Part shown: positions 1 through 50,085 of the stretch, piece by piece | How positions within the stretch are numbered: the first letter of the stretch is position 1 | Layout of the letters: every line of letters begins with the position of its first letter | Sequence record: SRR20825010_2634 | Reading direction: 5' to 3' (one strand) | Length of the DNA stretch: 50,085 bases | Position numbers and translations under genes: made by a program | Notes under the pieces: generated by a model | Seen by the model: the letters and a program-made list of their open reading frames with translations, nothing else | Told to the model about the DNA's origin: nothing | The model's database searches: none

Positions 1-1
1 G

Positions 2-175
2 GCCGATGGTGCGGTGAAGTTCATCACCGAGTCAATCGATGCCGGCAACTCAGGTGCTCCACCTGTTCGCTGGGACGGATGGGCGATCAATCCCGCCGGA
101 TCCCCCAGCCCGTATGGAATTTGGGGTGCGCTGGGCACACGTGCATCCAAAGAAGTGATCGATCAGGAATTCTGA
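2..175 (+). CDS. 3' end of DUF1559 (planctomycete prepilin-type, H-X9-DG) protein, partial
   Basis: Frame 2 reads ADGAVKFITESIDAGN...SPYGIWGALGTRASKEVIDQEF*, the typical DUF1559 C-terminus. Truncated by the window start. Confidence 0.85.
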   Translation, partial: ADGAVKFITESIDAGNSGAPPVRWDGWAINPAGSPSPYGIWGALGTRASKEVIDQEF

Positions 176-212
176 TCAACCCACGTCGATTGAGACGCAC
201 GAGTTAGAAATC

Positions 213-250
213 GAAGAGCCACCACGAACTCAATCCGTGGTGGCTCTTTT
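213..250. terminator. Intrinsic terminator, probably bidirectional
   Basis: 13-bp stem AAGAGCCACCACG / CGTGGTGGCTCTT with a 9-nt loop and a T run, between the convergent DUF1559 and hisN genes. Confidence 0.8.
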
Positions 251-387
251 CGTTCATCGATGAACGTATCAAAAGCGAACAACAGCGTTGAGCAGGCACT
301 CGTTGGACAAATGATCCATTGAGTCGACCCGGCGAAATTCGCCGGAGGTCGCTTGATCGTGACCCCTGACGCGTGGGTTGCGGTTGC

Positions 388-1215
388 TTACTTCTTCAGG
401 AGAGCCAAGACGGCATCGTGAAGGTGGCCGTTCGTTCCGACGCCATCTCCGCCACGCACCGTGTCGATTCCTTTCCACGATGTGAAACGCCCGCCCGCTT
501 CACTCATGATCGGAGCCATCGCCGCGACGTCCCATGCATTGCAGATCGGATCAACCATCAGGTCAGCACGACCGGTCGCGACCATTGCATAGCCATAACC
601 ATCACCCCAAGTTCGTGTTAGCCAGGTGTCTCGCTGCAGTGCTTCGAAGACATCCGTGTCACCGCGAGGTCCTTCCCCGCGATCGCCAAACGACTTCGCT
701 TCGCTGGTGACAAAGACGGCTTTCGACAAATCAGCTTGTTCCGAAACGCGAGCCTCACTCCACGTCTTCAGATCATCGCTGTGGAAGCAGCCGCCGCCCA
801 ATGCGGCCACCACGATTTGATCGGTTGCGGGAAGGTAAATGACTCCGCCGATCGGGGTCTCATCGCATTCCAACGCCAGCAGCGTGCTGTACAGTGGCAC
901 ACCACAGATAAACGATTTCGTTCCATCGATTGGATCGACGACCCAGCGATATCGGCTCGCCCCTTCGCTGTCGGCAAACTCTTCCCCCGCAATCGCATCG
1001 TCCGGAAATTGCTCCGCGACCAGTTTGCGAACCAATTGCTCGGCTTCGCGGTCAGCGATGGTCACCGGTGAATCGTCGGATTTGCGATCCACAGAAAGGG
1101 ATGGCTTTCCATAGTGAGTCAGCGTGTGCTGGCCAGCCTTCAATGCGATGTCAACCATCGCGGTCAACCGTCCGTCGTGTTCCGATTGCCACTGGGTGGG
1201 AGTCCAATCCGACAT
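388..1215 (-). CDS. hisN: Histidinol-phosphatase, inositol monophosphatase family
   Basis: KSDDSPVTIADREAE, GEE, WVVDPIDGTKSF, WGDGYGY and WDVAA motifs. Start taken at MSDWTP (1215) rather than the ORF-track start at 1314. Confidence 0.8.
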   Translation of the reverse strand: MSDWTPTQWQSEHDGRLTAMVDIALKAGQHTLTHYGKPSLSVDRKSDDSPVTIADREAEQLVRKLVAEQFPDDAIAGEEFADSEGASRYRWVVDPIDGTKSFICGVPLYSTLLALECDETPIGGVIYLPATDQIVVAALGGGCFHSDDLKTWSEARVSEQADLSKAVFVTSEAKSFGDRGEGPRGDTDVFEALQRDTWLTRTWGDGYGYAMVATGRADLMVDPICNAWDVAAMAPIMSEAGGRFTSWKGIDTVRGGDGVGTNGHLHDAVLALLKK

Positions 1216-1434
1216 GAGAAACCAAAGTTGCGAGTGAGGTGAAGAAACGGAATCTCGAAACGTCAATGACGTCCGTGGCCCGCAGTAGCGAGACATTCGA
1301 GTTCTCGCCAACAATCTAAATGAGCGAGCGAACGACGTACTACCCGGGTGGCTTCAATTCGGCGGGGACCTGTGTATGTTTGGCCCCAATCTCTGACTCT
1401 TCGAACTCTTTTTCATTGTGCTGGCGTTCTTTTC

Positions 1435-2376
1435 ATGGCCGAGAACATTTTCCGTGGTTGCATTCCCGCTCTGATGACCCCATGCACCGCCGATGGCGAG
1501 CCTATGTGGGATGTGTTGGTCAAAACCGGCCAGGACCTGATCGAGCGAGGCATGCAAGCGGTGGTCTATTGCGGTTCGATGGGCGATTGGCCACTGCTGA
1601 GCGATCAACAACGCCAACAAGGCGTGACAGAATTGGTCCGGGCTGGCGTTCCTGTGGTCGTTGGCACAGGAGCCCAAAATACAAAGTTGGCCGCTGAACA
1701 CGCCGCCCACGCGGCCACCGTCGGCGCAGCCGGGTTGATGGTCATCCCCCGAGTGCTTTCGCGAGGGACATCGCCACAGGCGCAGGCCAACCACTTCACG
1801 CGAGTTCTTTCGGCCGGAGAAGCATTGCCCGCGGTAATCTACAACAGCCCCTACTACGGATTTGAAACCAAAGCTGATTTGTTCTTCGCCCTTCGCGAAA
1901 AACATACGAATCTGGTCGGCTTCAAAGAATTCGGCGGTGCGGAATCATTGTCGTACGCTGCGGAACACATCACCAGTGGAGATGCCAACCTGACCCTGAT
2001 GGTCGGCGTCGACACGCAAGTCTTCCATGGCTTTGTTCGATGCGGTGCGGCCGGAGCGATCACGGGCGTCGGCAACGCGTTGCCAACCGAAATCTTGAAG
2101 TTGGTCGATCTTTGCCAGCGAGCGCAAAACGGCGACGTGAAAGCTCGCCGATTCGCAGCCGAACTCGAAAGTGCGTTGGCGGTTCTTTCCAAGTTTGACG
2201 ACGGCCCGGACTTGGTCCTGCACTACAAGTACTTGATGGTGCTGGAAGGCCACGCCGAGTACGAACATCACTTCAACAAGAACGATCAACTGAGTGACAG
2301 CCAACGCGAATTTCTCCATGACCAATGGCGGCTGTTCCGCACATGGTGGTCAAATTGGCCGGGCAAAGATGCTTGA
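1435..2376 (+). CDS. Dihydrodipicolinate synthase family protein, resembling 1-pyrroline-4-hydroxy-2-carboxylate deaminase (LhpC type)
   Basis: IPALMTP, YCGSMGDW, VIYNSPYY and GFKEFGG (Schiff-base Lys). Start at MAENIF (1435). Confidence 0.8.
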   Translation: MAENIFRGCIPALMTPCTADGEPMWDVLVKTGQDLIERGMQAVVYCGSMGDWPLLSDQQRQQGVTELVRAGVPVVVGTGAQNTKLAAEHAAHAATVGAAGLMVIPRVLSRGTSPQAQANHFTRVLSAGEALPAVIYNSPYYGFETKADLFFALREKHTNLVGFKEFGGAESLSYAAEHITSGDANLTLMVGVDTQVFHGFVRCGAAGAITGVGNALPTEILKLVDLCQRAQNGDVKARRFAAELESALAVLSKFDDGPDLVLHYKYLMVLEGHAEYEHHFNKNDQLSDSQREFLHDQWRLFRTWWSNWPGKDA

Positions 2377-2419
2377 TTGAATCAGATTCGCAAACCCAGA
2401 ATCGCACACGCGGCTGATG

Positions 2420-4273
2420 CTAGCGAAGTGACGCAGGATCAGCGTCCGCATTCGAAAACGCGGCAGCTTCATTGCTGGCATGCTGCGAGCCTTGCAACAT
2501 TTCGTCAGTCAGATCCAACACCACGACCTGTTCCTCCACCGACAAATTGTCACGCGAACGAACAGTCAGACGAATCTGATATCGCCCGGCGTCGATTTCC
2601 GCAGGAAGATGAAATTGCAATTCGCGTTTCTGGCCGGGAGCCAACCAGCGGCCGAAGCCGTCCAACAACCGGTGAGGACGTGAACCATCGTCACGTCCCA
2701 ACAGCAATTCACCTTGGATCGGCGCGTAGCCTTCGCCTTCGTTGGCGACTTCAATCACGAACGCGTTCCCGTCGGTCAGGTTTGCCCACTGCAATGGTCC
2801 GGCCGCGACGGTCAATTGCGGCCGTTGTTGATGAACCAATTCAAGAGGCAATGAGGTTGCGGACTCAACGTCGTTTGGCGATTTGAGGTTCCGGCGAATG
2901 ATGTCCAACGTTCCCCACTGCGACGATTCTTTGGACACACCTCGCAGCAAGGCACGGATGGTTTTGGATCGACCGGCGTCCAATTCAAACTTGGTGCTCG
3001 ACAACATCAGACGACTCATCGGGTCGCCGAGATGATCGCGAGGAACCAAATGAATCAACTGGTCATCGTCGCTGTTGTTCTTCACTTCCAAAGTCACCAT
3101 TCGTTGTGTCCCTTCGACACGCCCCAGTTCGATCTGTGCTGGTTCCAATGTCACACCGGGGCCTAAGTTGGCGATGCGAGTGTCCAAAGCTCGAAAGGAA
3201 TTCACCAGCAACGTCTGTGGGAACGTCCGCTCCAACATCGTTCGACGGCCGTTGCTGACCATCAAATTCAAATCGTATCGTCCATCAATCAACGACGTCT
3301 CCAGCGGAGCCTCCAAACGCAGGCGAGCGTTGGGCATCATGCGGACCAAATACTTCTCGTCATCGTCCAGGTTGGCCCGCGAAGGCATGAACAATGCGAT
3401 CGGATCGGACGAGCGAGACTTCGATGCATTGGCGGATTCTTTGTGCGACAGCTCCGCTCGAACACGACACTCCAGTGCAAAGTTACTTGGGTTTTTGACG
3501 TAAGCGCGGATGTACGGCATGCCTTCGTGCGAGACGACTTGAGCGTCTTCGATTTCCATCTGCTCAATGCTGCTCAGGTTTGTCAGACCCGTTTCAACGT
3601 CCACGCGAAGAACATACTGCGTGACGTAGCGGATGGCGGCTCGCGTTTGACCTCCGATGGCATCGTCCTCCGTCGGTTCGTCGACCATTCCCTCATCGCG
3701 AACCAACAACCCAAACGACAAATAGTTTGTCTTCGCCAGCGGGATCGTCACCGTCCCCTTTAGTTCCACCGTTTCGCCCGCATTCAAGGTGAACCGGGTC
3801 GGAGTCGTGAACTTCACGCCTTCCATCGGCGGGCTGTGTTCATCATGCAAGATGATACCGGACTCCTCCTGTCGCAATTGAATCGGCGACACATCAATCT
3901 GCATCGTCTTGCCCGTCGATGTGACCGTGAACGAGAAAGGGATCACCTCTCCGCGGCGTCCCTTGAACCGTTGCACGACTGGCTCAATTCGAAACGCTTG
4001 TTCGACTCGTTGTTCGATGCTCACCCGACGACCGTCGCGAGCGTCGATGGCCCCCGTCCGAACTCCGGGTGTTTGAGCTTGTACAACATTCGACATCATC
4101 ATCGATGCCAAACAAGCAAGCATCCAAATTCGTACGCGACGGGAGCGAACACACGCTGGCGAAGCGTTGTCTCGTTCCGCGTTGTACTCAAGAGGCTGTT
4201 GAATGAAACGCATCGTTGGCTGGATAAGAGCAAGTGTTTTCATCGAAGAGGTTGTCCGAGAGAAGAGCGTCAA
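2420..4273 (-). CDS. Exported protein with four predicted Ig-like domains, resembling a tandem PapD/DUF916-type pilus chaperone
   Basis: Signal-like segment MLACLASMMMSNVVQA-Q. Duplicated modules FRIEP..FTLNAGETVEL / VTLEP..FELDAGRSKTI and YVKNPSN..GRYDLNL / EVANEGE..GRYQIRL. True start uncertain, likely downstream of 4273. Confidence 0.6.
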   Translation of the reverse strand: MTLFSRTTSSMKTLALIQPTMRFIQQPLEYNAERDNASPACVRSRRVRIWMLACLASMMMSNVVQAQTPGVRTGAIDARDGRRVSIEQRVEQAFRIEPVVQRFKGRRGEVIPFSFTVTSTGKTMQIDVSPIQLRQEESGIILHDEHSPPMEGVKFTTPTRFTLNAGETVELKGTVTIPLAKTNYLSFGLLVRDEGMVDEPTEDDAIGGQTRAAIRYVTQYVLRVDVETGLTNLSSIEQMEIEDAQVVSHEGMPYIRAYVKNPSNFALECRVRAELSHKESANASKSRSSDPIALFMPSRANLDDDEKYLVRMMPNARLRLEAPLETSLIDGRYDLNLMVSNGRRTMLERTFPQTLLVNSFRALDTRIANLGPGVTLEPAQIELGRVEGTQRMVTLEVKNNSDDDQLIHLVPRDHLGDPMSRLMLSSTKFELDAGRSKTIRALLRGVSKESSQWGTLDIIRRNLKSPNDVESATSLPLELVHQQRPQLTVAAGPLQWANLTDGNAFVIEVANEGEGYAPIQGELLLGRDDGSRPHRLLDGFGRWLAPGQKRELQFHLPAEIDAGRYQIRLTVRSRDNLSVEEQVVVLDLTDEMLQGSQHASNEAAAFSNADADPASLR

Positions 4274-4317
4274 TGCTGAGTCGAAAGTTCACGCGGCATC
4301 GCGATCAGCACGCGAAA

Positions 4318-5841
4318 TTATCCACCCGAGGTGATGAATGCGCTGCCGGTCGATCGAACGATTCTTGGTGAGATAAAAATCACCACTTCCGCGTCGCGCG
4401 TTTGCCGCTGGGTCGTTTGAAAAAGGTAGCCCACTCCGGGCAGTCGACTCAGTCCTGGAATGCGATTGACTCGATCGACCGTCTCTCTTTGGACCAATCC
4501 ACCAATGACAATGGTTTTGCCGTCTTTGACACTGACCGTTGTGGAAACACTTCGGCGGTTGATGATCGGGAACTGATTGATTGACAGAGCCGGGGTTGCA
4601 TTTCGAACATCCTCACTGACTTCCGCTTTCTCGATATCGATCGTCACTTCGTCACCACGTATGTGTGGTGTGATGTCCAACATGATTCCGGCATCGACCT
4701 TTTGAATGTTCTGTTGAAAGAAAACCGAGTTGTTGCCGGTCGATCCCGGTGGTTGCACACTGAAGAACGTTTCGCGATTGATCGCGATGTTGGCTTGCTC
4801 GCCATCCTTGGCCATCACGTGTGGTGTCGCGCGGATGGTCAAGTAGCCTTTTTCGGAAAGCAATCGAACGAACGCGGAAGTGTTTCCAAAATCAGAGAAG
4901 ATCGCATCCAAACCGGCTTGCGAAAGTTCACCGTTCAACGCCAAACCAGACGCGCTGAGAGAGAGTTCCTTGACGCCGTCCATCTCGACCGCGTGTTGCC
5001 AATCCAACCCAAACTGAAAACCAGAGTCCGGCGACACCACACAAATGATTGCTTCCAACACCACCTGCGGAATCGGTTGATCGATGTTTTGAAAACGTGA
5101 CACGATGTCGTTAGCGATTCGCGGTGGTGCTTCGACCAACATTGTTTTGGCTTGCTCGATCACCGTCACGTATTGCAACCAAGACTCAGGTACGGTTTCC
5201 AACAACGTGTTTGGATCCATGTGCAGAGGTTGATACTGGGTCTTGATCGACACCATCGCGAAAAGTGGCGAGGCGGGATCGGGCGGCGCGACAATCAATT
5301 GTTTGCCGCGGCGGGACGATGCCAATCCCAACGGCAGCAAGACCTTTTCAACCGCTTCATCGACGGTCAGATCATTGATTTGTGCGTTGACAATTCCGGC
5401 TACGTTGTCGTCCAACACCAAATCCAAGTTGGCGTCGGTGGCCAACAACGTCAGCACTTCGCGAACATCAGTCTCGATGAATTCCTCATTGATCAAGTAG
5501 TCCTCGTCGTAGTTGACGCGAGCGATCTGCGACGATCGAGCCTGCGAGATTGGGATCAGTTCCAATGGAATGATCTCTTCCTGAGGCGTTTGGCTGAATC
5601 CATCAATCGAATGTTCCTCTTCGATGATCACGGTGTCGCCGTGATCAACCATCACGCCGTCAACGACGACAGAGTGATCGTGAACGTTTCCGATCATTTC
5701 CGGATCGCCGCCAGTGGCCGCGTTGGACTGATCCAATGATTGCTGGATCAATTCATCGATGGAGGTTCGATGGTAATCTGGCCGGTAGGCACACCCCACC
5801 AACGAGAAGAAAAAGCAGATCAACCCCAGCATTCTTTTCAT
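4318..5841 (-). CDS. Secretin (GspD/PilQ superfamily), predicted lipoprotein
   Basis: DVREVLTLLA (N0/STN), IDQPIPQVVLEAII, ATPHVMAKDGEQANI, GIMLDITPHI, VKDGKTIVIGGL, IPGLSRLPGVGYLF, VIFISPRIV. Lipobox MKRMLGLICFFFSLVG-C from 5841. Confidence 0.9.
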   Translation of the reverse strand: MKRMLGLICFFFSLVGCAYRPDYHRTSIDELIQQSLDQSNAATGGDPEMIGNVHDHSVVVDGVMVDHGDTVIIEEEHSIDGFSQTPQEEIIPLELIPISQARSSQIARVNYDEDYLINEEFIETDVREVLTLLATDANLDLVLDDNVAGIVNAQINDLTVDEAVEKVLLPLGLASSRRGKQLIVAPPDPASPLFAMVSIKTQYQPLHMDPNTLLETVPESWLQYVTVIEQAKTMLVEAPPRIANDIVSRFQNIDQPIPQVVLEAIICVVSPDSGFQFGLDWQHAVEMDGVKELSLSASGLALNGELSQAGLDAIFSDFGNTSAFVRLLSEKGYLTIRATPHVMAKDGEQANIAINRETFFSVQPPGSTGNNSVFFQQNIQKVDAGIMLDITPHIRGDEVTIDIEKAEVSEDVRNATPALSINQFPIINRRSVSTTVSVKDGKTIVIGGLVQRETVDRVNRIPGLSRLPGVGYLFQTTQRQTRDAEVVIFISPRIVRSTGSAFITSGG

Positions 5842-6091
5842 TCGAATGCAGAGCATCCGAGGGATCGGCTTCGGGCAAATCAAAAACAGCAACGATGCAT
5901 CTCATGTGGGCAAAGAAGCGAAACGAGATGTTTCACTGATCGTTGCTGTTAGTGGTTGTACAGTTGTACGCCCACCCCGATTCCTGAAGCGGTTGCGATT
6001 TACCACCGTAAAAAGCGTCATCAAATCGATCGTTCACGATCGTGACTCGTGCCAGCGTTCAGTAGCGTTGGGGCGGGAAACTACTGAGCAT

Positions 6092-6132
6092 CAATGCAGA
6101 CGGCCCGTGATTTCTCACGGGCCGTCGCATTG
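6092..6132. promoter_or_regulatory. Strong intercistronic stem-loop between pilin-like gene and secretin
   Basis: CAATGC-A-GACGGCCCGTGA-TTTC-TCACGGGCCGTC-GCATTG: a 12-bp perfect stem extended by 6 bp, without a clear U-tract. Confidence 0.7.
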
Positions 6133-6310
6133 TCGAGTTGTTGATCAAAGAAGTGCCGCAATCAGTTCAACGGGGCACTGTTGAACCAGGGGCAAATCAT
6201 GCGGTTTTCCAGATCGCGGTGACGTGGGCAGGTCACCGCTTTCAACTCGTGGGGATGGAATGAGTTCGCGAAAAACGAATCATCCAGGGGGCATCGTTAC
6301 TGATGACGGA

Positions 6311-6832
6311 TCAAAGAGCCGTGATCGTACCCGTCACGGTTGTCTCGTAAGTTCCCGCGGCGAATGAGCCGAACGTGCCAGTGATGAACTCGACAGACAA
6401 GTCCAACGTTGCATTCGAGACACCGTCACTGACGGCGGAAACGGTTGCGATGTTGACCGAGTTGGCATAGTCCGTTTGGCCGGTGGCCTGCGAGATCGAG
6501 AACGATCCCGGACCGGTTTGGCTGTTGATGGACAATCCCAATTTCGCATCTCGTTTGAAGTTGGGATCAGCTGTGTTCACAAACGGACCATTCGTCGCGA
6601 AAGAAACGCTCACACCGTTTTGGCTGTTGCCAATCACGTTCCACGGTTGCGCCGTGAAGGTTTGGTTGGCGTGAGTTTCATCGTGAGTCAGGACCGCGTC
6701 GGCAGGAGCCGTCACGCTCATCGCGACCGATACGTTCGCGGTGAATTTTTGTGAGTCCGTTGTGTCGGCGAACAATGTCGAGACGGAACCAGCGGACAAA
6801 AGGGCAGTCAGGGCAAGGGCAATTTTTTTCAT
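6311..6832 (-). CDS. Exported 173-aa beta-rich protein, Csu/SCPU-like fimbrial subunit candidate
   Basis: Sec signal MKKIALALTALLSAGSVSTLFA, Thr/Ser/Ala/Gly-rich mature part, N-terminal alternating strand FTANVSV and C-terminal AAGTYETTVTGTI. Start at 6832. Confidence 0.65.
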   Translation of the reverse strand: MKKIALALTALLSAGSVSTLFADTTDSQKFTANVSVAMSVTAPADAVLTHDETHANQTFTAQPWNVIGNSQNGVSVSFATNGPFVNTADPNFKRDAKLGLSINSQTGPGSFSISQATGQTDYANSVNIATVSAVSDGVSNATLDLSVEFITGTFGSFAAGTYETTVTGTITAL

Positions 6833-7206
6833 CGGTTTAAAATCATTCTTGGAGCAAAGTGGGCAATCTAGGAGCATGTCAATTCGAATCGCGAATCCAG
6901 ACTTCCGTGGGCAACCCACCGTCATTCGAAACAAGTTTCTCATGTTGGCCGGGTGGGTTCGTTCCGAAGTCCGCCATTCGTTTTGACACCGAAACGTAAG
7001 CTGCGTTTTTGCGTTCGGTCGCGCGGACAAATCAATTTTCATTCTCTGGCGAATAAAAACCGTTTGAAAAGTTCAGGCTAGAACCTGCTCAATGTTCAGA
7101 CGCTCCGCAGATTGGTCTGGTCTTGAACGCTTTCGATGCACTATGGAAGAGGCAACACTTACAAAATTCACCTTGTGAGCACGTACCCGGCAGGGGAGTT
7201 ACCGCC

Positions 7207-8562
7207 GTGCAGACTTTGAAAACAGCCGCCATTGTCGTACTCATGACGACGGTCCTTTACGGGGCCTGGATTTCGATGACGACGCCGCCAGATGCATTGC
7301 CGCCTGAAGTGGCGCGGGACCTCATCGTGGACGCCGATACTTTTGATATCAGCGATGGGATTCCTGAAGCCTTAGGCTCCCTCGACCCCCTCTCGGAGTT
7401 CGGGATTGATGACGGAACGGCGGCGGGTGCAGACTCATACGCTCAATCCGATGTCGGACTGAACGATCCAGCAAACGGCGGGTTCGAAGACTTGGACTCG
7501 GCCCTCGATGGCCCCGACTTCGATGCCGGACTCGACGCACCATCCGATCCGATGTCGATGGATTCCGTCAATCGAAGCTTTGCCGATATCCCGTCGCAAC
7601 CAGCTTCGGCGACGGACAACTTGGGTACGGAATCAAGTTCGTTCTCAATGTCTGATTTGGATTCGCCCGCCGCTGATATGCAAGCAAGCCGTTTGCCTGA
7701 GGTGACGCCTGGTTCAAGCACACCGATTCAACTGAATCCAAACCAAGAATACACGTCGACCGGAGCGACCTACCAGTCGCCAGATCCGAACACCGCGATT
7801 GCGTCGGTGAAGCCGTCCAAACAATCGACACCCGATGTGGTTGCGACTGAATCCAATGCGATCGCTTCGGCCGGTTTGAGCAACGCGATTGCGACCGCCG
7901 ATCGGCAGTATCATTCCGATCGTCGACGAGAAGCATTGGCAACGCTCAGCCTGTTCTACGAAACACCCAATTTGACAAGCGAGCAACGCGACGAATTGCT
8001 CAGTCGTCTTGACCCATTGGCCGCCGAAGTCATTTATTCGGCCGAGCATTTGTTGGCAGAACCGCACCGCGTGGGTCCCAACGAAACACTGATGGACATC
8101 GCGAAAAAGTATGAAGTGCCGTGGCAATTGCTGGCCAATATCAACGGAGTTGATGATCCAGTCACAATTTTGCCGGGCACCGATTTGAAGGTCGTTCGCG
8201 GCCCATTTCGTGGCGACATTGATCTGAAGTACCAAGAACTGACTTTGTTCCTGGGTGACTTGTACGCCGGACGATTCAAGATTGCCGTTGGAAACGATCC
8301 GGCTCCTAAACCTGGTTCGTACACCATCCAAGAAAAGCAATCCGCGAAGACTTACTACGACATGTCAGGCACACCGATCCCGCCCGGCAACCCACGCAAC
8401 CCATACGGGTCGATGTGGATCGATTTGGGATCCGGTTTGAGCATCCACGGAAGTCCCGATGCGAACGCTCCGACCGACAAGGGCTGCATCAGCCTGGCCG
8501 GCAATTATTCGCGTGACGTGTTTGGCATTCTGTCCGAAGGATCGTCGGTCACGATCCGCTAG
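7207..8562 (+). CDS. Membrane-anchored LysM + YkuD L,D-transpeptidase family protein
   Basis: N-terminal TM, acidic low-complexity linker, LysM (HRVGPNETLMDIAKKYEVPWQLLANIN) and YkuD (IAVG..GSYTI..NPYGSMWI..SIHGS..KGCISL). GTG start at 7207 follows GGGGAG. Confidence 0.85.
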   Translation: MQTLKTAAIVVLMTTVLYGAWISMTTPPDALPPEVARDLIVDADTFDISDGIPEALGSLDPLSEFGIDDGTAAGADSYAQSDVGLNDPANGGFEDLDSALDGPDFDAGLDAPSDPMSMDSVNRSFADIPSQPASATDNLGTESSSFSMSDLDSPAADMQASRLPEVTPGSSTPIQLNPNQEYTSTGATYQSPDPNTAIASVKPSKQSTPDVVATESNAIASAGLSNAIATADRQYHSDRRREALATLSLFYETPNLTSEQRDELLSRLDPLAAEVIYSAEHLLAEPHRVGPNETLMDIAKKYEVPWQLLANINGVDDPVTILPGTDLKVVRGPFRGDIDLKYQELTLFLGDLYAGRFKIAVGNDPAPKPGSYTIQEKQSAKTYYDMSGTPIPPGNPRNPYGSMWIDLGSGLSIHGSPDANAPTDKGCISLAGNYSRDVFGILSEGSSVTIR

Positions 8563-8641
8563 TGATCCGGGGCGACGCCACTTAGAAACACTCGAAGCGT
8601 CGCTCGGCCAAAACCCGAGCGACACCGGGTTTTCGAGACAT

Positions 8642-9532
8642 CTACTTTTGCCGATTCAGCCGCATCAAAGCGGCGAGCTCGACCAAGTGGCGAAGCGAAT
8701 CGCAATGAGCTGTGTATCGCAATCGCGGTCGCAACTTGTCACACAGCGCTCGGCCACCGATTAGCAATGGGACATCTTCTCCCAACGAATCGGCCAACTG
8801 GTTTTGAGCCGCGACAAACATCCCCGGTTCGCTAACCGAGGAAACGCTCATCCAAACCATTTGCGGGTCGTAATCATGCGCCGCTTGGACAAAGCTTTCC
8901 ATGGGAAGGTCATTGCCGAGACTGGTCGCATTCCAACCAACTTCGCGAAGTGCCAATTCGACCAGCATCGTTGGCAACTGGTACGGATCCCCTTCGGGTG
9001 CACCGCCGATCGCGATCGGAGCGGACTTGGGGGGTGATGGGATCTCAGAACGCAACTCGTAGATCAATCGCATCGCGATGTCACATCCACGGCGTTCTTG
9101 ATAGACGTCCAGTTCGTTGCTGTCCCAAGCTTCACCGAAACCGTGCATGGCATCGGTGATCAATGACTCAGCCGCTTCGCTTCGCGTGTTTCCCGATGCG
9201 ATCTTCTGAGCCATCAACTTCCGACAGGCCGCTTCGTCGCCTTGGGCCAACGAATCGCGAAAATTTTGATTCAGTGGGTCTTCGTTTCCTTCTATGCGAG
9301 TCGTCCGATCCGGCGACAACTGAGGCAGACCCAACAACTCGGGCTTCAGCAAGCAGCGGTCGTTGGCGTGAACGAACGCCTGCAACGCGTCCAGAGTGAT
9401 CCGGCGATGGCCACCCGCTGTTTTGATGACCGGAATTGTGCCGTTGTCACACCATCTCTTCACCGACGACTCGCTGACCTCCATCGCCGCGGCGACTTCT
9501 TTCGGTGAAAACTGGGGCTGACGGGCTGCCAC
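8642..9532 (-). CDS. MerR-like HTH + B12-binding-domain regulator (CarH/LitR-like)
   Basis: FSPKEVAAAMEVSESSVKRWCDNG..KTAGGHRRI HTH, a helical cap with GEAW, and a Rossmann domain (LGNDLPMESF, VWMSVS, LLIGGRA). GTG start at 9532 preferred because the longer ORF runs through the operator repeats. Confidence 0.8.
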   Translation of the reverse strand: MAARQPQFSPKEVAAAMEVSESSVKRWCDNGTIPVIKTAGGHRRITLDALQAFVHANDRCLLKPELLGLPQLSPDRTTRIEGNEDPLNQNFRDSLAQGDEAACRKLMAQKIASGNTRSEAAESLITDAMHGFGEAWDSNELDVYQERRGCDIAMRLIYELRSEIPSPPKSAPIAIGGAPEGDPYQLPTMLVELALREVGWNATSLGNDLPMESFVQAAHDYDPQMVWMSVSSVSEPGMFVAAQNQLADSLGEDVPLLIGGRALCDKLRPRLRYTAHCDSLRHLVELAALMRLNRQK

Positions 9533-9564
9533 GAGACACGCTGGGATGAGAGAGAAGAACGAAG

Positions 9565-9817
9565 TGAACGTTTTGCAGGACAAGGTGAACGTTTTAAACA
9601 CCTCAGTTGAACGTTTCCAGTGTAATCGGCTGACAATGGTGGACGTTTATCGCTCATTACTCGCTCGAGCAGTGAACGATTTCCGATCGTTTCGCCGCGA
9701 TCTTCGACTTTGCAAATACAAGGAATTCTTTATTCGACGGGAATTTCGCTTGCATTCGGTTTTGCAGGCCGATATACCAATGGACGTTCTGAACGTTTTT
9801 GAAGCCCAAAACGTTCA
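9565..9817. promoter_or_regulatory. Array of TG(A/G)ACG(T/A)T boxes, candidate operators
   Basis: Copies at 9565, 9586, 9608, 9640, 9673, 9781 and 9790, plus an inverted copy at 9808. Perfect inverted repeat TGAACGTTTT-N8-AAAACGTTCA at 9790-9817. Confidence 0.75.
9750..9778 (+). promoter_or_regulatory. Candidate sigma70-type promoter of the sigma-factor operon
   Basis: TTGCAT-N17-TATACC immediately upstream of the 9781-9817 boxes. Confidence 0.45.
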
Positions 9818-9831
9818 CGCAAGTGCATCAT

Positions 9832-9848
9832 TCGGCACATCAATTGCG
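9832..9848 (+). promoter_or_regulatory. Candidate sigma54 -24/-12 promoter
   Basis: TCGGCACATCAATTGCG has GG-N10-GC spacing with GGCAC and TTGC cores. Confidence 0.4.
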
Positions 9849-9992
9849 GAACTCGCGACGCAATGTCCATTGGGTTGGAAGAGAACGTTGACTCGAATTC
9901 GCCGCTGGGTGACTTCCAAAGTCGGCACCTCGTTCACTGACCCTGCGATTTAGCTATCAGCCATCAAGCCAGCCATTCGAAAAGGTCGAAAA

Positions 9993-11015
9993 ATGCCAAC
10001 CCTCACCGCTTCCACAGTTCCCGCCCGCCGCCCCGCCTGGCTCAACTGTTCGGAATTGGATCAAGCGATGGCTGAGGTTCAGCCGTTGTTGACGGACATC
10101 ACAAACGAGGACCACGCCACTCTGCGAAAGCTGACCAAGCGCCGGCTACGTCAAGAGATCGACTTCATCTCAAACGAAAAGTTCACATCGGTCCGAGAGG
10201 GCAAGCGGATCTTTTCGCAATCGCTCGGTTTGGCCCCTCGCGAAACCGCACTCGGAATCGCCACGATCCGCCGCAGCGGAGTCGACCTGCCGATTCACCT
10301 GGGGCGGTTGTGTGAAGCACCCCTGCTCAAGCCCGAACAAGAAAAGATGTTGTTCGAGCGAATGAACTATCTGTTGCAACAGGCGGCGATCCATCGCAGC
10401 GTCCTGAACCCTGAGCGTCCTTCGCGGCACCGATTGGAATTGATCGAGTTGTTCGTTGCCCTGGCTGACTGGCACCGCGACCGAATCGTCGAAGCCAACT
10501 TGCGTCTCGTATTCTCGATCGTGAAGAAGTTCGTCAATCCAAACAACACCTTTGATGATCTGCTCAGCGACGGCATCGTTGCTTTGATTCGCGCGGTCGA
10601 AAAATTCGACTTCGATCGCGGTTTCCGATTCAGCACCTACGCAACCCAGGTTGTCCGTCGAAACTCATACCGAACCGTTGTGTTGAAGCAACAAGAACGC
10701 CAAAAGGTCCAAGGGGGGCTGCAGGACATGGATATCGATGTCAGTGAAGAAGAACGCTCTTCCGCGATCAGTGAAAAACGATGGCACGAATTGCGAAGTC
10801 GACTCAGCGTGATGCTGGGCGATTTGGATCGTCGCGAAAAATTCATCATTCGCGCTCGGTTCTCACTTGGGCCTCACCGCAAAGTTCACACACTTCAATC
10901 GCTGGCCGATCGTTTGGGTGTCTCAAAGGAACGAGTCCGCCAACTCGAACGCCGCGCAATGGACAAACTCCGTGCGATGGCTGGTGACGTCCAATTGGCA
11001 GAGTTGGAAGCGTAG
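9993..11015 (+). CDS. Alternative sigma-70 family RNA polymerase sigma factor
   Basis: Region 2 ANLRLVFSIVKK..DLLSDG..AVEKFDFDRGFRFSTYA and region 4 TLQSLADRLGVSKERVRQLE, with a short linker between them. Confidence 0.92.
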   Translation: MPTLTASTVPARRPAWLNCSELDQAMAEVQPLLTDITNEDHATLRKLTKRRLRQEIDFISNEKFTSVREGKRIFSQSLGLAPRETALGIATIRRSGVDLPIHLGRLCEAPLLKPEQEKMLFERMNYLLQQAAIHRSVLNPERPSRHRLELIELFVALADWHRDRIVEANLRLVFSIVKKFVNPNNTFDDLLSDGIVALIRAVEKFDFDRGFRFSTYATQVVRRNSYRTVVLKQQERQKVQGGLQDMDIDVSEEERSSAISEKRWHELRSRLSVMLGDLDRREKFIIRARFSLGPHRKVHTLQSLADRLGVSKERVRQLERRAMDKLRAMAGDVQLAELEA

Positions 11016-11021
11016 TATCCG

Positions 11022-12533
11022 GTGGCATCAAACTCCGACCACTCGATTCATTCTTCTAGTAAAGTTTCATCCACGGACAGATCCGCATTGTCCGGTGGTG
11101 GCGAAAGCTCCCAGCAACCCGAAGAGTGTCAACCTCAAGCAGGAACCGAACACTACGCCGCTACGGTTCAATTGCCCGTCAGTCTCGATGACGCGTTTGC
11201 TTACCATGAACGCCCCGGTTGTCTGAATCGGCTGACTCCGCCTTGGGAAAGCGTCCAAGTCGAACACTCGGATCAGTCACTAAAACCAGGAAGCCGTGTC
11301 GTCCTGAAGACAAAGATCGCGGGCATCCCCGTTCGCTGGAAAGCCCGCCATGTGTGGTACGATCCATCTCATGGCTTTGCCGATGTACAGGACTCCGGTC
11401 CGTTCGCTCGTTGGGCTCACCGGCATTTGTTCGAGCCGCTCGGCTCAGACCGTTCCCAGCTTACCGATGCGATCGAGTACAAATTGCCTGCGGGAGTTGC
11501 CGGCAAGGTGTTTGGTAGCGGCAAGGCTCGTCGAACCATCGAAGCGATGTTTGCCTATCGCCACCGCGTCACTCAGGATGATTTGCAGATGATGGCTGAC
11601 TACCCGATGAGTCCCAAAACGATCGCAGTGTCCGGTTCGAGCGGTTTGGTGGGCAACGCTCTTTGCACGACACTGACCTTGCTCGGGCACAAAGTTTTGA
11701 CGATCACGCGCGATGATCACGGTGACGAAGAATCAATTGCCGCCTGGGGTAATCCGCCTGAGTTTGAAAAGTTTGAATCGGTCGATGTGGTTGTGCATCT
11801 GGCTGGCAAAAGCATCGCGGGCAAACGGTGGACGCCGGAGTTCAAAAAACAAATTCGCGAAAGTCGTGTTGAGAAGACTCAGGCACTTTGCGAGGGATTG
11901 GCCAAGCTGCAACAGAAACCGCCGGTGCTGATCTGTGCATCGGCAACAGGGATCTATGGTGATCGCGGTGAAGAAATCTTGACCGAGACTTCCGCTGATG
12001 GCGACGACTTCTTGGCCGATGTCGCTTGCCAGTGGGAAGATGCGTGCCAACCCGCACGAGATGCTGGCATCCGAGTTGTGAACACACGGTTTGGAATTGT
12101 TTTGTCACCAAAGGGTGGTGCACTCCAACAGATGTTGCTGCCAGCGAAAATGATGGGCGGCAAATTGGGCAGCGGGCGGCAATGGTGGTCTTGGATCGCT
12201 TTGGATGACGTTGTCGGAGCGATCGTCCATTGCATTCACAACGAACAAATCAACGGCCCGGTCAACTTCGTTTCACCCGAACCCATCCAGAACCGCGAAT
12301 TCGCGAAGGTGTTGGGTGAGGTACTCAACCGACCGGCTCTGTTCCCGGCCCCCGCCTTTGCTCTTCGTCTCGCATTGGGCGAAATGGCTGACTCGCTGCT
12401 GCTAGCCAGTTCTCGGGTGGTGCCTGAACAATTGCAACAGACGGGATACAAGTTTCGCTTCACCGATTTGAAGGATTGCTTGCGCACGCTTCTGGGCAAA
12501 GAACTCAAACCGGCGACGCAGGCGACCGCATGA
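11022..12533 (+). CDS. SRPBCC domain fused to TIGR01777-family NAD-dependent epimerase/oxidoreductase
   Basis: N-terminal AFAYHERPGCLNRLTPPW..FADVQDSGPFARWAHRH, then VSGSSGLVG, HLAGKSI, SATGIYG, GSGRQWWSWIALDD and GEMADSLLLASSRVVP. Confidence 0.9.
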   Translation: MASNSDHSIHSSSKVSSTDRSALSGGGESSQQPEECQPQAGTEHYAATVQLPVSLDDAFAYHERPGCLNRLTPPWESVQVEHSDQSLKPGSRVVLKTKIAGIPVRWKARHVWYDPSHGFADVQDSGPFARWAHRHLFEPLGSDRSQLTDAIEYKLPAGVAGKVFGSGKARRTIEAMFAYRHRVTQDDLQMMADYPMSPKTIAVSGSSGLVGNALCTTLTLLGHKVLTITRDDHGDEESIAAWGNPPEFEKFESVDVVVHLAGKSIAGKRWTPEFKKQIRESRVEKTQALCEGLAKLQQKPPVLICASATGIYGDRGEEILTETSADGDDFLADVACQWEDACQPARDAGIRVVNTRFGIVLSPKGGALQQMLLPAKMMGGKLGSGRQWWSWIALDDVVGAIVHCIHNEQINGPVNFVSPEPIQNREFAKVLGEVLNRPALFPAPAFALRLALGEMADSLLLASSRVVPEQLQQTGYKFRFTDLKDCLRTLLGKELKPATQATA

Positions 12534-12979
12534 ACGCGAATCTTCTGTTGCTGCTAAATGCATTGTCGACCTGGTACATGGTCGGATTGATTTGGATGGT
12601 ACAGATCGTCCACTACAAGATGTTCGACCGCGTTGGAGAAGATGTCTTCGCTCGTTACGCCACTGATCACGCTCGATTGATCACTCCGATCGTCGCCGTG
12701 CCGATGCTGATTGAAATCGCGACGGCCGCCGGATTGTTGATGGCTCGCCCGGGGAATGTCCCACAGACCTGGGCCGTGGCGGGAATTGTTTTGCTGATTG
12801 TGATTTGGACCAGCACCGCCGCCTTGCAAGTACCGGCACACGGAAAGCTTGCCTCGGGGTTTCAGCCGGACGTCTATTCGACGCTGGTGACAACCAATTG
12901 GATTCGAACAATCGCGTGGTCCATTCGTGGAATATTGGTCGGTTGGGCGTTATGGACCCTGCTGCCGGCCAAGGTTTAA
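12530..12979 (+). CDS. Four-TM membrane protein (DUF1772/DUF4149-like)
   Basis: ATG overlaps the upstream stop (ATGA). GLIWMVQIVHY, QVPAHGKL and NWIRTIAW. Confidence 0.75.
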   Translation: MNANLLLLLNALSTWYMVGLIWMVQIVHYKMFDRVGEDVFARYATDHARLITPIVAVPMLIEIATAAGLLMARPGNVPQTWAVAGIVLLIVIWTSTAALQVPAHGKLASGFQPDVYSTLVTTNWIRTIAWSIRGILVGWALWTLLPAKV

Positions 12980-13160
12980 CCTCGGTTGAGTTCTCCGCAG
13001 GACCAGTCTTCGATCGCTGGAAATGCCGCCGTCGCATCAGCGTCGATCGTTCCGGCGAACCAGCGTGTTGCGTCCATGGGTTTGGGTTAAGATACGCCTC
13101 CGTGTTTCGCATGCCGAAACGCTTCGATGATTCCCTCCCCATTCCCACCTCCCGCATCCC

Positions 13161-14213
13161 ATGTCCCAAAAAACATTTGGATCGCTCGCGCTTGCGATCA
13201 CATTCTGCTTCGGCCTGCTCAGTTCCCCTGCGATGCTTCGTGCCGACCAACCCGTTCAACTGATCTTTGATACGGACCTCGGCAACGACGTTGACGACGC
13301 ACTTGCCATGGGAGTCATCCATGCTTTGCAATCACGCGGTGAATGTGAGTTGTTGGCTGTCACCATCACCAAGGACCACGAACTGGCCGCTCCGTTCGCA
13401 GACGTGATCAACACGTTTTATGGTCGCGGCGACATTCCGATTGGCGTTTGCCGCAGCGATGTCACCAACGGCGAAGGTCGCTTCAATGGATTGGCCGCGA
13501 TCCAGGACAATGGCAAGGACCGTTATCCACACGATTTGCGAAGTGGCAAAGATGCGCCCAATGCTGTCGAGGTGTTGCGTCGTACTCTAGCAAAGGCCGA
13601 AGACAGCAGCGTCGTGATCGCTCAGGTTGGATTTTCAACCAACTTGGTCAATCTACTGGACTCATCCGCCGACAACATCAGCCCGCTGACAGGCTTGGAA
13701 TTGATCAAGAAGAAGGTTTCAAAACTGAGTGTGATGGCGGGTGCTTTCACTCAGATCATGAACAACAATGGTCAGCCGTATGACCACAAAGAGTACAACG
13801 TCGTCAAAGACATTCCCGCCGCTCAGAAGTTGGCGAAAGAGTGGCCGACGCCGATTCTGTGGAGCGGTTACGAGATTGGAATTGCACTGCGTTACCCGCA
13901 CGAGAGCATCGAGCAAGACTTTGGCTACGTGGAGCACCATCCGTTGGCCGAGGCATACATCGCCTACAACCCACCGCCACACGATCGCCCGACTTGGGAC
14001 CTGACTTGCGTGTTGCAATTGGTGCGGCCAACCCGCGATTATTTTGGATTGACTTCGGTCGGCAAGGTCACCGTTGCCGACGATGGTCTGACCACGTTTG
14101 AAGAAAACGCAGACGGTCGCGATCAGTACTTCACGTTGAACGACGAACAAATCGCCCGGACATTGGAAGCGTTGCAGTTGCTTTCCAGTGAGCCACCACA
14201 TCCGGTGCATTGA
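13161..14213 (+). CDS. Exported inosine/uridine-preferring nucleoside hydrolase family protein
   Basis: Signal peptide, LIFDTDLGNDVDDALA Asp motif, EYNV and RPTWDL. Confidence 0.85.
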   Translation: MSQKTFGSLALAITFCFGLLSSPAMLRADQPVQLIFDTDLGNDVDDALAMGVIHALQSRGECELLAVTITKDHELAAPFADVINTFYGRGDIPIGVCRSDVTNGEGRFNGLAAIQDNGKDRYPHDLRSGKDAPNAVEVLRRTLAKAEDSSVVIAQVGFSTNLVNLLDSSADNISPLTGLELIKKKVSKLSVMAGAFTQIMNNNGQPYDHKEYNVVKDIPAAQKLAKEWPTPILWSGYEIGIALRYPHESIEQDFGYVEHHPLAEAYIAYNPPPHDRPTWDLTCVLQLVRPTRDYFGLTSVGKVTVADDGLTTFEENADGRDQYFTLNDEQIARTLEALQLLSSEPPHPVH

Positions 14214-14234
14214 CCCAAAAGGATTTTTACATCC

Positions 14235-14768
14235 ATGAGTGCCCGTCTGATCTCTCTTCGTTGCGACCATTGTGGTGCGCCCATCGATGTGAAGGCGAAA
14301 GCCAAGTTCGTCACCTGTGGGTTTTGCCACGCGAGCTTGGCGATCCATCACACCGGTTCGTCGTACTCCACTGAGCTGCTGGAGGATCTGAAGCAAACGA
14401 CGGACGCGTTGGTCAAGGACGTCGCGCAAATCAAACACAACGCGGCGCTGGATCGATTGGATGAACAGTGGGAACGAAGACGCCTGAAATTGCTCGGCAC
14501 GAACAAACACGGGCACCAGATCACTCAACCGCCCAACCAGACCACAATGATCATTGTGTCTGGTTTCGTGATCGTGTTCGCGTTGGTCTGGACTTGCTTG
14601 GCCGCCGTGATGTTCGCCCCCATGGCCTTGTTCGGCTTAGTATTCATGGGCATTGCGGTGATGGGACTGATCAGTTCATTCTCGAAGATGAACACGTACA
14701 AAACTGAGCGAGCTCGCTACATGCGAGAGCGTCAGTCGCTGATCGAACAGATCCAAAGCAGCGACTGA
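14235..14768 (+). CDS. Hypothetical membrane protein with N-terminal Zn ribbon
   Basis: CDHC..CGFC, a coiled-coil segment and two TM helices. Confidence 0.75.
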   Translation: MSARLISLRCDHCGAPIDVKAKAKFVTCGFCHASLAIHHTGSSYSTELLEDLKQTTDALVKDVAQIKHNAALDRLDEQWERRRLKLLGTNKHGHQITQPPNQTTMIIVSGFVIVFALVWTCLAAVMFAPMALFGLVFMGIAVMGLISSFSKMNTYKTERARYMRERQSLIEQIQSSD

Positions 14769-14799
14769 TCGATGGACGCTTCCTACATCGCGGCTGGGA

Positions 14800-15759
14800 T
14801 CACCAACCCAGCACGTGAGCGAACACCAACGGAGCACAGATCGTTGCGTCGCTTTGGATCATGAACTTGGGTGAGTCGGCATCGATCTTGTACCAAGTGA
14901 TCTTTTCGTTCGGCACCGCTCCGCTGTAACCACCGTAGCTGGTCGTCGCATCGCTGATTTGACAGAAGTAGCCCCACAATGGGATGTCCAGCTTCAAGTC
15001 TTGAATCAACATCGGGACGACGCAGATCGGGAAGTCGCCCGCGATTCCACCACCGATCTGGAAGAACCCGATCGGGTCCTTCATCGTCGCTTGGTACCAC
15101 TGCGCCAATTGCTGCATTTGTTTGGTGCCGGTCGCATAGGCACCGTGGCCAGGAACACTGCCGTCGATGACATGGGCGGTGTAAATATTGCCCAACGTTG
15201 AGTCTTCAAAGCCGGGAGTGAAGACCGGAATCCCAGCATCCTTCGCCGCGGCGACCCAACTGTTTTCGCGAGGAACTTGGTAATGCTGAACCAATCCGTC
15301 ATCGTCCAAAAGGTCGAACATGTACTCGACCGGCATACGAGCGGCGTTCTCACCGGCCGCCTTTTGCCACATGGGCACCAACCGGTCCTCTAAGTGACGC
15401 ATGACCGTTTCGGGAATGCAAGTGTCGGTGACGCGGTTGAAACCTCGGTCTCGCAAGGCGACTTCGTCTTCGGCCGAGAGTGCTCGCCAGTTCTCTACGA
15501 TTTCGTATTCGTCATGGGCGACCAAGTTGAAGATGTCTTCTTCCAGGTTGGCGGCGGTGCACGTGACGGCGTGTACCTTTCCCTTGCGAATCATTTCGGC
15601 CAGAGAAAGCCCCAATTCGCCGGTGCTCATCGCTCCCGCCAAGGTCACCATCATCTTGCCGCCACCGTCGACAAATTCGCCGTAGGCCTTGGCCGACGCC
15701 AACAGTTCACGCGCGTTGAAGTGGCGAAAATGCGTTTCCAAAAATTCCGTGACATTCAT
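14800..15759 (-). CDS. Deoxyhypusine synthase family protein (probable homospermidine synthase)
   Basis: TLAGAMSTGELG, TAANLEED, FQIGGGIAGDF and SYGGYSGAVPNEKITWYK. Start at MNVTEF (15759). Confidence 0.88.
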   Translation of the reverse strand: MNVTEFLETHFRHFNARELLASAKAYGEFVDGGGKMMVTLAGAMSTGELGLSLAEMIRKGKVHAVTCTAANLEEDIFNLVAHDEYEIVENWRALSAEDEVALRDRGFNRVTDTCIPETVMRHLEDRLVPMWQKAAGENAARMPVEYMFDLLDDDGLVQHYQVPRENSWVAAAKDAGIPVFTPGFEDSTLGNIYTAHVIDGSVPGHGAYATGTKQMQQLAQWYQATMKDPIGFFQIGGGIAGDFPICVVPMLIQDLKLDIPLWGYFCQISDATTSYGGYSGAVPNEKITWYKIDADSPKFMIQSDATICAPLVFAHVLGW

Positions 15760-16062
15760 GAAAGATCGGTAACCAATACGAAGGAGTGAAGCACTGAAGT
15801 CCACGGCAGCGGTGAGCGACCGATTCAGCCCCGAATGTGCATCCAGCTGTGATTTTGCGGTACTTCGCAAAAAAATAAACACTTGGCGATGGCGCCGAAT
15901 CTTACCGTTCACTCGGCTCAGTGTCGTCAGGGGATCAATAGCAGTTTTGCTTCATGAATTCCGTCCAAACCGCCGTTGCAGTCATTGGGGGCACCAACCA
16001 ATTTAGGTGCAAATTCTGAAACTCGAGCGAAACATTTTGCATCCCTTGATGTTGGATCCACT

Positions 16063-18777
16063 ATGAACAAGCTGCAATCCAGAAGTGCGTCTCTGAAGCC
16101 CACTTACCGTCGTTGGATCCGGACGGCGATGACGCTCTCGATCCTCGGGATCCTGGTCGTGTTTGCTTGGAAACCGCGATTGGTCACGGAGAATTACCTT
16201 CGTGATGCCACGCACGTGATGGTGACCGACAGCGAAGTCCCCCCCGCTGGACCGCACGTCGCTGACACGGATCGCGAAGACGCGTCCTATCCAAAAGCAG
16301 ACTCGCCGCGGCACCGTTGGTATATCGGTGGATTCCCGCTGGACGCTTACCAAGCCCGCATGTCCCACAACGAAGGCGTCGACGGTTTGGACCGATGGAG
16401 CACGTTTGGACTGGGGTTGTGGATCGACATCTGGTTTTGCATCGGCGTTCTCGCGTTGGCTGGAATCGCAGCCTACAACATTCGTCCGGGACAATCGCCC
16501 TGGAATGTCCTGTGGTCGCCCAATCAGAACGACAACACTCGATACCGTCGCGCATTGGTCGGCATCGCATCGGTCGGTTTCATCGCCACTGCCGCTCACT
16601 TCTACGAGACTCAACGTCGGTTGCGGACATTTGAGCGTGAAACCATGGTCACGTTGGTTCGATCGACCAACCATCCCATCGTGGCCAATTTGCCTCTCGC
16701 GTTTCGCGGTCCTTGGACCCACGCGTTCCAACTGCAATGCCATCGCGAATCGAATTTGGAATCGATCGATTGGAGCAACTACAAATCGCTCGACTTCATC
16801 GCACTCAATGGCGAGATCGATCCGATAACGCTGCAGGCCATCCAAGAGAACCCTTGGGTCACGGGTCTTCGTTGGACCAACGTCCCCAGCGTCGAAGCCG
16901 CTAATTCGGTGTTGGCACAATTGCCGTCGCTTCGAAGCGTCTCGATGTCATTCGAATCCGGCGACGAACAAGCGGAACCATCTTCCGATGCGAAGATTCA
17001 GATTCAATCGCTCAATCGGTTGGCTTCCTTGTCGCTACGTCGCATTCAGGCATCGGCAATTTGCACCGAAGACCTGTTGGTGCCTTCGCTAACGATGCTG
17101 GAAATTCAAACCATCGGACCAAGCCCTCGAACTTGGTTGTTCGAAGACGCCAATCGACTGCAATCACTTTCCGTTCGACATCTGCGTCCGAATCGCCGAA
17201 CCAACGCGGACGAATTGAAGTTGACCGTTCGTTTGATGCCCGCATTGACGGAGCTTTCAATCGACGCGGGCATCCCTGTCGACTTGAGCCTCCTCGAGTT
17301 GCCACGTTTGACCAAACTGCATGGCATCGATTCCTATTCGATGCGGTTCAGCAACGCGGACGGAGAAGACGGCTACATCGCGCGAGTATCATCGCTGAAG
17401 ATGTCCGGTCTCAGTTCGTTGACCAAGCTTGAGTTGGCTGGCGAGAACTTTGACGAATGGGAAATCGAAGAGTGTCCACGGCTGCACGATGTTCGAATCA
17501 CCCGACCTGCACCGGGCGGCTACGGTCGCTTTCGTCGCAGTGCGCGAGGCTGGGAAGCTCCGCCTCAATTTGTCGGCGCTCGCTTCCTTGCCGCGGTCGC
17601 ATCTGGGCCCGCTCCATTGCCGCAAAAATCGACGAAGGGGTTGATGGCTTGGTCCGCTTCGTTGCCATCACTTCGCACGCTGAGTTTCGATGGCATGAAC
17701 CTCACCACGTGTGACCTGGCGAAATTGAAGTCATGCTCGTTCTTGAAATCACTGACCCTCGAAAACTGTCAACTCGATCCGCGACAACTTGAAGAACTGC
17801 AAGTCGTCAGCACGCTTCGTGAATTGTCGGTTTCGGGTACTGAGATCGATCCCGAAGTAGTCCCACAATTGCTGGCGATGCACAGCAATTGGGAGGTTTT
17901 GGAACTGCCTTGGGAAGAGCTGGAAGAAGTCCGGATTGTTGACCAACCACAACTCAAGCGAGCTTTCCGCACCCGAACCCTGCGAGCCAAACACATCGAG
18001 CTAGTGAATCTGGAATCGCTGGTCAGCCGTTTGCGTGTTGCTCCGGGTGCAGAAACTATTCGCGTGGTCAATCTGCCTCGCCTGACCGAGATCGACATTC
18101 GTCGTCCAAACACAGACCTGATCGAAGTTGAACGAGTACCGCACTTGTTGTCGTTCACCTTGGAACGAGGCGTGTTGAATTCAGCAACGCTCAGCAGCCT
18201 GACGCAGAGTCGCCAATTGCACTCGTTGATTTTGCCGGGAACCGACTATCCCGAAGGACTGGGCAAACATTTCGCGTCTTGGCCCGGACTGCAAGAAATC
18301 AACGTGATGGGAACAACGATCGGCGATGACGATTTGCGAGATCTGCCGAGCCTGAAGAACCTTCGACGTCTGCGTTTGGACCACACCGCGCTGACCGACA
18401 AAGGCATATCGACACTAGCACGATGTGCTCGCCTGCAAAGTGTCTCGTTGATGGGTCTGGAATTGTCCAGCACCGCGTTTGAGCCGTTGGCTGCTTTGGC
18501 ATGGCTGATGGAATTGTCGGTGAACGAATCGATTTCGCTCCCCGATGCACTTCAGTCCATTCGCTTGATGCCCGATGAATGGGCCGCTGAAAGTTCCGAC
18601 CCGCGTTTGGCCGAAAAGTGGTTCAACGGTATCCGCCCCGGTGCTAACCGTGCGACGGAGTTTTCCCGCCGTAGGCCACCTCGTGGGCGGCACCCACGTT
18701 GGGTGTCCAACGAAGAAAAGGGTTCCAACGAGGCATCGGATTCGCAACGGTTGATTCCGCCGTTTGATGCAACGTGA
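16063..18777 (+). CDS. Membrane-anchored leucine-rich repeat protein
   Basis: Three N-terminal hydrophobic segments and many LxxLxL repeats (LPSLRSVSM, LPSLRTLSF, LKNLRRLRLDHTALTDKG). Confidence 0.8.
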   Translation: MNKLQSRSASLKPTYRRWIRTAMTLSILGILVVFAWKPRLVTENYLRDATHVMVTDSEVPPAGPHVADTDREDASYPKADSPRHRWYIGGFPLDAYQARMSHNEGVDGLDRWSTFGLGLWIDIWFCIGVLALAGIAAYNIRPGQSPWNVLWSPNQNDNTRYRRALVGIASVGFIATAAHFYETQRRLRTFERETMVTLVRSTNHPIVANLPLAFRGPWTHAFQLQCHRESNLESIDWSNYKSLDFIALNGEIDPITLQAIQENPWVTGLRWTNVPSVEAANSVLAQLPSLRSVSMSFESGDEQAEPSSDAKIQIQSLNRLASLSLRRIQASAICTEDLLVPSLTMLEIQTIGPSPRTWLFEDANRLQSLSVRHLRPNRRTNADELKLTVRLMPALTELSIDAGIPVDLSLLELPRLTKLHGIDSYSMRFSNADGEDGYIARVSSLKMSGLSSLTKLELAGENFDEWEIEECPRLHDVRITRPAPGGYGRFRRSARGWEAPPQFVGARFLAAVASGPAPLPQKSTKGLMAWSASLPSLRTLSFDGMNLTTCDLAKLKSCSFLKSLTLENCQLDPRQLEELQVVSTLRELSVSGTEIDPEVVPQLLAMHSNWEVLELPWEELEEVRIVDQPQLKRAFRTRTLRAKHIELVNLESLVSRLRVAPGAETIRVVNLPRLTEIDIRRPNTDLIEVERVPHLLSFTLERGVLNSATLSSLTQSRQLHSLILPGTDYPEGLGKHFASWPGLQEINVMGTTIGDDDLRDLPSLKNLRRLRLDHTALTDKGISTLARCARLQSVSLMGLELSSTAFEPLAALAWLMELSVNESISLPDALQSIRLMPDEWAAESSDPRLAEKWFNGIRPGANRATEFSRRRPPRGRHPRWVSNEEKGSNEASDSQRLIPPFDAT

Positions 18778-20131
18778 CCAAAACGCCAGCCATGGCGAAC
18801 AGATACATGTGCACCATGTGAATGATGCCGACTTCATGGAACATTCCATTGCACACGTAACCGCTGAGCAACCCCAGCATCAAAATGCCGATGGTTCGGC
18901 GATGATCCTCGGCGATAGGATCCCAAAGAGTTGCACACATCTGTGAACCTGTCGCATCGGCATGTTTCGCCGAAGCAAGCTGCCACGCCAAGCAAAACAA
19001 TCCAATCAGCATCAACAAGTGCATGCTGAAACCAAAGAGTCCCAAGTCCACCAACGTCGACAAGAAGACGTTGTGTTGCATGTAAGGCCGGGCGTTTTCC
19101 AAAGGCACACCGTGCCGACGAATCGCGTGATAGGGTTCCGCCGCATCGAAGTAGTTGCCATACCCGTGGCCACCCAACGGTCGGTCGAGGAACATTTCGT
19201 AGGCCACCAAAGCCAGCAGGGGTCGCAACTCGACGCTTTTGGCGGCGTCCGCGGCACTCAACGCCTTGTCGCGTTTCATGCTCATGATTTGGTCTTTCAA
19301 TCCCATCGCCATCGCACCGCTGAATACGACCACGCCGGCCAGTGCGACGATTCGAACGCGGCGAGGGACATAGATCATTCCGATCCAGCCCAAAGCGGCG
19401 ATGGCGCCCAACCAAACGCTTCGCGTCAACGTCGAATAGCAGCCTGCCAACATGAGCAAAGCCAACAACGCGTACCAAGCTTTGCCGTGGCGCCCGCTTT
19501 CGAGAAAGCGACTTGCACACGCGGCCAAAGCCAGTGTCAACAAAATTCCATTTCCGGCTGGATTCAACAGGGGTCCGCGGCCTCGCCCGTAGAATTCCCA
19601 GACTTCGGGATCGTTGATAAACCGAGGGAACACCAGGGCTCGGAGATCCAGCATTTCCATCACGCCGGTGAACGCCAGGTACGCTCCCATCGCGATTAGA
19701 GCGGTGACCATTCGGTGAATGTCTTGTCGAGTGAAGGTGGCGGTACGCATCACCGCGTACAAGCTGCACGGCAATGCCATGTAGAACAGCCATCTGGCGA
19801 TTGGCGGCTGACCGTCACCAAACATTCCGAATCGCAAACAACTCAGCAATGTGATTGCGACCAGGCCGAGGACGACGCCATCGGTTCGCGTCACACGCGG
19901 CAGCTTATTCTCGCCCGTCAGGACGCGGAACACGGCCACTCCGATCACCGCGACCCAGAGCAAACGATCCAAGCTGATCTGGACAAAACCGTTGAACGCG
20001 AAGAACGCAGGCCCAAACACGGTCCCGAGAAACAACACCGCCATCACCAACGTCCACGTGCGAGCGTTGTGCAAGATCGGAATGGACCAAGGAATGATCG
20101 CGAACAGAATCAGAATGAGAAGCAAGGTCAT
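18644..20131 (-). CDS. O-antigen ligase / Wzy polymerase family protein
   Basis: Polytopic, with RGRGPLLNP, TLTRSVWLG, PLGGHGYGNY and HNVFLSTLVDLGLFG. Start uncertain (20131 or 20167). Confidence 0.85.
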   Translation of the reverse strand: MTLLLILILFAIIPWSIPILHNARTWTLVMAVLFLGTVFGPAFFAFNGFVQISLDRLLWVAVIGVAVFRVLTGENKLPRVTRTDGVVLGLVAITLLSCLRFGMFGDGQPPIARWLFYMALPCSLYAVMRTATFTRQDIHRMVTALIAMGAYLAFTGVMEMLDLRALVFPRFINDPEVWEFYGRGRGPLLNPAGNGILLTLALAACASRFLESGRHGKAWYALLALLMLAGCYSTLTRSVWLGAIAALGWIGMIYVPRRVRIVALAGVVVFSGAMAMGLKDQIMSMKRDKALSAADAAKSVELRPLLALVAYEMFLDRPLGGHGYGNYFDAAEPYHAIRRHGVPLENARPYMQHNVFLSTLVDLGLFGFSMHLLMLIGLFCLAWQLASAKHADATGSQMCATLWDPIAEDHRRTIGILMLGLLSGYVCNGMFHEVGIIHMVHMYLFAMAGVLVTLHQTAESTVANPMPRWNPFLRWTPNVGAAHEVAYGGKTPSHG

Positions 20132-20390
20132 GCGGAACAATAGCTCACTCGATGGTCGACACCGCATCTCCACCGGCGTTTCTGGATGAAGCGAATCATC
20201 AAGTTTGACGGTTGCAACGACCTTTCCTGTATTGAGCTTCGTGCTAATTGCATGCATCGAACTCATTCTCCCGAGCGAAACGTTCGATTCGATCAGACAG
20301 GCGATCTACCCTCAGCGTTCGTCCGTTCCCATCTGTCCGTTCGCGTCAGGAAACCCAGTGCCGCGCCGCGAAAATCATCGTCGCTTTGCC

Positions 20391-21611
20391 ATGACTCGGC
20401 CGCTCCGCACATACGGTGTGGTGGCGCTGGCCGTTTGTGCATGCTGGATCGCCGGTTGCTCTCATCCGGTGCGTGCGTTGGTCGGCGGCAACATGCGGAT
20501 CGATGGCGACATGGGCGTCAACGGAGACGTGGGTGTCGATGGCGACATCAACATGAACGGCACGATGACCACGGTCAGCAAGACCGACAACACGGCGTCC
20601 CCGGTTCGTGCGATCCAAATCAACGCGAAGTCGTCTGATTCTCAATCACGCATCGCGATCGTGGATGTGGACGGATTGCTGATCGACCAAAACTTCAGCG
20701 GATTTGGATCGATGGGTGAGAACCCGGTCTCGTTGTTCCGCGAAAAGATGCGACACATCGAATCCGATCCGACCATTTTGGCGGTCGTCCTGCGAATCAA
20801 TTCGCCCGGCGGCGGTGTGACGGCATCGGATATGCTCGCGCATCAACTCCAGCATCTCAAATCCAATCGCAACATACCCGTCGTTGCTTGCCTGATGACG
20901 ACCGGCACCGGCGGCGCTTACTACTTGGCAACCCACGCCGACGCGATCGTCGCGCATCCAACATCGGTTGTCGGTGGGATCGGCGTCATCCTGAACAACT
21001 ACAACATGGAAGACACGTTGGGTCAGTTCAATATCGTTTCGTTGCCGATCAAATCAGGCGACAAGATCGATGTCGGATCACCCGAAAGAATGATGCAGCG
21101 AGAAGAGCGTGACCTGCTGCAATCGATGGCCGACGAATTCCACCAGCGTTTCATCGAACAAGTGCGTTCATCACGTGGCGAGCGACTGGTGGTCACCAGC
21201 GAAGTCGACGAGTCGAACTTGGATGAATCAGACGCAGACACGCTGGACGCTGGTGATCTGGATCGCGACGACGTGGACAACGCAAAGTTGAAGCCGAGCG
21301 AATTGATCCCGTTTGATGGACGCGTGGTATCAGGCCTGCACGCTCAAAAGATCGGCTTGGTCGACCAAACCGGATACCTCGACGACGCGGTATCTCTGGC
21401 CGGTCGAATGGCGGGATTGTCGTCCTCCCCCGCCTTGGTTTTGTTGCGACGAGACAACGATCGAGCGATGTCAGAATTCGACGTCACTCCAAATGTTCCG
21501 ATGACTTCCATTTTGCCGATCCAGTTGCCTGGACTGGATCGAAGCTCGATGCCGACGTTCCTGTACCTTTGGCAACCTGACCCCAGCATCGTTACCGCCA
21601 ACGGTGGTTAA
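20391..21611 (+). CDS. S49 (SppA-like) family lipoprotein, catalytic residues apparently lost
   Basis: Lipobox WIAG-C, LRINSPGGGVTASD, IVAHPTSVVGGIGV and AQKIGLVDQTGYLDDA. Confidence 0.85.
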   Translation: MTRPLRTYGVVALAVCACWIAGCSHPVRALVGGNMRIDGDMGVNGDVGVDGDINMNGTMTTVSKTDNTASPVRAIQINAKSSDSQSRIAIVDVDGLLIDQNFSGFGSMGENPVSLFREKMRHIESDPTILAVVLRINSPGGGVTASDMLAHQLQHLKSNRNIPVVACLMTTGTGGAYYLATHADAIVAHPTSVVGGIGVILNNYNMEDTLGQFNIVSLPIKSGDKIDVGSPERMMQREERDLLQSMADEFHQRFIEQVRSSRGERLVVTSEVDESNLDESDADTLDAGDLDRDDVDNAKLKPSELIPFDGRVVSGLHAQKIGLVDQTGYLDDAVSLAGRMAGLSSSPALVLLRRDNDRAMSEFDVTPNVPMTSILPIQLPGLDRSSMPTFLYLWQPDPSIVTANGG

Positions 21612-21617
21612 AAAGGC

Positions 21618-21657
21618 CGGGAAAGATGGGTATCAGGTATCTGACGCACCTTTCCCG
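21618..21657. repeat. Imperfect palindrome between convergent genes (terminator or REP-like)
   Basis: CGGGAAAG...TCAG-GTAT-CTGA...CTTTCCCG. Confidence 0.45.
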
Positions 21658-21665
21658 CTCACCTC

Positions 21666-22607
21666 TTAGGAGGTCATGCCCCAGCTTTTGACCGTGTTCT
21701 TCCAATCGGTCGTCAGAGCAGAAAACAGGTAGCCGATGTTAGACATGTATCGCGGCACCAATCGCTTTGGGTCGCTGAGCATTCGGTAAGCCCATTCCAT
21801 GCCAATGCTTTGAAAAATCTTTGGGGCTCGCTTTGCCGTTCCGGCCAAAAAGTCAAACGAGGCGCCAAGTTGAATACTGACGGGGACACCGATCCGAGCG
21901 GCGTGTTCAGCGATCCATTGCTCGCCTTTGGGTTGCCCGAAAGCGACAAACAACAAATCCGTCCCAGCGTCGCGAATTCTCGCGTCTTGAGCGGCTTGCT
22001 CCTCCGCGGTGAGTTTGCGGAACGGAGGTGATTCACAGCCGGCGATCTGCAACCCTGGATACATCGCTTTCAAACGCCTGGAAGCTTTTTCTGCGACACC
22101 AGCTTCTCCGCCTAAGAAGTACACCCGGTGACCACGTTGGGCGGCTCGTCCACACAGGTGCACAATCAGTTCGCTGCCGGCGACCCGTTCAGGCAACGGT
22201 CGGTCGGTCAATTTGCTGCGAGCAACGATCGGCTGACCATCGGCCAACACCAATGCCGCACGATGGGTGATTTGCTGAAGCTGCGGCGATCGATGATGCA
22301 GCATGCAGTAATTCAAATTGGCGGTGATGACGTACTGAGGCGTCCGAGCGGCGATCAACCGGTCGATTGCGTCGACCGATCCCCACATGTCCAAACGATC
22401 AAACGGCACGTCCCAAACGCTCACGGTGTCACGCACGCATGATGGTGCGGTGACAACCGATTGCTCGTGTTTTGTGACAACGGTCGTCTCGAACCTTGGT
22501 CCCGATTGAAATTTCTCGGTCGCCGTTCGCGAAGCCGGAGGCACAACGACCGAAGACGTCGATGTCGAGGAAGCGGGATAAGAACTGACGGGGGAAGCCG
22601 AATTCAT
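21666..22607 (-). CDS. WecB/TagA/CpsF family glycosyltransferase
   Basis: VITANLNY, LADGQPIV, ERVAGSEL, VAFGQPKGEQWI, LGASFDFLAG and RAP..GMEWAYR..PKRL..RY. Confidence 0.92.
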   Translation of the reverse strand: MNSASPVSSYPASSTSTSSVVVPPASRTATEKFQSGPRFETTVVTKHEQSVVTAPSCVRDTVSVWDVPFDRLDMWGSVDAIDRLIAARTPQYVITANLNYCMLHHRSPQLQQITHRAALVLADGQPIVARSKLTDRPLPERVAGSELIVHLCGRAAQRGHRVYFLGGEAGVAEKASRRLKAMYPGLQIAGCESPPFRKLTAEEQAAQDARIRDAGTDLLFVAFGQPKGEQWIAEHAARIGVPVSIQLGASFDFLAGTAKRAPKIFQSIGMEWAYRMLSDPKRLVPRYMSNIGYLFSALTTDWKNTVKSWGMTS

Positions 22608-22759
22608 TGTGGGACGTATTCGATGAGTGGTTGAAAAATCGATCCAACCGCGACAATCGGAACACCCGTCATTCAGAGAGGGCCCATGCCGCGATAGACT
22701 GCACGTTCAACCCTACGTCACGTTTTTTGACTCAACGCAAATTTGGCCCCAAGCAACGC

Positions 22760-24019
22760 ATGCTGATCTTCACGCTGGAAGGATTCACTCCTGCTGCAAT
22801 CTCCGCCTATGGGTCCTCATGGAATCGAACACCGGCCATCGATCGAATGGCGGCAGAAGGAATTACATGGAACCGTGCCATCACTCCGGTCACGGATCCT
22901 CTCGAACAATGGGACCGATGGGCCAATGCACTGGCGGACACGCCGCGGGCAAAGGAGATCGTCGTGATCACCGACGACCCTCGTTTGCTGGAACGCGAAT
23001 CGGCCGCCGCGTTTGAAGAAATCGTGTTGCTGGAGAGCGACAACGAGGAGGACTCCAATCACGAAGTCGAAACCTTTGAAATTGAAGACACCTCAATCGG
23101 TCGGCTGACCGCGGTCGCGGCTGACCGACTGGCACAAGGCGACTCGGTTTGGTTGCACTCGAGATTCCTGACGCATTGCTGGGACGCGCCACGAGAACTC
23201 AGCGATGATTCCGTCGCCGAAGAACCGGCCTACTACGCCAATGAATACGAAGACGACCTGCCGATCGAAACCGATACCGCTGATGACGAGGACGACGCCC
23301 CGGAGGAAGTGCCGTTCATGGTCCATGAAACCACGCCGCCGGATCATCGCATCACCGCCGAAGACGATCCGGATTGGATCACAACGTGGATGCGAACTTA
23401 CGGTTGCCAAATCAAATTGGTCGACGCGATGCTCGATGTTTTGGACTCGGTGCTCGAGCCCGACGCGACGGTGGTGCTGGGTGGAACCAGCGGATTTGCA
23501 CTTGGGCAAAATGGTGGCATCGGACATCGAACCGGTCCGTGGCGTTCGTGCCATCTGCACGTGCCGATCGTCTGCTCGGGTGGATCAGGCCTGCGATCTC
23601 GCATGGTCGCATCCGCCGATGAGGTCGCCGTTGTGATTGGCACTCGTTTATCCGACCCGAGTGGGGACCTCATGCCAACCGAACGATTCGTTCTTGAAAA
23701 CGTTGAGAACGCCACAACGGAAGAATCGGAGCCCGACGAATCTTTGCGGTCGGATGCCACGTCGCCATCGCACGAAGCCCGTGTTATCACCCAACATCGC
23801 AATGTCCCGATCGCGATCACGACCAACGATTGGTTCTACGTCCTCTCCGAAGAAGCCGGAACCGACGCCCCATCGTTACCGAGTGATTCCGATGATCGAT
23901 GCCAGCTGTATTTGAAACCCGACGATGTCGACGATTTCAACAATGTGGTGCGTTTGCGACTCGAAGAGGCGGACCGACTTCACCAAACCCTTTTGAACGA
24001 ATTCCATCGAGCAGAGTGA
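22760..24019 (+). CDS. Degenerate sulfatase / alkaline phosphatase superfamily protein
   Basis: AISAYGSSWNRTPAIDRMAAEG, YGCQIKLVD, GFALGQNG, HLHVPIV and LYLKPDD..FNNV match the sulfatase scaffold. No CxPxR. Start uncertain. Confidence 0.65.
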   Translation: MLIFTLEGFTPAAISAYGSSWNRTPAIDRMAAEGITWNRAITPVTDPLEQWDRWANALADTPRAKEIVVITDDPRLLERESAAAFEEIVLLESDNEEDSNHEVETFEIEDTSIGRLTAVAADRLAQGDSVWLHSRFLTHCWDAPRELSDDSVAEEPAYYANEYEDDLPIETDTADDEDDAPEEVPFMVHETTPPDHRITAEDDPDWITTWMRTYGCQIKLVDAMLDVLDSVLEPDATVVLGGTSGFALGQNGGIGHRTGPWRSCHLHVPIVCSGGSGLRSRMVASADEVAVVIGTRLSDPSGDLMPTERFVLENVENATTEESEPDESLRSDATSPSHEARVITQHRNVPIAITTNDWFYVLSEEAGTDAPSLPSDSDDRCQLYLKPDDVDDFNNVVRLRLEEADRLHQTLLNEFHRAE

Positions 24020-24022
24020 CTC

Positions 24023-25108
24023 ATGATTGTTGGCGTGCCCTCGGAAATTAAGACCGATGAATACCGCGTGGGAATGCTCCCCGTCGGCGTCGCTGAACTG
24101 ACCCAAGCGGGGCACACCGTTTTGGTGCAAGCCGGAGCGGGTCTCGGATCGGGATTGCCCGACCACGACTACCTTCGAGCGGGTGCCGAGTTGGTCGCCT
24201 CGGCCGATGACATTTTCGCGAAAGCCGATTTGGTGGTGAAAGTGAAAGAACCACAGCGGTCGGAATACGAATTAATCCGCCCCGGTCAGTTGGTCTTCAC
24301 CTATTTCCACTTCGCCGCGGACGACACGCTGACCAAAGCGATGCTGGATAGCGGTGCCACCTGCCTGGCCTACGAAACGCTTCGCGATGCATCAGGGCAA
24401 CTCCCGTTGTTGACACCGATGAGCGAGGTCGCTGGTCGGATGAGCATTCAAGAGGGCGCGAAGTATCTGGAACGGCCTCAGATGGGACGCGGCATTTTGC
24501 TGGGCGGTGTCCCCGGCGTTGCCCCCGCGCACATCACGATCCTGGGTGGCGGTGTGGTGGGTGCCAATGCAGCCAAAATCGCCGCGGGATTCCAAGCCGA
24601 CGTGGCGATCCTGGACGTCAATCTAGATCGCTTGCGATACCTCGATGATGTGATGCCAGCCAACGTGAACACGCTTTACAGCGATCGCCACAACATCGTC
24701 GAACAACTCGAACGAGCCGACCTGGTAATCGGTTCCGTCTTGATTCCGGGGGCTCGAGCACCCAACTTGGTTTGGGCCGAAGACCTTCGCATCATGAAGT
24801 CGGGTGCGGTCGTCATCGACGTCGCAGTGGACCAAGGCGGATGCATCGAAACCAGCCGCCCAACCACGCACAGTGAGCCGACTTATATCATCGATGAGGT
24901 CGTTCACTACTGCGTCGCCAACATGCCCGGTGCTGTCGGCCGGACGAGCACCTTTGCATTGTGCAATGCAACAATGCGATGGATTTCGAAAATCGCGGCA
25001 GCGGGAATGTCCGGCGTCCTACAAGACACCGGTCCTCTTCAATCCGCGATCAACATTCACGAAGGCAAAATCGTCCACGAAGCCGTCTCCTCCGCCTACC
25101 AAGGCTGA
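24023..25108 (+). CDS. ald: Alanine dehydrogenase
   Basis: MIVGVPSEIK..EYRV, KVKEP, LPLLTPMSEVAGR, GGGVVG, DVAVDQGG and YCVANMPGAV. Confidence 0.97.
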   Translation: MIVGVPSEIKTDEYRVGMLPVGVAELTQAGHTVLVQAGAGLGSGLPDHDYLRAGAELVASADDIFAKADLVVKVKEPQRSEYELIRPGQLVFTYFHFAADDTLTKAMLDSGATCLAYETLRDASGQLPLLTPMSEVAGRMSIQEGAKYLERPQMGRGILLGGVPGVAPAHITILGGGVVGANAAKIAAGFQADVAILDVNLDRLRYLDDVMPANVNTLYSDRHNIVEQLERADLVIGSVLIPGARAPNLVWAEDLRIMKSGAVVIDVAVDQGGCIETSRPTTHSEPTYIIDEVVHYCVANMPGAVGRTSTFALCNATMRWISKIAAAGMSGVLQDTGPLQSAINIHEGKIVHEAVSSAYQG

Positions 25109-25136
25109 GCCCCGAAGCGTTGCCTGATCAGCTGAG

Positions 25137-25254
25137 CGATCACCCGAGGCGGTTGGTCGCCACAGATACAACAGTGCACACGGAGCGGATTCGCGGTTGC
25201 AGACAATGCCTCAGCCCGATCACCCGCCTCTGTGATCCCTGTGTTCTCGGTGGC
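25137..25254. repeat. Imperfect inverted repeat element (REP/MITE-like) between convergent genes
   Basis: 27-nt arms at 25159-25185 and 25228-25254 (19/27 complementary), plus direct repeat CGATCACCCG at 25137 and 25217. Confidence 0.55.
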
Positions 25255-25282
25255 TAAAAAACAGCACGCTGCCCAGCCCGTA

Positions 25283-26164
25283 TCACTCGCTGATTTCAGC
25301 GTCGTCCGAGTTGTCCGTTTCAGGATCAACCGTTTCCGACTCGGCTGAATCCTGATTGCTCGGCGATGGATTTTCTTTCTCCATCTCCGAGTCCTCAGAG
25401 GGCTCCCCATAGATGAGCACCGGGTTCTCCGGATCTTTCATCCATTCAATTCGCTCTGGTGTCTCGTAGTCGTAACCATCAAACGCGACGCGGACATGTG
25501 TCTTTCCGGTATCGCCTCGAACCGAAAGGACGTAACTGGTGTCCTCGACGTCGGTGTATTCATCGGTGAGTTCCCAGTCATACGCGACAAAGCTGATCGT
25601 CCCCACTTCGTTGTTGATCGTTTCGTCGTCTTTGATCAACTCGTAGGCGGCTTGCGCTAAAGTCGTATCAAACGGCACGGGAATCGTCTCGAGTTCTACC
25701 CGAGTGTCCAAATCGGTTTCGTCGGGAACCCAATCCACGCGGTCAAACCGCACCTCTTCTTTGTCGCTGATTTCGGCTCGAATAATTGCGTCGCCATCCG
25801 TCCCAATGACTCGGTAATAGTAGTTTTCGGTGTAGATCGCATTGTCAAGATTGTGTTCCGCCGCGAATTCGATCGATTCAATCTCACCCACCTGCTCTCG
25901 GATGGTTTCATTCTCTTTCAATGCATACATCAATGCTTGAGGCGTCTCTGCGTCGTCGAACATGTAGTCGTAGTTGACCGCATTGATTTCCTTCGCGAGT
26001 CGTTCGACGGCGTAGTACCCCAACCCCAACACACCGCCGCACATCAACAACATCGTTACAGAAACAATGGCGACAATGATAACGGTGTTCTTCGACGAAC
26101 CACCGCCACCGGAAGGTGAATTGGGAACCGGTTGCGTGTAGGGTGAATGGGGCGCGTGAGACAT
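25283..26164 (-). CDS. Hypothetical acidic single-TM protein with an internally duplicated domain (Coa1-like)
   Basis: TM ending in CGG. Repeats LKENETIREQVGEI..YRVIGTDG and IKDDETINNEVGTI..LSVRGDTG. Start at MSHAPH (26164). Confidence 0.7.
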   Translation of the reverse strand: MSHAPHSPYTQPVPNSPSGGGGSSKNTVIIVAIVSVTMLLMCGGVLGLGYYAVERLAKEINAVNYDYMFDDAETPQALMYALKENETIREQVGEIESIEFAAEHNLDNAIYTENYYYRVIGTDGDAIIRAEISDKEEVRFDRVDWVPDETDLDTRVELETIPVPFDTTLAQAAYELIKDDETINNEVGTISFVAYDWELTDEYTDVEDTSYVLSVRGDTGKTHVRVAFDGYDYETPERIEWMKDPENPVLIYGEPSEDSEMEKENPSPSNQDSAESETVDPETDNSDDAEISE

Positions 26165-26218
26165 GAGCGAAGCTGCTGATGGAACGAGAGCCGAGAGAAA
26201 ACGAGATGGCTCGGAGTA

Positions 26219-26256
26219 TAAACAAAAACGGACCGATGATTTCCACCGGTCCGTTT
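26219..26256 (-). terminator. Intrinsic terminator of degP
   Basis: Minus strand reads AAACGGACCG-loop-CGGTCCGTTT followed by TTGTTT. Confidence 0.75.
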
Positions 26257-26284
26257 GCATTCGTTTCAATTCAGCGTCGATCGA

Positions 26285-27781
26285 TCACTGCAGCGGCACA
26301 ATCATGCGTGTGTTCCCACGGCGAATGATCAATCGCAAAGGAATGCCCTGCCGTTTCGCTTCTGTGATGATCGCTTGCAAAGCCGTGACGGAGCTGACCG
26401 CGTTGCCACCGGCACTCTCGATCACATCGCCCGCCATCAATCCTGACTCATCCGCAATGCCTCCGTCCTCCACACTGAGAACGATCAACCCCGAATCCAT
26501 CCCTGAGTATCCGTAGCGTTGTGCGGACTCGGGTGTGATGGGTTCAAGCTTTGCGCCCAAGACGCTACCACCGTTGAACATCGCCATCGCTTCGCTGGTT
26601 CGTTCCTGCAAGTTGACGGTCTTGGTCAACGTTTCACCATCGCGGTTGATCACCATCGCAACGCTCGCCCCAGGCGGACGACTGGCGATGTAATTGACCA
26701 ATTGCGAACTGCTGCGAACTTTCTTTCCATCAACACTGACAACAACGTCACCTGGTTGCAGATTGGCGTTGGCAGCGGGCTGCTTGTCCAACACACCTTG
26801 AATCAAAGCACCGTCGTCAACCTTCAAACCCATCTCGGCAACCAACTCAGGTGTCACGTCGCGGACTTGGGCACCCAAGAAACCACGACGCACTTGGCCA
26901 TACTCGATGATCGATGTCAGAACGGGACGAGCCAACGAGACCGGAATCGCGAATCCAATCCCGGCACTCGCACCACTTCGTGACAGAATCGCGGTGTTGA
27001 TCCCGACCAATTCACCTCGCAAATTGACCAACGGGCCGCCGGAGTTGCCCGGATTGATCGCCGCATCAGTCTGCAAGAAGTCTTCGAACCCGTTGCCGTT
27101 GTTAACAATCCGGCGGTTCCGATTCTTTCCACTGATGATGCCCGCGGTGACGGTTTGATCCAAACCGAAGGGACTGCCAATTGCCAGCACCCAATCGCCG
27201 ACCTGAATGGCATCAGAATCGCCGAACGCGATCGCTCGCAGGTTGTCAGCTTCGATCTTCAAAACGGCCAAATCGGTTTCAGGATCGGTTCCAACCACTT
27301 CCGCTTCCAAACGCCGATCATCGCTCAGTTCGACGTAAACTTCGTCAGCGTCTTCGACCACATGGTTGTTGGTCAGAATGTATCCGTCATCTCGTACGAT
27401 CACGCCGCTGCCTTGACCTTCTCGTTCAGGCATTTGACGGCCACCCTGAGACGGATCCTCAAAGTACTTCTCAAATCCTGGCGGCAATTGGCTTCGCAGT
27501 CCCGGCGGCAATCGACTTGCAACGGCCTTCGCGCTGGTCTTCGAACTGACGCTGACAACGCTGGGTCGCATCGCTTCGGCGACCGTTCGAAACGATGCCG
27601 ACAAGTCTTGAGCCGTGTTCAATCCTTGGCCCGGATCGATCGCACCGGCTCGCTGGGCCGTTTGATCTGCCATCGCGTCTGATCGCAACCCATCCGGCAG
27701 GCTAACCACCACGGCGGCGGTCAGCGTGGCGACCCACAAACTTCCCAAAGCAAAACTGATTGGTTTCCATTGATTACGCAT
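26285..27781 (-). CDS. degP: DegP/HtrA serine protease with two PDZ domains
   Basis: GSGVI..ILTNNHVV, TDLAVLK, QTDAAINPGNSGGPL and two PDZ domains. Start at MRNQWK (27781). Confidence 0.93.
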   Translation of the reverse strand: MRNQWKPISFALGSLWVATLTAAVVVSLPDGLRSDAMADQTAQRAGAIDPGQGLNTAQDLSASFRTVAEAMRPSVVSVSSKTSAKAVASRLPPGLRSQLPPGFEKYFEDPSQGGRQMPEREGQGSGVIVRDDGYILTNNHVVEDADEVYVELSDDRRLEAEVVGTDPETDLAVLKIEADNLRAIAFGDSDAIQVGDWVLAIGSPFGLDQTVTAGIISGKNRNRRIVNNGNGFEDFLQTDAAINPGNSGGPLVNLRGELVGINTAILSRSGASAGIGFAIPVSLARPVLTSIIEYGQVRRGFLGAQVRDVTPELVAEMGLKVDDGALIQGVLDKQPAANANLQPGDVVVSVDGKKVRSSSQLVNYIASRPPGASVAMVINRDGETLTKTVNLQERTSEAMAMFNGGSVLGAKLEPITPESAQRYGYSGMDSGLIVLSVEDGGIADESGLMAGDVIESAGGNAVSSVTALQAIITEAKRQGIPLRLIIRRGNTRMIVPLQ

Positions 27782-28340
27782 CGTGAGAGTGTTCTCCAAA
27801 GGGGGATGGGCGGGTGAGTGATATTTCGCTCGTACCGTGGCGAAGTCAACGCAATGTTCCGCGACCTCGTCCAAACATTTGCCATGGGTTGCACGTATCC
27901 GAATCGCGGACGCACCCATGAGTTTTCGAGAAGCAGTACTACTGCGACCGGTGCCCATTTGGTTCACTTTGAACCGGAGACAAGTTGTCGAAAACGTTTC
28001 CCACGCCAGCAATCCAGCTTCCGCACGCCGCCAGTCCAGTGATCTGATCTGGTCCGAGATGTGCTGGGACTGGATCACTGATCAAACCGAGTCGTCCACG
28101 CACCAGTTGTCGATGCGGACCGCTTGGCGGCGGACCGATTGGATGCTCTGCAGACAACGAGAGCACCAATGTCATGATTGCCGCGGCTTTCTATTTGCGA
28201 ACCGATGATTTTGGCGAAGACGGTCGTCATGCCGGATGTCAAAATGGGCAAACTGATCCACATCGACGCATGAAACTCCCTTTGAAGCCGATGAGGGAAA
28301 ACTAAATTCCGCTCGACAGTCCTCACGGGACTTTGCTAGC

Positions 28341-29681
28341 ATGCAGCCTGAACATGTTGCGGGTGCCAACATGCCCAACGCGGTAGGAAACCACGATCCA
28401 ATGATGCGACAAACAGTAACGGTGATTCTGGCCGGAGGTCGTGGTTCACGACTCGAACCACTCACACGGGATCGCGCGAAACCAGCGGTCCCCATTGGTG
28501 GTGCCTACCGTATCATCGACTTCGTGCTGAGTAATTGCTTGAACAGCGATATGCGGCGATTGTTGCTGCTGACGCAGTACAAAGCTCAATCGCTGGACCG
28601 GCACATCAATGTGGCGTGGCGGAACTACTTCTGCCGCGAATTGGGCGAATTCATCGACGTTGTGCCACCGCAACAACGCATCGACGACAATTGGTACCAA
28701 GGCACCGCCGACGCGGTTTACCAAAACATTTACGCAATCGAACGTGAAGCTCCCGAGTACGTGGTGATTTTGGCAGGTGACCACCTGTACAAGATGAACT
28801 ACGAATCGATGGTCAATTTCCATCATCGCAAAGGTGCTGATGTCACAGTGGGCGCTTTGCGCGTCAGCCGTGAAGAAGCGAGACAGTTCGGCGTGATGCA
28901 GGTCGACACCGACAATCGGTTGGTGGAATTTCAAGAAAAACCGGAAAACCCGCGTCCAACGCTCGACGATCCCGACGTCTGTTTGGCATCGATGGGCATC
29001 TACGTCTTCAACACCCGATTCTTGTTCGAGCGATTGTGTGACGACGCGACTCAACCGGACAGCGATCACGACTTTGGGAAAAACATCATCCCCGGTGCGA
29101 TCAAAGACAGCCAAGTTTTCGCGTTCCCATTCACCGATGAAAATCGCAAACGAGACGCGTATTGGCGTGACGTCGGCACGCTGGAGGCCTACTACGAAGC
29201 CAACATGGACTTGGTCGGGGTTGATCCACAGTTGAACCTTTACGACCGACAGTGGCCGATTCGCTCCTTCCAACCACAATTGCCACCGCCGAAGTTTGTC
29301 TTTGGAAGCGAAGGTCGATCGTCACGCCGAGGCGAAGCACTTGATTCGATCGTCTGCCAAGGTGCAATTATCAGCGGCGGCTGCGTCCGACGGAGCGTCA
29401 TCGGCACCGGCTGCCGCATCAACAGCTACGCTCAAGTTGAAGACAGCATTCTTTTTGATGATGTCAACGTTGGACGACACAGTCGCATTCGACGTGCAAT
29501 CATTGACAAAGGAGTTCAAATCCCACCAGAAACGGAAATTGGATATGATCTGGCACTGGATCGTGCTCGTGGGCTAACAGTGACCGATAGTGGACTCGTT
29601 GTGATTGCGCGCGGCGAGATGATCGCTTCGCCGGTGTCCACCAATGGATCGCACGATCCAACATCTAGCCTGACTTCCTAA
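28341..29681 (+). CDS. glgC: Glucose-1-phosphate adenylyltransferase
   Basis: ILAGGRGSRLEPLTRDRAKPAVP, WYQGTADAV, AGDHLYKM, DFGKNIIP and YWRDVGT. Start may be 28401. Confidence 0.97.
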   Translation: MQPEHVAGANMPNAVGNHDPMMRQTVTVILAGGRGSRLEPLTRDRAKPAVPIGGAYRIIDFVLSNCLNSDMRRLLLLTQYKAQSLDRHINVAWRNYFCRELGEFIDVVPPQQRIDDNWYQGTADAVYQNIYAIEREAPEYVVILAGDHLYKMNYESMVNFHHRKGADVTVGALRVSREEARQFGVMQVDTDNRLVEFQEKPENPRPTLDDPDVCLASMGIYVFNTRFLFERLCDDATQPDSDHDFGKNIIPGAIKDSQVFAFPFTDENRKRDAYWRDVGTLEAYYEANMDLVGVDPQLNLYDRQWPIRSFQPQLPPPKFVFGSEGRSSRRGEALDSIVCQGAIISGGCVRRSVIGTGCRINSYAQVEDSILFDDVNVGRHSRIRRAIIDKGVQIPPETEIGYDLALDRARGLTVTDSGLVVIARGEMIASPVSTNGSHDPTSSLTS

Positions 29682-29732
29682 CCGTCGCTTTCGGCAACTG
29701 CCGAGGGCTTCCTCGAAACCCTCCGCTGTGCC

Positions 29733-30701
29733 GTGAACCCGTCATTGATCGCCGCCGGTTTCTTTTTCGCCGCGGTCTTGATTGCAATCGGTTACATCCT
29801 CGGACGTCGACGCGGCAAAGTCGCGAAGGCGATCCCACAAGGACCGATCATTCAAGAGGACGAGCGTCAACGCATGTTGGGCTTGCTCGAAGGTCTGTCA
29901 CGTTGGACCAACGAGTACTCAGGCAACGTTTCGAACTATCAAAGCGAACTGGGCGAACTCAGCGACGCGATGAGGATCAGTTTGCAACAATCGCGTTCCG
30001 GCGCCACCCGCAACGGCAGGGCCAACGACAATCAACAAGCCAGCGACGCAAGGATGGTGACGTTGATCAATCAGATCATGTCAACGAACACCGAGTTGCA
30101 AACACGTTTGGAAGCCGCTGAGCAGCAACTCGAAGAACAAACCGAACAAATCCAGTCCTACCTCACGGAAGCTCGCACGGACGGTCTGACGGGTCTCTTC
30201 AATCGACGAGCCTTCGACAAAAAACTCGACGAGTTGTTTTCCGCCTACCGCGCCGGTGGCAAGTCGTTCACGCTCATCTTGATGGACATCGATCACTTCA
30301 AGATGATCAACGATACACATGGTCACCCGATCGGCGACATCGTTCTGCAACAGATTTCGCAACGACTCGGTCATGGGATGCAAGACGCCGAGATCGTTTC
30401 GCGATTCGGCGGCGAAGAATTCGCGATCTTGACGCATCTACCGATTCGCGCCGCGGCCGAAAAAATCAACAAACTGCGAGACCGCATTGCGAACGATCCG
30501 GTCGATGCGGGTTCCGCCGAATTGCAAGTCACACTCAGCGTTGGACTGAGTACGCCCCACGAAGATTTGGTCATCGGTCCGATCGTGCGTCGTGCCGATG
30601 AGGCTCTTTATTCGGCCAAGAACATGGGACGAAACCGCGTCTACTTCAACGACGGCAACGGTGCCCAATTGATCAACGCTCCCGAAGTCATTCGCTCATA
30701 A
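29733..30701 (+). CDS. Membrane-anchored diguanylate cyclase (GGDEF)
   Basis: N-terminal TM, coiled coil, TDGLTGLFNRR, DIDHFKMINDTHGH, RFGGEEF and ADEALYSAK. Confidence 0.93.
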   Translation: MNPSLIAAGFFFAAVLIAIGYILGRRRGKVAKAIPQGPIIQEDERQRMLGLLEGLSRWTNEYSGNVSNYQSELGELSDAMRISLQQSRSGATRNGRANDNQQASDARMVTLINQIMSTNTELQTRLEAAEQQLEEQTEQIQSYLTEARTDGLTGLFNRRAFDKKLDELFSAYRAGGKSFTLILMDIDHFKMINDTHGHPIGDIVLQQISQRLGHGMQDAEIVSRFGGEEFAILTHLPIRAAAEKINKLRDRIANDPVDAGSAELQVTLSVGLSTPHEDLVIGPIVRRADEALYSAKNMGRNRVYFNDGNGAQLINAPEVIRS

Positions 30702-30740
30702 AATCGCTCGGCGAACCAAATCCCAAACGGCGATTGACAA

Positions 30741-31652
30741 CTACTTGCCTTCCAGCAATCTCGCTGGGTTGGTTTGCGTCCATGCTCGGATGCGAGCTTC
30801 GTCGATCTTCAATTCTTGACGCAGTTTCTCGGCCATCGTCTGAACGGAAGTTGCACACCCGGCAAAGTGCGTTCGACATTCTGCCCACGCCGCACCGTCG
30901 TCATCGACATGAACGTCCTGGCCCGCCAACGCATACGTGCCCGGTCCTAAACCGGCCGCACTGATCGCGTCGCTGACGATGACGATGTTCTTGTCAGGCA
31001 CACACTGCAAATAGTTGCCCAGGGCCATCATCGGGATATGAAAACCATCGGCGATAAAACTGATCGACAATCGCGAAGCACGAGACAGCACTCGCTGCAC
31101 GATGTTGTCGTGACGAGGAATCGATGATGGACACGCGTTGCCCAAATGTGTGAACATCGACAGCCCCGAATCAATCGCGACGTCCAGTTCATCCATACTC
31201 GCATTGGTATGTCCCGCCGCGACAATGATTCCGCGGTCGTGCAACCAACGCGTCGTGATACCGTTGGGGTCTTGCTCCGGTGCAAGCGTGACCAAACGAA
31301 TGTGACCACGTCCAGCGTCCAGCAAACGTTCCGCATCGTCGATCGTCGCCGCACGAATCTCTGACTTGGGATGAGCACCCGCGTAACCATCCAACGGCGA
31401 CAAAAACGGTCCTTCGACATGAATTCCCGCGATTGTTTTCGCGACTTCATCGTCCGCTTCGATGGCATCAACAATGCGGCTGATGCGAGCGCACATGGCA
31501 TTCATCGAATCCGTGATCACCGTGGCCAAACACCGGTCGACCTCATGTGAACGCATCACGTCACAGGCGTGCTTGGCTTGCTCAGTCGAAAGTTCGTTCC
31601 CGTTGAAGTCCACGCCGGCGTAGCCGTTGACTTGCAGATCGACGTGGTTCAA
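30741..31652 (-). CDS. nagA: N-acetylglucosamine-6-phosphate deacetylase (short form)
   Basis: DLQVNG, HVEGPFL, TLAPE, AGHTNA, THLGNA, ADGFH, SDA and NPARLL. TTG start overlaps the nagB stop. Confidence 0.85.
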   Translation of the reverse strand: MNHVDLQVNGYAGVDFNGNELSTEQAKHACDVMRSHEVDRCLATVITDSMNAMCARISRIVDAIEADDEVAKTIAGIHVEGPFLSPLDGYAGAHPKSEIRAATIDDAERLLDAGRGHIRLVTLAPEQDPNGITTRWLHDRGIIVAAGHTNASMDELDVAIDSGLSMFTHLGNACPSSIPRHDNIVQRVLSRASRLSISFIADGFHIPMMALGNYLQCVPDKNIVIVSDAISAAGLGPGTYALAGQDVHVDDDGAAWAECRTHFAGCATSVQTMAEKLRQELKIDEARIRAWTQTNPARLLEGK

Positions 31653-32428
31653 CTGCCAGGCTCCATTGAATTCCGAACGTCGCGATCCAACTCGGCCGAC
31701 GACGCGATATCGATGATCAGCGTCGCGTTGGGATGCAGATGAAGAGCCGATGCTGGCACCATCGGCTCGTTAACGACCGCCAACGTTTTCGCGACCGCTT
31801 CCGCTTTCTGAGCATCCGGGACCGAACAAAAGATCTGACGCGATTTCAGGATTTGCTGAACCGACATGCTGATCGCTTGCGTCGGCACTTCCTCGAGCGA
31901 TGAGAACCATCCCTCGCCAACTTGTTGCTCACGACAACGTTGATCCAAATCCACCAACAAATACGGTTCGGTCGTGGTCAAGTCAGCCGGTGGGTCGTTG
32001 AACGCGAGGTGTGCGTTCTCACCGATTCCCACCAAGGACACGTCAATCCGAGTTTGCCGCAACAAGTCGCCGACTCGTTTCATCGTTTCCACAGGATCTT
32101 CATCCCCGCGAAGGTAATGAAACGCTCCGGGTGAAACTTTCTCGACAAAGCGTTCGCGGAGGTATTTGCAAAACGATGCGGGATGATCCGGCGATACACC
32201 AACGTATTCATCCAGATGGAAACCGGTCACCTTCGACCAATCGATGCCGGGTTGCTCGGCCAAAGAGGCTAAAACTTCGAACTGGGAAGCACCGGTTGCG
32301 ACGACGATATTGGCATGACCGAACTCACTCAGAGCCATTCGGATCGAGTCGGCAGCATTTCGGCCCACCCAGAGCCCCATTTCGAAGCGGTCAGCGGCTA
32401 GGATCTTGTTCAACATTGGCGGTCGCAT
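31649..32428 (-). CDS. nagB: Glucosamine-6-phosphate deaminase family protein
   Basis: ATGASQ, FHLDEYVG, GIGENAHLAFNDP and PASALHLH. Confidence 0.85.
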   Translation of the reverse strand: MRPPMLNKILAADRFEMGLWVGRNAADSIRMALSEFGHANIVVATGASQFEVLASLAEQPGIDWSKVTGFHLDEYVGVSPDHPASFCKYLRERFVEKVSPGAFHYLRGDEDPVETMKRVGDLLRQTRIDVSLVGIGENAHLAFNDPPADLTTTEPYLLVDLDQRCREQQVGEGWFSSLEEVPTQAISMSVQQILKSRQIFCSVPDAQKAEAVAKTLAVVNEPMVPASALHLHPNATLIIDIASSAELDRDVRNSMEPGS

Positions 32429-32470
32429 GTGGCGGCTAACAAATCATTCGTTCATCGACAAGGCTTCATT

Positions 32471-33790
32471 GTGACACAGCCGGTAGCAGTAAACGAGAGT
32501 GGTTGGAAACGATACCGTCGAATTGGCCCCGCCATCGTCGTCGCGGCCGTCGTTCTTGGGCCCGGCAGCATCGTCAGCGCCAGCCGCGTTGCCTGCGGAG
32601 AAGGCTTTGATTTGCTTTGGATTGTGCCGCTAGCGGGAATCCTGATGATCGGAATGACCGCCGCTGCGATGACAATTGGCGTCTGCAAAGAAAATACTTT
32701 GTGCGGTCTGGTTGCCGATCGTTTTGGACGCTGGGCCGCCTGGGTTGTCGGATTGTCGCTCTTGATTGCGATCACGTTGTTCCAAGCATCCAACAACAAC
32801 GCGATGTGGATGGCAGTCAGCGGATTCATTGGCCACGAAACCGTGAACAAATGGTCAACGCTTGGACGTGCATCAGGATTGTTGCTTTTCAATGGAGCCA
32901 TCATCGCACTCGTGTGGCTCGGCCGGCGTGACCTGTATCGCTGGATCGAACGTGCGATGGCGTTCCTCGTCGGTGCCATGGTTTTGTCGTTTGGTGCCAG
33001 TATGTTCGCGTCGTCGCCTGATTGGGTCGAGGTGATCGGCGGCTTGATCCCCAGCCTTCCGGCACCCGAAGTGGACGCAACACTGGCCAGCGAGTCGGAA
33101 ACCATCGCGAGTTCCGACAATGCATCAATCGCGTGGCTGAGCATGGCGGCATTGGTCGCGACCACGTTCTCGGTCGCGGGAGCGTTCTACCAGTCTTATC
33201 AAGTCAAAGAGAAAGGCTGGAAACGCGAAAATCTGTCGACCGGGCTGGTGGATGTCTTTGTTGGAATCTCATCGCTGGCGCTGATCACCGGAATGATTTA
33301 TGTCACCGCGGCGACCGCATTGCACGGCAACATCGCTCCTGAAGATTTAACCGATGCATCGGTCGTTGCCCTGTCGCTCGAACCTTTATTCGGATCGTGG
33401 GCTCGAATCGTTTTTTCAATCGGTATTTTTGCCGGAGCGGCCAGCTCATTTCTGGTCAACGCATTGATTGGCGGCGTCGTTTTCTGCGACGCGATTGGAA
33501 CGGACTGCCGTGTCTCCTCTCGCCCGGTTCAACGAGCCACCATTGCCGCATTGCTCGCCGGATGGGCGGTCGCCAGCCTCGCCGCATTGACCGAAGTTGA
33601 TTTGGTCAGCTTCATTGTCATCGCACAATCGTTGACTGTGCTTTGCTTTCCACTGCTCGCCGCCGTGATCGTTTGGCAGTTACACACGCTCGAACGCAAA
33701 GACGTCGCTTGGCCAATTCGAGTGCTGGCATGGATCGGATTGGCGGTCGTGATCGCCCTGTCACTGAAAACACTCAGCGGGTTGATCTGA
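32471..33790 (+). CDS. NRAMP-related (YcsG-like) transporter
   Basis: IGPAIVVAAVVLGPGS, about 11 TMs, ALVATTFSVAGAFYQSY and SLEPLFG. Start 32471 (GTG) or 32429. Confidence 0.8.
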   Translation: MTQPVAVNESGWKRYRRIGPAIVVAAVVLGPGSIVSASRVACGEGFDLLWIVPLAGILMIGMTAAAMTIGVCKENTLCGLVADRFGRWAAWVVGLSLLIAITLFQASNNNAMWMAVSGFIGHETVNKWSTLGRASGLLLFNGAIIALVWLGRRDLYRWIERAMAFLVGAMVLSFGASMFASSPDWVEVIGGLIPSLPAPEVDATLASESETIASSDNASIAWLSMAALVATTFSVAGAFYQSYQVKEKGWKRENLSTGLVDVFVGISSLALITGMIYVTAATALHGNIAPEDLTDASVVALSLEPLFGSWARIVFSIGIFAGAASSFLVNALIGGVVFCDAIGTDCRVSSRPVQRATIAALLAGWAVASLAALTEVDLVSFIVIAQSLTVLCFPLLAAVIVWQLHTLERKDVAWPIRVLAWIGLAVVIALSLKTLSGLI

Positions 33791-33859
33791 CCGTTCTCGC
33801 TTTCCACCAACGCGATCGACTGACCGATCGCGTGCTATCACTCGAAACAGACGCCCGGT

Positions 33860-35200
33860 TCAGCGAATTGCGATCGCGAACAATTGCGAGATCCTGGCCT
33901 GTTGATCCGGCGTGACCCATCGCAAGTCAATCGCAACGCCATCATCCGACGGTTCGGCCAAGAGGCACGTGTCGCCCTTCGTCAAACGCTCGACGACCAC
34001 CGCGGGGCTGGACGTGTTGACTCGCACCAACACTTGTCGCGATGGAAGCGTGCCTGACTTGAGAGGCATCGTGGCAGAGTCCTGTGTCACGACGGCAGAC
34101 GTCACGCCATCAATGCCCGACAACTGAGTCGCCAAACGTTCGGCTCGGTCCTGCAAATTGCTTTCACTGGCCGCGATCAACCGATCCACAGGCAGATTGT
34201 TATCACAAGCGAGTAGCGCCGCCGCGTTCAGCATTGCGACGATCGCATCGGGAGCCTGCAACATGGAAATTCGTGGGTCTTCGTTCCACACTTTCATCCA
34301 TTCGGTGCGTCCGATGAGAATCCCCATGCCGGGTGTTCCCGTCAAAACACCGCCACCGATCAACGCCGCATCGGCACCCGCTCGGAGCAAACCTGCCGCA
34401 CTGCAACAACCTTCGGTAGAAGTTCCGAGCAATCGCGCCGACGGTGCCACAACGATTTCCGAAACGCCATGTTTGCGACGTGACTCCACATCCAGCGTGC
34501 AACACTCTTTTGGCAAACGCACCAACGTTGTTGTTCGTTGACCACCGAACGATCGACTGGGACAACCGCCCATCGCGTCGACCAAGTCAGACTCTTGAAT
34601 GCCATCGCTCGTGCCGACTTCGCGAACCGCACCGCCAGTCCAACGTTGCAGTTCATCGGCCAAGCATGCTGGACTTCCGCTCCGCAAAGGCACCGCACAA
34701 CAACGTGGCACCAAAATGCGTCCTGCCCGTCGCCCGCATTGGCCAATCAAACTCAATCCCGCGTCAAAAGAATTGACAACGAGCACTTGCACATCGGTGC
34801 CACAAGGCTCGCTGAGGAAACGTTCGACCGGCTGGGTGTTTCGACGATCGTGAGACAGGCTGCAATCGCCCATCAGATACGGTGCCGCAGCGGCCAGGAC
34901 AGATGGATCGACGGCCACGCCGCTGCCGCGTTCATGCGACAAATTCCCGGACCCGTTGATCAAAGATTGCGGGCCTTGGAAGGCTGACGTTCCCGCCCAC
35001 GCATCGCGAAAGGGTGCGGCACTCGCTTCGGCCTGCTTTAGAATCGTATCGACCTTTTCGCGAGCCACACGAGGAAGTTCCTCGACCAACTTGCTCGCTT
35101 GGTCCTTAAGATTTTGTGCGGTCTCCGGGTCTGTCGCTTGCCGAGCCAAATCGGCCACGCCGCGTCGCAACAAATCCACCGTCCAGGGAGGCAGTGCCAT
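33860..35200 (-). CDS. SelA-like fold-type I protein lacking the PLP lysine
   Basis: LINGSGNLSH, VVNSFDAG, EVGTSD, GADAALIGGGVLTGTPGMGILIG and IDLRWV parallel SelA motifs. Confidence 0.7.
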   Translation of the reverse strand: MALPPWTVDLLRRGVADLARQATDPETAQNLKDQASKLVEELPRVAREKVDTILKQAEASAAPFRDAWAGTSAFQGPQSLINGSGNLSHERGSGVAVDPSVLAAAAPYLMGDCSLSHDRRNTQPVERFLSEPCGTDVQVLVVNSFDAGLSLIGQCGRRAGRILVPRCCAVPLRSGSPACLADELQRWTGGAVREVGTSDGIQESDLVDAMGGCPSRSFGGQRTTTLVRLPKECCTLDVESRRKHGVSEIVVAPSARLLGTSTEGCCSAAGLLRAGADAALIGGGVLTGTPGMGILIGRTEWMKVWNEDPRISMLQAPDAIVAMLNAAALLACDNNLPVDRLIAASESNLQDRAERLATQLSGIDGVTSAVVTQDSATMPLKSGTLPSRQVLVRVNTSSPAVVVERLTKGDTCLLAEPSDDGVAIDLRWVTPDQQARISQLFAIAIR

Positions 35201-35304
35201 CAGAAATCGTTTTCAATGAGAGAAGGAGACAAGTTCGAAGTCGTCCCTCCCATCATCCTCCACTCAATCCCGTCACGCAAGAAAGGATTTGTTTGACCGA
35301 TCGA

Positions 35305-35799
35305 TCAAGGACGCTCTAATTCGAGGAAGTCGTTGACGTTGGCAACGCGTTCTTCGGGTCCGCTGGCGGCTTGGGGAGCACCAAACATAGAACTGAAGAA
35401 ACCGGGCGAATCAGATTGCGATGTCGATTTTGTTTCGGTTCCCGTACCAGCAAACATGTTCATCGGGTTCAAACGAGCCGGATTAAACGTTTCCTTGGTA
35501 CGCTGCCAAGACTTGGACGCGGTGGTTTTGACATCCGTCATCAAACCATTCTTGCGTTCCACGATCCGTTCTTGATCGTCATTGGGAACCAAAAAGCTTG
35601 GCATGCGGAAAGCAGGAGCCTTCGGCATCGAAGGCATCTTCCAGTTTGCGGGATTGAGTGTCTGAGCCATCTTTGAGAAAGCTCCCGGCTCCGCCCCTTG
35701 CGCGGAGGCGGACGTGGCGGCCATGCACTGGCTGCCAACGAACAAACAAACGCAAACGGTTAGTCGACGCGAAAAAGGCGACATTTCAAAACGGGGCAT
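35305..35799 (-). CDS. Hypothetical exported protein
   Basis: Signal peptide ending ASA-Q and a low-complexity mature region. Fits between co-oriented genes. Confidence 0.7.
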   Translation of the reverse strand: MPRFEMSPFSRRLTVCVCLFVGSQCMAATSASAQGAEPGAFSKMAQTLNPANWKMPSMPKAPAFRMPSFLVPNDDQERIVERKNGLMTDVKTTASKSWQRTKETFNPARLNPMNMFAGTGTETKSTSQSDSPGFFSSMFGAPQAASGPEERVANVNDFLELERP

Positions 35800-35921
35800 T
35801 GAGAACGCTCCACGTACTACGATTCAGAAAATTCAACGTTGGATCAGCTATCGCTTTTCCGCCGGAACCGTCGCAACCCCAGTTTGTAAAAACACAATCG
35901 AAAAGAGTGACAAAACGGGTG

Positions 35922-36623
35922 TCAGTAAGGCACGTCGACGGCGTCACATAAGAACCGCATCAACGGACGTGCATCGCGAATCAGTTGAGTGATACGAGCC
36001 ACCGCGTCATTGGCGATCACCTCTTTCCGATCCAATTTCGCGATACCGACAAAGTCGATCCGGCGCAGGTCTTCGATCATCGGATGATCACGGTCATAGT
36101 CTCGCGGGGACGTCTTCAACTGCTCGCCGCCCATCCCATAGGACGTGCGAAATGACTTGGCATTGCGAGCCCGCAGCCAAACCTTGGGTTCTTCCGCGAT
36201 GGCCGCTCGAATTGCTGCGAGCGACTCCCGTTGCGGTCGCCAAACGCCCATCCCCACAAAACACTCCTCCGGGGACAAATGCACATATCCCCCCGGCGTG
36301 TAGATGTCTTCTGACAACGTGCCGGTGAAGCACGCATCGTGCCGCATCGAAATGCCCACGTTCGTCTTGTAGGGCGTTTTGTCTTTGCTGAACCGCGTGT
36401 CCCGGTAAATCCGCATCAGCGAACCACCTTGCGTCTTGTCGATCACGCGAAGCATCGGCGCGGATCGTTTCAGTGGCACGGCGAGCTGTCGAATTAGCTC
36501 CAATGCCGGCTGCCGAACGTCGGACTCATAGCGAGGTTTGTTCTCCGCGAACCACTCTCGATTGTTGTTGTCCGAGAGGTCTTCGAGGAAGTGAAAGAAT
36601 TCAGGTTGGATCGGAGAAGTCAT
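35922..36623 (-). CDS. DUF2461 / TIGR02453 family protein
   Basis: FLEDLSDNNNREWF and RIYRDTRFSKDKTPYK. Confidence 0.92.
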   Translation of the reverse strand: MTSPIQPEFFHFLEDLSDNNNREWFAENKPRYESDVRQPALELIRQLAVPLKRSAPMLRVIDKTQGGSLMRIYRDTRFSKDKTPYKTNVGISMRHDACFTGTLSEDIYTPGGYVHLSPEECFVGMGVWRPQRESLAAIRAAIAEEPKVWLRARNAKSFRTSYGMGGEQLKTSPRDYDRDHPMIEDLRRIDFVGIAKLDRKEVIANDAVARITQLIRDARPLMRFLCDAVDVPY

Positions 36624-36628
36624 TAGGT

Positions 36629-37711
36629 TCAGGCTGCGGTTGCTTGCGGAACTTTCTTACCTTGCATTTGATAGACGTAACGCAAGATTTCCGCCACCGC
36701 TTGGTACTGCTCCGCCGGGACTTCTTGTCCCACGTCGACCAATTTGTACAACGCCTGGGCCAGCTCTTTTCGCTCCACCACAGGAATGCCATTTTCCAGT
36801 GCCAAGCGTCGAATGCGCTGGGCGATCATGCCCGCGCCTTTTGCCACCACGATCGGAGCCGGCATCGTCAACGGATCGTACTTGATCGCAATCGCAAGTT
36901 CGGTCGGGTTGCTGGCCACCACATCGGCTTTGGGAACTTCGGATCCGAGTTGTCCCATCGCCAATTGGCGTGCAACCTGACGCCGACGAGCCGCCACCTG
37001 CGGGTCGGCCTCGGTGTCTTTCATTTCGTCACGAACTTCCTGGTCCGTCATCATCAAGTCTTGTTCCGTTTTCCACCACTGATACACGTATTCGAGCAGT
37101 GCCAACACAAACAAACCGACGCCGATCCACAACGACACACCAAACAAGGTGTCAAACATCGACTTGGCCAATTGTGGCACCGACAACGAAGCCATCGAGA
37201 TCACATCACCGTGGTGAGCCCGAAGTGCTAAGTACGCGATCCCGCCGATGATGCCGACTTTGAACATTCCGAACACCAATCGCATCACGCCTTGAAGCGA
37301 CAGAATTCGCTTGGCCCCAGACATTGGGCTGATGTTGCTCAACTTTGGCATCAACTTGTCGGTCGAAAGCAACAATCCAGACTGAAACACGTTGATCAAC
37401 ACGCCACCGATGAACATCAGGATCATCATCGGCACGGCTGCCATCGCCAATCGTTGCGAGATTTGCAACATGTACTGCGTGGCATCTTGATTGGTCATCG
37501 GTGCAAGCTTCGTTTCGCCGAGGGCCTGTTCAATGCCTCCTGACAAATAGGCCGCCATGTTTCCACCGATGGCGTAAAGAGCTCCGATCGCGGCCAGCAG
37601 CAGAGTCGCAGATGTCAGGTCCTGGCTTTTCGCGATCTGGCCTTTTTCGCGAGCCTGCCTGCGTTTGCGTTCTGACGCTGAGTGTTTCTTATCTCCACCG
37701 GAATCAGACAT
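36629..37711 (-). CDS. flhB: Flagellar export switch protein FlhB
   Basis: AREKGQIAKSQDL, LMMTDQEVRDEMKDTEADP, NPT and APIVVAKG. Confidence 0.95.
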   Translation of the reverse strand: MSDSGGDKKHSASERKRRQAREKGQIAKSQDLTSATLLLAAIGALYAIGGNMAAYLSGGIEQALGETKLAPMTNQDATQYMLQISQRLAMAAVPMMILMFIGGVLINVFQSGLLLSTDKLMPKLSNISPMSGAKRILSLQGVMRLVFGMFKVGIIGGIAYLALRAHHGDVISMASLSVPQLAKSMFDTLFGVSLWIGVGLFVLALLEYVYQWWKTEQDLMMTDQEVRDEMKDTEADPQVAARRRQVARQLAMGQLGSEVPKADVVASNPTELAIAIKYDPLTMPAPIVVAKGAGMIAQRIRRLALENGIPVVERKELAQALYKLVDVGQEVPAEQYQAVAEILRYVYQMQGKKVPQATAA

Positions 37712-38498
37712 CAGGCGTTGTCCAAATCGAGGACAATCGCTCGACGTTCGCCGTCAAGTCTTCTTGAAACAACCACGCAACGGAACCGATCGTCAATGCG
37801 GTGACCACCAACATTGCCAACGCGTTGATCGACAATCCGATTGCCAACACATTGATTTGAGGCAACGTGCGACTGATCAAACCCGTCACCAAGTTTGCCA
37901 GCAACAAGGCAGCAATCACCGGCCCCGCGACACGCACGCCGCTGGCCATGGAATTGCCCATCACCACGATAACGGCGTCCATCATCGAATCCGTGAACTG
38001 AACGTTGCCCGGCGGAATGTGTTGAAAACTTTCGACCAACAATCGCAGCACCACCCTGTGGGCTCCCGTGATCAACATCACCGTCGTGACCAACATGCCG
38101 ACCATCCGAGCCAGAGCGGGCATGCTGCTGGATGTGGTCGGATCAATCGAATCGCCCAGTTGCATCCCGCCGGTGCTGGTGATCGCTTCACCGGCCAATT
38201 GCAAACCCGTGATGACCATTTGAGTCGTCGCACCGATCAACATTCCAATCAACGCTTCACGCCCAATCGCGACCGCCAACTCAGGCAGATTGTCAATCGT
38301 TGGCATCGATGGATGATCGCACTGCGCGGCCAATGTCGGCATCAAGATTGCCGTCAAAACCAGTGCCAACAAAGCCCGGATGCGTTTGGGGACTCCCACA
38401 CCGATCGCCGGCATGGCCATCAGCAACATACCCAGACGAGTCAGCACGAGTGTGCCGAGCACCAAGTGATTGAAGATCCAATCGACGAAGGCTTGCAT
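37704..38498 (-). CDS. fliR: Flagellar export protein FliR
   Basis: EALIGMLIG, LQLAGEAI and GLISRTLPQINVLAIG. Start at MQAF (38498). Confidence 0.92.
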   Translation of the reverse strand: MQAFVDWIFNHLVLGTLVLTRLGMLLMAMPAIGVGVPKRIRALLALVLTAILMPTLAAQCDHPSMPTIDNLPELAVAIGREALIGMLIGATTQMVITGLQLAGEAITSTGGMQLGDSIDPTTSSSMPALARMVGMLVTTVMLITGAHRVVLRLLVESFQHIPPGNVQFTDSMMDAVIVVMGNSMASGVRVAGPVIAALLLANLVTGLISRTLPQINVLAIGLSINALAMLVVTALTIGSVAWLFQEDLTANVERLSSIWTTPDV

Positions 38499-38500
38499 CG

Positions 38501-38767
38501 CTACAAACCACCCGCGTCTTCGAAGACATGCCGAGTGAATTCGACCATCCGAGACATCAACCACGGAAGACAGGCGATCAAAACCGCAGCCATCGCCATG
38601 ATTTTGGGAACAAACGAGACCGTTTGATCCTGAATTTGGGTGAGTGCTTGAATCAAGCCGATCACCAAACCAGCCAGCATGCCGACCGCCAACATCGGCA
38701 ACGCCAAGACAACGGCGGCCAACAAGGCTTCGCGAACCAAATCGATTGCGTCAGAGGCTTCAAACAC
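38501..38767 (-). CDS. fliQ: Flagellar export protein FliQ
   Basis: GLVIGLIQALTQIQDQTVSFVPK. Confidence 0.95.
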   Translation of the reverse strand: MFEASDAIDLVREALLAAVVLALPMLAVGMLAGLVIGLIQALTQIQDQTVSFVPKIMAMAAVLIACLPWLMSRMVEFTRHVFEDAGGL

Positions 38768-38773
38768 GGCGCG

Positions 38774-39700
38774 CTATCCCATTGTCCCAAAGCTGTTCAT
38801 CAACATTTCGACCACCAAACGCCATCCATCCACCAACACAAAAAGCAGCAGTTTGAATGGCAACGCGATCACGGCGGGAGGCAACATCAGCATCCCCATC
38901 GAAATCGTGACGCTGGCGACGACAAGGTCGACGATCAAGAACGGCAAGTAAATTTGAAAGCCCATCAGGAACGACGTTTTCAGTTCGCTCAAGATGAACG
39001 CGGGCAGGAGGACTCGCAGAGGAACGTCATCAAACGTGCTGGGTACGACGGCGTCGGGATCCATGTATCCATAGAACAACACCACGTCGTCTTCATTGCG
39101 AGCTTCGCGAATTTGCCACGCCATGAATTCGCGAATTGGAATGGCACCCTTTTCGAATGCTTCTTCCAAAGTCATTTCGACTTCAGGATCGGTGTATGGC
39201 TTGATCGCATCGTCGTAGACGCGAGTCCAGACCGGTGTCATCACGAACAATGTCATGAACAACGCGACGCTCGTCATCACTTGGCTGGGCGGCAACGATT
39301 GCAACCCGATGGCTTGTCGCAGCAAACCAAGCACGATGATGATGCGGACATAACAAGTCGTCATCAACAAAATGGCGGGTGCCAACGACAGCACCGTGAG
39401 CAGCAGCATGACTTGCAAACTGCCGGCCAAACCCTCGGGGCTGGTCCACTCATCAGGGCCGCCGGCGATGAAGTCGAGCGGTTTGCGGTCGGTTGGTTCG
39501 GGTGCGTCGAGGTTCTCCGGGCCGCCAAAGGCTTGAACCGGCGTTCGGTCGAGCACTTCAGGGTTGGAAACGGTCGCTTTGCTGGGCAGCGGATCATTCG
39601 GGCGAACGATGCTGGGCTCGGCTTGCTGTGCGAACGCTTCTGAGCCAAATCCAGCGGCGAAGAGAAACGTGCAAACGCCGGCTAGCAACCATCGCACCAT
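38774..39700 (-). CDS. fliP: Flagellar export protein FliP
   Basis: [35 protein letters not shown] and [14 protein letters not shown]. Signal peptide from MVRW (39700). Confidence 0.95.
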
Positions 39701-40223
39701 GACGGCCCGATCGCATTCGTTCACTCGAGGACAATTCAGTCGGGCAAACACAGCCAAAGCCACGGGAAGATGGAAAGCACCCACGTCAGGCCGAGCACCA
39801 CGCTCGACCGTTCCGAGTTGCGACTTTAGGAGAATTTGTCATTTCGCCGAAAGTCGGATTCGCAGCTCGATCTGTCTCAGCCTGAGATTTCGCGAAGTGG
39901 CTGGAGAAAGGGCATGTCTTCGAGGTTGTGCAGTTTTACTTCACCCTTCCAAAGGGAGGGTGATGATAAACTCGTGGCGATACAGCAACTTAGAAAACTG
40001 CATGTCCTGTTTCCTTGACGAGAACGGAGGATTCCGGGCCTCGAACGGGTTTCCATCCAAAATTCACGTCAGGAACAGCCACCCGAGGCCGGAATCGGAA
40101 CTTTTGTGGTGCCAAAGGGTTGAAACGATGTAGGCTAAAACCCGACCAATTCGCCCGGCGAGTTGAATTCTCTCGGCCAATGCCTCTCTTTTCACGCTTC
40201 CACTCGTCATTTTTGACTTTGCC

Positions 40224-41639
40224 ATGTTCACGAGCCCATTCTCAATCCGATTGCTGCTCATCCCCGCTCTTGCCCTTTTGATGTCGCTGCCGGCCGCGGC
40301 TCAGCCTCCGGGCCGAGGTGGATTTGGCGGAGGCGGATTCGGCGGAGGTGAGGGCGGCGATCGAGGCGGCCGCGGTGGTGATCGCGGCGGCGGAGGAGGA
40401 GGCGACCGTGGCGGTCGTGGTGGCGGCGAACGCGGCGGTGGTGACCGTGGAGGCGGCGGTGGCGATCGAGGTGGACGTGGCGGCCCCGGTGGTGGATTTG
40501 ACCCGGCCAGCATGCTGCAACGATTGGATCGCAACGGAAACGGCACGCTGGATCCCGATGAACAAGAAGGCCCCGCCGGATTCCTGATCCGTCGACTCGA
40601 AGCAACTGACTCCAGCATCAAGGCCGGCACACCAATTCCGCTGTCGAAATTCAGCAGTGCGTTTGAAAAAATGCGTCAAGAACGCGAGGGCGGTGGTGAC
40701 TCTCGCGGCGACAGTGATCGCCGTAGCAGTCGCGACACGGACGACATGGAACTGGAAATGCTTGTTCCGGGATTTGGCTTGGAAGCGGAACCCGTTTTGG
40801 TTCCCGGTTTTGGCCCAGCCGCCGAAATGATGTCCACACCCACCACCGAGGAAGATCGCAAATCCGCTCGTGAAGTCTTGTCTCGCTACGATCGCGACAA
40901 AGACGGCCAGCTCGGTAAAGATGAAATCTCCAGCCGTTTCTGGGGAAATCCGATGGACTTTGACCGCAATGGCGATGGCAAGCTCTCCGAAATGGAGCTG
41001 GCAACCCGTCAGGCCGTCCGTCGTGGCAACGAGGAAGAACGTCGAGACGATCGTCGCGATGACCGCCGCCGAGGCGACGACGACGATCGCGAAATTGTGG
41101 AAGTCGATTTTGGTGGACGAAAGTCCTACCGTGTGCAGGGACCGAGTATGGCCGAGGGCATGCCCAGTTTCTTTGCTCAACGCGACCTCAACCGCGACGG
41201 ACAAGTTTCGATGAACGAGTACACCAGCGATTGGACTCCGGCTCGGGTGGAAGAGTACTACCGTTGGGACCAAAACCAGGACGGAGTCATCACGCAAACC
41301 GAAGTTCGCCAAGGCGTCAATGATGGCGCCGTGGCAACTGACGCCCCAACCGGCCGTGCCGCACCAGGTTCTTCTGCCACCGCGCGTTCAGCCAGCTCGG
41401 GATCAAGTTCCGGGCGTTCAAGCAATTCCCCCGTCGCTGATGGCCCGCCGCCAACGGAAAAAGAACTGAAATACGCCGCGACCATCATTGGTCGATACGA
41501 CGGCAACAAGGACGGAGCTTTAACGGCGACCGAATGGAAGTCGATGTTGCTCAGTCCTGCTGGTGCAGATTTCAACGGCGATGGTCGCGTCACGATTCAG
41601 GAGTACGCTCAGCACATGGCGAATCGATCCAAACGTTGA
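40224..41639 (+). CDS. Exported multi-EF-hand Ca-binding protein with RGG-rich N-terminus
   Basis: Signal peptide AAA-Q, (GG)DRGG repeats and seven DxN/DxDG-type loops. Confidence 0.85.
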   Translation: MFTSPFSIRLLLIPALALLMSLPAAAQPPGRGGFGGGGFGGGEGGDRGGRGGDRGGGGGGDRGGRGGGERGGGDRGGGGGDRGGRGGPGGGFDPASMLQRLDRNGNGTLDPDEQEGPAGFLIRRLEATDSSIKAGTPIPLSKFSSAFEKMRQEREGGGDSRGDSDRRSSRDTDDMELEMLVPGFGLEAEPVLVPGFGPAAEMMSTPTTEEDRKSAREVLSRYDRDKDGQLGKDEISSRFWGNPMDFDRNGDGKLSEMELATRQAVRRGNEEERRDDRRDDRRRGDDDDREIVEVDFGGRKSYRVQGPSMAEGMPSFFAQRDLNRDGQVSMNEYTSDWTPARVEEYYRWDQNQDGVITQTEVRQGVNDGAVATDAPTGRAAPGSSATARSASSGSSSGRSSNSPVADGPPPTEKELKYAATIIGRYDGNKDGALTATEWKSMLLSPAGADFNGDGRVTIQEYAQHMANRSKR

Positions 41640-41645
41640 TCGCGG

Positions 41646-42308
41646 TCAAACCAAGATTTGGTTCAGCTCGTCGTTGATGGCACGAGCGGAGCGGAGATTT
41701 TGGAAGACACATCCGCATTCGCAGCGATCATCCTCGGTGCGTCGAAGCCAAATCACCGTCACAGTGCCGCTGACGCCCGATGGGGTGCTGATCAACAATC
41801 GCTCGGACGGATCGACTTGTCCGAGCAATGTGATTCGCATTCCCGACGCCGAGCAATCTTCTAGAACGACATCGTTGACTTCTGATTTGCCGTGTGCCCG
41901 ACGGACTTGAACAGGCATTCCAACCTGCATCCGTTCTTCTTCCCGGCGCGTGATCAAGCCTTCGTCCACCATCTGATCGATCAAATCCAAATCGATAGGG
42001 CGGCGGAAACGGAATCCGAAGGTGTTCGATCCCACCGACGTTTGCTGATTCCAACAAAGCCGGCCGGCCACTTCCAGTTCGATCCCCAGCGTCGGTGCAT
42101 TGATTCGAAGCACGGCGATGGTGACGTTGGAATCCTCACCCAACTTGGCCCGAATCGCGCAACCACCTTGGCTCAGGTCAGCTAACTGACAATCGTATTC
42201 CTTCACTATGTCGTCGCGAAGAATCACCACGACAGCCTTCAAACGGTCACGATGCTTCGCATAAAAACGATCGCTCGTTCGGTTTTGGCCGTTCACGTCA
42301 CGCGTCAT
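41646..42308 (-). CDS. Tandem PilZ-domain protein
   Basis: RTSDR..DLSQGG and REEER..DCSASG motif pairs. Confidence 0.8.
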   Translation of the reverse strand: MTRDVNGQNRTSDRFYAKHRDRLKAVVVILRDDIVKEYDCQLADLSQGGCAIRAKLGEDSNVTIAVLRINAPTLGIELEVAGRLCWNQQTSVGSNTFGFRFRRPIDLDLIDQMVDEGLITRREEERMQVGMPVQVRRAHGKSEVNDVVLEDCSASGMRITLLGQVDPSERLLISTPSGVSGTVTVIWLRRTEDDRCECGCVFQNLRSARAINDELNQILV

Positions 42309-42540
42309 GAGGTTTCGAAGAGAGTTAGAGAATCAGGGGCGGAACCATCTGTGAAACCCTACGTCATGAAACCCCCCACGCCTCGGAAATCCGAACTCTT
42401 CGTGAACTTGTAACGGTTTTGCCGCTTGTCCCACCGCTGCAACTGTTGGGACTCGTTCGGAAGGCAAAATCATCACAATCGGACCAGGGAAGACCCGATG
42501 ACCAGTGTGTCGAACATCATCCCGCTGTTGATCGAGTCCT

Positions 42541-44394
42541 ATGTTGCGTCCCCACCGCCATTCAGTTGCCTCTGCCAGTTGCCGTGCCCGCGGTCGGCAG
42601 CGACGGCGATTTCGGATGCTCATGATCTTCGGTTTGGTACCGCTGACGTTGCTGGCTCAACCCTCGTTTGCACAAACGACTCGGACCAATCAATTCGTCA
42701 CCGGAACTTCGGATGCCACCGAGATCACCGCGGCCCCCGGTGTCGCCACCGCTCGGCTGATGCTGCCCCAATCGAGCTCGACGATCGTCAAACAGCCCAC
42801 CTCGCAAGCCCCGCCTGAATGGTCGACGCCGCTCGCCGCGTCCCATGATGCAGAACCGGCCGGATTCTCGGGACAGATCCCGGTCGGCCCTCATCAAAAC
42901 AGCTTTGAATCGTTTCAACCCGTTGCGGTCGGCGAAGAACCTCAACCGACCGAGGCCCCTCGCATCGCGATGCGTCCGCAAGAACGGACCAACGATACGC
43001 TCCGCACGCCTCGTCAAAGCCAGCCGAACAAGCCCGCTGCAGGTGCGAGACCTCAACGTTTGCCGATGGCTGAACCATCACCACAAACCACGACGGAAAT
43101 CGCCGCGTCCAAATCCACCGCTCAACGATTTGCCGAAGTGATCGCCGAGCGGCGTGCAACGGAACAAGCCAAATCGCCCGTCACACCACCGGCCGCCGCA
43201 TCGGGCATGTTCCTGGCGACTCAAACAGCCAAGTCAAAACTCGATCAAGCTTGGAAGCATTTTCAACAAGCCGAGCTGGAATACAGTTCCGCGGCTTACG
43301 CATCGGCTGAAACATCTGCTTGGCAAACGTTGCACTTGGCCGCCGAAGCGATCGATCTACACGAACAACACACCCGTTCGCGCACCGCAATCGAATCAGG
43401 ACAGGCCGTCGCGGCGGCTCCTTCGCGTTCGGCCGTTCGACATTTGCAATCCGGTCGAGACGCACTCAACGAAGCACAAGATTTCGTCGGCCCGTACGCC
43501 ACGGACGATCCCGAATCGATCGCACGTTTGGCTCGATCGCACCGCACTCCTGTCGTCCGACAAGGTCTCCCACGTCGCGGCCGAGCGGCATCGGCTTCGC
43601 ATCCCGATTATCAATCCGCTCCCAAAGATGAGCTTGGTTGGTACACCGAGATGCAGGTCGAAAGCACCGATGGTGCAACGCAATCGATTCCAACCGCCAA
43701 CGAGGCCATCGATCGCTACCTTGATTTGGCTCGGATGGAACTCAGCGAAGTCGCGGCTCAAAGCTTACTCGCCGCACAAGCCATGGATTTGCTCGCAGCG
43801 ATTCGACTCGGTCGAGGTGAAGCCACCCAATTGCCTGGACCTTCCGCCATTTGCCTGAGACGAGCGGCTGTGCAAGGTCAAAGCAACAACCCGGACTTGG
43901 TTGCCAAACTTGGGTATCACTTGGCTGATGTTGGTTTGATCGAAGAAGCCACCTGGGCGTTGCAACATTCACTGACGCTTCGATACGACGTCCACGTTCT
44001 GCAAAAGCTTAACCAAATCGAATCCTTGTCGCCCGCCGCCACCACGGTCTTGAAGGGTGCTCCGATTCGGTCGCAAGCACAAACTCGACGCACACCCGAC
44101 GTGGTCACGATGTCGCCTGAACAATTCGCATCAGTCTCGCGCAGCATCATCCCAGCACAAACCGGCGACGCACAAAACAACACTGGATCGGTGAACGCGA
44201 AGAACGTTTCGACAAACTTACCCGTTCACACTCAACCGGCCAGCTACCGCTTGATGAACACTCCGCCCGCAACGGCGGCGTTGGGACAATCACTCGCTGT
44301 CCCTGAATCGAATTCGAATGAGACGCCTGAGCCAACTCAACAACCGACTCGAAACAGTTCACGTTTCTTGCCTCAACTCAAAAAGTGGTGGTAA
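42541..44394 (+). CDS. Hypothetical exported protein with helical/TPR-like region
   Basis: Signal peptide ending SFA-Q, Pro-rich linker and a TPR-like segment (NPDLVAKLGYHLADVGLIEEATWALQHSL). Ends 4 bp before the Wza-like gene. Confidence 0.7.
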   Translation: MLRPHRHSVASASCRARGRQRRRFRMLMIFGLVPLTLLAQPSFAQTTRTNQFVTGTSDATEITAAPGVATARLMLPQSSSTIVKQPTSQAPPEWSTPLAASHDAEPAGFSGQIPVGPHQNSFESFQPVAVGEEPQPTEAPRIAMRPQERTNDTLRTPRQSQPNKPAAGARPQRLPMAEPSPQTTTEIAASKSTAQRFAEVIAERRATEQAKSPVTPPAAASGMFLATQTAKSKLDQAWKHFQQAELEYSSAAYASAETSAWQTLHLAAEAIDLHEQHTRSRTAIESGQAVAAAPSRSAVRHLQSGRDALNEAQDFVGPYATDDPESIARLARSHRTPVVRQGLPRRGRAASASHPDYQSAPKDELGWYTEMQVESTDGATQSIPTANEAIDRYLDLARMELSEVAAQSLLAAQAMDLLAAIRLGRGEATQLPGPSAICLRRAAVQGQSNNPDLVAKLGYHLADVGLIEEATWALQHSLTLRYDVHVLQKLNQIESLSPAATTVLKGAPIRSQAQTRRTPDVVTMSPEQFASVSRSIIPAQTGDAQNNTGSVNAKNVSTNLPVHTQPASYRLMNTPPATAALGQSLAVPESNSNETPEPTQQPTRNSSRFLPQLKKWW

Positions 44395-44398
44395 GACC

Positions 44399-45733
44399 AT
44401 GCGATTGATTTCTCGTCTCTCATCGATCTGTCCGCAATCGATCAATATCATTGCCGCTCTCGTCGTGATTGGGCTTTGTTTATTGCAAGTCCAAACCGCA
44501 AATGCGCAATTGAGATCGGGTCAGCTGTTACCGGCCTCCGATTCGCAACGTGTTCCCGTTCCGTCGCACACGGTCAACACACATTCAAACGTCGCGCACG
44601 CACCAGCCTGGAATGGTCCAGGTTCGCAAAGTGCATGTGGGCCATGCGGATCGTGTGGAACGCACATGGTTTTGACCGCCGAAGGTTACGGTTGCCCCAA
44701 ATGCATGCTGGGCGTTGACTGTGCAACCGCCTGCGGCAGCGAAGCTCGTTGGCAGGACATGAAGCCAATGGACTTCGACAAATACGGACCGGGCGGCTAC
44801 ACCGGTCCAGCCCGGATGCGACATCTGGCGAAATACCATGTTCGTCCCGGCGATCAGCTTCAAATGGTTTACTTGGTCACTCGTCGACAAGACGCGGGTC
44901 AGTATCGTCTCATGCCCGGCGACCAAGTCTCGATTGAATCCATCGCCGATGAAGACTTGGATCGCGGGACCCTGGAAAGCGGCTTGTTGATTCAACCCGA
45001 TGGTTCGATCACGGTGCGTTTGCTCGGGCAAGTCCAAGCGGCCGGACTGACGGTGCCGGGTCTGCGAGACTTATTGGAACGCGAATACAAAGCGTTTTAC
45101 GATGATCCGGCAATCGACGTCACGCCCGTTCGCACCAATACATTGGCAGAAGACATCCGCGCCGCTGTCGGTGGACTCGGTGGGTTCACCGCGCAAGCCA
45201 TCACGACGACGGTCATGCCCGACGGTCACGTTCGATTGCCAGGCATCGGCCAAGTCAGCGTGCAAGGGTTCACTCTGGAACAACTCAAACGCGAAATCAA
45301 TTTGCGATACGCGGAAGTTGTGGTCGGACTGGAAGTCGAACCGATCCTGACACAACAAGCACCACACTTCGTTTATGTGCTCGGACAAGTCGGACTGCCT
45401 GGACGTCAAGAGATCACCACGCCGACGACCGTGCTCGGTGCCATCGCAGCCTCGGGTGGTCACCTGCCCGATGGCAACCTACGTCAGGTCATCGTGTTCC
45501 GGCGTGCGGAAGATTGGCGAATGATCAGCACCATGCTGGACCTCAACGGAGCGATCCGCGGGAAACGCCCGACCCCTGCCGATGAAATTTGGGTTCGCGA
45601 TGGCGACGTGATCGTCATCCCCGATCGCCCGATCACCGTGTTCGGCGACTTCGTCCGCCAAGTCTTCACCGAAGGCGTCTACGGCATCGTTCCCTTCGGC
45701 GGATTCTCATTCACCAGTGACACAGCGAACTAG
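44399..45733 (+). CDS. Polysaccharide export protein (Wza/OPX family)
   Basis: YRLMPGDQVSI, IQPDGSITVRLLGQVQAAGLT, VMPDGHVRLPGIG, VYVLGQVGLPG and VRDGDVIVIP. Start at 44399. Confidence 0.88.
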   Translation: MRLISRLSSICPQSINIIAALVVIGLCLLQVQTANAQLRSGQLLPASDSQRVPVPSHTVNTHSNVAHAPAWNGPGSQSACGPCGSCGTHMVLTAEGYGCPKCMLGVDCATACGSEARWQDMKPMDFDKYGPGGYTGPARMRHLAKYHVRPGDQLQMVYLVTRRQDAGQYRLMPGDQVSIESIADEDLDRGTLESGLLIQPDGSITVRLLGQVQAAGLTVPGLRDLLEREYKAFYDDPAIDVTPVRTNTLAEDIRAAVGGLGGFTAQAITTTVMPDGHVRLPGIGQVSVQGFTLEQLKREINLRYAEVVVGLEVEPILTQQAPHFVYVLGQVGLPGRQEITTPTTVLGAIAASGGHLPDGNLRQVIVFRRAEDWRMISTMLDLNGAIRGKRPTPADEIWVRDGDVIVIPDRPITVFGDFVRQVFTEGVYGIVPFGGFSFTSDTAN

Positions 45734-45761
45734 CTCTCAACTCGGTTGTCACTGAAGATGG

Positions 45762-45797
45762 CGTAGCCGTACGACGGGCTTCCAAGCCGTCGCTACG
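45762..45797. repeat. Palindromic REP-like element between convergent genes
   Basis: CGTAG..CGACGG-GCTTCCAAG-CCGTCG-CTACG, with no U-tract in terminator orientation. Confidence 0.45.
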
Positions 45798-45839
45798 AAA
45801 AACCGGGCCGCTAGAGAATGCTTGCTCTCACTCCCAGGG

Positions 45840-47636
45840 TCACTCCGGGGGTGTATCGATCAACGGATCAAACCGTCGCCAACATCGCACCAACACCCAA
45901 CCCGCAAACGCTGCGGTGCTCCAAACGGCGAGCAACGTTCCGCCAAACGCCGCGGGGCCAACCCAAATAGCCGGCAGCACTCGTTCGCAGAACATCACGT
46001 AGGTGATCAACCCGATCGGTGCGATAGCGAGCATCAACCCTTTCCACAGGAACGTGATCTTCGCGCGGATCACCATGGCAATTCCCTGTGCGTGCACGTG
46101 GTGAGGGAATGCGAGGAACAGTGCGTTCTCGACCGCAAATGTCACCACGGCGAGCGACGGCAACGCGAGGAACAACCAAACAGTTTGCCACGTCGATGGC
46201 GTTGCAAACCACGCTCCCAGTGCCAACGTGCTCCACTGGAACAACACCGTGATCGCGACGGGAACACTCAACATTCCCACACACATCGCGACGTTCCCGA
46301 GAGGCAACGAGCGGACCAAGAACATCCGTTTCAAATCGCGACGAAAATCGATCTGCAAAGCCGGCGGCGCGAGCAACAAGGAGCTCAAAGCAATTCCGCC
46401 GATCACGAACACCCACTGTTTGGTCGTTTGATCGGTGAGCAAAGGCGAAAGAGACAGCGCCATCGGAATCGCGAAACTGACGATCACGTTGGGCAAGTAT
46501 CGACGAACGCATTGCAATTGCCGCACGACCAACCCCGACATCCCACGGTGTCGTTCGGGCAAGCATTTAGCCAACCAATCACCAAATCGCTGGATCCGCG
46601 TCACTTGTGTCGGACGTGATAAAAACTCAACCGTTAACGAGCGATCGCTTGCAACGTTGCTTTCCATCAGTCTTAATCGATGTCGTTCGGTTTCGATCCG
46701 CCGTTTAGCGGACCACGCATCGACGCGGACCAGAGTCTCTGCCAGAACGCAAATGACGGCAATCGCGACCAGGGTCATGAATGCGAGCGATACGACCGGT
46801 GGCAGTGAACCAAAGACGCTCCACGGTTCAGCGGACGCGACCGATGCGGCCGGTAACAAAGCGAATGCCATCGCTTGAATGGCTGTGGATCCCGCGTAGT
46901 TTCCGACCTCGGCCATCGCTGAGAGGACGTAGATCACCGGATCACTTCCGGGCGGTGTGGATTGCCAAATTTGGATGCCGAGCTGAACCACCATCGCCAA
47001 GCCGACAATCAAACTGATCGCGCAACCAAACCGCCGTTCGCTCGGTCGCAAGGCATCGATGCCATGGGTGATAACGCGACGAATCAACTCCAATGCAATC
47101 AGTGCCAGGCAAACTCCTGCCAACAACAATGGCAAAAATTCAGCGTCCCGCCATAGCACCACGCCGAGCAAAGCGGTCTTGGCCAGTGACGATGGGATCG
47201 ACGACATCGCTTCGCGCAATACCATCGTGCGCCGCGAAACAGGACCACCGCCCAACCACAAACGGTCGGCATCGGTCCATGTGACGGCATCGGGTTCCGG
47301 CGATGGTTTGGACCAAAGATGTTTGACGGTGTGATACAGCGCGTAGAGCACCATCCCGCCGGACAACCACAAACGCAGTTGCTCGGGGTCGTTGGCTTCC
47401 CGGCGCGAGAGTAGCGTGAGGCCGGCCACCAAGTACAACGCCATGAACGCGATCGAAAGGATCGATGCGATGGCTTGGCGGGGTGAGAACATCCGCTTCC
47501 AAAACCGCGTCACACGGAATCGGAGCTGGGCACGCGACAGATATCGCAGCCCAGCAAGCGATTCGTCGGGAACCAACCAATCAATCAGGCGGTTTCGTTG
47601 GCCGCCACGAACGGATGTGAATCCTGACGTGGTCAT
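45840..47636 (-). CDS. Putative ABC exporter permease
   Basis: Polytopic (about 12 TMs), DFRRDLKRM motif, start overlaps the ATPase stop (ATGA). Confidence 0.8.
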   Translation of the reverse strand: MTTSGFTSVRGGQRNRLIDWLVPDESLAGLRYLSRAQLRFRVTRFWKRMFSPRQAIASILSIAFMALYLVAGLTLLSRREANDPEQLRLWLSGGMVLYALYHTVKHLWSKPSPEPDAVTWTDADRLWLGGGPVSRRTMVLREAMSSIPSSLAKTALLGVVLWRDAEFLPLLLAGVCLALIALELIRRVITHGIDALRPSERRFGCAISLIVGLAMVVQLGIQIWQSTPPGSDPVIYVLSAMAEVGNYAGSTAIQAMAFALLPAASVASAEPWSVFGSLPPVVSLAFMTLVAIAVICVLAETLVRVDAWSAKRRIETERHRLRLMESNVASDRSLTVEFLSRPTQVTRIQRFGDWLAKCLPERHRGMSGLVVRQLQCVRRYLPNVIVSFAIPMALSLSPLLTDQTTKQWVFVIGGIALSSLLLAPPALQIDFRRDLKRMFLVRSLPLGNVAMCVGMLSVPVAITVLFQWSTLALGAWFATPSTWQTVWLFLALPSLAVVTFAVENALFLAFPHHVHAQGIAMVIRAKITFLWKGLMLAIAPIGLITYVMFCERVLPAIWVGPAAFGGTLLAVWSTAAFAGWVLVRCWRRFDPLIDTPPE

Positions 47637-48484
47637 GAGATGTTGGTCACGGTCGATGCAACCGAATTCGTGGTCACTTGATCGAGTGGGGCTCCCATCG
47701 ATGTCGGTTCCAGATTCGGAACGCCAGGCATGACCACGGTGCTCTCATCGATGCCCGCGTCGCTTTTAACGACAGGTTTCATCGCGGCAAAGAACGCTTC
47801 TTCCAAGGAATTGGTTTCCGGGAATTCCTGACGCAAACCGGTCGTCGTCCCGTGGTATCGCACCAACCCGTTTTGCAGCAACCAAACTTGATCGCATACG
47901 TCCCCGATCATCGCCAACAAGTGACTGCTGACAATCGCGGTGCGTCCAGACCGAACGAACTCACGGACGGACTGCAAAAGAACTCGGATGCCGGGAGGAT
48001 CCAGACCGGTCAATGGCTCGTCCAACAACAAGACCTGAGGCTGAATCAGATACGCGCAGGCCACCGCCAATTTCTGCCGCATGCCTCGCGATAAAGACGT
48101 CACCATCGCGTCGTATTTGCCGAGCAATTCAAATCGCTCGAGCAAATTGATGGCGGTGCGTCGGTGATCTTCGATTTGGTACAACCGAGCAACGAAATCC
48201 AGGTGCTCGCCGACGGTCAAGTCGTCAAACAGTGGCGGATCATCCGGCACGTACGCAATTGTTCTTTTGTGGCGTACCGGATCCGAATCAGGCGAAAAAC
48301 CATTGATTCGAATCTCGCCGGCAGTGGCGGGCAACAACCCCGCCATGCATCGCAAGGTCGTCGTTTTCCCCGCACCGTTGGGACCGACCAACCCGCAGAT
48401 CACCCCAGCAGGGATCGACACCGTCACGTCCTTGACGGCGATCGTATCGTCATAAAGCTTTTGTAAGTGAGTCAGCTCGATCAT
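47633..48484 (-). CDS. ABC transporter ATP-binding protein
   Basis: GPNGAGKTT, LSRGMRQK, LLLDEPLTGLDP and SSH. Confidence 0.95.
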   Translation of the reverse strand: MIELTHLQKLYDDTIAVKDVTVSIPAGVICGLVGPNGAGKTTTLRCMAGLLPATAGEIRINGFSPDSDPVRHKRTIAYVPDDPPLFDDLTVGEHLDFVARLYQIEDHRRTAINLLERFELLGKYDAMVTSLSRGMRQKLAVACAYLIQPQVLLLDEPLTGLDPPGIRVLLQSVREFVRSGRTAIVSSHLLAMIGDVCDQVWLLQNGLVRYHGTTTGLRQEFPETNSLEEAFFAAMKPVVKSDAGIDESTVVMPGVPNLEPTSMGAPLDQVTTNSVASTVTNIS

Positions 48485-48719
48485 CGGCCGGTGCCATGTC
48501 AGGGAAGAACGCCTCTGAAGGACGCTACCCCACGGTGGCTGTCACGGTGGCGAACCTTCGTTTCGGATCCGGCCTCGTTCCCTTAAACGGGACCGGCTAT
48601 GCGTTTTGGCGCGGTTACCACCGGTGGCAACGCCGGTACAGCAATCCGCGCCGCGTTGTCGCCGCCGTGATGAACGAGCTCGCCGCCTCTTCCAAAATCG
48701 TCTCCCTCGTTAGTTTTGC

Positions 48720-50009
48720 ATGTCCCTGAATTCATCCCGACCGATCGCCTCGCCGTACGCTTCCGTCGTTGTTGACGCCGGTCAGCGATCACCGACGGCT
48801 GGCCGATCCGCCTGGGAACCACTGCGTCAACCGATGTTCCGTTTGTTCTGGATCGCATCTCTGGCGTCCAACCTGGGGACATGGATCCACGAGGTCGGTG
48901 CCGGGTGGCTGATGACCACGCTGGATGCGACACCGGAAATGGTTGCCGCCGTTCGAACATCGATGGCGTTGCCGATTGTTTTCCTGGCCATCCCCGCAGG
49001 CGTCCTGGCCGACCGAATCGACAAGCGTCATCTGCTGATTGGAACCCAGTCGATCCTGTTGTTCGTCACCGCGATGCTCGCGGTCAGCACCGCCACCGGA
49101 GTCATCACGGCTTGGGGGCTACTCGCGATGACGTTCATCATCGGTTTGGGCATGGTCGTTCACGTTCCCACTTGGCAATCCGCTATCCCGGAATTGGTTC
49201 CGCGATGGCAAATCAGTCGAGCGGTGGGCCTGGGCAGCATTAGCTTCAATTTGGCCCGCGCCGTCGGTCCAGCCATCGGAGGTGTTCTGATCGCATTGTT
49301 GGGAATCTGGAGCACCTTCGCGATCAATGCCATCTCCTTCGCGGGTGTTCTGACGGTATTGATTCGATGGCAACGCGATACCACTGAAACCAGCCGCGGC
49401 CGATCCTTCCTTTCCTCGATGAGGCAAGGCATCCGCTACGTCGCGTTGAAACGAACGATGCGGCACGTGATGCTGGGAGTGGTCTTGTTCGTTCTGCCCG
49501 GCAGTGCCTTGTGGTCATTGATGCCGCTTTACGCCAAGACCGCGTTGGGCTGGGGTGCCCAGGGATTTGGCATTTTGGTCGCGATGATCGGAGTCGGTGC
49601 CGTCGTTGGCGCGTCCATGCTACCGCGCGTTCGTTCGCGTTTGGGTTCCGATCGAACGATCGCCGCAGCGATGACGCTTTACGCGATTGGTATGTTGACG
49701 CTGAGTTCCGAGCCCGCCTGGCCAATCTTGCTCGCCGCGACGCTATTGATGGGTTGCGGATGGATGGCGACGCTGACGACACTCAACGCCACCGCCCAAA
49801 TCACGTTGCCCAGCCGACTGCGAGCTCGCGGCATGGGTTGTTACCTGACGATGATGGCCGGATCCATGTCGCTGGGATCTTTCGTCTGGGGCCAAACCGC
49901 TGGCGCCATTGGAATGTCCGGAGCAATGCTCGTCTCAGGGATTGCCATGATCGTGACCGCCATGATCAGCCTGCTCTTCCCCCTCGCCGCAACACTCGAC
50001 GACGCCTAA
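48720..50009 (+). CDS. MFS transporter (MFS_3/DHA3-like)
   Basis: FRLFWIASLASNLGTW, AGVLADRIDKR, FNLARAVGPAIGG and LRARGMG. Confidence 0.92.
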   Translation: MSLNSSRPIASPYASVVVDAGQRSPTAGRSAWEPLRQPMFRLFWIASLASNLGTWIHEVGAGWLMTTLDATPEMVAAVRTSMALPIVFLAIPAGVLADRIDKRHLLIGTQSILLFVTAMLAVSTATGVITAWGLLAMTFIIGLGMVVHVPTWQSAIPELVPRWQISRAVGLGSISFNLARAVGPAIGGVLIALLGIWSTFAINAISFAGVLTVLIRWQRDTTETSRGRSFLSSMRQGIRYVALKRTMRHVMLGVVLFVLPGSALWSLMPLYAKTALGWGAQGFGILVAMIGVGAVVGASMLPRVRSRLGSDRTIAAAMTLYAIGMLTLSSEPAWPILLAATLLMGCGWMATLTTLNATAQITLPSRLRARGMGCYLTMMAGSMSLGSFVWGQTAGAIGMSGAMLVSGIAMIVTAMISLLFPLAATLDDA

Positions 50010-50085
50010 GGCAATCGATTCCCCCAACAACGTGACCCCGCCCTAACACACCCCATCAGCCGAAGGACGTTAGTCCCGGTTCTCA

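Follow-up and report, generated by a model that had tools for sequence, protein, structure and literature searches.

How might a pilin-like subunit with a chaperone of its own leave a cell when the gene beside them encodes a secretin and not an usher? The question is raised by a Rhodopirellula locus in SRR20825010_2634, a stretch of 50,085 nt that was analysed whole and is called the window here. Its three genes all lie on the minus strand:

6311..6832, minus strand: gene of the putative major fibre subunit (173-aa ORF; signal peptide, residues 1-22; predicted Ig-like, pilin-type fold)
4318..5892, minus strand: liposecretin gene (Pfam Secretin; lipobox)
2420..4273, minus strand: gene of a four-Ig-domain periplasmic chaperone-like protein (617-aa ORF; AF2 model)

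The initial annotation had described three co-oriented genes between an unrelated convergent gene and a divergent gene, and this layout was borne out. The convergent neighbour is a DHDPS-family gene (1348-2376, plus strand), and the divergent one is a LysM/YkuD L,D-transpeptidase gene (7123-8562, plus strand). Usher, ATPase, platform and prepilin genes had been reported as absent next to the triad, and indeed none of the 36 ORFs scanned in the 50-kb window matched the usher, T2SS/T4P ATPase, platform protein or prepilin families.

Conservation and distribution of the locus

The earlier reading hinged on the triad being conserved together. Among 26 related loci found with a subunit profile, the subunit-secretin-chaperone order and strand were kept in 20, and the arrangement is therefore far beyond chance. 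Six loci were exceptions. One is cut by a contig end (L007); in four the subunit gene stands apart from the other two genes, an adjacent secretin-chaperone pair being found elsewhere in the genome (L012, L013, L015 and L026); and for L005 the record shows only a chaperone homologue, P0038, in an identically named MAG. Two more distant planctomycetes, related to the nearest genome at the level of phylum only, carry the set reordered as secretin-chaperone-subunit. In related loci the secretin and chaperone genes frequently overlap by 4 bases. All-against-all ORF clustering of 24 loci recovered the secretin in 24, the chaperone in 24 and the subunit in 22 as the only real recurring families; ATPase, platform and prepilin genes were not recurring neighbours in any of these loci. 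The genome-wide usher search (PF00577) envisaged at the outset came back empty for the nearest complete genome and for all 201 family genomes searched, with a positive E. coli control.

The system occurs in some marine planctomycetes and is patchy, being found in 4 of 401 genomes across the phylum and in 20 of 201 in the family. It is therefore not a general planctomycete stalk or crateriform fibre, and the proposed candidacy for planctomycete surface fibres or stalk material does not hold as a general feature.

The secretin

Judged from its sequence, the 4318-5892 product is a genuine secretin, as had been claimed (Pfam Secretin, E 2.2e-42; STN/N0 domain sub-threshold, E 1.7e-5). Its parts are as follows:

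5791-5793, minus strand: lipobox Cys
about 5284-5424, minus strand: STN/N0-like domain
about 4354-4860, minus strand: secretin core

Translation probably begins with the ATG at 5841; the lipobox reads MKRMLGLICFFFSLVGC. A lipobox-type Cys was present in 21 of 24 homologues, 16 by a strict pattern and five more by eye, the remaining three being ORF calls without an N-terminus. GspD and PilQ were the closest solved secretins (E 1e-22), and the GspD alignments placed a single N-domain ahead of the secretin core, an arrangement that we take to resemble the short pIV-type architecture. The protein fell under every NCBIfam secretin subtype cut-off. It shares a bona fide core and an N0/STN-like domain with the secretins of known machines (T2SS GspD, type IV pili PilQ, Tad RcpA and filamentous-phage pIV), and its lipoprotein form is similar to that of liposecretins. 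Unlike those machines, however, the locus has no linked ATPase, platform, pseudopilin or prepilin peptidase gene, and the constant partners of the secretin are instead the chaperone-like protein and Ig-fold subunits.

The small subunit and its paralogues

The subunit begins with a Sec-type signal peptide, MKKIALALTALLSAGSVSTLFA, and its beta-rich remainder ends in AAGTYETTVTGTITAL. The earlier description of a Sec-exported, beta-rich protein of 173 residues thus stands, but the C-terminal end quoted with it was three residues too short. A longer ORF version starting at the ATG at 7042 is probably out of use, because homologues begin at the MKK position. The family comprises 299 cluster representatives. 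No Pfam family was matched by the window subunit or by 46 family members scanned, and no PDB sequence was found with a 127-sequence profile; at the level of sequence, the subunit founds a new family without a Pfam or PDB relative.

The AF2 monomer model (pLDDT 78.9) gave CfaB, CS17, Pyrobaculum bundling pili and Caf1 as its best Foldseek matches (E from 1.1e-3). Chaperone-usher or archaeal donor-strand subunits, as judged by titles, made up 26 of the 50 top representative chains in an unbiased fold search and 39 of the 50 top chains in a second one. The Ig-like fold is widespread, and the scores were middling on the tool's own scale (Z at most 8.0, Foldseek E about 1e-3). The model therefore appears closest to donor-strand pilins with modest scores, and membership in the Csu/SCPU or CS1 groups, suggested earlier, is not sustained at such scores and without a Pfam or PDB sequence match. 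Two segments of the subunit stand out:

6704..6766, minus strand: N-terminal extension of the mature subunit, DTTDSQKFTANVSVAMSVTAP, from the translation (family motif Q-x-[FY]-x-V-x-V-P)
6314..6358, minus strand: C-terminal strand, residues 159-173 (motif G-x-Y-x-x-x-V-x-x-x-I)

The extension is a candidate donor strand. In the column statistics of the 127-sequence alignment, Q28 was present in 99 of 117 sequences, and positions 30, 32 and 34 were hydrophobic in 97-98%, an alternating pattern. The extension is a low-confidence coil in the monomer model, and residues 23-34 lie outside the confident chaperone interface described below. The C-terminal strand, with G160 in 127 of 127 sequences and Y162 in 123 of 127, is predicted to form one wall of an acceptor groove.

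A second subunit gene was present in 17 of the 20 triad loci. For 15 of these 17 second subunits the profile match begins at position 30 or beyond, and the Q-x-F-x-V-x-V-P motif was not seen in them. The second subunit of other genera, lacking the N-terminal strand, is a candidate distal tip, and a third subunit there, whose last strand contains a Cys, may serve as a terminator or anchor. Only one subunit gene occurs in the genome type of the window, and the Rhodopirellula locus would therefore make a tipless homopolymer.

The four-Ig-domain protein and its predicted complex with the subunit

Homologues suggest a true length of 556-607 aa for the chaperone-like protein, against 617 aa for the ORF, with a probable start at or near 4123. 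Its AF2 model (mean pLDDT 82.8) shows four Ig-like domains, which contain the following segments:

3134..4000, minus strand: domains 1-2, residues 42-330 (567-aa form), WxLIP-like module
3599..3655, minus strand: putative donor strand of the chaperone, GGQTRAAIRYVTQYVLRVD, residues 157-175 (567-aa form), from the translation
2519..3160, minus strand: domains 3-4, residues 322-535, PapD-type two-domain module

Domains 1-2 aligned with WxLIP 9i1y at a VIA-align Z of 15.1 (240 aligned, rmsd 7.2), and Foldseek gave E 3.8e-10 to 9i1y and 1.9e-9 to 9i25. Domains 3-4 matched nine chaperone-usher chaperones over their whole length (CsuC, FimC, YadV, SafB, EcpB, CfaA, PapD, CupB2 and FaeE; Z 11.2-13.0, 165-184 aligned), all of them within the top 16 VIA-align rows. 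Sub-threshold Pfam matches in the chaperone family were to WxLIP_HBD (7 of 44 members), PapD-like (5 of 44) and PapD_N (1 of 44). The proposed duplication of Ig-like modules is thus recovered at the fold level but not by sequence, for which hhalign gave a probability of 66% over 36 columns between domains 1 and 3 and 35% between the N and C halves. Likewise, the term "tandem chaperone" suits the PapD-like C-terminal pair, but the N-terminal pair is WxLIP-like, so that the protein does not consist of two equal PapD copies.

Prediction of the chaperone-subunit complex, made without use of the supplied alignments, gave ipSAE values of 0.82, 0.82 and 0.81 against 0.00 for the best control, although these scores may echo solved chaperone-pilin or WxLIP-WxL complexes that the model has memorised and so express likeness, not binding. 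For comparison, 51 of 78 solved complexes attained this ipSAE mark, as did 2 of 108 mismatched pairs. Contact agreement between runs was at least 77%, and the pLDDT of the partners was at least 82. The interface comprises chaperone residues 42-50, 90-93, 142, 157-173 and 248-252 and includes family invariants of both proteins; domains 1-2 are thereby predicted to hold the subunit. Chaperone residues 161-168 pair in parallel with the last subunit strand (register 163-168 with 163-168), touching subunit residues 162-168 and, on the other side, 46-47, both with the least expected error. This is the predicted geometry of donor-strand complementation. The stretch 157-175 is the best conserved of the chaperone, with A162, T168, Q169, Y170, L172 and R173 invariant in 44 sequences; in the apo model it is disordered in part, with pLDDT below 50 at 158-164.

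Comparison with donor-strand systems

In chaperone-usher pili (Csu, CFA/I, type 1 and P), too, Ig-fold subunits are exported by Sec and keep an N-terminal strand free, and a periplasmic Ig chaperone assists them, its strand being predicted here to run parallel to the last strand of the subunit. Operons of both kinds hold several subunit paralogues, of which one has no donor strand, and neither kind has an ATPase. They differ in having an usher where the planctomycete locus has a secretin gene. Moreover, their chaperones have two domains against four here, the predicted binding module here is the non-PapD half, and by sequence the present proteins belong to none of the pilin, PapD_N and usher families.

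The best structural match of domains 1-2 is to WxLIP/ElrE, the DUF916-DUF3324 chaperone of the WxL/Elr pili of Bacillota (PDB 9i1y and 9i25). A 2026 preprint established WxLIP-type proteins as the donor-strand chaperones of a pilus; it reports a C-terminal membrane helix in 96.7% of WxL chaperones and found the system in Bacillota only (bioRxiv 10.64898/2026.10.17.759780). In both systems a strand of the first chaperone domain completes the subunit, as predicted here, and the present chaperone family has weak WxLIP_HBD matches; both also do without an usher and include tipless operons. The differences are a Bacillota host against a diderm with a secretin, and a membrane helix against a soluble protein with two further Ig domains. 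In addition, the present subunit has no WxL domain, and LPxTG and sortase genes are not among the recurring neighbours of the locus. Pam pili (CPR; bioRxiv 10.64898/2026.03.03.709456) and the chaperone-free donor-strand filaments TasA, archaeal bundling pili and cannulae also have Ig-like subunits and donor strands and no classical usher, and their hosts, unlike the one here, are not known to have an outer membrane or a secretin. The nearest folds of the subunit include CanA and bundling pili, and no sequence relation to any of these four groups was found.

A proposed export route and its alternatives

We lean, by a little, towards a thin, usher-less surface fibre of interlocking donor-strand subunits with a dedicated chaperone and exit through the secretin, the three genes forming a self-contained pathway. 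From their signal sequences, the subunit and the four-Ig protein would be exported via Sec, and the secretin exported and lipidated. In the periplasm, chaperone domain 1 is predicted to place its conserved strand TRAAIRYVTQYVLRV in the open groove of the subunit, between an early strand (about 44-50) and the last strand (159-173) and parallel to the latter, that is, by donor-strand complementation as with PapD-type and WxLIP/ElrE-type chaperones. The subunit's own N-terminal extension would remain free. At the outer membrane, an incoming subunit would use this free strand to oust the chaperone strand from the previous subunit by donor-strand exchange, and the growing linear polymer would leave via the dedicated liposecretin in the usher's place. 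The PapD-like pair, domains 3-4, may bring the loaded chaperone to the periplasmic N-domains of the secretin or, just as speculatively, bind a second subunit. Help from a machine encoded elsewhere is conceivable. We know of no secretin that passes a donor-strand fibre, and all Gram-negative donor-strand chaperone systems known to us use an usher; if the reading is true, a secretin pore replaces the usher in such a chaperone-guided fibre. Of the hybrid pathway first proposed, a single usher-less route of subunit, chaperone and secretin is backed by synteny, folds, the predicted complex and the missing usher, whereas we infer polymerisation and passage through the secretin.

It is unlikely, but deserves weighing first, that the four-Ig protein hands the small protein to the secretin for minimal secretion as a released or surface monomer or small oligomer, for example a matrix, S-layer-like or adhesive protein. 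Secretins pass folded proteins, as in the T2SS, and the conserved triad and predicted chaperone binding fit this equally well. However, a conserved, free, alternating-hydrophobic N-terminal strand has no obvious role in a monomer, paralogues lacking exactly that strand would be left unexplained, and the closest folds are mostly polymerising donor-strand subunits. We consider it improbable that the secretin serves as the outer-membrane component of a T2SS, a type IV pilus or a Tad machine whose inner-membrane components are encoded elsewhere, with the small protein as cargo or accessory and the Ig-domain protein as pilotin-like or cargo. Unlinked partners are conceivable given that the nearest genome has 12 T2SSE ATPase family matches, 11 of them with E no higher than 5e-30, and 7 secretin matches in 6 genes, and GspD and PilQ are the closest solved relatives. 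Against this, no such gene recurs beside the 24 loci compared or lies in the 50-kb window, the closest ATPase gene in the related genome is about 127 kb off, the triad comes and goes as one block (present in 20 of 201 family genomes), and no NCBIfam subtype cut-off was reached. Quite doubtful, too, is a non-exported periplasmic or envelope-spanning scaffold under or within the secretin ring, such as part of a planctomycete envelope structure: multi-Ig proteins often serve as scaffolds, the large protein has ASH/PapD-like repeat proteins of ciliary scaffolds as its top Foldseek hits and subunit exit is itself inferred, but a core envelope structure would hardly be so patchily distributed, the two-domain matches span whole true pilus chaperones, and the predicted strand insertion has the geometry of a transient priming complex.

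A hairpin in the subunit-secretin spacer

Subunit and secretin genes are separated by a spacer of 418 bp, in which one further feature lies:

6099..6126, minus strand: hairpin with a perfect 12-bp stem and a 4-nt loop

The terminator scan makes no call there because the hairpin has no T-tract. An identical copy occupies the same relative place in two related genomes, and the hairpin is a candidate attenuator or RNA-stabilising element.

A three-gene locus with a secretin and no usher

The window derives from a Rhodopirellula-type planctomycete: its protein matches that carry names are Rhodopirellula, and the nearest complete genome (G001, 99% complete) shares 60% of sampled words with it. Three genes of this DNA are arranged head to tail.

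6311-6832, minus strand: subunit gene, 173 aa, type I signal peptide
4318-5892, minus strand: secretin gene, Pfam Secretin E 2.2e-42, sub-threshold STN/N0 domain
2420-4273, minus strand: large-protein gene, 617-aa ORF (homologues 556-607 aa)

The triad is flanked by unrelated genes, a convergent DHDPS-family gene and a divergent LysM/YkuD L,D-transpeptidase gene, and Pfam searches of 36 window ORFs (including 30 further ORFs, each of at least 220 aa) revealed no usher, T2SS/T4P ATPase, platform or prepilin family. For these two reasons, the cluster described in the initial annotation, three genes among unrelated flanks with none of this machinery in the window ORFs, was confirmed. The Pfam match likewise bore out the annotation of the middle gene as a secretin; its C-domain (PF00263) scored 145 bits against a Pfam cut-off of 27.5, and solved GspD and PilQ matched it at E about 1e-22. 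It fell under the cut-off of every NCBIfam subtype, the best being GspD (153 bits versus 351). The secretin has a lipobox, …FFFSLVGC, and a lipobox-type Cys was found in 21 of 24 homologues (16 by a strict pattern and five more by eye), the ORF calls of the remaining three having no N-terminus.

The system had also been called usher-less, and this held in a wider search: usher family PF00577 had no match in the window, in G001 or in any of 201 genomes of the same taxonomic family, and the E. coli control was matched. No ATPase, platform protein or class III (pseudo)pilin of the T2SS, T4P or Tad type was found among the 36 window ORFs or recurring in 24 related loci, and the type I signal peptide of the subunit contrasts with the class III signal of T2SS, T4P and Tad (pseudo)pilins.

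Conservation and distribution of the triad

Using a subunit profile, we collected 26 loci from species-representative genomes, and the order subunit-secretin-large protein on one strand was kept in 20 of them. Among the exceptions, L007 is truncated by the end of its contig, and in L005, L012, L013 and L015 the subunit gene is instead preceded by a GerE/LuxR-type regulator gene. An adjacent secretin-chaperone pair lies elsewhere in the same genome for L012, L013, L015 and L026; L005 is represented in this respect only by a chaperone homologue (P0038) of an identically named MAG. The order secretin-chaperone-subunit was found in two genomes that have only the phylum in common with G001. A 4-base overlap of the secretin and large-protein genes is frequent among the loci.

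All ORFs with a length of 110 aa or more in 24 loci were then clustered. The recurring real families were the secretin (24/24), the large protein (24/24) and the subunit (22/24), followed by the GerE/LuxR regulator in seven loci. A fourth recurring ORF cluster was rejected as a gene family, as it is a shadow ORF on the antisense strand within the secretin gene. The clustering left out short copies of one place (L001 and L028), stretches without a secretin-chaperone pair (L005, L007, L012, L013, L015 and L026), a near-copy of L020 cut by a contig end (L019), a locus on the contig of L027 (L038), and short versions of places otherwise represented (L029-L032).

Matches to the subunit profile occurred in 4 of 401 genomes taken evenly from across the phylum (3 of the 244 high-quality ones) and in 20 of 201 in the family of G001 (17/145 high-quality genomes; 17/126 genera). 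The system is therefore an accessory trait. With so patchy a distribution it is not a general planctomycete fibre, and it does not account for the dextran-binding fibres described on Planctopirus and Gemmata (PMC5394234).

The subunit has a likely donor-strand-type fold and conserved terminal motifs

No Pfam or NCBIfam family matched the subunit, and no relevant Pfam family was found in 46 scanned relatives. Assignment to the SCPU/Csu type was not upheld, as PF05229 matched neither the window protein (E up to 0.1) nor the 46 members (E up to 0.05); the sole link to SCPU is a lead from a language-model look-alike cluster at rank 30, 14% of whose members carry SCPU. By Pfam, the WxL domain was also absent from the subunit and the 46 members, and a 127-sequence profile found 0 matches among PDB sequences. 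Searching 1.84 billion cluster representatives with a profile gave 299 relatives at E up to 0.001, and all 10 matches with an organism name were Planctomycetota.

AlphaFold2 (15 sequences, pLDDT 78.9) models the subunit as a beta sandwich whose first ~15 mature residues form a low-confidence coil. The best PDB matches of this model by Foldseek were the CFA/I pilin CfaB (E 1.1e-3), CS17, Pyrobaculum bundling pili and Caf1. In a Foldseek-independent search of 48,161 representative chains, 26 of the best 50 were, by title, chaperone-usher or archaeal donor-strand subunits (Z up to 7.9), and in a second fold search 39 of the best 50 rows were of the donor-strand kind, with the cannula protein CanA at the top (Z 8.0); the same proteins recur many times among these rows, and Z values of this size are rated middling by the tool. 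The modeled fold is thus likely, but not proven, to be of the donor-strand-subunit type. No WxL chain appeared in the best 50 rows of any subunit fold search, which is not evidence that the folds differ.

Both ends of the protein are conserved. After the signal peptide, the family carries Q-x-[FY]-x-V-x-V-P, with Q in 99 of 117 sequences and three alternate positions that are 97-98% hydrophobic. The C-terminal motif is G-x-Y-x-x-x-V-x-x-x-I (G in 127/127, Y in 123/127). Two apparent fusions look like artefacts of assembly or gene calling rather than natural proteins. P0141, in which a cadherin-like domain is joined to the C-terminal half of a subunit, was first taken as a two-domain tip adhesin and then rejected; its junction inside the fold and its lack of a signal peptide make a chimeric or partial metagenome ORF probable. 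P0080 is a read-through of neighboring first and second subunit genes and was not taken as evidence of a natural fusion.

The large protein resembles two kinds of pilus chaperone

The AlphaFold2 model of the large protein (44 sequences, pLDDT 82.8) consists of four Ig-like domains with a low-confidence loop at about residues 147-164 (numbered, as below, in the 567-aa form). Its best PDB match, over domains 1-2 (residues 42-330), was Enterococcus faecium WxLIP (9i1y), with Z 15.1, rmsd 7.2 and 240 residues aligned. For domains 3-4 (322-535), nine chaperone-usher chaperones, namely CsuC, FimC, YadV, SafB, EcpB, CfaA, PapD, CupB2 and FaeE, lay within the best 16 rows (Z 11.2-13.0, 165-184 residues aligned). 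Foldseek ranked ASH/PapD-like cilia repeat proteins first, then WxLIP (E 3.8e-10), 9i25 (WxLIP bound to a WxL protein) and FimC.

Sequence searches gave fainter signals of the same kind. WxLIP_HBD (PF11797) matched 7 of 44 members, all under the cut-off (best E 2e-4), and two other families also matched at sub-threshold level, PapD-like in five members and PapD_N in one (E 0.0057). No PF06030 (DUF916) match was listed for any of the 44 at E up to 0.01, PapD_N was not found in G001 by sequence, and NCBIfam gave no match for either the subunit or the large protein. Language-model look-alikes included clusters with some WxLIP_PGBD members and one cluster named PapD chaperone, which we treat as leads. 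The large-protein profile matched PDB sequences at chance level only (ribosomal protein L15 and Pvc1). We make no claim of tandem duplication from sequence because the internal-duplication test was weak (D1 versus D3, probability 66%; others <35%).

In the model, the WxLIP-like pair is followed by two more Ig domains, and the chain ends in a hydrophilic C-terminus (…QGSQHASNEAAAFSNADADPASLR) that appears to lack a membrane helix; no LPxTG or sortase gene was found among the recurring neighbors.

A predicted chaperone-subunit complex

We modeled residues 38-548 of the large protein together with the mature subunit (23-173), the supplied alignments not being used. The ipSAE values were 0.82, 0.82 and 0.81, and all three controls gave 0.00; 51 of 78 solved complexes attain this mark, as do 2 of 108 mismatched pairs. 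At least 77% of contacts agreed between the runs, with partner pLDDT of at least 82. The confident interface comprised residues 42-50, 90-93, 142, 157-173 and 248-252 of the chaperone and residues 35-50, 159-173 and scattered core residues of the subunit, and the stretch holding the Q-x-F-x-V-x-V motif (subunit 23-34) lay outside it.

The closest pairs run in parallel, chaperone 163 to 168 with subunit 163 to 168, and chaperone 163-164 additionally touches subunit 46-47; a chaperone strand is therefore placed in the model between the early and last strands of the subunit, parallel to the last. Parallel insertion beside the last strand is the geometry of donor-strand complementation in the PapD and FimC complexes. 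In the prediction, the chaperone would thus complement the subunit by donating a strand. Conservation within the chaperone family is highest in the inserted stretch, TRAAIRYVTQYVLRVD, which has six residues invariant in 44 sequences and is partly disordered in the apo model. The score itself should be read as likeness rather than binding, and the model may have drawn on its memory of solved chaperone-pilin complexes.

Second and third subunits

Of the 20 triad loci, 17 have a second subunit gene, placed between the first and the secretin gene; G001 has a single subunit gene. Fifteen of the 17 second subunits match the profile only from position 30 or later and retain the core and C-terminal motif; the N-terminal motif was not seen in them. 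The distal tip subunit of chaperone-usher pili accepts a strand and cannot donate one. By analogy, a second subunit without the N-terminal strand looks like such a tip subunit. Four loci have a third paralogue after the chaperone gene.

L009, 12484-13062: third subunit paralogue
L010, 5799-6353: third subunit paralogue
L011, 12471-13040: third subunit paralogue
L023, 10897-11505: third subunit paralogue

These four keep the N-terminal motif, have a Cys in the last strand and end in x-C-T-[IV]-x-x-P rather than G-T-I-T-A-N; that of L009 has a lipobox-like LIGC. The third subunit could be a terminator or an anchor.

A proposed route of assembly and its alternatives

That all three parts are exported, that their linkage is conserved, and that G001 and the 201 family genomes lack an usher is read from the sequence or computed. 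From these we infer a fibre of the donor-strand type, guided by a fused four-domain chaperone, in which a secretin takes the place of the usher. The chaperone is predicted to prime the subunit through strand insertion; the next subunit would then use its free N-terminal strand to displace the chaperone strand, and the polymer would grow from its base and leave through the liposecretin. More speculatively, the PapD-like domains 3-4 might dock onto the N-domains of the secretin. Our broadest reading, held tentatively and at somewhat less than an even chance, is a diderm "chaperone-secretin pathway" in which ATP-free donor-strand exchange pushes the fibre through the secretin. Since a WxLIP-like pair is joined to a PapD-like pair, its chaperone may bridge those of monoderm and diderm pili.

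The explanation that competes best is a non-polymerising cargo passed to the secretin. It accounts for both the linkage and the predicted binding, but leaves the conserved free strand and the strand-less paralogues unexplained. It is also possible that the secretin works for a T2SS or T4P machine whose genes lie elsewhere, given the 12 T2SSE ATPase family matches and six secretin genes of G001; however, no such gene recurs beside the triad, which is gained or lost as a unit. A scaffold that is not exported fits poorly with the patchy distribution.

Comparison with known systems

Two kinds of chaperone-guided donor-strand pili outside the usher pathway, WxL and Pam, are described in recent preprints (bioRxiv 10.64898/2026.10.17.759780; 10.64898/2026.03.03.709456). 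As stated there, the DUF916/DUF3324 proteins WxLIP and ElrE serve a Gram-positive pilus as membrane-anchored donor-strand chaperones, form a sequence family unconnected to PapD-type chaperones and belong to a system reported, as of October 2026, in Bacillota only (bioRxiv 10.64898/2026.10.17.759780); Pam pilins are reported only in CPR bacteria, hosts without an outer membrane (bioRxiv 10.64898/2026.03.03.709456). Domains 1-2 of the triad chaperone match the WxL/Elr chaperone fold, whereas the subunit has no WxL domain and the chaperone appears to lack the C-terminal membrane helix. From the chaperone-usher pathway, the triad differs in the missing usher. Our literature searches, mostly of listings and abstracts, returned no paper joining a secretin to a donor-strand pilus.

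A fibre of the proposed kind would extend the theme of chaperone-guided, usher-independent donor-strand assembly to a diderm phylum, with a chaperone that unites both known architectures in one chain. To our knowledge, Gram-negative donor-strand pili are defined by an usher and secretins by ATP-driven piston or pilus machines, and both rules would be broken by a conserved module in which a donor-strand chaperone and its subunits are coupled to a secretin. Such a module would also give secretins a new class of cargo, and one would have to ask how a gated secretin opens without an inner-membrane motor. With only three genes, the triad should be simple to reconstitute in a laboratory host, and it would offer a molecular handle on one uncharacterised fibre of marine planctomycetes.

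Expression and genomic surroundings

Contigs from two marine metatranscriptomes, in which uncovered parts are uninformative, touch the locus. An 862-base contig from one library spans 6137-6968, that is, the subunit gene and both untranslated flanks, with adapter sequence at 6968, and a separate 1410-base contig spans part of the chaperone gene. Such contigs cannot give ends, strand or level, and DNA can occur in these libraries; they are a weak hint that the triad is expressed. A hairpin lies at 6099-6126 (minus strand; perfect 12-bp stem, 4-nt loop, no T-tract), 185 nt past the subunit stop codon and within the 418-bp non-coding spacer preceding the secretin gene; the 862-base contig ends 11 bases short of it. 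The hairpin is identical and in the same relative position in two related genomes (L001/L028 and L002). A promoter and terminator scan gave nothing above shuffled expectation. Attenuators in other pilus operons set the ratio of subunit to machinery, and by analogy the hairpin may do so here.

A GerE/LuxR-type regulator gene lies directly upstream of the first (major) subunit gene in L003, L004, L008-L011 and L023, with a receiver domain in L009, so placed across many genera, and it stays beside the subunit gene even where the latter is separated from the secretin-chaperone pair (L005, L012, L013 and L015). It is a candidate dedicated regulator of the subunit gene; none is adjacent to the triad in the window. 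Two genes upstream of the window subunit gene, a minus-strand gene (8642-9601) encodes a MerR-type HTH fused to B12-binding domains, a layout as in light-sensing CarH/LitR-type regulators, and it is also found beside the locus in L002. The L,D-transpeptidase gene that diverges from the subunit gene (7123-8562, plus strand) encodes a protein with a long acidic low-complexity N-terminal half; this type occurs near the locus in close relatives only (L002 and L004, besides the same place in L001/L028). Farther along the window are the following genes, which look like a surface and c-di-GMP neighborhood.

29733-30701: GGDEF cyclase
36629-37711: FlhB export gate
40224-41639: 471-aa protein with many EF-hand motifs
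41646-42308: tandem PilZ protein
44318-45733: Wza-like polysaccharide export protein

Follow-up and report, generated by a model that had tools for sequence, protein, structure and literature searches.

A Rhodopirellula protein with two pilus-chaperone-shaped units head to tail, encoded beside a secretin and a small pilin-like subunit

Apart from the WxL pili of Bacillota, the fibres known to be assembled by donor-strand exchange are made either with an usher, as are the chaperone-usher pili of Gram-negative bacteria, or with no chaperone, as are the TasA-type and archaeal fibres. In PapD, the basic pair Arg8/Lys112 of the cleft anchors the C-terminus of the subunit, and a C-terminal strand with a glycine at position -14 is typical of donor-strand pilins. 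PapD-type chaperones (FimC, PapD, SfaE, Caf1M, CsuC, CfaA, EcpB) are paired with an usher. The WxL pili of Bacillota are served by WxLIP or ElrE chaperones, in which DUF916 is WxLIP_PGBD and DUF3324 is WxLIP_HBD, according to PMC10599100 and a 2026 preprint (10.64898/2026.10.17.759780). The preprint describes the WxL/Elr pilus as a donor-strand-exchange fibre with a membrane-anchored chaperone and a sortase, in which ElrE (DUF916/DUF3324) primes the WxL pilins by donor-strand complementation. It also reports a C-terminal transmembrane helix in 96.7 % of WxL chaperones and confines the system to Bacillota, by Pfam cut-offs that the protein family presented here fails. The terms 'secretin', 'Planctomyc' and 'diderm' are absent from the preprint. 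We found no published description of a chaperone-secretin system such as the one below among the matches listed in the literature on donor strand and secretin, PapD-like pili and planctomycete crateriform structures.

The window that we analysed is a stretch of 50,085 nucleotides (record SRR20825010_2634), and all the features described here lie on its minus strand. An earlier note on this sequence had placed a chaperone-like protein at 2420-4080. The open reading frame is real, and this range corresponds to the mature protein; the full frame, ORF617, occupies 2420..4273, stop codon included, and encodes 617 residues from the first TTG at 4273. Its start is uncertain, with alternative in-frame ATG codons at 4243, 4213 and 4123. 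ORF617 is a Rhodopirellula protein, identical (100 % over 556 residues) to RBSH_03061 of R. baltica SH28. The hydrophobic core and cleavage region of its signal peptide, MLACLASMMMSNVVQAQ, is found at residues 51-66 (4076..4123), and a signal-like hydrophobic stretch is present within the first 70 residues in 114 of the 123 family members. The protein ends in a polar tail (residues 601-617; 2420..2473 with the stop codon) that is unconserved in the alignment and devoid of a membrane anchor. Indeed, no hydrophobic 19-residue window resembling a transmembrane segment was detected after residue 70 in 121 of the 123 members, the two exceptions being marginal and internal, and none was seen at any C-terminus. 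We therefore regard ORF617 as a soluble periplasmic protein, with the slightly better than even confidence that we give to the whole explanation of which this is a part.

The AlphaFold2 model of ORF617 comprises four beta-sandwich domains (pLDDT 92.9, pTM 0.88). D1 (residues 85-232, 3578..4021) is the most conserved of them; it carries the motifs RRGEVIPF and LRQEESGII and a long hairpin terminating in the strand AIRYVTQYVLRVDVE, a candidate donor (G1-like) strand. Three of its arginines, R102, R107 and R223, are invariant in an alignment of 42 sequences. D2 (residues 233-365, 3179..3577) contains an invariant NPT motif (N261, P262, T263), D3 (residues 366-492, 2798..3178) is of the PapD_N/ASH type, and D4 (residues 493-600, 2474..2797) matches the second domain of PapD-type chaperones. 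The number of columns conserved at 90 % or more is 12 in D1, 3 in D2, 3 in D3 and 6 in D4. The two halves are thus not equivalent, D1 being far more conserved than D3.

The earlier note had read this protein as a head-to-tail duplication of a two-domain unit. When residues 67-375 were compared with residues 376-617 by BLASTP, no significant repeat was found, the best match (E 0.064) being out of register, and HHalign with 42 homologues gave a weak signal (D1-D3 P 7e-5, D2-D4 P 1e-3, D1-D4 P 5e-4). With 123 diverse homologues, the N-half (85-365) and the C-half (366-600) were aligned by HHalign with a probability of 97.5 % and an E-value of 7e-12 (score 83.2, 217 colinear columns). The pairs in register were clearly recovered (D1-D3 P 2e-6, D2-D4 P 4e-9), and the four cross pairs of domains gave P values of 0.0024-0.078. 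As controls, the reversed C-half scored 13.5 and 15 block-shuffled C-halves scored 14.4-24.3. The six motif pairs that had been picked out from the sequence are exactly the columns paired by this profile-profile alignment: AFRIEP/GVTLEP, FSFTVTS/LEVKNNS and FTLNAGETVEL/FELDAGRSKTI in the first domains, YVKNPSN/IEVANEGE, MPNARLRL/LAPGQKREL and GRYDLNL/GRYQIRL in the second ones.

In addition, a distant homologue of 552 residues, from genome G299, bridges the two halves. With the N-half profile its N-half gives 96.0 % (P 4e-9), and with the C-half profile 96.2 % (P 2e-9), an equally good match; the section of the family HMM that covers the C-half in turn matches the two halves of the homologue (i-E 1.4e-6 and 2.5e-12). 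The HHalign comparison with its controls, this homologue and the four-domain model together bear out the duplication, and the halves of ORF617 are demonstrably homologous. They share 14 % identity over the aligned columns; the duplication is therefore old and is detectable solely at the profile and structure level. A search for shorter, half-size forms returned just three fragments, on contigs of 1.3-2.7 kb, and the C-half profile, run against 401 Planctomycetota genomes, found the same five genomes that carry the module described below and, within this sensitivity, no single-unit relative.

Structural similarity to pilus chaperones had also been predicted, and it is present. Foldseek matched the model of ORF617 with FimC (E 5.5e-8), with the WxLIP chain 9i1y_B (E 3.7e-10) and with 9i25_C, the WxLIP chain of a complex with a WxL protein (E 8.8e-10). 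Both the pair of Ig-like domains with the topology of PapD-type chaperones and the two-domain PGBD-HBD fold are found in ORF617. Over whole units, the rmsd is 4-7 Å, and on account of these high values the inter-domain angles must differ.

Of the two halves, one comes nearest to the PapD-type chaperones of Gram-negative bacteria, the other to the WxLIP chaperones of Gram-positive bacteria. The C-half profile matched that of 13 E. coli chaperones with a probability of 90.2 % (P 1.5e-6), in an alignment of 157 columns that spans the two chaperone domains, with reversed controls at P > 0.03; for scale, EcpB/EcpE compared with 11 classical chaperones reached only 78.3 %. D3 taken separately matched domain 1 of the E. 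coli chaperones (88.1 %, P 3e-6). Between the N-half and the PapD-type chaperones no similarity was seen by profile (P 0.045), and D1 gave no significant result with the E. coli chaperones by local or global profile alignment. A profile merged from both halves gave no better match to the chaperones (90.3 %). In the profile alignment, the G1 stretch '..KLFyRP' of the chaperones lies opposite a gap in the C-half, and their A1 strand stays unaligned.

No curated family model of Pfam or NCBIfam reaches its cut-off on ORF617. PapD_N (PF00345) does not match it; two of the 42 members match, at best with an E-value of 0.0057, and none of the four genomes carrying the system has a PapD_N match above cut-off, nor is there one at these loci. 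The WxLIP models gave sub-threshold matches in the expected order, PGBD on D1 (G299) and HBD on D2 or D4. WxLIP_HBD matched residues 306-345 of D2 (E 0.0019, 18.6 bits for a cut-off of 28.9), and WxLIP_PGBD matched D1 of the G299 variant only (profile positions 24-119 of 121, E 0.0011, 19.5 bits for a cut-off of 27.3), with no match at the locus in G001 or at the loci of the system-carrying genomes. ORF617 does not combine the two modules (PF06030 and PF11797) at scores that pass the gathering thresholds. Profiles of whole ORF617, of the N-half and of the C-half gave chance matches only with PDB sequences, e.g. ribosomal L15.

The gene immediately upstream of that for ORF617 encodes a secretin (4318..5892, 524 residues from the first TTG; Pfam Secretin 2.2e-42). 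The secretin has a lipobox, FFSLVGC, a domain of the STN/N0 type at 157-203 and the secretin domain at 345-513; the STN match (1.7e-5) is under its Pfam cut-off, and no NCBIfam secretin subfamily reaches its own. Among solved structures, GspD and PilQ come nearest to this secretin (E 1e-22). A third gene (6311..6832) encodes a small secreted subunit of 173 residues (start ATG at 6832; the longest frame reaches 7042). This subunit has a signal peptide, followed by a conserved mature N-terminal amphipathic strand (consensus SQKFTVxVPxxISITAP) located outside the aligned fold core, whose model ranges start at 33-40. Its last strand, AAGxYETTVTGTVTAN, ends at the C-terminus, with a glycine at -14 in 31 of 33 subunits. 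By its predicted model the subunit has a pilin-like fold. None of the 33 members matches Pfam, WxL included, and no NCBIfam family was found; the subunit profile was not significantly similar to E. coli type 1 pilins (P 0.012) or to EcpA (P 0.33). Language-model neighbours at 0.93-0.96 fall in clusters named WxL, SCPU and DUF4402, which we take as a lead only. The label 'DUF4402-like' given by the Atlas was abandoned, Pfam DUF4402 having no match at the loci in system-carrying genomes, and no literature was found under 'DUF4402'.

These three genes stay together. At 33 of 34 loci the secretin gene immediately precedes that of the tandem chaperone, on its upstream side, and a remnant of it is left at the last one (L027). 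A subunit was found nearby by tblastn at 27 of the 34, and a divergent one at L021; L003, L005 and L009 have the secretin and the chaperone without an adjacent subunit. Subunit paralogues occur at eight loci, at seven of which a second one lies right downstream. In the phylum sample, the subunit is at most 3 kb away in all four genomes, and the distant G299 locus retains the complete trio, with the subunit gene first, the chaperone gene next and the secretin gene last. The module is rare, being carried by 5 of the 401 sampled Planctomycetota genomes, and we therefore dropped the idea that it makes the crateriform fibres universal among planctomycetes.

ORF617 thus differs from PapD-type chaperones in having two chaperone units in one chain and a secretin in the place of the usher. 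Unlike WxLIP/ElrE, it has no C-terminal transmembrane helix, is tandemly duplicated and comes from a diderm planctomycete, with an adjoining secretin and no sortase anchor, and the neighbouring subunit lacks a Pfam WxL domain. The module shares with type II secretion, type IV/Tad pili and filamentous phage export an outer-membrane component with a secretin and an N0/STN-type domain. In contrast to those machines, the conserved module lacks genes for an ATPase, a platform protein or a type IV pilin, its flanks vary among loci, and its cargo resembles a donor-strand pilin. The earlier note had suggested that a double chaperone could hold two subunits and so take over from the two chaperone-binding sites of an usher. 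This stands in part: the context agrees with an usher-less pilus pathway, a subunit of pilin-like fold and a secretin being conserved neighbours and none of the four system-carrying genomes matching Pfam Usher, and the binding of a subunit, by one half or by both, stays a proposal.

On balance, and only slightly more probably than otherwise, ORF617 is a tandem chaperone in a three-gene module which, with the pilin-like subunit and the lipoprotein secretin, builds fibres. The 173-residue subunit would cross the inner membrane via Sec with its Ig-like fold incomplete. It would be captured by a chaperone unit, most likely the conserved, WxLIP-like N-terminal one through the long D1 hairpin, which would complete the fold with a donor strand. 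Subunits would then be linked by donor-strand exchange using their conserved N-terminal strand, and the product would leave through the dedicated secretin, substituting for the usher.

The two halves may instead have different tasks, the conserved N-half chaperoning the subunit and the other, no longer a chaperone, docking on the periplasmic N0/STN domain of the secretin or acting as a scaffold, which would make ORF617 a chaperone-adaptor instead of a double holder of subunits. PilP and GspC have beta-sandwich domains by which they bind the N0 domains of secretins. The uneven conservation of the four domains, the want of a C-half stretch aligned to the '..KLFyRP' part of the chaperone G1 strand, and the secretin-chaperone pair as the tightest of the module, kept even without an adjacent subunit, all point this way, and the pTM suggests a rigid four-domain body; we nevertheless hold this arrangement rather doubtful. 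The best Foldseek matches overall are to non-chaperones, namely ASH/PapD-like Ig arrays of eukaryotes (E 4e-16 to 1e-11), and the fold alone is therefore no proof of function. On D3 there are sub-threshold Pfam matches to Cep192_D3/D6, ASH, FixG_C and fn3_5, which recur in other members, many Ig families thus being matched weakly, and sources name the relatives merely 'COG1470 family protein'. All this would suit a cargo or surface protein exported by the secretin, an Ig-array adhesin or fibre-associated protein whose fold is just a common one. However, the Ig-array matches have an rmsd of 20-60 Å and a TM of 0.04-0.28, whereas chaperones make up 45 of the 50 Foldseek rows covering a unit, each spanning both domains of one unit. 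D1 is moreover as conserved as one would expect of a core for binding or catalysis, and with unconserved ends and no pilin-type C-terminus ORF617 has no obvious means of joining a fibre, which makes such a role improbable.

Equally, we give little credence to a module that makes no fibre and secretes a small monomeric or oligomeric protein, the tandem protein being a holdase or pilot for the cargo or for secretin assembly. Against it stand the conserved N-terminal strand of the subunit outside the fold core, its Gly-14 C-terminal strand, the paralogues at eight loci, reminiscent of major and minor pilins, and structure matches of the subunit which, among those listed, are rich in donor-strand fibres.

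If the tandem chaperone does build fibres, a chaperone-plus-secretin route would be added for donor-strand fibres, ORF617 would be the first tandem chaperone, and one kind of Planctomycetes surface fibre would have a concrete gene set. A WxLIP-like chaperone would also exist outside Bacillota, where the Pfam-threshold survey of preprint 10.64898/2026.10.17.759780 found none. More tentatively, this may be a third outer-membrane route, one unit holding the fibre base and the other the incoming subunit, with the catalysis of the usher moved to the periplasm and the secretin as the pore. In that case the family could be a missing link to a common ancestor of the WxLIP and PapD-type chaperones, since its halves are homologous and each is closest to a different one of the two. 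The homology of the halves bears on whether these two families, whose sequences are reported to be disjoint, share ancestry.

The intergenic region that separates the subunit gene from the secretin gene (5893..6310) is predicted to form a strong RNA structure, which includes a G+C-rich hairpin of 11 bp at 6100-6125. The fold of 6100-6320(-) has an energy of -79.9 kcal/mol (z -4.64), and none of 200 shuffles was equally stable; a promoter and terminator scan gave nothing above chance. In two marine RNA-library runs, contigs of a related strain cover parts of the region, no contig being seen over the secretin gene. The contig of the subunit gene (862 nt, depth 171) and that of ORF617 (1410 nt, depth 7.6) have depths that do not rank the genes, DNA being possibly present. 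The former covers 6137-6968 only, which weakly hints that the subunit has a transcript of its own, and the contigs hint that the locus occurs, and is perhaps expressed, in the sea.

ORF617, the tandem chaperone-like protein, is encoded by a single ORF of 617 aa counted from the first TTG (window 2420..4273, minus strand), with alternative in-frame ATG starts at 4243, 4213 and 4123 on the same strand. It had been proposed in an earlier note to be a head-to-tail duplication of a two-domain unit. When the N-part was compared with the C-part by BLASTP, the best E was 0.064, out of register, and the profile-profile comparison of the two halves using 42 homologues gave a weak signal. A clear signal was obtained with 123 diverse homologues: residues 85-365 (domains D1 and D2) aligned with residues 366-600 (D3 and D4) with an HHalign probability of 97.5 %, an E of 7e-12 and a score of 83.2 over 217 colinear columns, and the motif pairs listed in the note are exactly those paired in this alignment. 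As controls, the reversed C-half scored 13.5 and 15 block-shuffled C-halves scored 14.4-24.3. Like domains matched each other (D1-D3, P 2e-6; D2-D4, P 4e-9), and the four unlike pairs gave P values of 0.0024-0.078 with poor scores.

A distant homologue of 552 aa, in genome G299, has an N-half that fits the two half profiles to the same degree (N-half profile: 96.0 %, P 4e-9; C-half profile: 96.2 %, P 2e-9), and its own halves match each other by BLASTP (E 0.008). As judged from its sequence, this homologue bridges the two halves of ORF617. The profile alignment, its controls, this bridge and the predicted structure described below all bear out the proposed duplication, which is confirmed as an old one, detectable at the profile and structure level.

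Among database records, the nearest to ORF617 is RBSH_03061, a hypothetical protein from Rhodopirellula baltica SH28 (100 % identity across 556 aa), and the most that relatives are named is 'COG1470 family protein'. A HMMER search of 1.84 billion cluster representatives gave 156 matching clusters (E <= 0.001), nearly all of 500-600 aa and aligned end to end. A search for shorter forms yielded 3 fragments and no half-size relative. In addition, the C-half profile retrieved, across 401 genomes sampled evenly from the phylum, the same 5 genomes as the full-length protein and no half-size relatives. With Pfam, only sub-threshold Ig-like families were found in ORF617, including WxLIP_HBD (E 0.0019, residues 306-345), and an NCBIfam search gave no match; ORF617 thus reaches no curated family model and all the evidence is computational. 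Residues 51-66 (MLACLASMMMSNVVQAQ) form a hydrophobic run followed by AQA-type residues, and this stretch looks like a signal peptide; a signal-like N-terminus is present in 114 of 123 family members. Since 121 of the 123 lack a TM-like segment beyond residue 70, ORF617 is predicted to be soluble, as PapD-type chaperones are. In this the family differs from the WxL chaperones, for which a C-terminal helix is reported in 96.7 % (10.64898/2026.10.17.759780).

Mature ORF617 (534 residues, 123 sequences; model numbering is protein numbering minus 66) was modelled by AlphaFold2 as four beta-sandwich domains, with a mean pLDDT of 92.9 and a pTM of 0.88. The top Foldseek matches in the PDB were ASH/PapD-like Ig arrays of ciliary central-pair proteins (E 4e-16 to 1e-11, rmsd 20-60 Å), so that this type of fold is found also in non-chaperone proteins. 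Next came the two-domain DUF916/DUF3324 protein (WxLIP) of Enterococcus faecium (9i1y_B, E 3.7e-10, TM 0.43 on target), a WxLIP in complex with a WxL protein (9i25_C, E 8.8e-10, TM 0.50) and FimC (4dwh_C, E 5.5e-8, TM 0.47). With VIA-align, the C-half (model residues 305-520) matched over both domains SfaE (13.6), CsuC and FimC (13.2 each), PapD (12.7), Caf1M (12.6) and EcpB (12.1, rmsd 4.2), as well as YadV, CfaA, SafB, CupB2, DraB and FaeE. Chaperones made up 45 of the 50 matches listed, 43 PapD-type and 2 WxLIP, chaperone chains in complexes being identified from length and residue range. The structural likeness to pilus chaperones expected in the note was found by both methods, and on the predicted model VIA-align distinguishes the two halves.

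The C-half profile matched that of 13 E. coli K-12 chaperones (11 PapD_N-positive genes, ecpB and ecpE) at 90.2 % (P 1.5e-6, 157 columns spanning both domains), reversed controls giving P > 0.03; as a yardstick, EcpB/EcpE matched the 11 classical chaperones at 78.3 % on the same scale. The N-half profile did not match the 13-chaperone profile (P 0.045). Among sub-threshold Pfam hits in the 123 members, the domain order was consistent: those to Cep192_D3/D6, ASH, FixG_C and fn3_5 fell on D3, and those to WxLIP_HBD on D2 or D4. WxLIP_PGBD hit D3 in a single member and D1 in the G299 variant (E 0.0011; profile positions 24-119 of 121).

Two-domain WxLIP were described earlier (PMC10599100). According to a 2026 preprint, the DUF916/DUF3324 protein ElrE acts as a chaperone of WxL pilins, priming them by donor-strand complementation, and is close in fold to CsuC, CfaA, Caf1M and EcpB; ElrE-type and PapD-type chaperones are disjoint in sequence, and the system is confined to Bacillota at Pfam gathering thresholds (10.64898/2026.10.17.759780). 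The preprint's supplements may give wider taxonomic tables. Of the two homologous halves of ORF617, one is nearest to WxLIP and the other to PapD-type chaperones, and on this ground the family argues for a shared ancestry of these two kinds of chaperone.

The small protein (173 aa, window 6311..6832, minus strand) gave a confident all-beta model (pLDDT 90.2), and none of 33 homologues has a Pfam match. About 35 of the 47 Foldseek matches listed are donor-strand pilins or fibres, among them CfaB (E 2.5e-4), CS17, archaeal bundling pili, FimF/G, Caf1, CanA, CupE, SafA and CooA. The aligned cores begin at residue 33-40, leaving the conserved mature N-terminal strand SQKFTVxVP outside, and the C-terminal strand runs to the C-terminus. 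A Gly 14 residues from the end is present in 31/33 homologues and in 13/13 E. coli K-12 pilin ORFs; the comparison of the small-protein profile with E. coli pilins was not significant.

Across 34 loci of Pirellulaceae and other Planctomycetota, the genes for the small protein, the secretin and the tandem protein follow one another on one strand. The secretin gene lies immediately upstream of the tandem gene in 33/34 loci (L027 holds a remnant; the L004 sequence begins within the secretin gene). A tblastn match to the small protein was found in 27/34 loci, with a divergent copy in L021; a different gene takes its upstream place in L003, L005 and L009, and L006 carries two paralogues upstream. 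The flanking genes vary from locus to locus. In the 401-genome sample, the small protein lies <3 kb from the tandem gene in 4/4 genomes with a strong tandem match, and none of these four matched the Pfam Usher model. G299 has the tandem gene between those for the small protein and the secretin, followed after the secretin by a small lipoprotein; the trio thus survives rearrangement. The window secretin (4318..5892, minus strand) carries a lipobox, an STN/N0-type domain and a secretin domain, and fits none of the curated secretin subfamilies.

Most likely, ORF617 would be a periplasmic tandem chaperone for the pilin-like subunit encoded nearby, and the secretin would serve as the exit, taking the place of an usher. 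Conservation is by far the highest in D1 (12 columns >= 90 % conserved, against 3, 3 and 6 in D2, D3 and D4). This domain has a long hairpin ending in an amphipathic strand, AIRYVTQYVLRVDVE, which we propose as a candidate donor strand. The second unit may hold a subunit as well, as the earlier note suggested, or it may dock on the secretin or act as a scaffold.

Directly after the tandem gene, 7 loci (L011, L012, L013, L016, L017, L019 and L030) carry a second small-protein paralogue, absent from R. baltica. These form a type of their own (25-36 % identity to the main subunit; C-terminus ..C/S-T-I-x-x-P, often with Cys) and are candidates for minor, tip or terminator subunits. The 140-aa protein directly after the G299 secretin (L055 5458-5880, minus strand; lipobox AVTGC, no Pfam match) may be a pilotin; in contrast, the R. 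baltica secretin bears its own lipobox.

Divergent from the subunit gene lies one (7123-8562, plus strand) for a protein that combines LysM and YkuD (L,D-transpeptidase) and whose N-terminal region is long, acidic and of low complexity; it neighbours the module in close relatives only (L001, L002, L007). Two genes off the module (8642-9601, minus strand), an HTH_17 protein carries B12-binding domains, in the manner of regulators that sense light or cobalamin; L001, the nearest relative, is the only one to have it as a neighbour. Elsewhere, an FlhB-type export gate gene (36629-37711, minus strand), a PilZ-domain protein (41646-42308, minus strand) and a Poly_export/SLBB polysaccharide exporter (44318-45733, plus strand) are separate envelope functions with no conserved link to the module. 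Finally, the subunit-secretin spacer (6100-6320, minus strand) folds far better than its shuffles (z -4.64) and contains a perfect 11-bp G+C hairpin (6100-6125); in a related strain, an RNA-library contig stops at 6137, just short of it. The spacer may be an attenuator or processing site setting a high subunit-to-machinery ratio.
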